A DNA stretch of 63,690 bases, the filler included, from Microthyrium microscopicum (lineage: Eukaryota), in NCBI GenBank assembly GCA_010405405.1. It is 14 parts of 4 records of this genome, joined end to end, with 100 filler letters (N's around TTAATTAATTAA, not from the genome) between each part and the next. Parts side by side here need not be neighbours in the genome. Positions count along the whole stretch, not along the records: positions 29,011 to 30,756 come from MU004230.1; 13 more parts are not named here. One strand, written 5' to 3'. The notes under the pieces are model-generated. The model had not been told where the DNA came from. It saw only the letters and a list, made by a program, of their open reading frames with translations, and did no database searches. The position numbers and the translations under genes were made by a program. Below are positions 1 through 63,690 of this stretch, one piece after another (position 1 is the first letter of the stretch; every line of letters starts with the position of its first letter).

Positions 1-1449
1 AAATTAAATTATTACTACTAGATATTATAAGAATATAAGAAATAAAGCGTAGTTAATTACTATAGGAGTCTAAGGGCCTAATATAGTTTTTAGGACATAC
101 TAATTAGAGAATTATATTATTCCTAATTAGGTCCTACGATTATCTAATCTCTTAGTATATTCTTTATTATAATATAATGGATTTAACGTAGTCTAACACG
201 TTTATAACTACTTTATATATATAAGTAATAGTATTATTAGCTAAGCTAGACTAGAGCAACGTTTATTTTATACTCTTTTACTAATACTACTATTAAAGTT
301 ACTTTTACTAATATTTAAGCCTACTGTATAGTAAGAAGTAGCGTAGTAGTACTTAAGCTTTATATTTCTTATTGTAATAATAAGGAATAGAAGTAGCGAG
401 TTGTTCTAGCGCTAACTATAGAGGGTAGCTATAGATTATTATATACCTAAATAGGCTAATAGGAGAAGAAATAAGATATAAATAAGGAATTTTTAAAGAT
501 TGTCTAAGTAAGCCTTACACTCCTCTAGAGAGGTATGAATTTAGTTATAGTTATAGGAAAGTACTAAGTATACTGTAAGCGAATTAAGTACTTCTACTAA
601 CTAGGCCGTTAAAACTTTTAAGGTATATAGATATAAATTTAAGATATAAATTAAATACTATAGGCTACTAAACTAACAATTAGTAATACTAGATAAATAA
701 CGTAATATACTTACGTATAAATATATCTTAGTAGGCGCTAAGTATACTTAATTTATAATAGTTGCTAATTAATATCCTATTAGCTATTTTTAGTACCTAA
801 AAAATAATGCTACTAGGGAAGCTAATTAAGTAAGGCTATAAGCATAATAAAGGGTGTAACCCTCTTATTATTACTTCTAATTTTTATAAAGAAGTAGTAT
901 TAAAACGAAATGTTAATTAAGCCTTTATACGCAACTACGTAATATACTAACTATACTTATAGTAGTATAATTGTAATATAAAGCTAGGTTATATTACGTA
1001 GCTATAAATTAGTTTAGTAATCTTTATATAAAATCTAATTAAGAGCTATACTTTAAATTAGATTTTAATAGTAAAGAGACTTAACTAATATAACTTAACT
1101 AAAATATTTATATATATAATATATAATATAATAAAATACTATAGTTTTTCTACGTCGTTTTAAAAGGTCTAAATTATTAGCTACTAGATAATTAAATACT
1201 AGTATTTTGTATTTATAACTCGTAATAGTATATAAGGTCTCCTAGTTTCTTAGTTACTTAAGTATATATACCTTTTAGGTAATTAGGAATTTAAATATAA
1301 TTATTATCTGTAAGCTAAATAAGGTTATATAANNNNNNNNNNNNNNNNNNNNNNNNNNNNNNNNNNNNNNNNNNNNNNNNNNNNNNNNNNNNNNNNNNNN
1401 NNNNNNNNNNNNNNNNNNNNNNNNNNNNNNNNNNNNNNNNNNNNNNNGC

Positions 1450-4165
1450 TAGGAATAATTTCTATAACTAAAGTATATTAGCTATTAAGGAGAAGGCTAA
1501 ATTAAAACTAAGAATTATATATTGTATCTATACTAGCTATTTAATTAGGACTTACTTCCTATCCTTATATTAATATACTAAATATTATAAACTATATTAT
1601 GCAACAAAAAGTCTTCTTATATTATATAAGCTATTAACTATACTAAGCTCTAATAATCCTATTAAAAGTAGTATATAATTAGCCTAGCTATGTACTCTAT
1701 TTATAAAAATATATTAAAAGAGTAGGCTAGGGTAGGATACTACTAGAAAGTTTAAAAGAAATATATAGAAGGAAAAGCTTAAATTATTAGCTACTAGAAA
1801 TAAAATAAAAGGAATTAAATATATAAGGGCTAGCTAGGTTACGAATTAAATTAATAAGAAGTTAACTACTTTAAAGCTCTAGTAAGGCTTTATAACTACG
1901 CCTATAGGTATTATTACTATCTATATTCTTATTAGAGTCCTTAATATAGACTACGCTACTTTTTTTAGTAAATAGTAAGTATTTATCTTTAAAATAGGAT
2001 GTATTATTACTATTATCCTTAGGACTAAAGAGAGTAGGCTTGCTAGTCTAATTTTCTTAGACATCTAGATTCTCTTCTTTAGGTTAGGCGGATTTAAGCT
2101 CCTATAATATAGTATTAAATAACTCTTTATTCTTATTGTTTACTTTATTGTATAGAAAGACAGCGTAGCGCTAATATAAGTAAACTATTTTAGTAAGAGT
2201 AGAAATAGTATTTTTAGTCTAGCCTAGATTAATAAGTATAGTAAAAGTAGCGTAATTAATACTAATATAAGAAGTTATATTATATACTAAAATATTATTA
2301 GCTATAAGTTAATATACTAGCTTCTATGCTAGTTTGTTATCTATTAAAATATTATATATAGCTTAATTATTAAACTTATTAGATCTAATATCTACTAAGT
2401 TCTATAGTGTAATTTAGTAATATTTCTATAATAATAAAGTGCTTAGATAGAAGAATATAGGAAATAGTATATCCTAATTATATAAGATAACTCTATCTTC
2501 TAAAGCTTATCTATTCTTATATTAGAGTATAATACTAAATACTTACTTATTAAATATATAGGAGAAATCTTTACCTAGCTTAATATTAGAAAAGTTACAC
2601 TATAGTTTAGTTAAGTAGTTATTAATAATCTTAAAGGTAGTACTAAATATAGGATCCTTTTTAGGGTCCTACTTAGGTAGATTAGCTATATTATCTATAG
2701 TTATAGTATTATTTAAATACTAGACTACCTTATTTATAGTAATCTTTCCTTTATATTTTTTACTTATATTAAATTTGTCCTACTTAGCCTAGATAGCCTC
2801 CTTAGTATATAGATCGTTAATAGAGGGGTATTCTAATTTCTTCTAATTAAGATACAATTTAAAGTAGGTAGCAAAAATCTAGTAAGTACCTAACTAGGTT
2901 AATAGAAGACTCTAACAAAAATAGATATATATATATAGAGAGCCTAGGCCTTAATAGTATTAGACGAGCTATTAATGTTAATATAACGTCTTAACTAATA
3001 AAATATAAACTCGTAATTAGTTGTATTAAACTTTCCTTTAAAGTATTTAAGAAGAGTATTAGGGTCTATCTTACTAGTAAGCTTAGGATCTTTAGCAAGT
3101 TAGCTTTTAATATATTTCTAATTTGTAAGTTATTAGCTGCTAGAGTTTATAATATTAGATAGTTTTATATATACCTATATTCTCTTAAGAGTTTAAGACT
3201 TCTAGGTATTATAATTATCTTTATACTTCTTCTTTATAAGGTTAATTAGCTAGATGTAGTTAGACGAATTAACCTACTTCTAAAAGTAGAACTTAATAAT
3301 AGTCTAGTAGTTTTCTTTACTACTTATATATATAAAATAGTTAATGCGTACATCTTAAAATATTTACTTTAATAAAGGAAAGTAGTTCTTATAGAGGGAA
3401 TTAAGGTTTGTCTTATTATAAGGACAGCCTTATAATATATAGTTAGTATATTAGATTATATATATAATCTAAACTTATACCTTTCTTCTTTTATGAATAA
3501 AATTTAATAAAAGTAGAATTAAATTCTTTTTTTAGTACGTTATTATTATTCTTCTTCTCCTTATTAGATATAGATTTAGACTTTTTAGACTTTTTAGACT
3601 TTTTAAACTTTAGTTTAGACTTTTTAGATTTAGTCTTAGTCTTCTTTGTTAGACTAGTAGGTGTATAGTCTTTATTAGTATTAGATTTAGAGTCTACTTA
3701 TACGGACTATTACTTAGAGCTACTAGTAATAACTATTTTCTTTAGAGATTTTAGAATAGTATTAGTAAGCAGTTTTGTAGCAGACTACTAGGGAGCAATA
3801 TTAGTAGACTTTTTAGAAGCAGTAGTAGTAGGTAGTATCTTTTATTAAATATTATTCTTTCGTATAGTAGGAGTTTTATTAGAAGGGCTAATAGAGTTTA
3901 ACTTTTTAGTTTAGTTATTCTATTTATAGCATTTAGAGCCTTATTTAGTCTACTAAGAGCTATCTTTTTATAAGGCCCTAAGTGTAGTATTACTATTACT
4001 ACGCTTAAGGCTAACTTAAGTAAATAGACTAAGGGTAGTATCTTAAGTATAAGAAGCTAAAGAGTCTTACTTTTTAGTTCGCTTTAGAAAACTAGTAATT
4101 GCTAGTCCGTAAGATTAAGACTAAGTACGGTTTATACGTAGGCTTAGAAGTCTCTTGGAGGCTAT
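1450..4165 (-). pseudogene. RIP-inactivated ORF of unknown function with a Lys/Ser-rich low-complexity segment
   Basis: The minus frame starts ATA(ATG?)-GCC-TCC-AAG-AGA at 4165 (MASKRLLSLRINRT*S*...). It contains TKKTKTKSKKSKLKFKKSKKSKKSKS at ~3570-3650. The 3' end is approximate. Confidence 0.45.
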
Positions 4166-4399
4166 AATAAGATAATATAATAAAGGGAAAAATATAGAAT
4201 AAAAGCAAACGAAAGATATAGTAGATGATAAACGTATCTTATAATAAGAGAATGAAATAAGATAAGATGAGATAAAAGAGAATAAGGGTAGAAATATTAG
4301 GAAAAGGATAATAAAAAGAGGGTAACTAGTTAATAAGTAGACTATTAGAAGTTAATAGTTAAATAGATTAGTTTAAATGTTATAATAGCTACTATCTAA

Positions 4400-5900
4400 T
4401 AACGCTAAGTATTACTTACACTCCTTCTATAGTCTATAAAAACGAAATTAAAGGAATAGATGTAAGTTAATATTTTATAGGTAAGAGAAAGGGATATTAA
4501 AGAAAATAAAAGTTACAATATTATTTAAAGCAAGATAGAAGTAGAATGGTAGTAGGAGCTTTATAGGCAAACGTACTATAGGCTAATATATTACTAATAT
4601 CTATAACTTTACTCTTATCTAGTTTATTAATTTAGTACTATCTAGAGATTTCTTATTATATAATAGTATAACTATATATATTTTAACTCCTAATAACTTT
4701 CTATATAACTATATCTATACCTACTAATAATTTAGGTAAATATACTAGATATATAAGAGTAGGATTTTAATTACTTTCTTTAACTTCCTATCCTAAGCTT
4801 GTAATTAAAGAATAATTTTTTTGCTATTTATTTATATTTATCTAGTGCTATGCTCTATATTCCTTTTAGGTACTTACTAAATATATCTTTATTATAGATA
4901 AATATCTAACGCATTATCTAGTTAGACTGTTTCTAAAAAATATATTAACTACTAAAGCTATATTGCCTTAATTATTTCTAGAGCGTACCTTCCTTAGCGC
5001 TAGTACTACTACTACGACGTTTAAGTTAAAAGATGTTCGCCTTCTAGTTAAGTTACTATATCTTATAACTAAAATAGACTTTACTACTAAATTGTAACTA
5101 TAGCTCTTTTATTTCGCTGTAAACTCTAGTTATTTAGCTGTCTATTGCTATTAGCATAGGCTAAAGGGTTTTTATTCTCTAACTTATTGCCTTAAGCCTT
5201 ATTATTATAATTAAGCCTTCTCTTAATTATTTAGAAACTACTTTCCCTTTAGATGATATACTTTGTATACTGTAATATATACTTAATAATAATAGTACTT
5301 AAGAGCTAGCAACTATATACTAGCTGCTGTGACCTTTAAAGATTAAATTTACTCTACTCTTAATTTTAATAACTTATAATCTAGGCTCTTAGTATATAGT
5401 CCTAAACTTTCTAATTAACCTCTACTATATATTAATATAGAGTTGACTTTTTATCTTGTTCTTTATATTTACTTAATTCTTTTAATAATATTCTCTTTTA
5501 TTCCTCGTTACTCTAATAGAGAATACGTTTAAGGAATATTAGTCTCCTATTAAGTCTATATTATTATAGTGTTAAAAATTCCTAAGATTAATATTAAGAG
5601 TAGAGTTATATAGGTATAAGCCTATAACCCCTTTTTTTAATTTATAAATAGTATATTCTTAATTTATAGAATATTATATTAATAATTATTATTAAATTTA
5701 ATATTCTAACTAGTATCTTCTTAGAACAATAACCTATACTTAACTTCTAGAAATTATATAAGCTATTAAATTAACTAGTACTAAGTAGTACCTTATAATT
5801 AAGTCTAAACTAGCTATTACTATTATATAAGTAAATACTACTCTCTAAATAACTTTTAAGTAGCTATAGTAGTTTAATACTATAAAATATACCTTCTCTT
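4400..5900 (-). pseudogene. RIP-inactivated ORF with a coiled-coil-like segment, function unknown
   Basis: The minus frame over ~4980-5260 reads SSKGKVVSK*LREGLIIIIRLKAIS*RIKTL*PMLIAIDS*ITRVYSEIKEL*LQF, and all stops are RIP-type. Boundaries are approximate. Confidence 0.35.
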
Positions 5901-6362
5901 AATTTAAGGATTAGCTACTTCTAAATTATATTTAAGAAGTAGTCCTTAAATAAGAGCTAAATTAGAATATATAACCTTTTTACTACCTTATTATTTTTGT
6001 ATCTTTTTAGTCTATAAAAACTAGTACCCTTTTATTTTGACTAAAGCTAACTATTAAATATATCTATAGTAGCTATTCCCTATTATAATATTATTCCTAA
6101 AGACTAATTTATACATGTAAAGAATCTTAGATATTCGTACCTTATAGACTAAACTAAATCGCTCTTAAATAACCTAATATTTACTTACTAATACTACCTA
6201 AGTTCTAAACTCTACTTATAAATTAGACCTTAACTTAAGATTATATTTACTTTTGTATTTACTATGCTATATATAGTTAGCTATCTCTTAAAGGACCCTA
6301 ATACTTAGAATGATTTAGATATTCCTTATAGTAATAAATACTTAACTTTAGAGCTAACTATT

Positions 6363-9300
6363 ATGCTATCTAATAAAGCAACTACCTATATTTAAGGTCC
6401 TAAGAGAGCTTATACTAGATGGGAAGTTAATCCCTTAGTAGTATGTTAAGCATAAGCTTCGTAGGATCTAGCTAGTTAGAGCGTACATCTAGAGATTTAG
6501 TAAGTAATTAGGCTACGTACTCTAAATATCCTATTAGATCGTATTTAGAATTAGTACTTAAATGTTATTAAGGATAATTAGACTATCGAGCTACTAAATA
6601 ATACCTATATTAATATTATAATAATAAATTAGATTTATATAGTACTACGAAATACTAAGGAGACTATTACTTAAATACTATTAGACATTCCTAAGATTGC
6701 TAAGCTATCTTCTAAAAATATACCTTACGAGGAAATTAATTAGTAACCTATAAAGTAATTTAATTATAAGGCTAAGCCTAAAGGCCTCCTAGATTATATT
6801 ATAATAGTTAATTTAGGAGAAGACTTAAATGCGCTAGATCTTAGCGTTTCTAGCTTATCTAAGCTGCCTACTCTCTCTACTTCCTCTAATAGTTCTATAG
6901 ATATTAATAAACAATTATTTGTTGCTATTACTTATTATAATTTATCTTCCTTCTTATCTTCTCCTCCTAGCTTAAATCCTAAAGAAGATTTATTAACTAA
7001 AGTTTTATATAAATTTAATAATAATATAGCTTCACCTTTTAAGTTTACTCTTAGTGCCTTTATATTTTTAGAAGGTATATTACGCGAGGCTTATAAGTCT
7101 ATAGTTAAAGTATTTAAACTTGTAACTCTAGATAATATTACTAACCTTTCTAGCTAGAAAGACATACTCTAGAAACGCTTAATCTAATTATTACTTCTAG
7201 TTAAATAGTAAAAATAAATACTAGAGCTAGACCCTATAGTACTTCCTACTTAGTAATCCTATATAGAAGATATAAAATTCTTTAATATAAAGTATATATT
7301 TTAACTATAGTTATAATTAGAGAGTATAACTAACGTAATATATAAAGGAATAGTAAAACTTGTTAATAAACCTACTAAGCTATAGTATTTAAGAGCTTAG
7401 GGATCTTCTTACTAGTTAACTAGTAGCTACTTTGCTATATATACTAATAATATGCTAATTTTGCTATTAGACTTTATAGGCTTTTTCTATAGCTAAGAGG
7501 AGTGCAAAATCTAATGTATAGATAATTAGAAGTTACTTTATATAAGTTATATTATCTATATTAGTTGTAACTATATAGAAAAAGTAAGGTTACAAGGTAG
7601 ATATCGTCTTATTATAATATTTATTTAGGAAGCTATTAGTAGAGACTAGTTACTAGTATTGTTTCGTGTCTAATTAATATTAGAATTATATATATATAAA
7701 TATAGAGAACTTTTTCTTATTAAAGCCCTAGAAGTTAAGATATAGGAAGATAACATTACTAGCTATATAAAATTAGTGTTTCTAGATTATTATAATTAAG
7801 GTAAACCTAAAAAGCGTTAAGCTAATTAGGAGAGTCTAACTGCGTATAACTATATTATTTATAAAATTATTAACTTAGAGTTAGGTAGTCTTAGAAATCT
7901 TATATTATTAAACCTACTACGTGGCAAACTAGAGATTAAAGAATTTAGTTATAAATATATTATTAGTAACTTTACTAACCTACGAAAGAATATTTACTTA
8001 ATTTCTATAAATATATTTATTAATAGTTTTAGCGTCTAGCGAAATATATATTAAAAGTTAATAGGCTTTTATGCCTAGCTATAGGTCTATAGTAGACGTT
8101 TAGGTAATAAATAGTAAAACTAATTTATTATTATATTAGGACTATTTAGTAGTTACTTTAATAATATATATAATATACTTATTTACTTCTATAATCTTAA
8201 CAAAAGCGTAACTATTATAGTTAATAGTAGGCTAATATTCGTATATGCCTTTTTAATAGCTTATATATTTAACCTAGTTTAATAAAACGAATTAGCTAGC
8301 TGTAAAGTATATAATATAAAACTTAGCTATTATTATTATCTAATTAGCTTAGATAAGCGTAATAATCTTAATTATAATATTATTACTTAAGGATAATACT
8401 ACTACTATATATAAAGAGAATAAGAATAAGCTAATATATTAAGTATAGCTACTAAAAAGACTAAGCGTTTAATAGAACTTAGTCTATAAAAATATAAAAG
8501 CATAGTTATAAAATTATTACTAGCTCTTAACCTTTTTACTATAAGACTACTTAATATTATATATTCTAAGTATTAGGGTATTAGGAAACTAAGTAATATA
8601 ATTTTATAGAGTCTTATTATTAATAAGAAATATACTATAAATATAAATTTAGTATTATAGTAGCTTCTATTTCCTTTAGGCTAGGGCTACTTATAATCTT
8701 TAATTTATTACTTAAATTTATACTAATAATAGGAACTTAGTAGGCTAATAATTATTATCCTAATCTTACTTTACTTATATTTAATAGACTATATAATGAA
8801 TCTATACTTAGTTACTATTATTAAGGATGCCTACTAAAAGGATATTCCTAATTGTACTAATAAGAGAACTATAACTAACATTATAACTACTATCTACTAA
8901 AAGATTACTTAATTTAATCTTATTACTAGAGGCTATAACCTTATAGATAACTAATATAAAAATATAGCAATAAGGATTATTAAGGCTAGGTAAGCTTTAG
9001 CTAAATTCTTTAAGGTTGTAGCTAAGGCTAATTCTTAGGATTCTAAGAATAAGGGGCCTAGTTGGAAATCAAAAGAAAAGTAGCTAGTAAAGCGTAGCTA
9101 GTAAAAGAATACAATCTAGTTATAATCCTTTACTGCCTTATTAGAAGCTAATAATAACTTTAACGATAGTGCTAGCAATTAGGATAATACATCCTCTTAA
9201 TTAAGCGATAGACTATGACAATCTAGTCGTGCAAGGAATGGTTCTAAGCTAAGACGAGCTATATTTATATTGTTATTAGTAGATAATAATAACGAAGAAG

Positions 9301-10497
9301 CTTAATCTTAATTCCTTAGCGAAGATAATAATAAATTATTAGCCGTTAGCTAAGATAATAGTTTCTTTAAGTCCTTAGACTCTATAGAAGACGACGCTAA
9401 TATAGATAATAATATTATTAATAAGATTATTAAAGGTCGTAGTAAGCGTAAAGATAACTTTAAATTTCTATATAAGGCTGCTCTCTAACTAAATATGCAT
9501 ATTAGTCGTTATCTACTAGATACTATAAAGGAATATGCCTTACTATATTTAATTTAAACTTAAGAGGGCAAATAGTTCTATAGGTTAGTATTAATCTTAA
9601 ATTATCTACGCGTAAGAAGTAACGATTTGCTAATATACTTGTAGTATTTTTAAAGACGATATACTACTTATAAACAAGTAAGAACTTATAGCTTAATTAA
9701 TATATTAAGAATGTATATAGCTAATAATTTCCTTTACTATAGCTAGCTCCTTTACCTCTAAGTATCTAGCCTAGAATGAAAGTTTCTAGAATATTATTTG
9801 TATATATCTAAGCCTATTTAATTGTATTAACTTACGAGAATGCTTTAGAGAATCTTAAGAGGAACTAGAGAGTTTCTTAGTTAAGTCTATTGCTAAGGAT
9901 TATAATTATATAGTAGTAAATGTATTGTTTGCTATAAAGTCTAATAATATTAAGAAACGTACTAATCTCCTTCTAAATGTATGAAAGCTAGATATACTAT
10001 TAGATATAAATATCTTTATTATGTTATTTTATAATACTTATTAATAGGACTATAATATAGACTTTACTACCTTTAAGGATTAGTCTATTAAGTAGGTATA
10101 GAGAATTATATTTACTAATAGGTAAGCGTACTATAACTATATGCCTAATTACTTAGATACTCTACTAACTTTTTTATATAGGAATATAGACTATTATTAT
10201 TTTTAGATTAATAACTTTATATAAATCTCTTTAACTAAGTACGCCTAAATTAATAGAATCTTTACCTATTAATGAGCTAATATTACGCGCGCCTTTATTA
10301 TTATTACCTTAGTTAAAGCCTATATAATATAATAGGGTACTAATAAGAACCTAATATTAGATATTATAATATACAAGATATTATATAGATAATAGATTAT
10401 TAGTTTGCTATTACTAAGTAGTAAGCTTATCTAGATAGTACTATAGTTTAAAGAAAGTAAGGTTATATACTTTAAGTATAATATATACTTTATATAA
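6363..10497 (+). pseudogene. RIP-inactivated CMC-superfamily (CACTA/EnSpm/Mirage/Chapaev-like) DDE transposase with two 3' introns
   Basis: The plus frame reads LLRGKLEIKEF...IFINSFSV*RNIY*KLIGFY (de-RIP: HPLRGELEI...FIDGFGVWRNMYRKLMGFY; first D near 8020). It continues AYIFNLV**NELASCKVYNIKLSYYYYL (de-RIP: D..QQNELAGCKAHNAKLGCRHC; second D plus C(2)C), then NIIYSKY*G (de-RIP: D.MHSEY.G), and NMHISRYL...EGK*FYR (H(3)H and catalytic E, ~9495-9585). GT..AG introns lie at ~9584-9644 and ~10122-10181, and the stop TAA is at 10495-10497. The 5' start is uncertain. Confidence 0.75.
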
Positions 10498-11859
10498 ATA
10501 TATTATAGTTGTTTCTTAGATAGGTTACTCTTTATAATAGTTAATATATATATAATATAGGTATAGTATATAGCAAATTAATATATATAGATATACTTTT
10601 ATATTTTACTCCTAACTATATATATCTACCTTACTTAAATATAGTAGTACTTATTAGTAGTACTATAAAAGAATATATAGATACTATAATACTAAGTTAA
10701 TATATAATATTTAATTTATATATAATTTTTAGAGTTATTAACTATTAGTATTATAGCTAGTAAGTATATAGATTACTTAGTAAAAAGAAAGAGTTGCTTT
10801 TAGCTATAGGTAGGGCTATACTATAAAATAATATAAGTATATTAGCAAAAATACTAACCTATACTTCTAATATTATAATAGATAACGTTATAGCGTTTCT
10901 CTAGAAGAGGGGCTATTACTTACTATTAATACTTCTAACCTTATACTCTACTAAACTAACTAATATCTTATATTAATATTGTCTTCTATTTAACTACCTA
11001 ACGCCTCATCTACTTAGTTAATTTTGCAATTAATACTGTTCGCTATACGCTAGGTGAACTAATCTAGTAGTACTTAATAATAATATACTATCTATATTAG
11101 CCTTTAGAGTAACCTATGCCCTTATTTACTGTAAATATAGAGTTTATTTCTAATTGTACTCTATTAACTTTATTTCTATAGACTTTACGATTTTTGCTCT
11201 TATAGTAGTAGATAGTAATAGACTATAGAAGGTTTCCTAGAATAAGGCAATATAAAGAAGTATAATATAAAAGAATTTATAAATAAACAAACTGTATATA
11301 GTATACTAATAACTATAGAATATTTAGTAATTAATATATAGTTAGTATAAGGCGCTATATATACTCTTATAATTTAATACTAATATAGGAATAGCTCCTA
11401 CTTTAATTAAAGATATATACTAACTATAGTAAACGAAAATAATAAACCTAAGCTAATAATAGACTTTCTAATTAGTAGTATAGTTCTATTATATAGCAAG
11501 TTCACTATACAATATTCTATTTTAACTACTTAATTAAATTAATTAAGTATATAATACGAAATAATATTATATATATACCCTTTACTTCTTTACTATAACT
11601 ATAGCTATAGAATACGCTAGCTTAGATACTTATGTATACGTCTATACTACTAGTAATTAAAAGAAGATAAGCTTATAGTTAATAATACGATCTAAATCTA
11701 GCCTTATATATTCTTAAAGCTACTACTAATCTATTATTAATATAGGGTAATATACTCTTATATAGTATAAATTTCCTCTAGTACTAAACTAATATAACTA
11801 ATAGTATGTAATTTCCTTATATTAATTACCTTCTATATCTTTAAATATTCTTATATATA

Positions 11860-12204
11860 GATAGTTTGTAAGGCGCTTATCCTTATCTACTTCTTATACT
11901 TACTTTAATTTATAATCTATTAAGCTAATAGTAGGTAATTCTATTATATTAATTACTGCCTATACCTCTAATTCTTTACGTAGACAAATAGTCTATAAGG
12001 CGCTTTTCCTCCTTTACCTCTTGTACTTACTTTAATTTATAATTCGTTAAGCTAATAGTAGGTAATTCTATTATATTAATTACTATTTACACCTCTAATT
12101 CTTTATGTAGATAGATAGTCTATAAGGTGCTCCTTCTTCTCTACCTCTTGCGCTTACTTTAATTTATATTCTATTAAGCTAATAGTAAGTAATTCTACAT
12201 TATC
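11860..12204. repeat. Tandem repeat, 127-bp unit, ~2.7 copies
   Basis: The AGGCG/AGGTG anchor recurs at 11871, 11998 and 12125. Units differ mainly by transitions. Confidence 0.9.
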
Positions 12205-12249
12205 TTTAATTTCTTATTTCTTATCTACGTATATTAATAATATATATAC

Positions 12250-13600
12250 TAAGTATACTATACTGTTACTTAGCTTAACTATATATATAAAAAGTTGCTC
12301 TGTTTAGCTTATAGTAGATAATTTAATTTACGGCGTAGAATACTATCCTATTATTTAGACGTTGCTTTTACTTATCTATAGATAAGTTAGCTTTTAAACC
12401 TAGCTTATTTTATTTGTCTATTAGCTAACGGGCAATAATCTAGACTTCTTTTATTAATTAGGCTAGCTGCTAATATTATAGTATGTAATATAACTCCTTG
12501 AATTTAACTAAATAAATCTAGTATACTTTAAGTCCTATAAACTAAAATTTCTAGTGGCTAACAATTCGTTCTAGATACTAAGCTATAGGACTAACTACTA
12601 GTAATATGTTTAATAGTAAGACTTCTACTAGCTTATAATATCTAGTAGGTCTTTTTGATTATAAATTAGTATTACTTATAGTAAATAATACGCTATATAT
12701 CTAAAGCCTTATTCCTAGTATTTTATAGTAATTGTAAGGCTATATCTACTTATAGCTATTTTTATTAACTTACTCTTTACTCTTCTAAATCTATAGTACC
12801 TATAGCTAGTAATTTAATATTACTTTATAGTATATTTACTTAATGCCTATACTGATATTAATGCTAGATCTTCTATTACTTAACTAACTTAAGTTATATT
12901 ACCTTATTATAGAATAAGCCTTACTTATAGCATACAATTTAAAATAATAATATAGCACTAATAACTACTTAGTTTTAATAGCTATATTAGATCGTTTCTA
13001 AGGCGCTAAAATATCCTAGCTTATTTAAGTAACTCTATAGATATATTACTAACAGTAAATAATTAGCAATTATTTGCCTAGCTTCTCTTTTAGTTAGTTC
13101 TTCTTTTACTATAAAGCACCTAAAGCTAACTAATACTATAGTATAATAAAAGTAATATATCTATAGAACTACTAGGTTATAGGTACGTTGCAAACTTGCC
13201 TTAATTTCTAGTATACCTTAATTATAATATTTATTACTCTATATATCTAGTTCTAAAAGTGCTAATAATAAGCAATTTATTATTATTATCCTAAGTATAA
13301 CTATACTAGTTAACTGTATACTAAGTAAGTATAATGTCTTTAAGAATTAAAGTTTAATATAGTTTCTTAACTAATAGATAGTACTATAGGTTATTATTAT
13401 ACTCTATATTACTATATACGAATACTAAGAAGTAGGAGGTAAGTATTATTCTTCTATATCTTTAATGTATATTAACTATATATGTATAAAAATTACTATA
13501 ATAGCTTGCTTCTTTTTTAAACTATAGTATTGTTACCCGCTAGTACTAATAGAATATATCTATCCTTTTTAGATCTAGACTTAATAAGTTTTATTCTTAT
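12250..13600 (-). pseudogene. RIP-inactivated ORF of unknown function
   Basis: The minus frame at ~12925-13210 reads LEIKASLQRTYNLVVL*IYYF...VKEELTKREARQIIANYLLLVIYL*SYLNKLGYFSALETI. Boundaries are approximate. Confidence 0.35.
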
Positions 13601-14835
13601 TCCTTAATGATAGATACTTATTTTAATATAACTTATAATACTAAGATTCTATAGACTTATAGACGATACTCTTTCCTAACCTACCTTACTACCTTGCCTA
13701 GCTATATTCTTCCTTTAAGTTTATATTAAATATTTTTATTAGTACGTTTTAAATTTAGGACGTAGTAAGTATATCTAGTAAGAGGTTATATAGTTATATA
13801 GGTAGTACTTTAGTTTATAAGCTTATATAGTTTCTTAAATACGCTATACTATTAAGCTATATAGATTTAGCTACTAGTAAGTAATTTATAATTATATTAT
13901 AATATATTATACTCTTATCTCTAGTAATAGTATATTAATATAACTATCTATAAAATAATGCATATAATAGTATACTAAGTAAGGATTTCTAGCTATATAT
14001 AATATAACTATATATTTAATAGTAGTTATAAGAAATAGTAGTTTATCTAGCATACTATGTCTTCTACTACTTACTAACTATAAAATAGGCTATACTATTT
14101 AGAATTGTAAAATGTATATATTACTAAGTTACGTATATACTACTAATTTATAAGACTTCGCTTCTAATTAAATATGCTACTTAGTTAATTATACTAACTA
14201 TTAATGTAGCCTAATCTAATAGCCTAGAGATTATATAAAAAGTTCTATTAAAAAAAAGCTAAAGTTATATATAATATTATTACTTATATAAGTAAGTACT
14301 ATATAAAGTATATTATCTACAATAATTTTAAGTCTTATTAATTAGAGAATTAATAGTATTATACTAAGATATATATTTACTAGTTAAGCTAACTATTTAG
14401 ATTTATAGAAAAGAGGAATTACTTAAATTTTATATTTAATAGAACCTATAGTTGTATGTAGAACTATTCCTTATTAAATACTATAAACGTCTAGCTACTT
14501 TATTATATTAAACATTCTATCTACTATATCTAGTTATTAACTTAATTATTATATTATATAGATTTAAATGTCTATAATGACCTACTTATATATAGCATTT
14601 ACTAATAAGTTTATTTTATTATTGCTTAAAGTTAAGAGCTTATATAATTATTAATTACCTTTAACTCTAACTATTTTTAGTTAGAAAATTATACTATTAT
14701 ATTTAATACTAAAATTATAGATCTTGATTTTAAATGTCTACAATACGCCTATTATGATAGAATAGATTACAAAATTTAGTATACTAAAGATAGACTAGTA
14801 ATAGTATATTTAATTACCTCTAGGGCGCGCTATAG

Positions 14836-15061
14836 TAATCCTATAGATGTAGGTTTACCATTCCTCTTTAGGATTTCAAATTTAAGACTTACGTGAATTA
14901 AGTAAGCGCCGGTTCGCTTGCCGTGTTGTATTAAATGTGTAGTATTCTAAAGCATTCAATTACTAAAGTGCCTTTCATAGTAGATGATTAGTGAAATAAT
15001 CTCGATTTTCAAAATTTGGAAAGTCCCAAAGAGGAATGGTGAACCTGCATCTGCAGGATTA
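14836..15061. mobile_element. MITE-like element: ~50-bp imperfect inverted repeats flanking a ~130-bp spacer
   Basis: The left arm at 14836-14883 is TAATCCTATAGATGTAGGTTTACCATTCCTCTTTAGGATTTCAAATTT. The reverse complement of 15012-15061 is TAATCCTGCAGATGCAGGTTCACCATTCCTCTTTGGGACTTTCCAAATTT. Confidence 0.7.
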
Positions 15062-15177
15062 GCTACGGTACTAGCGAAAGAGATGTTGTTGCCAAAACCC
15101 GCCTACTAAATCTAAAGGGGTTAGCGTTACCAAGGATCTGCGGAGCCGACTCGGCCCGAGCCTAGTTCTACTTCTCC

Positions 15178-15200
15178 GTATGTATGTATGTATGTATGTA
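15178..15200 (+). repeat. (GTAT)n microsatellite, ~5.75 units
   Basis: GTATGTATGTATGTATGTATGTA seen directly. Confidence 0.9.
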
Positions 15201-15617
15201 GATTTTCAGTCAATTGGTCTCCCTCGTGAGTCATATGTACATAGATGTAAAGGTAGATTCTCGAATACCAGCTGAATATCTACTCTGATAAGCCCCCACA
15301 GTCGGTCCTCATCACAGATAGTACAGGTTGCTTATTAAAAACGTCTATTGCAGGTACGGTACATAAAGTGAAGCTTGAGAAGAACCCTTAATTGGCCGCT
15401 AACTGGCTAACAGCCTACATACAAGGCAGCCAACAGCGGTTACAGCCAACAGCCAACAGCCACATTTTGATGCAGCACTGCAGCAGCCAACAAGCAACAG
15501 CCACCAACTAAAACCATGGTCAGGTCTTTAGCGAGACCAACAACGTACTACCTACTAAGGTACTCTCAAAGAATCACGGCCGCCCAGATCATCTTATTGC
15601 CCACGCTACCAAGCGCC

Positions 15618-15624
15618 TATAAAA
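15618..15624 (+). promoter_or_regulatory. Putative TATA box of the F-box gene
   Basis: TATAAAA lies ~65-70 bp upstream of the ATG at 15687. Confidence 0.45.
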
Positions 15625-15686
15625 GTCAACGCCGGCCCTTTTTGCATTGCTAACCCGACACAAACCCAGCAATCACTACTCGAAGC

Positions 15687-17159
15687 ATGAACGCTTCCAG
15701 ACTCTCTCGCGACCATATTGACTGGTGCGTTGATCCACAAGGAAAATTGAAGTCTCCATTCTATTTCCACGTCTCACGAAGACCCAATAGCGCCTCTACC
15801 AGCCAGACGTTCCCCTTTCTTCTTTTGCCCGATGAAATACAGCTTGAAGTCTATCGACACTGCGACGCCTCTACTCTCTATCAGCTGATGAAGACATGCA
15901 GACACATGAGACCAGAGGCTACCGAATTGTTCTGGGCAGACACGGAAACCTGGTATGTGGGAAACTTCAATGCTTTGTATTGGGCAGGCGGAAGCCCAGG
16001 TCCTTCGTTGCATTGTCCGGACTTCGCTCAACACGTTCAATAGGTCGCCTTTGAGGCGACGACCATAGGTTTGAGCGGCCAGTTTACCGAAAGCCCGGTT
16101 GAGTGGTCCTGGAGCAGCGACGGGCGACCGGAGGTGCCACACAGAGTTTGGCTCTCAAAAGGAGAGGCATTCAATGACTTCTGGAAACATTTGCAACGCA
16201 ATTTCCCATCGGCTAAACGAGTCCTGTTTTATCTGGAACAAAGGGGGTCCCTATTAGTTTGCCTCATGAGACCCTGCGCGGAAACATGTCCCTCCAATAT
16301 CAAAATTCAGGTTGCTACCGTGTTTGACTATCCTTTCCATGGAGGAAATTGTCATCACGCTCCTCATATTGAGTTGGTCGGAAGGGATATACGCCAATTC
16401 AACAATGTCATAGACAAACCGATCCTCTCCATGCAGTAGCGAATGGACCAATGGACTCTCGAGTCACGGCGGCAAGTGAAGCTTCTCATGATGCCATTCA
16501 AGAAGGTCTCTGGTCTAGCCGGGCTGGTTCAAGCAAAGCAGTACTGGGAGCAATGTCTCGAGATTGAGCAAAGTACTATACGCTGGCTTCGATTGCAAAG
16601 CAGGGCGACTCAGCTTTTCCCCGATGGAGAGAAGGACAGTACTTCAGACGGCCAAGCGGTTATGTGCCTGAAACCAGATTGTGAAATAACCCCGCGCAGT
16701 GGAATACACTTTTCCACTGACGACAAGTTCAAATTCATGCTCTACCTTTGGAAGCAATGTCATGATTCAGAAACACTACCTCTCAATCCGATCGACCGAA
16801 CTACGAAACCACCCCAGGAGAATGATGGCGATCTCCTTCTTACCGAGCTGGCGGAGGAGATATCTGCCGCTATGAACGAACGAAAGTCGAATTTTGACGC
16901 CCAAATTAAAGCAGCATTCTGTGCTGGCGATGAGATATTCACTGATAGTCTTGAGAAATTCTGCAACCAGGTCGAGAACGATCCCTTCTGCCAATTTGCC
17001 CAAATACCGCCGACGAGCATCCCTTGGCTCCATTGGGATATGCTCAAATTGATCCCAAAGCCACCTCACCCCCGCAGATGTCCTGTCCTAGACGACATGC
17101 ATCGTTTCTTTCTTGCGGCCAAAGCGGCCAAAGGCAATGCACCAGGTACTCAACTGTGA
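15687..17159 (+). pseudogene. F-box domain protein (~490 codons) disrupted by two in-frame TAG stops
   Basis: Track ORFs 15687-16043, 16071-16439 and 16443-17159 are all in one frame, separated only by TAG at 16041 and 16437. There is an N-terminal F-box-like motif, FPFLLLPDEIQLEVYRHCDASTLYQLMKTCRHMRPEATELFW. Confidence 0.8.
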
Positions 17160-17909
17160 CGATGATTCCATATCGGAAAGCGAGAACTGGGTTATGCTGC
17201 GCACCATACAATGCTTGCGTCTTGTTCACACTCGTCAATATTCGTCACGGGAGCTGGCTTTAAAGGACTTCAGTACAACACGATTGCTCGAGCCGATTAA
17301 GGCCTTCCAATTTCAGCAGAGCCATGGAATCAATTCAAAATGTCTGCTCTTGAAGGCACCATACCTAGTCCAACTGGACTAATTCGTGAAAATTTTTGCC
17401 CATAAAAATGCTTGCACCAACTCTATCTGAAGACGTTCAACCTGCAAAAATCGATCATTCACAAATCTAATGCATGCTAGTAGCCGTCACTTCTAGATTT
17501 ATGGCCTCGCCGACTAACCGGATTATCATACAAGCACTTCATTTGGCTGAATGCTGAAATACATTGGAGGAGGAAGTTTTGAACATTCAGAGTGAGGCCT
17601 ACGGTAGAATCATGCACGATGTAAGAACCTGGTCAGCAATCACCTCAAAAGCTTTCACCTACATTCAACAACATTCTTGATATAGTAAGGAACTCATGGC
17701 TTTAACATCTCGTCACGCCATCAATATGCTTGATTTTTATCGATCTATTGAATGCAACAGATTTCCCTCATCGAATATATTCCAATGTTTTTCCTGTCAC
17801 TAGAGACATGCAATCAATATTTTCCTCACTTTTTGCAACTCGCATCCAAACTCCTGGAGTATACTAGCGTTTTTCACTAAAGGTTTGCTCGTCAACACTG
17901 GCTTTCAGG

Positions 17910-20053
17910 ATGCGGCTCTCTTTACTACCTACACTTTGGGCGTCAGCACTATTGGTACAATCTGGATCTGCCAGTACATCTTTTTCAGGGGTTATCAATG
18001 GCATGCCTGTCAATCCCTACTATCCATTCTGTGCTATGACATGCTTAAGGTCCATATCTAGCTTACTGCTAACATGTTCCTCAATGGATGCTGGTACTGT
18101 TGGAATGATGCAAATGCTTACAACTTCAGCTTGTTGGGCAGAGAATACCCTATATCTTACAACTCTAGCTTAGTGTATGCATGACAAATGTACCTAGGAA
18201 AATATCCCAGCCTCAAAACTTGAATGATTTTGAAAAGCTGAGGCCACTGGCCAATCCAACGTTAGCCAAGGAGGTGTTCTGCCTAACTGGTCCTTCTCTC
18301 AATCTCTTGCAAATATCAGTTCCAATCCCCCAACAACAGTACTTGATCCGAAAGCAATATGGTTAAACTCCACGTCTCTTATTAATCCAACCGTCTATCT
18401 ATCGCAATGGAACGTCTTGACAAGTGTGCAGCGTGAAACGGCACAAGAAAATGTATTTGGGTAAGTTCTTCTGATCCATTCAGTTCAACCAGTATCGCAC
18501 TACTTGTCGTTGAATTTGGGATCCCTATAGCTTTCACTTGGTTTGGATATCTTCCGGTCTTCTCTAGCATTTTCAGAAACCTCAAACCATATCTGGGTTG
18601 GCCAAGTCTTACCGGAACCTACTCTTCGCGCCCACTTCCTTTTTCCATTGGAAACGCACCTACACGCGGTCAATCCCTCTATATTGTTTTGTTCCTCATT
18701 CTCAGCATTGTCTTGACTGCGGTCAGATACCAATCCCGTCAACCGAATGCGTGGTACTCAAAGAAATGGGATGAAATCATGGCTTATGTTATGTACCGAA
18801 CAGGAGCGCTTGCGTACATTTTTGCTCCTCTTATTTGGCTCTTTGCTGGAAGAAACAACATTCTTCTCTGGACAACAAACTGGTCTCATTCAACTTTTCT
18901 CGTACTACATCGATGGGTTGCTCGAATTTTCACTCTCCAGGCAATTGTTCACTCTCTTGTTGCTGTGGTGTTGTATCAACATGAAGGTACATATTCCTCG
19001 GAGGTCACAAAACCATACTGGATTCGGGGTATTGTAGCAACCATCTTGGCCGTCTTTCTTACCTTTGGAAGTGGACTTTTTGTCCGGAAATTCTCATACG
19101 AGTTCTTTTTGATTCAGCATATTATCTTATCCGTCATTATAATCGTTGCCATGTGGTATCACGCCATGGATTTATACGCATTTCTTGGCGGATATCAGGA
19201 TTGGTTAATTGCCATCTCTGCCGTTTGGATGTTTGACCGCCTAGGACGTCTTCTACGAATTACCATGGTTGGTGCACAAAGAGCTATAGTCACATCACTT
19301 GGCGACGAGTATGTTCGCGTTGATATTCCCAACATTCGATGGGGCGCGGAACCTGGCAAGCATGTTTATGTTTATTTTCCTACACTTCACCCACTTCGAC
19401 CATGGGAAAATCATCCTTTTTCCATTTTACAAACAGCGATGGTACAGCCAATGCAACCAAATATCGCTTCGACTACTCACAGTCACAGCTCGGTGGAACG
19501 ATTAGATGACCACCACGACGTGGAGAAGAGTCGCTCGGTGAAGCCGACTACCAAATCACTTGTGCAAAACCGTCGTGAGATGGGTCTCACACTTTACATT
19601 CGCAAGGAGGCTGGCGCAACCAAGAACCTTGCCTCGCATAACAGCCTACTTACACTTATTGAGGGCCCATATCCAAACAATTCTACTCGTGAAGTCCTTC
19701 GAGCTGATCGCTTGCTGCTCATAAGTGGCGGAATTGGCATCACAGGTCTATTGCCCTATGTCAATTATCACTGGAATGTCAAGTTAGCTTGGAGTGTCAG
19801 ACCAGCGGCCCAGGTCTTGGTCACAGATTTGAGCGATGCATTGACTGCAGTCGCAGACAAGGAGATCAGAGTGGGAAGTCGATTCAATGTTCAGCAACTC
19901 TTGCAGCAGGAGATTAGCTCCGGTTGGAAAAGAGTTGGTGTGGTTGTCTGTGGGCCTGCTGGTCTTTGCGACGATGTCAGAGCGGCTGTTTCGGAAGCCG
20001 CTAAGCATAGCAGGACTGAGTTTGAACTTGAAGTGGAGGCTTATGCGTGGTAA
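17910..20053 (+). pseudogene. FRE-family ferric/metal reductase (signal peptide, transmembrane heme domain, FAD- and NADPH-binding domains; ~703 codons; exons 17910-18460 and 18493-20053) with four premature stops in exon 1
   Basis: The signal peptide is MRLSLLPTLWASALLV. Heme histidines are in LHRWVARIFTLQAIVHS and QH..L...WYH. The FAD motif is WENHPFS, followed by IEGPY, the NADPH motif LISGGIGIT, VVVCGPAGLCDDVR and a C-terminal EVEAYAW. In-frame stops are TAG 18171, TAG 18195, TGA 18225 and TGA 18231. The intron GTAAGT..CAG at 18461-18492 restores the frame (FG/IALLVVEFGIP). Confidence 0.88.
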
Positions 20054-20966
20054 AGGGAATATATTTGGGTGTATCAATTCTGCATTGGATCTTTTGTTGG
20101 CTGTAATGTTCCAAACGGCCGCTCAATTGTTGGTGACTCGGTCCTTTGATTTTCATCCATCAAAATTTCCGTCTCATTTAGTCCCAATGGGCCATTGTAT
20201 ATGAATCTTATGTGTGATATCCAGAGAAAACTGTTCTACCAATCTTACTCTAGAGTAGTGTTCTATCTACGTGCACTGGAAGGATGACTTTGACGTTGGC
20301 TTCAGCCAAACAAATTAGTGAGCGTGCAGTTCGATCTGCAATCAAAGGCCGAGAAACAGTGATCTGAACTTCTGCTCAATGAACCCACATGGAGTCAGAT
20401 GAGCCGTGTCCTTCAGCGATGGAAAATTTCAACCTCGGATGTAGTAAGTACCGAAGAGGCACTATGAATTCTCAGTAGCAGTAACGTGTATCAAATCTCA
20501 AGTTATCAACACAGCATTCCGCGCCACTGGCCTGTATCTCTGGGGTCGGAGTGGTTGAGTGGACACGCAGGGCAAGACAGGCCAGGAGGTGGCACAAAGG
20601 GCTTGGATTTAGCTCCTGCTCCACCTCCCGTCGGGTCTAAAGTTTAAAATGTACCAATGCGGGCAAGCACAGGTGGGTGCTGGCGAGTCCGTTATTAGAA
20701 ACTTTAAATGTTACAGTTCTACCACCGAGGTTGATGTATCTATATACAGTATACCAATGCAAGTACAACCATGATCAAGAATCAAGTGCGCCTTGTGCGC
20801 TTATAATAATGGACTTGCTCATTTCAATATGGTATGTGTGAACAGTGTGCTAGTGTAACCTTTTCCCCGCATCTATTTTCACTAAGTCTCCTGCTCTTTT
20901 CCATGTCAATTTACGTATGGAAAAGATCCCGGAGAAAATCTCAGTCGATTAGCGGTCTGGAACTAA

Positions 20967-20972
20967 TATAAA
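20967..20972 (+). promoter_or_regulatory. Putative TATA box of the plus-strand GH43 gene
   Basis: TATAAA lies ~135 bp upstream of the ATG at 21106. Confidence 0.35.
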
Positions 20973-21105
20973 TCCATGAAGCTAGCTCAGTGCTGATGAA
21001 CAATAGAATACTTCATACCACAACTTCAAGTCATTAGATATTGAATGTAACATAGACAAGTCTTGTCAAAAACATCAAATTCGCCCCCGAATTATCAGTG
21101 GCGTA

Positions 21106-22399
21106 ATGTATTTGGCTTCAATCACACTATTGTTCTGCTGGCTATGGCCTCAAATTGGGAGTGCGCAGACGATTATCAATTCGACTTTTATGAATCCGGT
21201 GCTGAATAAAACTGGCGCTGATCCGTATGTCTCGGTCTAACCATGGGGATATTAAGAATTTTGCTAATCATTATCAGATGGGTTATTCAATATAAAGGCT
21301 TCTATTGTAAGTCTCTTTCTACTGAGCAAACCTGTACTAACAACTGTAGACATGACATACACGACTAACGATGATATTACTCTAATAAGAAGCAAGTCCT
21401 TAGTGTTTGTGCTCTCCATCTATCCTATCGTAACGATCTAACTCTTCCAGCGATTGGAACAATGCCGAGTCAAAACTTCTATTCAAGCCGGCTACTAGAC
21501 AACCTTACTCAACGGATCTATGGGCGCCAGAACTACACAAATTTGATGAAAAATGGTACGTTATATTTACTGCGGACCCAGCAGGTGACTCTCCTCCACT
21601 AGAGCTTGAAATGAACTGTGAGTGGAACTGCCCGGCTGTCAATCATCGAATGTTTGTTCTACAAAGTGATGCATCAGATCCATGGACTTCAAACTATACA
21701 TACAAGTCAACCTTGAATACCTTTGACCAATTTGCAATTGACGGCACATACTTTGAGCATAGCTCCGGTTTGTATCATATCTATAGCTGCTGGAAAAATA
21801 AATTCGATGGTTGGCCGGCAAATCTCTGCATCACCAAGAGTAGGTTAAGTTGCTCCAGCAGAAAGCAAGCTTTCTGACTTTTTATAGTGGAAAATCCTTG
21901 GACTGTCAGCTCAACTTTAGAAGAACGACAAATCATCAGTGTACCAACAGAGCCATGGGAGAAGACTCCATACAACCGATCCATCAATGTTCGACTTAAC
22001 TCCAATGAAGGTCCACAACAGCTCATCAACCCCAAGACGAAACAAAACTTCGTCATTTACTCTGCCGCTCGTTCCGACAATCGCAACTACTGCCTCGGTC
22101 AACTCGAACTTGTAGGCAAGGACCCACTGCAACTCTCTTCCTGGGTTAAGAACAATGCCAGTTGTGTTTTTGAACAGAATCCTGAGGAGAGTGCTTACGG
22201 TGTGGGACATGCGAGCTTTGTAAAGTCGCCAGACGGCGCAGAAGACTGGATCGTGTATCATGGCATGAAAGATCCCATAAATGGTTGGAGCGCTAGAACG
22301 ATTCGAGCTCAGAAGTTCGCCTGGAATACCGATGGCACACCAGCTTTCCCCAAACCAGGCTATGGGCCTTATCCATTACCTTCAGGAGAACTTTCTTGA
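21106..22399 (+). CDS. Secreted glycoside hydrolase family 43 (alpha-L-arabinofuranosidase-like); exons 21106-21224, 21278-21306, 21350-21404, 21451-21839, 21888-22399
   Basis: The spliced product has a signal peptide MYLASITLLFCWLWPQIGSA, then NPVLNKTGADPW (general base D), LWAPELH, FAIDGTYF (pKa-modulating D), NEGPQ (general acid E), YGVGHASF and WIVYHG. All four GT..AG introns have CTAAC/CTAAT/CTGAC branch sites, and no stops were found. Confidence 0.9.
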
Positions 22400-22696
22400 T
22401 TATTGCTAAGCTTGGTGATAATTTATAGAAATGAAAGGGTTCGGTTCACAGAGCAGCATAGATCCAGACGTGGATCGGCTTCCAATGGATGCCTTATTTG
22501 CCTCGCATGTGTTGTCCGCTTTAGAATTCGCCATGATAATAATCTTAGAATCGGCCTGGTCTTTTGTAAAGAGCCGGGCACTCGAGGACAACAACATGGA
22601 AATGAAAATGATCACTTGAGGAACATATGAATTTCTAGAGACATAAGTTCAGGACTTTTTGGAATAACGCGAAACTAAAACTGGCAATTCTCATAT

Positions 22697-23817
22697 CTAT
22701 CCGAAACTTGTCCCTTTTTGACTTCTAGTAATAGTTGTTGCGTACATACCACGTCCCCCTTGCGGTAAATTGCCATGAAAAACGACATGCTGATTATCAG
22801 CAGCAGCATCAGCACCACCTGGAGCAATCAAGCCGATTGAGCTGTTTGTGCTGGCCAAATTTCCAATCTTAGTGTAAGACCCAGTGACAGAAGATGCTGA
22901 AGCGAACTTGATGGAGTAGCTGGCCGATAGGTAACAGTTGCTGCTGTAAAGTAGATTGTAAGATCCATCCGACGTAATGTACAAACTCGGCGCCTCAATG
23001 AGTGGGCCATCTTCCGGACCACGGTCGAGTATTTGAATTGCGCTTGACTTTGGCGTGAAACCATCATCTTGGACCGGTACAACCATGATTGGTGTTGGAA
23101 CTTTCTGTGACTCATCTCCTCCATTATTACATTGACCGTCTGCAATTCCTAAGCTGTTGCCGTCGACTTTAAATAGGACAAACAGGCTTCCATTTACATC
23201 TTTGAAGCCTGATGCGTCTATAGCACCACCGCGACCAGGAGATGTGAAGTAAGGCGAAGGGTTAATGCTTCTGCCAGACCCCAAAGGATCAGGGCAAGCA
23301 AGCGGTCGTGCATCTGCTTGGTATGGACCTTCAATTTCTTTGGAAGTAGCAACGCCGACGCAGTGATGACTAGTGCCGGAGACTGTTGCACTGAAGTAGA
23401 GGACGAAAGTGCCATCAGGCTACAACCGTCAGTGATGTTCCACCCAGAGTTTATCTCTGTATAGACTTACGCGTTCGATGATGTCCGGAGCCCAAACCGC
23501 TGGTGTATTCTGGTCAACCCCTATGATAGCATTAGATTCAAGACTCGCGCATGGTACACGATACACCTACAGCTGGGTAATGATCCTAGAGCGTCCTTAT
23601 CTAAAACACTCCAATTGTTCCAATCATCAGAGCGAGCAATCTGTATATGATAAAGGTTGTTCTGGGTAGCAAACGCATACCACACACCATCAACATTGAT
23701 CACGCTCGGGTCCGGGAAATCTTGGCTGATAACAAGATCTGGTGGGCTTTTGACAAGCGAAACGGCAAGTGGCAAGATGTATGAAAGTGCGGCGGAAAGC
23801 CGAAAGAGAGAAATCAT
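22697..23817 (-). CDS. Secreted glycoside hydrolase family 43 (endo-arabinanase-like), 3 exons
   Basis: The signal peptide MISLFRLSAALSYILPLAVS is followed by DFPDPSVI..DGVWYAFAT, VWAPDII, HCVGVATS..IEGPY, GGAIDASGF, GPLIEAPSL, YSSNCY and APGGAD. There are two GT..AG introns (~23521-23570 and ~23420-23470), and the frame is intact. Confidence 0.9.
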
Positions 23818-26800
23818 GTTGTCATTCGAGCATGAAGGCACAATGGAACACGCGGCCTATAAGGGAGTCATAGTCTGCCAGTTGCGCATTCTGTATGTGT
23901 GGAAAGATCCAATATGGCACCAGCCCAAACATCATGAAAGGACTGAAGTCCAAGACATGAGCACAATTTGGGCACCCGCTCGGCTGGCAAACTCGCTATG
24001 AAGCCTGACACCTGGTCGTTGGCCGGCTAACAAAATCATGAAAATCTTTTGCATAAAGGGACACAAAGTGTAACTAGGTAGTCTACAGCCTTTGTTTTTT
24101 GTGATGGCTCTCCAGCTCGGTTACCGCGTAGATTTGAGACCAATGCTATGCTCCCTCAGATGAATCAACTTAGTAGGAGATCGAATCGGAGCCTACCATG
24201 CGACTCGATGGGAACACGGGCAAATAAGGGCGTTTTAAGGGCCGCGACATTCAATTTGACCAGCACTAATTGGTCTTGAGACGCTCAAGTCGCCTCTAAG
24301 AAATATGAAGGACGACGATTTGCAAGGGTGGTCTCTGAAACTCTGAAACCAAAGTGCTTTTCGTGCACTTATTTTTATCTCTGAGGCTGAATCTAGGTTG
24401 ACATGGGTATCTTTAGGACCAAACAGTGCCATAACGACTCTGCAGACTGGCAAAATACAATAGGAAAGGGTACAACCACAAGCATGAACGGGACAATCAG
24501 CTTTCGCTCAGCCGTCACGCGATGTATCGTCCTGGTAAGCATGGTCGTACAACGTGGCTCGTTATTGCTAGGCCCATAGGCTTACTGTGAGTCTGTGAAT
24601 CAAGACAAAACAAAGAGAAAGAAGGAGCGGTTCCAAGGAGGTTCGCGGTAGTTGTTGCACCGAGGTTTACGATCAACCAAAACTCAGAACCCGGAGACCT
24701 TTTGCAGACCAAACTTAGAATGGGATGTCTTTGGGAGTAGCGATCATTTGCTCTTGAAGTCCTAGAGATTATAGAGAGATGAGTTTTTAATGATGGAAGA
24801 AGACCTTCTGATGAAAAGCGTATATATAAAGGTTAGGGGATGTAGGTGCTACTAGTTTAGGCGTGTATTAGCTAAATACCTAATAAGTATAGTTATTAGC
24901 TAGTTTAGCTAGCTTATAGTTTAAGTAATTTAAATAATTTAGGAAAGCTAAAGTAGCTAGCTTAAGAAAATATATTATACTAAAAGAAATAAATTCTAAA
25001 AAATACTTAAACTAGTAATATATTTTATACTCTTTTAGTATATACTAAATTTATATTAGATTATTAAAATTTATATAAAGCTTTAGATATTAACCTTAAT
25101 TCTTATAAATATAGCTTATATATATATAAAAAAGATACTAAATAAAAGTTAAGTTTATTTAACTTAAATATATTATCTTATTAATATATTAACTATATAC
25201 TAATACGTTCTATAACGTAATATAATACTAAGTATAATATAGATAGTATATATATTAAATAAAAAAATACTATACTTATATAAACTTAAGTCTTTTTTTT
25301 AACTTTTTATATTATTAACTTTAATTTTATATCTTCTTTATCTATACTAAGTACTTATTAAACTAGGCCTAAAAATACTCTTTATATATTTTTATAACTC
25401 TTTTTATATTTTTACTATATATACTAATAAGATATTTACTATTACTATATAACTAGAGCTAATTCTACTAGTATTTAAATTCTTTAACTTTACGTAGAGC
25501 TAAGACTTTATTAGCTATATTATTAATAATACTAATTATATTTAGAATAGTTATAATTTATTTAGTAGTAGTACTCTCCTTATATATATTATATATATAT
25601 TTAATTTATATAGGCTTTTATATCTATCTAAACTATACTTAAGTAGCTAGCCTATTAAAAAAAAAGGTACCTAGTATATTAAACTATTTTTATATTCTTT
25701 TTATATATACTAATAATAAATAAAGGAATTATCTACTATAATTATTATTAATTTAAGTAGTATATTAAATACTAAGTATAAAGGCTATATTTATTACGTT
25801 AGTATTACTAATACTAATAAAATATATAGTTCTAGTTTTAGTACTAATAGTCTTATAAGTATACTAAGAAGGTATATTATATATACTACTAACTATTCTA
25901 GTATTATTACTATATATACTAAAAATATTATATCTANNNNNNNNNNNNNNNNNNNNNNNNNNNNNNNNNNNNNNNNNNNNNNNNNNNNNNNNNNNNNNNN
26001 NNNNNNNNNNNNNNNNNNNNNNNNNNNNNNNNNNNNNNNNNNNNNNNNNNNNNNNNNNNNNNNNNNNNNNNNNNNNNNNNNNNNNNNNNNNNNNNNNNNN
26101 NNNNNNNNNNNNNNNNNNNNNNNNNNNNNNNNNNNNNNNNNNNNNNNNNNNNNNNNNNNNNNNNNNNNNNNNNNNNNNNNNNNNNNNNNNNNNNNNNNNN
26201 NNNNNNNNNNNNNNNNNNNNNNNNNNNNNNNNNNNNNNNNNNNNNNNNNNNNNNNNNNNNNNNNNNNNNNNNNNNNNNNNNNNNNNNNNNNNNNNNATAC
26301 TTATAAAATACTATTTCTAACTCTTTATAGCTAAATTAACCCTTTATTTTAGAAGTATTTTAGTTTAGTTTTTTACTATATTATAAGTATATAACGTATA
26401 TATATTATATTCTTACCTAACTATATAGCTTCTCTTCTTATTCCTTCTTAAGTCCTATTTTATTATCTAAAAATCCTACTTATAATATTAAAATTATTCT
26501 TATTCCTATTCTTAATACTAAATTTATTACTTTATCTTCTATTATTAATTCTAGATTTATTCCTCTATCTTTTACTATTAATTCTAGATTTATTACCTTA
26601 TCTATATTTATTAATTCTAGCCTAGTTATTCTAATAAAAAGGCTTTTCTCTATACTTTAACTATATATAAATTACTAGCTTAGTATAGCTAAAAGACTTA
26701 AGAAAGCCCTACTAAAGCTAGTCCTAATTTATTCTATTACCTTTCTCTAAATATAAGCTAATCTTATAAAGAAAGTACTACGTAGATACTAAGAAAATAT

Positions 26801-27849
26801 AAATATCTATAGAGCTAAAATTTTTAATTAGTTCTAAAATTTATTAATAACTTTATAGGGCTTAGATACTAAGTAATTAGTAATACTAGCTAAGTATATA
26901 AGATACCTACTTTATACTTTCTTAGTATATACTAATAAGATATAAAAAGCTATTATTATTAATATAAATATAGAGGCTACTTTAGTTAATAAGGTAGATA
27001 GCTCTAAGTATTATATATTTATTATACTTTCTTTATATATATATTAACTAATAAATATAAGCTTTAAGTATTATTATAATTTCTTTAATCTCTCTAATAA
27101 GAGTAAAGCTAGTTTATTTTCTTACTATCCTTTATATTCTTTATATATATACTAATAATAGTAAGTACCTTTTTTACTAGTTAACGTAATTATAGCTATA
27201 GCTAATATATAGGTATATATAAGTATAATATTATTAACTTAATAAATATTATTAATAATAGTTATACTTACTCTAGTAATATTTAAGAAATAGTTCTTAT
27301 ACTTTCTTAATATATATACTATCTTCCTATTACTAAGACTTTAGCATAGCATTAGGTATTTTTTATTAGTATTTTATAGTATTTTTAGGTATTCTTAAGT
27401 AATTTTTTATTTATTTTATAAGTAAATAAGTTATATCCTTAGTATATTTTATATACTACTCTTATATTTATTTTATATTCTATTTATCTACTTTATTTAT
27501 AAATAAATTTAATACTTAGCTTTATTACTATTACTTCTTATACTTCTTTTTCTCTCTATTTTATTTATTTTATTTTAAGTATTTTTATAAAATAAATAAA
27601 TAATTATATAATATTATTTCTATAAATAGTAATATATTATATAAATTTTCTAATATACTTAATAATAAATTATTATAATTTATTATAACTTATAATATTT
27701 TATAATAATATTTTTATATAACTTTTTTTTTAATATATTAAATATAATATAAAATAATATTTTTTATATAATATAAAGTTTTAAATATATATTATTAAAA
27801 TTTAACTTATATTAACTATATAATATAATGATAATATTTAATAATAGCT

Positions 27850-28910
27850 TATAATAACTTATAATAGTTTATAATAAATATTTATAATTTATAATAATTT
27901 AAATACTTAATAATAATAATTATATTTAGCTAATTCTTAATATAAAGATTATTTTATTTATATTTATTTATTATTAAATATTTAAACTATTATAAATTAA
28001 AATTAATTAATAATATTATTTACTATTAATATTTTTTAGCTTATTATAGTTTATTCTAATTTATAATAGTCTAATTATTTAATAATAATACTTAAATTTA
28101 ATTAATATTTAATATTAAAACTATTTTACTAACATTTACTTATTTTAATATTTAGATAAAATAAACTAAAATTAATTAATAATATTATTTATAATTAGCT
28201 TATTTTAAGTTATTATAATTTATAATAGCTTATAATAATTTTATTATTTATTAATATTAATTACTTATAGTTAATTCTTAAAATAAAAGCTATTTTATTT
28301 ATATTTACTTATTATTAAGTATTTAAAAAAACTAAAGCTTATTATTAAAATAGTTTATTTTAGCTTATTATAACTTATTTTGATTTATAATAATATAATT
28401 ACTTAATAGTAATATTTAAATTTAGCTAATTTTAAATATAAAAGATATTTTATTTATATTTATATATTTTAATATTTAAACTATTATAAGCTAAAATTAG
28501 TTAATAATATAACTAATAATCAACTTATTATAGCTTATTATTATTTATAATATTATTAACTACTTAATACTATTAATTAATCTTAATTAATTTTTAATAA
28601 AAAAAATTATTTTACTTATATTTATTTTTTTCTAAATTTAAATTATTATAAATTAAGCTTAATTACTAATATTACTCTTAATTAGTATATTATAATTTAT
28701 ATTAACTTATAATAGCTTATAATAATTTTATTATTTAATAATAATAACTATATTTAGCTAATTCTTAATATAAAAGTTATTTTATTAATATTTATTTAGT
28801 ATTTAATATTTAAATTATTATAAACTAAGATTAATAATTAATATAGCTTTTAATTAGCTTACTTTAGCTTATAATAGCTTATTATAATTGATAATATTTT
28901 ATAATATCTT
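27850..28910. repeat. Degenerate, extremely AT-rich satellite, ~165-bp unit, ~6 copies
   Basis: Variants of TATATTTAGCTAATTCTTAATATAAA recur near 27921, 28090, 28263, 28419, 28580 and 28749. That spans 828 bp over 5 intervals. Confidence 0.65.
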
Positions 28911-29473
28911 NNNNNNNNNNNNNNNNNNNNNNNNNNNNNNNNNNNNNNNNNNNNTTAATTAATTAANNNNNNNNNNNNNNNNNNNNNNNNNNNNNNNNNN
29001 NNNNNNNNNNAGTTTCTATAAAGCTTAATAAGTTATTATAATCTATATATATTAAATATTATAATCTATATATTAGAATTATAATTATAAATTAGCTTAT
29101 TTAGATTTTAAAATATATTAAATATAATAATAAATTTATTTTATAAATAATTAATAATATTTTATTTTATATTATTAGTTATATATAATATAATAAACTA
29201 ATATTAATTAATATATAAATATTTAATAATATAATAAATTATAATATAGTTTTAAATATACTTAAATACTTAATAATATTTAATATATATTAAGTATTAA
29301 TTAGCTTATTATAACTATTATATAATCTTAATAATTTAATTTAATATAATTAATATTTTTTTATTATAGTTTAACTTTTATATAATAATAAATAAATAAA
29401 ATTACTTATTAATAAATTAAATAATTAAACTTAATTTCCTTATTATATTTTAGTTTTTATTATTATTATTATT

Positions 29474-29567
29474 AGGAGAGTAGTACAGTGGTAGTACTTA
29501 CGATCTCGCGGTAGGCCCTACTTACTTAAGAATCCGTAGGGCACAGGTTCGATTCCCGTCTCCCCCG
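29474..29567 (+). pseudogene. tRNA-like head (RIP-mutated; ~20-nt intron-like insert in the anticodon loop; isotype unresolved)
   Basis: The acceptor stem is AGGAGAG/CTCCCCC and the D arm is GTAC-AGTGGTA-GTAC (A box TAGTACAGTGG). The anticodon stem is TACG/CGTA and the T arm is ACAGG-TTCGATT-CCCGT (B box GGTTCGATTCC). The stem mismatches are G>A changes. Confidence 0.75.
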
Positions 29568-30661
29568 CTACCCTAAAAAGGCAATCGTTACTTGCTTTTA
29601 AAGCTATAATTACCCCTTCTTAGGGAAGGTTATTCTTCCCTTTTTAGTAAGTGTAGAGGACGAGCTATAGCTCTTTTTAATACGTTATAAAGGTACAAAT
29701 TTTTGTATTACGTAACTACTATATATAGCTATAAGATTATCCTTATTAAAGCCTTACTACTAATAATAGACTAGCGTTAAAATTACATAATTAGAAACTA
29801 GCTACTACGTAAAGCTACACTAAAATAAGCTACAATATTGCTAAAGCGCAGCAAATTCAGCATGCTAAAGCTAATTCTTTTACGGCTCTTAGCAATTAGA
29901 TTAGATAATCGGCCTTAGCTTAGTAAGCTTAAAATCCTACCGCGGGAGGCTAGGATCAAACTAAATAATACGGCAGAAAATTATAAGATCTAGGGACACT
30001 ACGGCTTAGTAAGTACAGTGCCTACAAGTTAGTATAATAGCGCTATAGGATAAGTTAGTAGACTTAGGGGAGGTAACCTAGAACATACTAGGCTAAAGGA
30101 CCCTAGATAATGGCTTAAAAGCAAAGCATAGCGTAGACGGATAGCTTTTAGCAGACTATTAGCGCTGCCTTAGACTTAGTATTATAGCAAGAATAGAGGG
30201 ATCTAACATAATAATAAGGAGGGAATTAGCCCTACGGGGTAATAATATTGGCAACTTTAGGAACTTAAAGTAGTAGACTAATTAGAAGAATATACTATCG
30301 TTATAGAAAATACGCCTAGAGAAGTACTAATAGGCTAAATACTCTCTAGAATTTAGCTCCCTAACTCGCTAAAGCTTTTGCGGCTTGGGGGGCTAATAGG
30401 GCTTAGCAGGGTATAATATTAGCCTTAGTATAGATTAGTACACAGAATATAATAGCAAGGTTTTCCCTTATATAGTTAGCGCCTTAGTTTACTAAATATA
30501 TAGGGGTTAGCTAAAGCTAGACTAGGCCTTAGGCCTAGAGTAAGCTAGCTTAGCTAGATTTAGGTAGATTAGCTAATTAGATAAGGGTTTTTACCTACTT
30601 ATTAAGAGTAGCGTCTGCATAGCCTATTAGCGTAGCTAAAAGACAATAAATAAGATTTATA

Positions 30662-30756
<95 letters not shown>
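30662..30756 (+). repeat. (TTA)n microsatellite / SINE tail
   Basis: A perfect trinucleotide run ending at an N gap. Confidence 0.95.
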
Positions 30757-32499
30757 NNNNNNNNNNNNNNNNNNNNNNNNNNNNNNNNNNNNNNNNNNNN
30801 TTAATTAATTAANNNNNNNNNNNNNNNNNNNNNNNNNNNNNNNNNNNNNNNNNNNNAGAATAGGCTTAACTAATTCTAGTTATATTTATTATATAGTTTA
30901 AATATATTAAAGGCTAGATTTAGTATATACCTATTATTATTAACGTTATATTTAAATATAGTTCGTACTATAGTAAGCTACTCCTAGTTATATTAGGCTT
31001 TAGATTAAGATATTCCTAAGTATAGGCAATGATAGAGATCTAAAGCTTTTAAGTCTAATATTGTATAAAGAATAATTACTATAGTAAGCTAATCTTATTT
31101 ATATTAGAGTTTAGATAGATATTTTCTTAAAGACTAGTAATAGTAGTAACCTAAATAAATAATAGATACGTCTTAAGTTTAGATAGTTAATCTTTAGGTA
31201 GTCCTAACTTAAATATTCTAGCTATTAAAATAAGGCTAAAGAACTAATAGATAGTTCTAAATAACTTCCTTAAAGTACTAAGCTCCTTAAATAGCTTTAA
31301 GTCTTATATAATTATAAGTTTAACTTTAATAAGAATCCTCTAGAAAGAGGCTTAGGATAGTATAGCTAAAATTATAGCGTAATTACTAGTCTAAGGACTA
31401 CTATAATATTAAAAATCTTTTAAAATATATAACTTAAGAAATATACTATACTTACTACTTATCTATTCTATTATATAGTAAAGTTTAAAGAGAGTAACTA
31501 GTAAATATAATATAGGTTTACTAGTAGATAGTCCTAACTTAAATATGCTAGCTTTTAGATTATTACTAAAGAACTAGTAGGTAGTCCTAATTTAAACTTT
31601 CTAGCTTTTAGATTATTACTAGAGAGTTAGAAAGTAGTTCTAATTAGAACTTTCTAGCTTTTAGAGTATTATTATAAAACTAGTTAGTATTCTATATTAG
31701 AATCTTCCTATAATTAAATCTTTAATAATAAGCTATTATATAGTAGTAGCGCCCTAAATTACTATCTAGTCTCTAGTTTTATATAGTATTTTATATGCTT
31801 AAATAATAATACTAGAAGAATAGGGATTATAATAAAGAAGAAAGAATATTATATTAGTAGTACGTTAAGTTACCTATATAGTATATTTAATAATAATCTA
31901 GTTTTAATAGCATTACTTCTAAGGCATTTAGGTTATTTAGTTAGGTAAGGTTTAATATAATTAGTAGTATTATATATTTTATCNNNNNNNNNNNNNNNNN
32001 NNNNNNNNNNNNNNNNNNNNNNNNNNNTTAATTAATTAANNNNNNNNNNNNNNNNNNNNNNNNNNNNNNNNNNNNNNNNNNNNTAGTACTATTAGTAAAA
32101 GTATTTATAAAGTTCTTATTTTTTATTAGTAAACGTATAGAATCCTACTAATAAAGATAGCTAGGCTAGGTTATTATAGAGAAGGTTAGTTTATTAATAA
32201 TTTTTTTTTATATAGTATATTAGAATAGAATGCTATTACTTATAGTATATAAATTATATTATCTATATAGGTAGTCTAATAGAAGAATAATTACTATTAT
32301 AAGTATTAATTTATAGTTAATTAAGTAAAGATAATTAGGCAAAATAAACTTATTAAAAATACGTATTTTATTACGTAAGGACTATTAGTAAAAGCATTCT
32401 AAGTAGTAACTTGTTACCTAGGTTCTTATACTTTAGTAACTCTTAATCTAAGCTAAAATATTTAAAACGTTTAGGTATTTATATAGGAGTATTTAATAA

Positions 32500-32590
32500 C
32501 GTTTAATAATATTTAATATTGTTTAATATAGTTTAATATAGTTTAATATAGTTTAATATAGTTTAATAGCAATTAATACGTTTAATATTA
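32500..32590. repeat. 10-bp tandem repeat (GTTTAATATA)n, ~8-9 degenerate copies
   Basis: Near-perfect units at 32521-32570 with degenerate flanking copies. Confidence 0.85.
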
Positions 32591-33199
32591 TATAATATTA
32601 CGTAAAGCTATCTACTACTATATAATAATATATAATATAGTATATTTATATAAACTATAACTTACTATAAACTCTTACTACTATATAATATTTTGTTCTT
32701 TAGTATTCTATCTTTATCTATTACTTTACCTAGTAGTATTACTAACTCTAATAGCAAGTAACTTAAAATTATACTATAAATAGATATATAATATACTAAA
32801 GAAGAAGTTAAAGATTAAGTAGCTTACTTAGTTATTCTACCTTTATTTAGTAATAATTCTATAAACTATCCTTTATATTCTAGTTTCTAAATTCCTTATA
32901 CGTATTAGGGATTAGATAATAAATCTTTTACTAAGATATATAAAGTTTTATATAGAAGTTATAGCTAAGGCTATAAAATTACTTATTAAGGATAAATAGC
33001 CTAAGAGAATTAAAGAAATATAATAGAAAAAAATATATTCTTAATAAACTAATAAGTATTAATATTATTAGTATTACTATAATATAAAATAAATATAATA
33101 AGGTAAGGATACTACCTATACTAGGTTTCTTATTACTTAGAATATAGCCTTTAGTTACTTTATCTAGTTTAATACTAGTATTATAAGCTACGCTTCTTC

Positions 33200-34945
33200 T
33201 TTTAATATCTATTAAAAGACTATAAAGTTATAAAAGTATAGTTAATCTATAGTAAGATATTAGTAAGAAGGTAGAAGCTCTACTTATTTTACGCTTATAG
33301 TTCTAAGCATCTAGCTACTACGCCTATAGTTCTTAGGTATTATTGCTAAATACTTTACTAGTCTTACTATAGTAAAGATATAATCTAAAAGTAGTAGGAC
33401 GACATTACTATAAATTAATATATAGTTAGATCTATCTAGAAGCTTTTGTTAAAGATATAACGTATTATTAACGAAGTAGCTATTACGCCTATAGTTCTTA
33501 TATATTACCTACTATAAACTATATTAGTTTTAAGATAGTAAAGATATAATTTAAAAGTAGTAGTATAATATTACTATAAATTAATATACGTTTAGATCTA
33601 TTTAGTAGCTTTTATTAAAGGTATACTATATTATTAATAAAGATATTGCTACGCCTATAGTTTTAGGTATCTAGCTCTTAATAGCTCTATCTTTATCTTA
33701 CTTAAAATTAATACTTATACTTCTTTATATAGCTAGAACTTAGGTAAATATCTATTATAGAAGTATAACTAGTATATTCTAATAATAAGCTATATTTAAC
33801 TTTCTTATATATAATCTCTATATAGAAACTACCTTAAAGTAATTATAGTAACTACTAGCTAGAGATAGTTTAGCTACTCTATAGTAGTACTATAAAGTAA
33901 ACTTTTTATAGTAATTAATAAAAGTAGCTATTATTATATTATAGAATCTATTACTTATAATATTATTACTAAGCTAGATTACCTAAATAAGTACTTCCTA
34001 GACTTTATAGTACTCTAATTCTTATTTCTTATTCTTTTCGTCCTAGTTTATCTTTAAAGTAGTTATAATGCTAATTATAGATAGTCTAACTAATCTATAG
34101 TTACTTACTATAGAGTAGAGTTTTTTATATCTTATTATACTAATAGAGAGCTTATCTAAATATAAAATAGATAATAGCTCTAAGTAGTATTCTAGTATAG
34201 TTATAGTACTTTTTATCCTTACTTTAGCTATATCCTCCTAGGTAGCAAATATAAATACTTATACTACTATAATAAGTAGCCCTAAAATTATTATATAGGC
34301 CTATGCCTTTATCCTAGTTAACCTAGTAAATAATATTAGTTACTTAGAGACTACTAATAATTTTGCCTAATTAACTAAGATAATTAAGCAAAATAATAGC
34401 GTTAGGTTTAATAGTATAGTAAAATATATTATAAGCATTAAATAGTTTGCCTTCTTTAATAAGCTAATAAGCCTATAAAGTAAGATTATATAAAATAGTA
34501 GTAACGTAATTAGTAAGAGTAGTATAAAGTTATAAGTATAGGATAAATAAGCTAGTAGAGAATATAAAGAAGAAGGTCTAAATAATAAATAAGTTAGAGT
34601 TAATAAGGCTAGTATAAGTATTAAGAGTAGTATAGATTTAAGTAGTTTACTTAGCCTTTTTAGAGAAGTAGAGAAAGGCCTAGTAGATAAGAATAATAAG
34701 GTTAGGTTAAGATATAATTTATAAGTTATATCTAAGGATACTAATGCTAAGACTTTAGTTAGCGTGACTAAGTTATATTCTCTTATAATAGCTTAAATAC
34801 TTATTTAGTAAAAGTTATTAGGGTCTTAGATACTATCTTACTTATTTATAAGTACTATATTACTAGTTATATAAAGGATAGAGTAAGTAGCCTTATATCT
34901 TTATATAGTATATATAATACTAGTTTAGTAGGTATTAAGTTTAGC
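33200..34945 (-). pseudogene. RIP-inactivated ORF, possibly the C-terminal Cys-rich part of a telomere-linked helicase-like gene, with a ~167-bp internal repeat
   Basis: The minus frame contains a Ser/Pro-like low-complexity tract followed by GLYNNFRATYYSSISIYICYLGGYS*SKDKKYYNYTRILLRAII (de-RIP: C..GGY....KKC...G.LL.AV). The CTATAGGCGTA anchor recurs at ~33327, 33493 and 33660. Confidence 0.3.
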
Positions 34946-37736
34946 NNNNNNNNNNNNNNNNNNNNNNNNNNNNNNNNNNNNNNNNNNNNTTAATTAATTA
35001 ANNNNNNNNNNNNNNNNNNNNNNNNNNNNNNNNNNNNNNNNNNNNGTTTAGAGGGCCTTAGTAGTATTTAAGATAACCTTAATACTATATATATTAGAAT
35101 ATAAATATATATATTAGTATAATTTTATATTATACCTATTTCTTAGGCCTTCTAACTACTTATATAGTTATATTATAACTATGCGTCTTATTATATATTA
35201 GATACTCTTTATAGAGCTAGTTATTAAACTTTTCTTATTTAATCTCTCCTTTAGTTATTATAAAGAAATTATATATAGGCTTACTAAATTACTTAACCTC
35301 TATCTTAGTATAAACGTTAGTATTAGGTAGGAACTTATTATACTATAGAATTAGTTATAATATAGAATAATAGCAATAGGGTATTACTAGTAAATTTTTA
35401 AATCTTTTTAATAATAATATTAATCTTTACTTAGTACTATATACGTCTAGCTTTACTACTTTCTAAAGCTTTAGGGGGATATAATATTTAGTTATTCTAA
35501 ATATCTAATATAGTAGTTTAATATATAAGAAGATATAGTATAATAAGAGGTAAATAATAAAAGATAGGTAAAGGTTTAATTTAATTTAGTATTATTAAAA
35601 GAAGCGCTATAACGTAATTAATACTAGCTAAATGTTTATTTAGTCTATATTATTAAAACCTTTAATACGTCCTAATATTAATAGGCTTACTACTTACCTA
35701 AATATTTTTATTTACTAAAAAATATACTACTTTATATACGCTTTTAAATTAATAATATTCTATCTATTATCCTCCTACTTTATTTTTAAAAGGCGTATTA
35801 CTATGCTAAGGTACTATAAATAGGCTTAGTTAATAGTCTATAACGTTCTTAAGGAGAGTTTATTAGAATCTTATTAATTAAGTCTACTTTACTTAATTAT
35901 AAGATAAACTCCTAACTTAGGACGATAAATTAATAAGTATAGAATTTATTAAAAGATAGTAGCTATACTAAATAAAAAGGCGTAATTCTTTTACCTTAAG
36001 AAAAAATTATTATATTATATTATTTAATTTATTATTTACTTAGTTAGTAAATATTAAGTACTACTAACGCTTTATTTATATACTAATTCTTAATAGATTA
36101 AGTAATATCTAAATATAGATTATCTTCCTAAGATTAACTAAAGTAAAACTAAGAAATAGTAAGTTCTAAAAATATTTTTAAGTTTCCTTTATCTTAAAAG
36201 TTTATAGTAATTAATAGCTATTTAAATGCTTAATCGCTACCCTATAATTATAATTATCTTATTAGTTTCTTTTAACTTAATAGTAATAAGTTAAATACTA
36301 AGTATTTTACCTATTCCTTATTAATTAGCTATATTTAAGATATATAGACTCTAGTTAGTTATATTAAGTAACTAATATTAATCCCCTAATCTTTATATTA
36401 CTAATAAACTTAATATTTTAAGTATTTTTACGCTTAAAGATTAGAGTACTTAGTTAATACCTAAAAATACTTCTTAAAATAATAAGTATTACTTAAGATA
36501 TCCTTTTATGCTAGTATATTAGATAAAATACTAGCCTACTACTCTATTTCCTATATATAATCTAAATTATATATTATTTATATAAATAGTCCTCTTTATT
36601 AAGTAGTGTCTACTAAATAACTTAATAACTAACTCTCTACTTTAGAAACTTAAAGAATATTTATAGCCTACTACCTTATTTAGTCTTAAGTCCTAACTAA
36701 AATTAGTTTATTTTAATTATATATAATTATTATATAGTAAATATACTAGTAGTATAAGTTAATATTAACTTATACTACTTTAATTCTTAATTAATCTAAA
36801 ATAATAAGAGCTAATATTAAGAATAAGAACTTCTAATTCTCTACTCTTTCTAACTATTATAAGCTATAACGTATACTAGGATTACTCTTAAGTTTAGCTA
36901 AGATATTAATAATCTTTTATTTAAATAAATAAGGAATATACTCTTTAAATATTATAAGTATACTTATCTATTAGTATTATAGATTCTCTTTACTTACTAA
37001 GATATACCTTATCTTAACCTTATAATATCTACTTTATTAGTTAATTAATATTCTCTATTTAGAAGGTAGGGTATAAGTTTATTATTTCTTTACTAGATTT
37101 ATTATAAGTCTACCTAACTACTTTTTCTATTTTTTATTACTCTATTTAATTTATCCTATTTACTCTATTATCTATAGCCTTTAATATAAGGTATAGCTAC
37201 TATGCTATTTATACTACTCTCTTTCTACTATAATCTTAGGCTAGAAAGGATTATATAGGTCTAGATATTAAGGTATATTAATATAGTTAAGGTTATAATG
37301 AGTATAACTAATAAGAGCTATCTTTTCTAATAATGCTTACTATAATATATATAACCTAATGTTAGATATAAAAGAAGCTAGCATATTAGTTTCTTATAAT
37401 ATTCTTAACCTTAGCTATAAAACTTAAATAGAATATAGTATTTAGTAAGTTATAGGTATAGTTAGTTTAGATTAATATACTATACTTATTACTTTAATAA
37501 TTAATATTAAACGTCTTTAATACTTTTATTTAAGCTTAAAAGGTATAAAATCTAATTAAAAGGTTTGCTAAATCTTTTAAAACTAATTAAAACGTTTATT
37601 AAATCTTTTAAATCTTTTTAAATATTTGCTAACTAAACTAGCTAAAGGCCTTAGGATTATTAAGTAGCCTAATAGACTAATATAATAGACTAACGTTAAT
37701 ATAACCTACTACTATTAAGCTAATATTTTTATAATA

Positions 37737-39673
37737 ATGCTTTAATATTATAATAAATTATTTAATATTAATAAACTCTATAAAATTCTATTATATTTAT
37801 ACTATAAGTCTATAACTACTAATAGTTTAATTCTAAATACTTCCTCTACTTTTTAACTAACTATATTCTATCTATGTATTCTAACTACTTATCTATTATC
37901 TTAATATACCTAATATCTATTTTATAATACTTATAGAATCTTATATAATAAGCCTAGGAGGTAGCTAATAATACTCTACTTAAACTATAACTAGCTAACC
38001 TTAAAAATATTTATATATATTTAGACTCTCTATAGACTATATTATAACTTAACTCTATAATCTATGCTAGTAGTATTCTTTCTTAAGACTCTTTCTATAT
38101 TTAAGAAGGACTTCTACCTACTATTATATAATTCTAAGCCTAATGAGAAACTATAAATTTAATAACTTATAAATAATATCTTAATATTTAATCTAAAATA
38201 TTAGTACTAAATAAGAATTATAGATAAAAACTAAATATAGTTAATACTCTACTTAATCCTAATACTAAGTATACCTCTTTAATGCCTTAACTAAAAGAGT
38301 AAACTATAATTATAGTAATAGTAGATAATAGACTATTAAGTTAAGTAATAAATATAAACTAGTCTCCTACCTATAATATTTACTTACTATATACTAACTA
38401 GCTAAACGTTTAAAGCCTAATTCTTTATAATAAAGAGACTTAAGATAAAGCTAATGCTCTTAATAAGGATAAGATTAAATATAATAACTTTATTATATAA
38501 GAGTCTTATAATATTAAGTATCCTAGCCTAGTCTTTACTTATATTAATAAATATTTAGAAATAGTTTTATAATTTTATAAAGATAGTAGATAGAAAGGTC
38601 TTTTATATCTCTATAAGCCTAATATTCTATATACTTACCTAAAAAATAAAAAGCGTTATAAATTACTTATTAATTACTACTTTACTAATAAAGGTAAAGT
38701 ATAGTAAAGCTTAGAAATATAAGATCCTTACGTTTAGAATAATCCTAATATATATAGACTAGAAGATAACTTCTTTATAAATAATAATCTAAATATTATT
38801 AAGCTTATTAAAAGTAAATCTTAGTTATCTTTTAATACTAGCCCTTTAAAGTATAATTAAATTTTACTTAATAATATATTATTAAGAAGTAAATCTTAAA
38901 GTACGTCTTTTATATTAGGCCTAATTAATAAACTATCTATATCTAAAGCTAAGTTATCTAAAAAGAAAATAGAATATATAGAACTACTTAAATAGATAGT
39001 TAAATAAGGTCTAAATCTACCTAGCTAGGCTATAGATAATTTATAGGTAATAGTAGGTAGTAATCTTATAACTATTATAGTATATAATATATTAATTAAT
39101 AAAATTCTTAATACTTTTCTTCCTAAGCTACTAAAGAGAGAAACCTAAAGAATAATTAAAGATTACTAAAATTCTACTAATATCTCTAGTTTATATATTC
39201 TTTCTTTTTTTTTGTATTAAACCTAATATTTAGATTCTATATATTACTAGGCATACTTAAAACCTAATCCTATAATTCTTTTAATACTTAATTAATATAT
39301 AGCTAGAATGCTATATAATACTAAAACTTCTTAAACTATAAACTATATAAAATAAATTAATACTTCCTTAATTCTTATATTTAATCTCTACTATAATAGT
39401 ATTAAAATCTAATAGATATAACTTAGAAAGGAAATATACGTAGTATATAGATATTATAATAGTAAGATTATCTTAAAGGTACTAGTCTTTAAACCTATAC
39501 TTACGTAATCTAAAGTACTAATATTTCTTAATACGTTATAAAGATAATAATATTTATAAGGCCTATAGAGTAAACTACTATTATACTATAAGTAAAGATA
39601 GTTACTATATATCTTAGTTATATCCCTAAGAGATATATAAATCTTAAGATAAAGGTAGAGAATATTAAGCCTT
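37737..39673 (+). pseudogene. RIP-inactivated N-terminal half of a telomere-linked helicase (TLH/RecQ-associated, DUF3505-like) gene, truncated by a gap
   Basis: It begins ML*YYNKLFNINKLYKILLYLYYKS (de-RIP: ...HKILLC.HCKS, DUF3505-like). Later segments are N*LKRL (WL.R), YKPNILYTYLKK*KRY (EPDTL..Y...WKR) and ARMLYNTKTS*TINYIK*IN...LYYNSIKI**I*LRKEIY...L*DNNIYKAYRVNY, all matching remembered TLH-family segments. Helicase motifs are not visible because the contig ends first. Confidence 0.5.
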
Positions 39674-39773
39674 NNNNNNNNNNNNNNNNNNNNNNNNNNN
39701 NNNNNNNNNNNNNNNNNTTAATTAATTAANNNNNNNNNNNNNNNNNNNNNNNNNNNNNNNNNNNNNNNNNNNN

Positions 39774-41350
39774 ACTTAAACTTATTTAAAGATAAAGAGG
39801 AGCTTATACTTTAGTAGTAGAAAATTAAGAGAGTTAAAAAGAGAGTCTAACTCTAGCATTCTAATACTCTAATATAGTACTAATAAATATAAGCTAGAGT
39901 ATATTAAATAAGATATTAATAAGTCTAAAAATCTTAATAATCTTCTACTTTAGTATATAGTTTAGCTTAATTTTAGTTATAAGTTTATTACGTATTATAG
40001 CTACTATAGATAGCTATTTATTTAATTTAAATAATAGTAATAGGTACCTAAATATAATATAGAATATAATAGCTATAAGTATAAGTAAGAAGGAGTATAG
40101 TAGAGTATAGGAAATATATTAAGAATATTAGTAGAAAATAGAACGCGTAAAAGTTAAGTTTAGTTTAATAATAGTAATATTCTAGTAAGTTTTAGTTTAG
40201 TTATAACTTTAGAGATATTTAGCTCTAAATCTATTAATAGTACTATCTAATATTCTTCTCTATTTAGCTACTAAAAGCTTTTATAATATTATTATTAAGC
40301 TACTAAAGAATAATAACTTCTAAATCTTTTAAAAAAGCTCTTCTTACTAGCTACTAAAGATAAAAACTACTTCTCTCTACGTTACTATTAATAAAAAGTT
40401 ATAATTAAGCTTATTACGCTAGTTTTATTACCTAAAGAATTAAATACTTTCTAGTTAGTAGTTATTAAGTTTACTACTAAGAACTAGCTTTATTATAATA
40501 AATTAAGCTATAGAAAATTCTTTACTCTACCTATAGCTTTAAGTTTTAATATTATAATATATAATAAATACTTTTATTAAATATATATTTAGTATAAGAA
40601 AGCTAAATATACTAGGTAAGGTACTTAGTTACTATATCTTTTTAATAATATAATATAGAAAGATACTTAAACCTTTAGAGTCTCCTATTCTTATTAATAG
40701 CTTCTATATCTTATTTTAAGAGTACTCTAAATAATAAATACTATCTTTTTAATATATACTAAAATATTATAATTCTAAACTAATAAAGTATAGTAACTAT
40801 TTTAAAGATAAAGCTTTATAAGCTATACTTATACTAGCTATAAAGATAAATTAGTAGTATTATAATACTTATAAATTAATAATTAAACTAGATATTAGCT
40901 ACTACTATATATAGTAAGCTATACTTTTTAAGTTTCTATTTTATACTAATATACTAGAAAATTAGTTATAAATATAGTTAATTAGTTCTACTATATTTAT
41001 AGCATTAAGTAGAAGAAGTATTACTATTTATAGTAGAATAAGAATTAATTAGTTACTAAAGCTAACGTAATTATTAATTAAGAGCTAGCTAGAAGATAAT
41101 AAATAGTACTAGCAAAGTAGGTTTAATATATAAAAGAAGTAAAATAGAAGCTAATTAACTAATATTAATATACTTATTTATAATAACTTAAAAAGATTAA
41201 GTATTAACGTCTAGAACGTACTATACTAAAAGAAACTTAGTTTTATACTTACTAAGACGTAAAGAGTAGATCTAAAAGCTCTAACTATAAAGTCCTACTT
41301 ACTTAAAGATAGAGAAATTAAAGATATTCTAATAAGACTATAAATTTTAT
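39774..41350 (+). pseudogene. RIP-inactivated RBR/IBR-domain E3 ubiquitin ligase gene
   Basis: At ~40330-40620 the frame reads KLFLLATKDKNYFSLRYY**KV...KELNTF*LVVIKFTTKN*LYYNKLSYRKFF...IYNKYFY*IYI*YKKAKYT. De-RIP this is LF..ATKDE.YFPLRCC...EF.TKNRLYC....C.KF....C.KC...C..CKKA.H, the RING1-IBR signature of fungal RBR proteins. Boundaries are approximate. Confidence 0.65.
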
Positions 41351-42713
41351 TAGGCTTATATTAAACTTTTACTCCTACTTTCCTTAAATAGTATATTATC
41401 TATATCTATATCTTATTCTTTTTCTTTATTTATTTAAAAAGAAATACCTTATATTTTTATATAATAACTATCTTCTTATTATAAGCTTTACTATTTATAG
41501 CTAAGAAGAAAAAATTTTTATTATACTCTAACTAAACTATAATATAGTATATATTATATAAATAGCTATAGATTTAGTACTTTATAAATATTTTAATATA
41601 TATTAAAATACTATGCCTATACTTTTTCTTTTATTATTAGTACTAGTACTAATAGCTTAACTACTTTTAGAAGGACGCTAAGGCTTTACTTAAGAATTTA
41701 GTTTTTATATACTTATATAGTAATAATTTACTTATCTACTTCTAGAACTATATCTTACTAAGAAGAGTCTAGTAATATAGTATTTATAAGTTAGCTAGTA
41801 GTTTATTTAGTAGAATTAAGGTTTTACTAATAGATAGTATAAAAGTCTAGGTAAACTTTATACTTAAGTTTAGTTTAATTAGTTTCTAAGGAAGATTTTA
41901 CGTTTAAGTTTAGAGTATTATTATTATTCTCTTTTAGCTTAGGAGTTAATTTAGCTAGTATAATAGCTTTAAGAAGTTAAGGAGTAGTCTAGAATTCTAA
42001 GTATTTATAATTTATATTTTTTAGATAAGAATATACTTTAAATAAGGGTACTAAGAAAGTTAAGTATAGTTTTTAGTTATCTTAAAAACTATAGTATATA
42101 GTTTATAGTAGAATTAAATAAAAGATATAATAATATTATAATAAGTAGTAGTAAAGCTATTAACTAACTAAGTAAGTTATTATAAATAAAGAAAGTTATT
42201 AGAAACTAAAATAATAAAGATATATAATAAAGGTAAATAGCTACTATTTTAATTATTACTATAAATAGTAGATAATTATTAAGTAATATTTAGATCTAGT
42301 AACTAAATAAGCTCTCTATAGAAGCTTAAGGTAAAGTATAAAAAAGATATATATATATTAGAAATAAAATAAAGAAGCAAAATAAGTTTAGATTATTATA
42401 AGTACTAAAAAAAAAGGATTTAAAATTAATAGCCTATTATTTTATTTAAAGAATTATAAATTAAAAGCTATTAAAAAGAATAAATAATTTTACTTCTTAT
42501 ATATATACTATTCTATATAAATATATATTCCTAAAGTTCTTAAGTTAATTTATTTTATTATATTCTATATTATACTAACTATTATATTTAAGTCTATAAC
42601 TAATATTAACGAANNNNNNNNNNNNNNNNNNNNNNNNNNNNNNNNNNNNNNNNNNNNTTAATTAATTAANNNNNNNNNNNNNNNNNNNNNNNNNNNNNNN
42701 NNNNNNNNNNNNN

Positions 42714-45258
42714 TTATAGTTATTATTATTATTCTAAATTATATTCTTAATATAATTAGTAAGATAGTAGATTATCTAAACGTATTAACTAAGTTAAAAG
42801 TTAGTTTATTTTATTACTAGTATAGTATATTCTTAATATAACTTTTCTATAATACTAAAATTAGTTCTATTTATAGTACTAAATATATAAATAGATAGTA
42901 TAAAATAAATTAGATTATAGAACTTAAGGAAATTAAGCCCTTTAAACTTAGCTTAAGGAATCTTATACTTATATATTACTATTTTAGTATATTCTATAAT
43001 TTATAAATAGACTTATATATATTTAAGTATATTCTTATTATATAACTTATAGTTAGAAAGTATAATAATATCTATTAAAGTTTTAATAAATTTTATTATA
43101 ATTAGGTTTTTTAAAATTAAGAGTAAAGCTAAAGCAACTATAAGTTACTTTAAAAGTATTTATAATTCTAGGCTAGTCTTTTATTAAACGTTATAGTAGC
43201 CTTAGGCTATTCTTAGAAAGCCTAAATAAATAGGATACTATAGAAACCTATAGTTAATTATAAACTTTACTTTTATACTAAATATAGACTTCTTCTTTTT
43301 CCTTTTTTACTTAGTTTTTAATATATTACTATCTTTCCTCTTAATCTTTAGTATTTTATAAGTATAAGTTTTTTATATAGCTTTATTATTCTTTATTTTA
43401 ACTACTAGTACTATAAATATTACTAATACTCTCTTTTCTAAAATAATTTAAGCTATCTAGTCTATTACTTACTTAACTAGTTTATTTAAAAAGAATATAT
43501 ATAGTAAATTAAAAGTAATTATTATATAAATATTTAATAAAAGATAATTTTAAGTAAAATTATAAATTTTATAAATATAGTCTTTACCTTTAGTATTATT
43601 AATAGTAATAAGCTACTTAGTATACTTTTTTTTCTAATTAGCGTAGTAAAGTACTTTCTACTTTAATATATTTTCTTATAAAGTTATATAAGTCTAATAA
43701 GCTTATTTACTAGTAAAGTCTTATTAATATAGTTATAGTATTAAGTAAATAAAATAGTAATATTTAGACTAGATACTTATAATTATAATAAGCTTTTTAT
43801 AATCTATACTTATATAAGTAAGAATTAAAAGATACTTTTAAAACTAGCTATTAGTAGTTACTATAATATAACTACTCTTAAAGACTATTCTAAGTTCTAT
43901 ATTTTATTAGTAAATAGCTTTATAATACTTAAATACGTAGTATTAAACCTTTAAATATAATATCTATAATATTATAAAATATTTTAAGTTTATTATTAAT
44001 ATCTATACCTTTTAGCTTAGGAAGTATTATAATAAAGAGAAATCTTAGTCTTCTTATAGCTCTTCTAATACTTCTTAATAAATTAAAAATAGTTATATAG
44101 TAAGCCTATATATAGTTATTACTACGTTATTTAGATATTATAGTCTTATTTAATCCTTAATAGATAGAGATAAGTATAATACCTAAATTAACCTTATTTT
44201 ATAATTCTTACTACCTTTCTACTAATTAAGTATTAGTATAGATATACTTACTATCTTTATTCTTTTATATTATAGGCTTAAAGTAAAGGTCTTTAGTAAA
44301 AAGCTTATAAGAGATAAAGAATTTAATAACTTTTAAAATACTTTAAAAGTATACTTTAACTTTATTACTTAGAAGATTTTTAATACCTTTTATTTTATTA
44401 TATAGTAGCTCCTTAAGTATTACTTTCTACTAGCTAGGTATAAAGCCTTTAAAGTTATTAATATTTTCTATTAGTAATTTATAATTCTTTACTTTTTAAC
44501 TAAGTAAGTTACGTATTTTACTCTTAAAGGCTATTCCTTAAAAGAACTTATTTACTTTATTCTTTAATATACTACTAGAAATTACCTAACTAGTAAACTC
44601 TAGTTCTTCTTCTAGTTAACTCTATAGCTTTACTCCTCTATAGAGCTTTTCTTTCTTTAAATAATAATATTAGTACTCTATTTTAATAGTATCTTAAAGT
44701 AATAGCTTATGCTTATTAATTTAGTTATAGCTTTTATTAGTTTTATAGGCTAGTATAGGTATATTTACTAAATATCTTAAATTTTATTATAAGTATATAA
44801 TAACTTTATTAACTATATATTATATACTACTCTTAGACTTTTAAGACTTATTAGCCTTATCTATCTTATTTTATAAATTATATTTATACTATATTAGAGT
44901 AGTAACTTTTTCTATAGCTTTAAGGATAGCTAAAGATAAAAGTATAGTAAAAGGTATAATTATCTTATTTTTTATTATAGGTATTTTAGACGTAGTATAG
45001 TTATAACTAGAATAAGTAATAAATCTTATACTAATAAAGAAACTATTTATAGAAAGTTTTCTTACTAGAGTTTTTATTACTAGTATTAATCTTTATATTT
45101 AATTAAAGGGCCTTTAGAGGTAATTATAAAGATTTATAGTAAAAAAGAACTATATACTATTTAAAAAACTTAATATACTTATATTTAAAAAGATTAGTCT
45201 ATAAGAATAGTAATATAACTTATTTAGATTAAATATATACTAAGAGATTAAAATATAT
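42714..45258 (-). pseudogene. RIP-inactivated Plavaka-type transposase
   Basis: The minus frame at ~44000-44600 reads VYF*SILKVIKFFISYKLFTKDLYFKP...KYIYTN...ER**EL*NK...IILISIY*GLNKT...I*AYYITIFNLLRSIRRA...FIIILPK. De-RIP this is F..P...RIYT....WW.LQ...T.IPI...SDKT.....AW..YMTI.NL...RR....LP, the Plavaka core. The SDKT codons are at 44142-44153. Confidence 0.7.
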
Positions 45259-48200
45259 NNNNNNNNNNNNNNNNNNNNNNNNNNNNNNNNNNNNNNNNNN
45301 NNTTAATTAATTAANNNNNNNNNNNNNNNNNNNNNNNNNNNNNNNNNNNNNNNNNNNNAGATAAGTCTTTTAGTAGTAGCTAAGTATTTCTATTATTTAT
45401 TTATCTAGATTTATTTAGAAAGCTAATAAATACTAATAGATATATAAGTCTTAGACTATTTTAGAAACTTCTTTTCTTTACCTTACTAGTTATAATAATA
45501 TAATTACTTAGAAAAGCTTAATAGGTAACGTAGTATTATATAATATACTAGTATTTATCTCTTTTATTCTATTTTATCTCTACCTTATTATATATATAAG
45601 CTAATATAATAGTATTAAAGTAGATTCTTTTAACTATAGCCTTTCTTAAGCTATAAGTAATAAAGACGCTATACTAGGTTATTTTTATTTATAGAAACTA
45701 AGATAAGCATAAATATATAATTTACTACTTTCTAATATAGACTAAATATCTATTCTTAGCTTAAGCAATTATCTTCTTAGTAATTACTTTATATATAGTA
45801 TAAATATAAATAAGCTTTCTTTATAATTTATATAATCTAGTTTACTAGTTTCTATACCTTAGTAGCTATATATAGCCTTTAAATAACTATTTCTTTCTAA
45901 GCTTATTATTATAATACTAATAACCTTATTAATAGATCTAGTCTATTATAGAGTTTATATTTACCTATAAGGAAAAGTAAATAAGAACTTATACTAAGCT
46001 AAGGTTTATATAATAATAGAGTTATTAAATTAACTATAAATAAACTAACCTTAGCTACTCTTAATAGTAAGTATAACTTAGATTCTTAGCTAGATTATTA
46101 AAATAGTACTAATAAGCAAAGTATAATAAGTAATAAGCTTTAGAACTATTACTATAAAGCATATCTAGAAGAGGCGTTACTTAAGTTTCTAACTATAGTA
46201 ATTAATATCTTAAAGGTACTAACTATATCTAAGTATAACTAATTCTATAAGAATATAAGTTTATTCTTATATCTTCTTAAATATAGTATATATAAGATTT
46301 AGCTAACTTTAAAAACTACCTAAATATAGCACTATATTAGTTAGTATAGAATTACTATATCTAAATAGTTAAAGGTATTATTACTAAATATTTAGACTAA
46401 GTAAGATATATACTAGTTAGTACTATTTAATTTTATATTCTTAAGATTATCTAAGACTAAGAAACTAGATATATAGAAGTTTGCTAAGTAGCTAAGAAAA
46501 GATAGTAACTTTACTAGATTATATAAGCGTAGTAAAAATAGAGAAAGTAGACTTTATATAAGTTTATATTTTTAAATAAGACTAAATTATAATTATATAT
46601 TAATAATACCTCTAAGAATATATATTATTTATTAGTAAAATAATCTTCTTTCTTATTAATAACTTACTATTTTATTTACGTGCTAGTTATAAGTATAAAA
46701 CCCTTATATTTAGCTAGGGTAGAAAATATTCTAGAGACTACTAAGCTATAAAGATTATAGAATTACTATTTTTAAGTAAACTTATTATATATATCTATAT
46801 ACTTATTAAGCTACGTATAGAGACTATTACTTAGAAAGTTAATAATTTTTAGTATAATTTATCTATATATTAAAGTAATTTAGATTATTAAATAAATAAT
46901 ATAATACTAATTAGTAATTATAATAAGTTATTAAAAATAGCTTAAATAATAGAACTTATAACTACCTTATTTAAAATAAAAAATAAGCTTACTTATTTAA
47001 AAAACTATTAGAGATCTTATATTATATAAAACTAGAGTATAATATAAAGAGTAATAAAAGCTAATACTAGACGTATATACTTCTAACTATAATAATATTA
47101 ATAAGCTTTATAAAGTACGTTCTTTAAAAAACTAGTAATAATTTTACTAATATTACTATTTAGGCAAAACTTTAGCCTATATAGGAAAATAATTATAATC
47201 TACCTACTTAAGAAGATAATAAGAACTAGGACTCTTTTAAGCTACTATAATATTTAGAGCATAAGTAAAGTAGTTTTAAAGCTAGGTTTAATAAGTAATA
47301 TAGATATAAAGAATATATTCTATAGTCTAAGAAAGTAGTATTATATAGTAAGTTCTTAGCTAATAATAGGTATAAAGTAGATAATAAGTAGAATAATTCT
47401 AATTATATAGACCTAATAGGTAAGTCTTATATATTTAAGTAAATATATAGGCTTTAATTACTAATAAATTATATAAATAGAACCTAATAATAAGAACTAG
47501 CTAGAGAGAATATATATTTAGTTTACTAAACTAGAATAGATAGAAACTAAGCTACTAAACCTTAGAGGCCTTCTAACTCTTTAGAATATTATAGACGCTA
47601 CTAATAATAAGAAAGATCTAAATTATACCCTATTATTCTATCTTATAGGTAAGGACTTAAGCTAAGAAGAAGAGATATAGATTATAAATAATAGTAAGAA
47701 GAATATAGTATTATAGAACTTAATCTTAATATACCTATAATAAGGTAGTCTATAAAGTTAAGATCTAATACTATAACGTAGTAAAGTATTTAATTCTAAT
47801 AGAGATAAGTAGGGGCTTTTAATCCTTTTAGATAATCCTAGATAATCCTAGACAATTCTAGGTATTTAGGTAATTATTCTAGTAAGGCTAGTTTNNNNNN
47901 NNNNNNNNNNNNNNNNNNNNNNNNNNNNNNNNNNNNNNNNNNNNNNNNNNNNNNNNNNNNNNNNNNNNNNNNNNNNNNNNNNNNNNNNNNNNNNNNNNNN
48001 NNNNNNNNNNNNNNNNNNNNNNNNNNNNNNNNNNNNNNNNNNNNNNNNNNNNNNNNNNNNNNNNNNNNNNNNNNNNNNNNNNNNNNNNNNNNNNNNNNNN
48101 NNNNNNNNNNNNNNNNNNNNNNNNNNNNNNNNNNNNNNNNNNNNNNNNNNNNNNNNNNNNNNNNNNNNNNNNNNNNNNNNNNNNNNNNNNNNNNNNNNNN

Positions 48201-49859
48201 NNNNNNNNNNNNNNNNNNNNNNNNNNNNNNNNNNNNNNNNNNNNNNNNNNNNNNNNNNNNNNNNNNNNNNNNNNNNNNNNNNNNNNNNNNNNNNNNNNNN
48301 NNNNNNNNNNNNNNNNNNNNNNNNNNNNNNNNNNNNNNNNNNNNNNNNNNNNNNNNNNNNNNNNNNNNNNNNNNNNNNNNNNNNNNNNNNNNNNNNNNNN
48401 NNNNNNNNNNNNNNNNNNNNNNNNNNNNNNNNNNNNNNNNNNNNNNNNNNNNNNNNNNNNNNNNNNNNNNNNNNNNNNNNNNNNNNNNNNNNNNNNNNNN
48501 NNNNNNNNNNNNNNNNNNNNNNNNNNNNNNNNNNNNNNNNNNNNNNNNNNNNNNNNNNNNNNNNNNNNNNNNNNNNNNNNNNNNNNNNNNNNNNNNNNNN
48601 NNNNNNNNNNNNNNNNNNNNNNNNNNNNNNNNNNNNNNNNNNNNNNNNNNNNNNNNNNNNNNNNNNNNNNNNNNNNNNNNNNNNNNNNNNNNNNNNNNNN
48701 NNNNNNNNNNNNNNNNNNNNNNNNNNNNNNNNNNNNNNNNNNNNNNNNNNNNNNNNNNNNNNNNNNNNNNNNNNNNNNNNNNNNNNNNNNNNNNNNNNNN
48801 NNNNNNNNNNNNNNNNNNNNNNNNNNNNNNNNNNNNNNNNNNNNNNNNNNNNNNNNNNNNNNNNNNNNNNNTATTATAAATATATACTAGTTCTAGCTAT
48901 TAATATTACTTAAGTAATAGAGTATATTAGACTTATTTAAGAATTCTAATTATTTATCTTATTTAAAGAATATCCTTTATTAGCTTTATAGAAGTACTTT
49001 AATAGTTTATCTTATTTTATTAATTTAAACGCTATAAGTAGTTTTAGTTCTTATTTCTATTTAATATATCTTAAATTAGTAAATTTATTCTAATTATTCT
49101 ATATATTTTAAACGAATTAGATGTTAAGTTAAGTACTTAGATATAGGACTACGTATTATAGTAATAAGTAGTTATAGTATTATTAGATAACTTAAATTAA
49201 TGATAATTTTTTTACGATATACTTTACTTTGCTATATCTAAGATTATTAAGGAAGAAAGAATAAGCGTACTATTAGCTATTACTTAGTTTATAGCGTATA
49301 AGATTAAATAGAGCTTTAATAAGTATACTATAGTAATTAAATTTAACTATAAAGATCTTATCTTTAGCTATTAAGCTATAAATAGTACTAGTTTAGTATA
49401 GAGACTTAATATTTCTAAGTCTCTAGATTATAATAGAGTTAGTATATAAAAAGACTACGTTTAATATATTAAAAAGATAATATTTATATTAAACTCTAAC
49501 TCTTAAATATTATAATATTAATATTTATTTCTAGAGAACTAAAGCTTACTAGTTTTATAAAATAGTACTATAATCTTACATTAAAGAATACTTAAATAAG
49601 AAGATATAGCTTTTAGTAATTCTATATTATAGTTTAATATAAAGAAAAGATAGAGATAAATTTAGTATATAAGTATTTAACTACATAAGTAATTTAGAAT
49701 ATAAGTTTTTAGAATAGAAAGAAATATAGCTAATAAAGAGGCTAATAAATAGTAATATAATTAACTACGTAATTTACTATTATAACTTTAGAGAATAAAG
49801 ATATTTAAAAAGAAATAAATAATATACGCTACTAGGCTACTTACTATATTACTTAAACT

Positions 49860-50530
49860 TTAATAAAGATATACCTTTAAATATAGTACTAAAGAAAAAA
49901 GTAGTCTTATTATTATTAAGTACTCTACTATATTTCTTAATAAACTATAATAAGAAAGTATTTAATAGTAGTACTATAAAAAATAAGTATAAGTAAGAAT
50001 AGATAGTATACTATATCTTTTAATAGTTTATAATAAGAAAGTATTTAGTAGTAGTACTAAGAAAAATAAGTATAAGTAAAGATAAGTAGTATACTATATT
50101 TCTTAATAGTTTATAATAAAGAAATATTTAGTAGTAGTACTAAGAAAAATAAGTATAAGTAAGAATAGATAATATACTATATCTCTTAATATTTAAAAGT
50201 AAAAAGATATTTAGTAGTAATCTAAAGGAAAAATAAGTATAAGTTATAGTATATAATATATAGTATCTCTTAATATTTAAGAGTAAAAAGATATTTAGTA
50301 GTAATCTAAAGAAAAAATAAATATAAGTTATAGTATATAATATATAGTATCTCTTAATATTTAAGAGTAAGAAGATATTTAGTAGTAGTCTAAAAAAAAA
50401 CAAGTATAAGTTATAGTATATAATATATAGTATCTCTTAATATTTAAGAGTAGAAAGATATTTAGTAGTAGTCTAAAGGAAAAATAAGTATAAGTTATAG
50501 TATATAATATATAGTATTTCTTAATAGTTA
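49860..50530. repeat. Tandem minisatellite, ~84-bp unit, ~8 copies
   Basis: Anchors recur at 49886, 49971, 50053 and 50137 (GTACTA) and at 50221, 50305, 50389 and 50472 (TCTAAA). Confidence 0.9.
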
Positions 50531-50699
50531 ATAAGTTAGCAACAACTTATAGTAAGTATTAAGAAATAAGAAATATACGTATTATTAGCTACTAAAATAC
50601 TAGTTAATAGCCTATAATAAGAACTTTGTTTAAAATAATCTTTACTACACTAGGAAGTATATATTTATAGTTAATATATTAGTTTACTATTAGGTATTA

Positions 50700-51310
50700 A
50701 GAAGGTTTTAGCAGTAGTATTTAGGAAGAAGATATAGTCTTATATTATATAAATAATACTATTAGAAGAAGGCTAGTAAATAAACTTTTAGTAATAATCT
50801 TTAGAGAGTAAGATATATTCTTATATTATATAAATAATACTATTAAAAAAAAGCTAATAAGTAGACTTTTAGTAGTAATCTTTAGAAAGTAAGATATATT
50901 CTTATATTATATAAATAATACTATTAAAAGAAGGCTAGCAAGCAGACTTTTAGTAGTAGTCTTTAGAGAGCAAAATATAGTCTTATATTATATAAATAAT
51001 ACTATTAGAAGAAGGCTAGTAAGCAAACTTTTAGCAGTAATCTTTAGAAAGCAAGATATATTCTTATATTATATAAATAATGCTATTAGAAGAAGGCTAG
51101 TAAGTAGATATTTAGTAATAGTTTTTAGGGAGAGATATAATAGTATTTAGCGTAGCGAATTATATTCTTAGAATAAAGCTAGTAAGTAGATTTTAGTAAT
51201 AATCTTTAAAGAGGAATATAATAGTATTTAGCGTAGTAAATTATATTCTTAGAATAAAGCTAGTAAGCAAATTTTAGCAATAGTCTTTAAAGAGGAATAT
51301 AATAGTATTT
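50700..51310. repeat. Tandem minisatellite, ~81-bp unit, ~7.5 copies in two subtypes
   Basis: The TTTAG(C/T)A(G/A)TA anchor recurs every ~81 bp from 50707. The unit sequence switches subtype near 51110. Confidence 0.9.
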
Positions 51311-51429
51311 NNNNNNNNNNNNNNNNNNNNNNNNNNNNNNNNNNNNNNNNNNNNTTAATTAATTAANNNNNNNNNNNNNNNNNNNNNNNNNNNNNNNNNN
51401 NNNNNNNNNNATAAATATATATAATAAGT

Positions 51430-51640
51430 AAAATAATATCTTAATTCCTTATATAAGGTATCTTCTTATAAAGGGTAGATATCTTAACGTATTTTAATAA
51501 ATAATATCTTAATCCTTTATATAAGGTATCTTCCTATAAAGAGTAGATACTTTAATGTATTCTAATAAATAATATCTTAATCCTTTATATAAAGTATCTT
51601 CTTATTAAAGAGTAGATACTTTAACGTATTTTAATAGGTT
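51430..51640. repeat. Tandem repeat, 68-bp unit, 3 copies
   Basis: AATAATATCTTAAT at 51432, 51500 and 51568. Confidence 0.9.
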
Positions 51641-52286
51641 ATCTATAGAGCGTATACTATAAGAAAAATACTAAGTATTTTACTATAAGGTATTTTACTA
51701 TACGTATTCTCTTAAGTAGTCTTAAGGAAGGAATAGTATAGTAGGCTTTATATTTAAATTAGATAGCTATAGAAGTATACTATACTAGAGAATATAGGAT
51801 TAAGAAATAGAGAGAGCCTTTTAACTAAGAAGACTTACTCTATAGTAGTAGAACGTTATTCCTAAAGTAATACTTACTACTAGATTATTAAGATTTAGTA
51901 TAGTAAGACTACGTAGGTATAAAATTACTATGTAGTATAAGCTTAAATAATTACTATAAATTCTATATAATTTTAGGTTACGTAAAATAATAATTATTTA
52001 GCTAAATTAGCTAATTAATTTTTTTATTTTTTTATAAAAGAGCTAAAAAAGTATTATTCCTTTACTTACCTAGTTCTTAATATAGCTATAGAGTAGCTTA
52101 AGAAGACTTAGGTATGCGTATTACTTACTATATAAATTAGCTTAGTGCTACTTAGATATAATAGCTAGATTAGAGTTATAGTCTTACTCTTTCTTAATAC
52201 TAAAAAATTTTACTTTACTAAACCTTCTCTACTATAATTTTATTACCTAATTATATTAGTTATACTTAATTTAATAAGGGAAGACA

Positions 52287-54387
52287 AACTTATATATAAT
52301 TTAGCCTTATAAGATTATTATATAGTAGTGCTAACTATCTTAGCATTAATCTTATATTATTTTCTTACTTTTTTTATATTCTTTATAGTATAGTATTCTA
52401 TAATAGTAAGCTAGCTCCTTAGATATTTAAGTATAGATATATTTTATAAGATAATTAGTATTTATAAAAAATACTTATATATTTAGTATTAATAATTCTA
52501 CTAATTAGTAAGCTAAATAGTATATATAATAGTTTAGTATATAAGCTAAGGAATATAGGCCTACTAAAACGTAACTTTACCTTATATAATATATATAGAG
52601 AAGTTTAAAATACTTTATATTAAAGTCTTAAAGCTTATATAATTATATTAAAAGCTAAATATTACTTTTAGAAATATAAATTAGTAGTAGAGAAGTATTA
52701 AAAGACGTCGTAGCTAAAGGGATAGAAGTCTTTAGTAACTTAGACTTACTANNNNNNNNNNNNNNNNNNNNNNNNNNNNNNNNNNNNNNNNNNNNTTAAT
52801 TAATTAANNNNNNNNNNNNNNNNNNNNNNNNNNNNNNNNNNNNNNNNNNNNCTTACTTATAAAGTAATTTAGTAAGAAACTACTACTACTAAGCTTTACT
52901 AAACTTTACTATAGTTGTAAATTCTTAACTATACTTTTATCCTTTTAAGGAAGGAGCCTTATAGTATTTACTTTAATTAAAACCCTTATATAGTATTATT
53001 TTATTTATTAAAGCTATTTTAAGAGAGATATTATAAGTATAGTTCTCTTAAAGAATATTCTCTTACTAAATTTAGTAAGCTTCCTTATGAACTAATATCT
53101 TTACTTATAATATATTCCTATAACTATACTAAAATCTATATATAGCTTAAAGAATATTTCCTTACTTAGTAAGCTTCCTTACGAACTAATATCTTTTATC
53201 TATAATACGTCTTTATAACTATACTAAAATCTATATATAGTTTAAAAAATATTTCTTTACTTAGTAAGCTTCTCTACGAACTAATATCTTTACTTATAAT
53301 ACGTTCTTATAACTATACTAAAATCTATATATAGCTTAAAGAATATTTCCTTACTTAGTAAGCTTCTCTATAAACTAATATCTTTGCTTATAATACGTCT
53401 TTATAACTATATTAAAATCTATATATAGCTTAAAGAATATTTCCTTACTTAATAAGCTTCTTTGTAAATTAATATCTTTATCTATAATATATCTCTATAA
53501 CTATACTAAAATCTATATATAGCTTAAAGAATATTTTCTTACTTAGTAAGCTTTTCTATAAACTAATATCTTTATCTATAATATATCCTTATAACTATAC
53601 TAAAATCTACGTATAGCTTAGAGAATATTCCCTTACTAAATCTAGTAAGCTTTCCTATAAATTAATATCTTTACTTATAATATATCTCTATAACTATACT
53701 AAAATCTATATATAGCTTACTTAAAGGAAAATATTATAAGTATAGTCCTTTTAAAGAATATTCTTATACTAAATTTAGTAAGCTTCCTTATAAATTAATA
53801 TCTTTACTTATAATATATACCTATAACTATACTAAAATCTACGTATAGCTTGCCTTAGAAGAAATATTATAAGTAAGTAGTCCTTATAAAAAATATTCCT
53901 TTACTAAATTTAGTAAGCTTTCTTACGAATTAATATCTTTGCTTAAAATATAACTTTATAACTATACTAAAACCTATATATAGCTTACTAGACCCTTCTA
54001 AGTAAGCTATAGTATTATATAAAGGCGCTGCCTTACTAAATATTAGTAACCCTATTATAAACAAAGATAATTTCTACTACTAAAATAGAAGTTTAGAAGT
54101 TTAGAAGTTCTTAAAGTAGTATAAGTTAGTAGTAATATACTAACGTAGTAGGTAATATTATTAAGAGTAGTATACTTCTTTAGGCTTACTATTAGATTAA
54201 ATACTAATCTAATCTAGATATTAATTATTTAGTTATACTTATAACATTTATATTGTAAGCTATAGTAGTAAGTTAAGCTAATTTATAAATCTCTATATAT
54301 TTACTTTATTAAATATTAGATTTACTTATCTTACTTAGGACTTTTGTACCTACTTCTATTAAATTCTATCTATTCTAAATTAATAGT
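52287..54387 (+). repeat. Internal, uncapped, heavily RIP-mutated copy of the subtelomeric repeat at 60300-62280; includes a ~94-bp VNTR at ~53040-53990
   Basis: It is colinear with 60300-62278 and differs almost only by C>T/G>A changes. It is split by a linker at 52752-52851. Confidence 0.93.
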
Positions 54388-54487
54388 NNNNNNNNNNNNN
54401 NNNNNNNNNNNNNNNNNNNNNNNNNNNNNNNTTAATTAATTAANNNNNNNNNNNNNNNNNNNNNNNNNNNNNNNNNNNNNNNNNNNN

Positions 54488-56305
54488 CTTAATTTTCCAT
54501 AATTCTTATAAATTAGGAATATCTTTCCTATAATACTTTTCTAATTTAGAAATACCTTCACAAATAGCATTAATAAAATAATATTTTTCTAAATGCTCAT
54601 TCATAGGATTATATTCTTTATCTATAGCTAGTCTTTTAGCATCTAGTTATTTAAATAATCTATAAATATATAATAAAGTCTAGTTAATAGTAATATAAAC
54701 CTAACCTTATAATCTAATAGAAGGATAAGAGAAATATTCTAATATATCTCTTAGATTCTCTAAAGCATAAAAATCAACACTATTTAAAGCTAATCAATTC
54801 TTAAACTTATTTTTAGATATATTTATAAAAACATATAAAACTGCCTTTTTAAGCTATAAAAAGCTAGAAATACAATTAAAAGTAGAATTCCATCTAGTAT
54901 CATTATTAAGCAATATTCTATTAATTTTAATAGATTTAGGAATATCACCATCTTCTCTTAATACTTTTAAACCAATAGTAAATAATCGTTAATATAATCT
55001 AACGTATTTAATAGAAGTAATAATTCTTCTTACTTTAACCATTAATCCTAAAGGTTTAGTAGGATCTTTATCTTCTTCATCTTCTTCTTCATCATCGTCA
55101 TTAGTTAATTCTAGTATACTATTAATATATCTAGTTAAACTAACTTTAATATCATAAGATACTAAAAAGTATTTTAAAACATCTTTAGCTACTAAATTAA
55201 TAATATAAGCTACACAACGAATATCATAAAAATTAGTAGTATTTCTAGCTACATAATTTTCACGCATTAATTACTTTACTAAAGTATTATTATTACCTAC
55301 ATTATCTCTAGTAAAACTAATAATATTTAACATAGATAAGCCGTAACTTTTTAAACAATTATTAAAAACTTCAGAAAAATAAACGCCTATATGGCTTTCA
55401 GTTAATTCTTTAAAGCCTATTAACTTATATTATACTTTAATATTATTATCAATATAAATTAATATAATACCTAAAAAGGCTATTTGATTACAAGCTGTCC
55501 AACCATCTAGAGTTATTAAAAAGTAATTTCCACTATTTACTACTAGTTAAATTTCATATTTTAATACTTTTAAACTATTAGAATATGTAGTTTCTAATAG
55601 GTTTTAAATATTACGACGATTTACTATAGGTCCAGTAACGTTATAATATTCTAAAAGATCTCTAAACGATTAAGAATCTATAGTATTAAAAGATAAGTTA
55701 TTATCTACAACAAAAGCTAACACTAAGTATAAAGCTTCTTATTCTATAAACTCATAATTAGTACTAGAACGCATTCTTTTCCTATTAATAGTATTACTAC
55801 TACTAGCTACTTGCGTAAAAAAATTATTAGAAAGAGAATCTAAAGAGCTAGCATTTTCTGCTTATTTAATTAAATATTCTTCTAAAGTATCCTTCTTTTC
55901 ATAATCTCCTTTACTAACAGCTATTAAAGGATATTAGCTAGTATAATATTTAGCAAAGTTAGAGCTTAAAAAGTCTTTTACATCTTTAATTTTATTATAA
56001 CTATAAATAACACAAGTTAATTTAAATTGCCTTTCTTTATTCCAATCTATAAGTAGTAATTCTCTAGTAAAAAGACCATATTTAAAAATATAGGCCGTTC
56101 CACGAGTATTATTATCAAGAAAAGTATATATAGTTTAGTTTCGTTTATCTCTTTTATATCAATTTAATCCAATAATAATTTAAGAAGCACTATTACTAGG
56201 ACCTATACTAGTATCTAAATTAGATAGTTAGCTAGTAGATTAAGTATTAGGTAAATTAAGATTAGAATTAGTATTATTCATCTTAATATCAATTATAGAA
56301 CTCAT
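54488..56305 (-). pseudogene. hAT-family transposase (BED finger plus DDE core), partly RIP-mutated and truncated at a gap
   Basis: The ATG is at 56305. The frame shows a BED-like TCVIYSY...SSNFAKYY, ITLDGWTACNQIAFLGI (first D), SFTRDNVGNNNTL (second D), DIRCVAYIINLVAKDVL (CxxH with H>Y; track ORF 54989-55267) and LLNNDTRWNSTF. AAAAAAAGT subterminal-like repeats lie at ~56955-57149. Confidence 0.88.
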
Positions 56306-58419
56306 TTTATAAATAAGAATAGAAATATAATAATAAGTATCTCTTTTATTTCTAGATTAAAATCTAGAGCTAAATAAGAAATTCTAAATTAGTAAATCTA
56401 TTAGAAATATATGAAAGTATATAGTATGAAATTTACTAGTCTTAAATAGTATAACTAAGTAAGAAGTAAATAAAAATGGAAAAGAAATATTTTTTTACTA
56501 TTTTTTATTTTTTTAGTTTTTTAATATAAATCTATATAGAATATAGAAAGATATAATATAATAACTCTAGTAAACTAGAGAATATTATAAAGATAGATTA
56601 AGATAATAAAGAGTCTATAAAATAGCTAATAAATAACTAAGTTATAGAAAACTTAAGTAGAAATTAAGAAATAAAAACTATATTATAGAATAATAATAGC
56701 TTTTAAACTTTATTTTAGCTAAACAATAAAGAATAGCATATAGTATATACTATAAAGATAAATCTTAAATAGAATAAAGAAATATTAGAAAAAATATAAA
56801 TATAATCTCTAATAAAAATAGTAATAAACTAAATTATAAAAGTTAGTAAAATATTTCTAAAATATAAATAAATAACTTACTACTAATAATAATACTAAAA
56901 GTATAAAGTAGAAATACTACTAGAAAAGAAGCCTAAATTAAATATTAGAATATAGTAAAAAAAGTAAAAAAAAGTAAAAAAAAATAAAAATAAACTTACT
57001 AAAAAAAGCTATAAAAAGCTTTAAAAAAGTATTTTCTATACTTCTAAAAATAGAAATAAAAAGTAGAGACTACTTAGTAATATACTAAATAACTAAAAAA
57101 AAAGTTAGTTAAAAAAAGTAAAAAAAGTAAAAAAAACTTACTAGAAAAANNNNNNNNNNNNNNNNNNNNNNNNNNNNNNNNNNNNNNNNNNNNTTAATTA
57201 ATTAANNNNNNNNNNNNNNNNNNNNNNNNNNNNNNNNNNNNNNNNNNNNATACCTTATCTTTTACTTAAAGATTACTAGTTTGTATTATAAGAAATAGAT
57301 AACTTTATATTTTAATATTATAATTATTTATTTAACTATCCTAATACTAGCTATTTATTAATTAGTAATTATTTATTCTTTTTATCTACCTTACTAGATT
57401 TATTTCCTCTAGTAGTAGATATAATTAAGCTAAACTATACTTATTCTTTAAGGTTAATATTTAAAGAGTAGAATAGCCTTATATCCTTATAATTTCTAAA
57501 TAGTATAATAATAGAAAAAAATATAATATAAGCTATTTAAGTATATAAGTCTTATATACTATTAACTAAGAACTAATATAAACTATAATATTTAATATTT
57601 TATAATAAAAGATAGACGCTACGCTTTAGTCTTAAATAATTATAAGTTCTAAACTTAAATAAGATTTATATATATAGAGTCTATAATTAAAATAGTACTA
57701 TACTTTATTTATTTTTACTAACTATATATAAAGATAGAATTAATATCTTAACGTCTCTTAGGTACTTTAAAACTAATTGTATTAAATATAGATATTCTAT
57801 TTATATTTTTAATTAAGAATATAATATTATTTAGCCTATTCTAAACTTATATAAGTATAAGAATATCTATCTTAAAATTCTTATTTAAAAGAGTAAGTTA
57901 TTATTAAGATTTAGTATCTATATTTATTTTCCTAATTTAATATCCTATAGTAGAGAGTAGTATCTTTATATAAAATAACTTAAATAGTAGTACTAATATA
58001 TTTTATTTTTAGCTATTAAGAATATTTATCTAATTAACATTCTATAATATATACCCTTTAATAAATATTATATATATATAATAGCTATAGCGTAATAAGA
58101 AATAAGAAACTAAGATAACTTAAAGCTAGGCCTAGCTAATATATTCTTTATAATCTAAGGCAAATACCTTAAATCTCTATAGAATTATATACTAGACTAT
58201 AGTAAAAGGTTCTAAAGCGTAAACTTAAGCTAAAAGGATACTACTACTAAAAATTCTAAAGATAAATAAACTAATATTATAATCTATCTATTAGATTAGA
58301 TAATAAGTTTAGATATATTNNNNNNNNNNNNNNNNNNNNNNNNNNNNNNNNNNNNNNNNNNNNTTAATTAATTAANNNNNNNNNNNNNNNNNNNNNNNNN
58401 NNNNNNNNNNNNNNNNNNN

Positions 58420-58512
58420 CCCTAACCCTAACCCTAACCCTAACCCTAACCCTAACCCTAACCCTAACCCTAACCCTAACCCTAACCCTAACCCTAACCC
58501 TAACCCTAACCC
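58420..58512 (+). repeat. Telomeric repeat (CCCTAA)n, ~15.5 units
   Basis: A perfect array starting at a contig edge, in left-chromosome-end orientation. Confidence 0.98.
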
Positions 58513-58639
58513 ATGCGTTGCTCATTCGCCTGCCCGTGCCCCTGTACGTATGACGTGGTAGATAACGCGTCCTTATTAGTATACGGTATTTGACCGTACT
58601 AGTTTTAGTATTGCTAATATTTGTGTATCTAGTTGACTC

Positions 58640-58768
58640 TTCTACTAAGGTTCTACTAGGGTTCCGCTAGGGTTTTGCTAAAGTTTCATTAGGATTCCGC
58701 TAGGGTTCTACTAGAGTTCCGCTAGGGTTCTACTAGAGTTCTACTAGGGTTCTACTAGGGTTCCACTA
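58640..58768 (+). repeat. Subtelomeric 11-bp minisatellite (CTAGGGTTC[C/T][A/G])n, ~11 copies
   Basis: Repeated units such as CTAGGGTTCTA, CTAGGGTTCCG and CTAGAGTTCCG. Confidence 0.9.
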
Positions 58769-58869
58769 TAGTCTTAATATAGCTCTACTAAGGTTAGTCC
58801 CTAGTTATAATACCTAATAATTATAATCTATAAGTTTTATAAGTATATTCTAGGATAAGTAACTACGAT

Positions 58870-59585
58870 CTAAGAAATGTAACCTAGGAATATTATAGGC
58901 CTATAATAATAAATTTTAAAGAGCTACTTAAGAGTTATAACTTAGTAATTTCATAAGCCTATATTAGTAAATACTAAAGAGCTATATAAAAATCGTAACC
59001 TAAGAATTTATAATAATATAACGAGTATAGATAAAGGGCTAACTAAGAGTTACAACCTAGGAATTTTATAGAGCTATATTAGTAAATATTAAAGAGCTAT
59101 ACAAAAATCGTAACTTAGAAATTTGTAAAAATGTAATAAGTATAGGCAAAGGGCTAACTAAGAGTTATAATCTAGAAATTTTATAAGCCTATATTAATAA
59201 ATGTTAAAAAGCTATATAAAAACCGTAACTTAGAAATTTATAAAAATGCAATAGGTATAGGCAAAGGGCTAACTAAGAGTTATAACCTAGGAATTTTATA
59301 AACCTATATTAGTAAATATTAAAGAGCTATGTAAAAGCTATAACCTAGGAAATTAGGAAAACGCAATAAGTATAGACAAAGAGCTAACTAAGAGTTACAA
59401 CCTAGGAATTTTGTAAGCTTATAATAGCAAACGTTAAAGAACTATATAAAAGCTATAACCTAGGAATTTAAAGAGCGTACAATAGAAATAATTAAAAGAC
59501 TATCTAAGAGTTATAAACTAGGAATTTCGTAATACGAAAATAGCTATAACTAAAAAACTATCTAAGAATTATAACCTAGGATTTT
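58870..59585 (+). repeat. Subtelomeric minisatellite, ~57-bp monomer arranged as a ~115-bp dimer, ~12-13 monomers
   Basis: The TAACCTAGGAATT core recurs with alternating ~59/56-bp spacing. GAGTTA- and AATCGT/AGCTAT-type monomers alternate. Confidence 0.9.
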
Positions 59586-60209
59586 AACGTTTTCTACTAG
59601 GTTACACCTTTCCTATATTACTTACGTTCTATTATTATACACTATATACTTCTTTATAGTTATCTTAATATATATTAAGATGCTTTATATTATCCTTTTT
59701 ATCTAGTTTTCTCATTTTCTATAATACGTTGTCTACTAAACATTTTCCACCTACTACGAACTATCTAATACCTTTTTTTATCTTTATTATCTTTATTATA
59801 TTAGTATAAACGTTACTCTATTACTTATAATCCTCATATTTAATTATAACTTATCTCCTCTATTCTTTTCTAGTACCTATAACCCTTACTTTCTATTACT
59901 ATCTACGCTACTAGACTTTCTAATAGATAGAGAGCAAGTCTCTTATATAGTTAACAAGATTAGTATAGATAACTAACCTAAGCTACCTATAGAAGCTTAT
60001 TAAGAAGTTATAAGGATAAGATTTATGTTTAGATTGCCTTATAATAATTTAATTAGTCTATTAAGACCTAACTTCTTCTTAGACTTACCTAGCTCTAGTA
60101 GGACAATTAGAGGAGGATATTAAGTACTTAATAGTTTTATACTAGTACTAGAGTTAGATAGTCTCACTTAATCTATTAGAACTAAAGCTACTTAGAATAN
60201 NNNNNNNNN

Positions 60210-60304
60210 AACCCTAACCCTAACCCTAACCCTAACCCTAACCCTAACCCTAACCCTAACCCTAACCCTAACCCTAACCCTAACCCTAACCCTAACCCTA
60301 ACCC
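60210..60304 (+). repeat. Telomeric repeat (CCCTAA)n, ~16 units
   Basis: A perfect array after a 10-N gap. Confidence 0.98.
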
Positions 60305-62528
60305 ATATACAATTCAGCCCTGCGGGATTATTGTGCAGTAGCGCCGACTATCCTGGCGCCGATCTTACGCCATTTTCTTGCTTTTTTCACATTCTCCACG
60401 GCATAGTGTTCCACAATAGCGGGCTAGCCCCTTAGATATTTAAGTATAGATACGTTTTGTAAGATAATTAGTATCTATAAGAAATACTTACATATTTAGC
60501 GTTAGTAGTTTTACTAATTAGTAAGCTAAATAGCATGTACAACGGTTTAGTACGTAAGCTAAGAAATATAGGCTTACTAAAACGTAACTTTACCTTATAT
60601 AATATATATAGAGAAGTCTAAAATACTCTATATTAACGTCTTAAAGCTTACGTAATTATATTAAAAGCTAAATATTACTTTTAGGGATATAAATTAGTAG
60701 TAGAAGAGTATTAGAAGACGTTACCGCTAAAGGAATAAAAGTCTTTAGCAACTTAGACTTACTAGAAGTTAGTAAGGTAGTTATAAGCAAAAAGGATAAC
60801 GTACTAGAATAATATTATTTAGTAAAAGATTGCGTCCTTCTTACTACTAAAACATAACGCCTAACCTAAAGGGATAATATACACGAAAGAAATAATACTA
60901 CTAAAGGGACATTGTAGCTAAGGCTTACCTATAAGATAATTTAGTAAGGAACTACTACTACTAAGCTTTACTAAACTTTACTATAGTCGTAAATCTCTAA
61001 CTATACTTTTATCCTTTTAAGGAAGAAGCCTTATAGTATTTACCCTAATTAAAATCCTTACGTAGTGTTATTTTATTTATTAAAGCTATTTTAAGAAAGA
61101 TATTATAAGTATAGTCCTTCTAAAGAATATTTCCTTACTAAATTTAGTAAGCTTTCCTATAAACTAATATCTTTGCCTATAATATATCTCTATAACTATA
61201 CTAAAATCTACGTATAGCTTAAAGAATATTTCCTTACTTAGTAAGCTTTCCTATAAACTAATATCTTTATTTATAATATATTCCTATAATTATACCAAAA
61301 TCTATATATAGCTTAAAGAATATTTCCTTACTTAGTAAGCTTTTCTATAAACTAATATCTTTACTTATAATACGTTCCTATAACTATACTAAAATCTATA
61401 TATAGCTTAAAGAATATTCCCTTACTTAGTAAGCTTCCTTACGAACTAATATCTTTACCTATAATATATCCCTATAACTATACTAAAATCTACGTATAGT
61501 TTAGAGAATATTTCCTTACTAAATCTAGTAAGCTTCTCTATAAATTAATATCTTTACTTATAATATATCCCTATAACTATACTAAAATTTACGTGTAGCC
61601 TACCTAAGGAAAGATATTATAAGTATAGTCCTCCTAAAGAATATTCTTATACTAAATTTAGTAAGCTTCCCTATGAATTAATATCTTTACTTATAATATA
61701 TATTTATAATTATACTAAAATCTACGTATAGCCCGCCTTGGGAGAGATATTATAAGTAAGTAGTCTTTATAAAGAATATTTCCTTACTAAATTTAGTAAG
61801 CTTTCTTACGAACTAATATCTTTATCTAAAATATAACCCTATAACTATACTAAAACTTACGTGTAGTCCGCTAGACCCTTCTAAGTAAGCTATAGTATTA
61901 TATAAAAGCGCTACCTTACTAAATATTAGTAACCCTATTGTAAATAAAGATAATTTCTACTACTAAAATAGAAGTTTAGAAGTTTAGAAGTTCTTAAAGT
62001 AGTATAGATTAGTAGTAATATACTATAAGTTAGACGTAGTAGGTAATATTATTAAGAGTAGCGTACCTCTTTAGGCTTACTATTAGATTAAATACTAATC
62101 TAATCTAGATATTAATTATTTAGTTATACTTATAATATTTATATCGTAAGCTATAGTAGTAAGTTAAGCTAATTTATAAATCCCTATATATTTACCCTAT
62201 TAAACATTAGATTTACTTATCTTACTTAGAACTTTTATACCTACTTCTATTAAATTCTATCTATTCTAAATTAATAGTTTATTTTATTTTGCGATTCTAT
62301 ATCTTTTAGCTTACTTACATCTTAATTTAAATATTATTTATTATATAAGATATTTACCTAATACTTTTTAAATCTTAGATGCTCTCCTCTTAGTAAGTAT
62401 ACAAGTTATATTAAATCTCCTATACTTATCTAATATTTAATAATAGTAGTTAGGCTTAATATTAGTACTTATATAGTTAGATATATTACTATTATATACT
62501 ATAAATAATAATAAGTTTCTATTTATTT
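60305..62528 (+). repeat. Telomere-capped copy of a subtelomeric repeat element containing a ~94-bp VNTR (~61090-61870)
   Basis: It matches 52292-54387. The first ~120 bp retain C/G, while the remainder is RIP-mutated. Confidence 0.93.
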
Positions 62529-63690
62529 NNNNNNNNNNNNNNNNNNNNNNNNNNNNNNNNNNNNNNNNNNNNTTAATTAATTAANNNNNNNNNNNNNNNN
62601 NNNNNNNNNNNNNNNNNNNNNNNNNNNNAGGGGCCTAAATATTACTAACTTTTATTATAAATATAAGTATATATATAAAATAGAATAGTAAGCATTTAGT
62701 ATATCTCTTATAATCTATAGTAACTTTAAAGTAGTTACTATATTTAATAATATATAAATAACCTTTTAGGTAATTTAGTCTAGTATAAGATTTAATAGGT
62801 AATAATTACCTAATCTAAGAATAGATCTAAATATTAATATAACTACTAAAGAGCGTATATAGTTTATTTAATAGCTAAGCTAGGATTATGCGCCTTTGCT
62901 CTTAAGCTAAAGGACTTAATACTAGCTAGTAGTATTATCTAGAGTATAGCTAAAGACTTTAACCTTTTACTTAAGCATAAAGTAATTATAATCTAGCGCT
63001 ATTTATAATATAATATACTACTTAATATTAAGTAGAATTTTTCTATTATATTTATATTCTCTTAATAAAATAAGTATAGTTTTAGTATTAAAAACCTAGC
63101 TAATTAAGCTAGATTATATATAAAGGATTAATAGTAGTAAGGCTTTATATTATAAGGTATTATTTATAGTAATTAGTATTATTTATAAGTAGAGTATTAT
63201 ATAATACTACAAGTAGTATAACGCGTTTATCTTAGTAAAGTTTTTTATAGCCTTTTAAGTAAGAATAAGTTATTAGTTATATTATTTTCTTTAAAAGTAT
63301 TTAGTATAGACGTTACTTAGATTAAACCTTCTATACTATATATTTAAATTAAGTAATTTACTACTAGCTTATTACTATAATATATTTAAATACTAGGACT
63401 ATAAGCTCTAGATTATTAATTTTCTTAAGTCTTAGTAAGACGTACTATATCTTTAAATTTATTAAGAATTAGAATTATTAATTAATCTTCTTAAATACTT
63501 AATAGTATAAGTCCTAGGTAGTATTAAGATTTATAATATTATATATTTATTAGAAGCTTATATACTAATTACGTATCTCTTTAATTTCTCTACTAAAGTA
63601 ATAAAGGTTTCTTTAAGTATTTTAAATCTCTAAGTAGTAGTTAGTATTTAAGTAGAGAGCATTCTAGTATTAGTATACCTTATTAAGCAT

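Follow-up and report, generated by a model that had tools for sequence, protein, structure and literature searches.

To our knowledge, SINEs and comparable tRNA-headed elements are rarely described in fungi. The fungal SINEs enumerated in PMC5063351 range from 472 to 900 bp in length. They include MgSINE (472 bp, about 100 copies) and mgsr1 of Magnaporthe (800 bp, about 40 copies), Foxy of Fusarium oxysporum (about 160 copies), and the powdery mildew elements Egr1 (700 bp) and egh1/EGH24 (900 bp) (PMC5063351). An example of a fungal SINE with a proposed partner element is AfuSINE2-1a of Aspergillus fumigatus, whose 3′ end is common to I-1_AF, a LINE-like element of the Tad clade (PMC5063351). 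A different type of element is Helenus (TRIMp3), whose LTR contains tRNA-like sequence in which the A and B boxes are conserved; it is described from Pucciniales and Agaricomycetes (PMC10886601).

In this work, we describe a locus of Microthyrium microscopicum found in a stretch of 63,690 nt, which is referred to here as the window. Positions 29474–30657, together with a simple-repeat tail, probably represent one RIP-mutated, dead copy of a dispersed family of non-autonomous non-LTR retroposons, about 1.19 kb in length and resembling a long SINE. The element is located in a contig of 1,746 bp (29011–30756), and its parts, with the flanking repeat, are as follows.

29457–29473, no strand assigned: upstream (TTA)n run, possibly the target site or one side of a target duplication, the same repeat being found after the element.
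29474–29567, plus strand: tRNA-like head, Glu(CTC) by anticodon (Rfam, ARAGORN with introns, depth jump).
29481–29491, plus strand: A-box-like motif TAGTACAGTGG (motif match with one departure from the consensus).
29509–29533, plus strand: intron-like insert of 25 nt between tRNA positions 37 and 38 (ARAGORN with introns, Rfam alignment).
29546–29556, plus strand: B box GGTTCGATTCC (exact match to the consensus GGTTCGANTCC).
29568–30602, plus strand: body of 1,035 nt, RIP-mutated and with no detectable coding capacity (RIP indices, stop counts, Pfam, contig depth).
30603–30657, plus strand: conserved 3′ module with AATAAA (peak summed depth, second sequence context).
30658–30756, plus strand: simple-repeat tail, TATATA and then (TTA)31 (TRF, regular expression), cut at the linker from 30757.

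Up to the end of the conserved 3′ module, the unit measures about 1,184 nt, which exceeds the usual SINE length (under about 700 bp). Like Mg-SINE, Foxy and AfuSINE2, it combines a tRNA-related head that carries A and B boxes with an apparently non-coding body and with a tail that is A/T-rich or consists of simple repeats; those elements are present in tens to about 160 copies (PMC5063351). Mg-SINE measures 472 bp and the others a few hundred bp, whereas the present element reaches 1.19 kb, has 25 nt inserted at the intron site of its tRNA-like head, and is RIP-mutated in most copies. For AfuSINE2-1a, a partner LINE (I-1_AF) is proposed, while none is identified for the present element. The usual SINE length is likewise well exceeded by Egr1, egh1/EGH24 and mgsr1, non-autonomous retroposons of fungi that occur in about 40–50 copies (PMC5063351). 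In this comparison, which concerns length and copy number, the present element is longer (1.19 kb) and comes from a Dothideomycete with active RIP.

The similarity to Helenus is of a different kind. In both cases, a non-autonomous retroelement spreads an A/B-box tRNA-like sequence in a fungal genome, and for Helenus this is noted to inflate tRNA predictions (PMC10886601). Helenus is characterized by a pair of LTRs, neither exceeding 323 bp, together with a PBS, a PPT and duplications of 5 bp (PMC10886601). In contrast, the present element lacks a second direct copy, has tails that vary between copies, is 1.19 kb long and resides in an ascomycete host. As regards the features that define Helenus, no second copy is present in the contig or the window, the tails vary, and no PBS follows the unit.

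Taken by its overall behavior, the element is more like a long tRNA-headed SINE than like anything else we considered, and we favor this assignment with some confidence. Membership in this class is provisional: the window copy departs from it in length and in predicted Pol III transcribability, and the ends, the target duplications and the partner LINE are putative. The preliminary description of this DNA had proposed a long fungal SINE-like family with a structured core that perhaps targets (TTA)n; the family itself is borne out by its multiple copies, the linkage of head and body, and the variable tails, while the structured core and the targeting are not. Among the papers listed by our literature search, none describes this family or a SINE whose head retains a tRNA intron. 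Among the listed papers naming Microthyrium microscopicum, none concerns its repeats by title, and in the accessible text of two Dothideomycete transposable element surveys the word "SINE" appears only in general background.

The head is the best-defined part of the element. The Rfam model RF00005 (tRNA) matches positions 29474–29567 on the plus strand with 34.6 bits against a gathering score of 29 (E = 4.1e-05 for a 1.5-kb stretch), and this is the sole Rfam match in the whole 63.7-kb window (E = 0.0017). ARAGORN called no tRNA under its default setting; with the intron option, it identified a tRNA-Glu(CTC) carrying a 25-nt insert (29509–29533) directly after position 37, which we take to be the canonical intron site of nuclear tRNAs. 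The Rfam alignment is in agreement with this, as the anticodon region comprises 32 nt versus 9 in the model. The B box GGTTCGATTCC is unique in the window, with 0.02 occurrences expected by chance. The A-box-like motif TAGTACAGTGG agrees with the consensus TRGCNNAGTGG at 10 of 11 positions, and its single departure, T for the expected C, is a RIP-type change; this motif has 2 matches in the window versus 0.49 expected and is weak alone.

The cloverleaf of the window copy is not intact. A·C mismatches are found in three stem pairs (1–72, 4–69 and 51–63, in the acceptor and T stems), each of which is one G-to-A step away from a G–C pair. The head is not a functional nuclear tRNA gene, given this cloverleaf and the location in a RIP-mutated repeat copy. 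The complete cloverleaf with A and B boxes and an insert of about 20 nt at the intron site, as read earlier, can be retained with regard to the tRNA likeness, the boxes and the insert, whose length is 25 nt, and must be corrected with regard to the three mismatched pairs.

The evidence that this unit is repeated comes from public contigs. Contigs from four of six listed runs (X1, X2, X5 and X6) were aligned to positions 29011–30664 (1,654 bases) at a likeness of at least 80%. X1 and X2 derive from one sample and may be the assembly's own source; X5 bears another organism label and belongs to another study, and X6, which may be an RNA run, to a third study. The stretch is matched by 251 contigs of X1 and 267 of X2. 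In the likeness classes 99 and above, 95–99, 90–95 and under 90%, these are distributed as 59, 48, 68 and 76 contigs for X1, and as 58, 59, 69 and 81 for X2. In X5, 13 contigs match, all of them 80–95% alike and with RIP-type differences.

Summed contig depth along the stretch is not a copy number and serves here only to distinguish many copies from one. It is 77–97.5 (X1) and 304–328 (X2) in the flank bins 29291–29458, where the X2 value is that of one exact contig (29077–29680) spanning the 5′ junction. It then increases to 965 and 8,119, respectively, in the head bin 29515–29570, lies at 947–3,608 and 5,731–18,206 over the body, and reaches 9,003–12,169 and 41,992–43,628 at 30579–30664. Relative to the flank, this corresponds to about 10–60-fold depth at the head and about 100–140-fold over the last ~60 nt, again in the sense of many versus one.

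The head and the body are linked in these contigs. Record 1 of X1 crosses from one into the other (29516–29682, then 29759–29897), as do record 14 of X5 (29487–29649) and record 21 of X6 (29487–29685 and 29827–29901). Inside the tRNA, at position 29522, 8 contigs of X1 and 8 of X2 carry C instead of the T of the window. The family is multi-copy, and the head, body and tail are colinear in many copies; its dispersal is inferred from the differing flanks. The preliminary description had left room for a single-copy sequence and for a head and body that do not occur together elsewhere. Public contigs show a multi-copy family instead, and contigs of three separate studies cross the head–body junction. 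Related copies in X5 and a hardly mutated version in X6 indicate that the family is not private to one assembly and that at least one copy escaped RIP.

Within the window, the element is present once: a blastn search with word size 9 matched only the TTA tail elsewhere, and a RIP-tolerant scan in purine/pyrimidine space (at least 52 of 60 matches) found no second copy. In metagenome contigs, the 3′ module was searched for with two IUPAC patterns that tolerate RIP, and neither had a match.

Divergence between the copies follows the RIP pattern. About 85% of the variable places are transitions, at 289 of 341 for X1 and 283 of 326 for X2. The window copy has a G+C content of 36%, and its body shows a TpA/ApT index of 2.08 and a (CpA+TpG)/(ApC+GpT) index of 0.42, as compared with 0.75 and 1.31 in a G+C-richer island of the same window. 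The differences of X6 from the window copy run almost throughout in the un-mutating direction, with 31 A>G and 32 T>C changes against 4 C>T and 2 G>A. G+C-rich loose ends occur in X6, and also in some X2 contigs. Thus, X6 holds a GC-rich, hardly mutated version of the element.

The island just mentioned occupies about 15–25 kb of the window (41–49% G+C), is surrounded by AT-rich blocks (G+C 8–28%), and shows no RIP signature (indices 0.75 and 1.31) between the RIP blocks. It contains an open reading frame (18689–20053) for a ferric reductase, which is 100% identical over its length to a 672-amino-acid NCBI protein labelled Microthyrium microscopicum (Dothideomycete).

The letters of X6, applied by hand to the window copy, bring the head closer to a tRNA gene. 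A G at 29545 (A>G) restores a pair of the T stem, and an A at 29567 (G>A) gives an A discriminator. A C at 29537 (T>C) fits a G–C pair in the anticodon stem, the pairing partner being absent from the listed X6 differences. With a G at 29528 (A>G), the insert gains GAGA, which is complementary to the UCUC of the anticodon loop; anticodon–intron pairing is known from nuclear pre-tRNAs. The less mutated the copy, the closer its head thus comes to a genuine tRNA gene with an intron, and this argues for a real tRNA ancestry of both the head and its insert.

At the opposite end, the last ~55 nt show the highest summed depth of the element, 2.5–7 times that of the body. Judging by the loose ends of contigs, the conserved sequence stops at about 30657–30659, and AATAAA is located at 30645–30650, 8 nt before the conserved end. 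This signal and the ~32 TTA units noted earlier are confirmed: TRF counts 33 units at 30657–30756, and a regular expression finds 31 exact units from 30664. The tract runs into a linker at 30757 (44 N, TTAATTAATTAA, 44 N), and its length is a lower bound. The stem-loop read earlier in the tail is indeed the minimum free energy fold, yet its z-score is −0.84, and 46 of 200 shuffled sequences fold as well.

The sequence behind the conserved end differs between copies. In the hardly mutated X6 copy, the tail is a short CAA repeat followed by unrelated ordinary flank, and the record continues for about 1.4 kb; in at least three X2 contigs, ATA/TAA-type repeats follow the conserved end. Differing simple-repeat tails after a fixed end are a mark of non-LTR retroposition, and tails that vary in this way do not fit LTR ends. 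The suggestion that the element targets (TTA)n tracts was drawn from the window copy and is not supported, as the X6 copy ends in a CAA repeat and ordinary flank.

The 3′ module is also found in a second context, inside an 8,574-nt contig of X6 (record 26, 2343–2393), where a different sequence precedes it. Among the listed contigs, five of X1 and two of X5 diverge before 30603/30605. Their consensus resembles the window's own sequence, and they may be variants of the same family rather than a second family. No reverse-transcriptase gene was found beside the 3′ module, and no LINE with the same tail was seen. The 3′ ends of I- and Tad-clade LINEs carry short tandem trinucleotide repeats instead of poly(A), as exemplified by the (TAA)n of the Drosophila I factor. 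The trinucleotide-repeat tails are alike, a likeness to be used as a lead only, and the LINE-like character attributed to the tail of the present element is a reasonable lead and not a result.

Two other identities were considered for the locus. A minus-strand element, with the upstream (TTA)6 as its (TAA)n tail, was set aside, as the conserved and most abundant end is the high-coordinate one. An rDNA spacer was likewise set aside, since the window contains no Rfam match to rRNA and since flanks and tails vary from copy to copy.

Where the repeated unit begins is known to an interval. Between about 29459 and 29487, the summed depth changes from that of a single contig to that of many. Positions 29443–29486 were masked in the contig alignment, which is why all alignments begin at 29487 and why the end of the unit is placed only within about 29459–29487, an interval that contains the first tRNA base, 29474. 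The head probably forms the start of the unit, with a tolerance of about 13 nt, while X6 record 21 carries 975 nt upstream of it, which could be flank, part of a longer transcript or, in other copies, part of a longer unit. As noted earlier, the head directly follows a trinucleotide run, (TTA)6 at 29457–29474. This run, with (TTA)31 downstream, is the only duplication-like sequence at the locus; being low in complexity, and cut by the linker on the downstream side, the pair is weak as evidence of a target duplication. The flank preceding the element, at 6% G+C, is a repeat in its own right, with a summed depth at 29123–29290 of 2–6 times that of neighboring bins. A 487-nt tandem repeat is present in the preceding contig (27865–28814).

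The body has no recognizable coding capacity. Each reading frame contains 33–53 stops, and the longest open stretch in the element is 46 codons. A Pfam search of the six frames, with stops read as X, gave 0 matches (no reverse transcriptase, RNase H, endonuclease or transposase), a low-power test. Four neighboring RIP-degraded contigs, searched in 24 frames, also gave 0 matches and no LINE remnant, so the negative result on the element says little. The "hairpin-rich", structured core described earlier was not seen on folding the window copy: four body pieces of ~260 nt gave z-scores of −0.15, +0.21, +1.56 and −1.98 versus 100 dinucleotide shuffles each.

The body does contain many T-runs. On the sense strand, nine runs of at least four T occur in the element, four of them T5; the runs begin 29 nt behind the tRNA, and the T5 runs 74 nt behind it. 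The earlier caveat that T-runs at ~29596 and ~29641 would stop Pol III is therefore stronger than originally worded, since both are among these nine. None of the X6 differences in 29487–29685 lies in a T-run, among the 18 listed of 24. As the T-runs are expected to stop the polymerase, the window copy is predicted not to be transcribable as a whole by Pol III. If the T-runs are original, Pol III would seldom complete an RNA of 1.2 kb, and the element would have to rely on Pol II or on read-through.

A course of events consistent with these observations can be proposed. The family would have arisen from an intron-containing tRNA gene, Glu(CUC) by its anticodon, with the internal A and B boxes acting as a promoter that travels with the element. 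An RNA starting at or near the tRNA +1 position, presumably made by Pol III, would serve as the template for DNA synthesis at a nicked target. The reverse transcriptase would be supplied by an autonomous LINE and may recognize the conserved ~55-nt 3′ module and the trinucleotide-repeat tail. Copying in this manner would give each insertion its own tail and flanks. Once the family had become multi-copy, RIP would have introduced C-to-T and G-to-A changes into the majority of copies; in the window copy, it would have broken three tRNA stem pairs and lowered the G+C content to 36%.

A more far-reaching version of this proposal is that the family is still active. It would be a Pol III-headed family of ~1.2 kb, born from an unspliced read-through pre-tRNA, with a real intron showing anticodon pairing in unmutated copies, with at least one hardly mutated master surviving RIP, and with mobility provided by a Tad/I-type LINE that uses trinucleotide-repeat tails. 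We put this forward tentatively and hold it to be doubtful in its full extent; if true, both the way in which the family arose and its size would be unusual among SINEs.

Alternatively, the 1.19 kb may belong to a larger or composite element with an internal tRNA-like sequence, so that the window copy simply begins at the tRNA. Such an element could be a chimeric retrocopy, in which template switching joined a tRNA to the 3′ part of a LINE and which was then amplified and transcribed by Pol II from outside, or a non-autonomous LTR element of the Helenus type with a tRNA-like sequence in its LTR. We consider this unlikely, and it keeps an appreciable share of our belief because of the T-runs and the 975 nt upstream of the head in X6 record 21. 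The T5 runs from 74 nt behind the tRNA argue against a full-length Pol III RNA, and an AATAAA near the end, together with a length atypical for a SINE, would also suit a composite element. Helenus demonstrates that tRNA-like sequences can reside in fungal LTRs (PMC10886601); its LTRs, however, do not exceed 323 bp, and they are described from Pucciniales and Agaricomycetes, not from Ascomycota (PMC10886601). The depth of the window copy drops to the level of a single contig exactly upstream of the head, which would be a coincidence if the 5′ truncation were random. Variable tails are unlike LTR ends, no second direct copy exists in the contig or the window, and the six frames contain 0 reverse transcriptase, RNase H or endonuclease domains, although this last test has low power.

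Far less probable, in our view, is a dispersed duplication at the DNA level, in which the tRNA gene and its downstream region were multiplied by segmental duplication or by a DNA transposon and then mutated by RIP, with no reverse transcription involved. The retained intron is what a copy made from DNA would show, duplication alone suffices for RIP, and no target duplication was read. Nevertheless, such a process is difficult to reconcile with tens of variant contigs rather than a few, with a conserved 3′ end followed by different simple-repeat tails and flanks, and with AATAAA before the tail; there are also no evident terminal inverted repeats, and the low-power Pfam test revealed no transposase domain.

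Chance neighbors, that is, an ordinary tRNA pseudogene beside an unrelated repeat fragment, would suit the single copy in the window and the frequent occurrence of tRNA genes beside transposon remnants, but this explanation is largely refuted by the public contigs and retains hardly any probability, since the same head–body junction recurs in three studies (X1 record 1, X5 record 14, X6 record 21), 8 contigs per run in X1 and X2 cover position 29522 inside the head, and the head carries RIP-type mismatches although a tRNA of 94 nt is by itself too short to attract RIP.

If the reading of the locus as a long tRNA-headed retroposon is confirmed, an element of this type would be added from a little-studied Dothideomycete. 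The insert at the tRNA intron site would then show that a SINE head can be derived from the transcript of an unspliced tRNA gene and not from a mature tRNA. In practice, tRNA predictions are inflated by copies of this kind. The family also provides a natural gradation between hardly mutated copies and those heavily altered by RIP, which could be used to study the extent of RIP and the escape of master copies.

Some features of the surrounding sequence are worth recording. From 25937 on, the window is a chain of AT-rich contigs of 1–4.6 kb, with a few other N runs. Thirteen identical 100-nt linkers (44 N, TTAATTAATTAA, 44 N), each with a stop in all six frames, are distributed between 28911 and 62628; because of these joins, order across the linkers says little about true adjacency. 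Telomere-type repeats are found at 58420–58512, (CCCTAA)15.5, and at 60210–60304, (AACCCT)15.8. Each run opens a contig directly after a gap, and the two share one orientation, so that two chromosome-end pieces are placed within the scaffold. The same 94/133-nt tandem-repeat unit occurs in two contigs (53047–53989 and 61121–61866); it may be a subtelomeric satellite, one of its occurrences lying ~0.8 kb from the start of a telomere-repeat contig.
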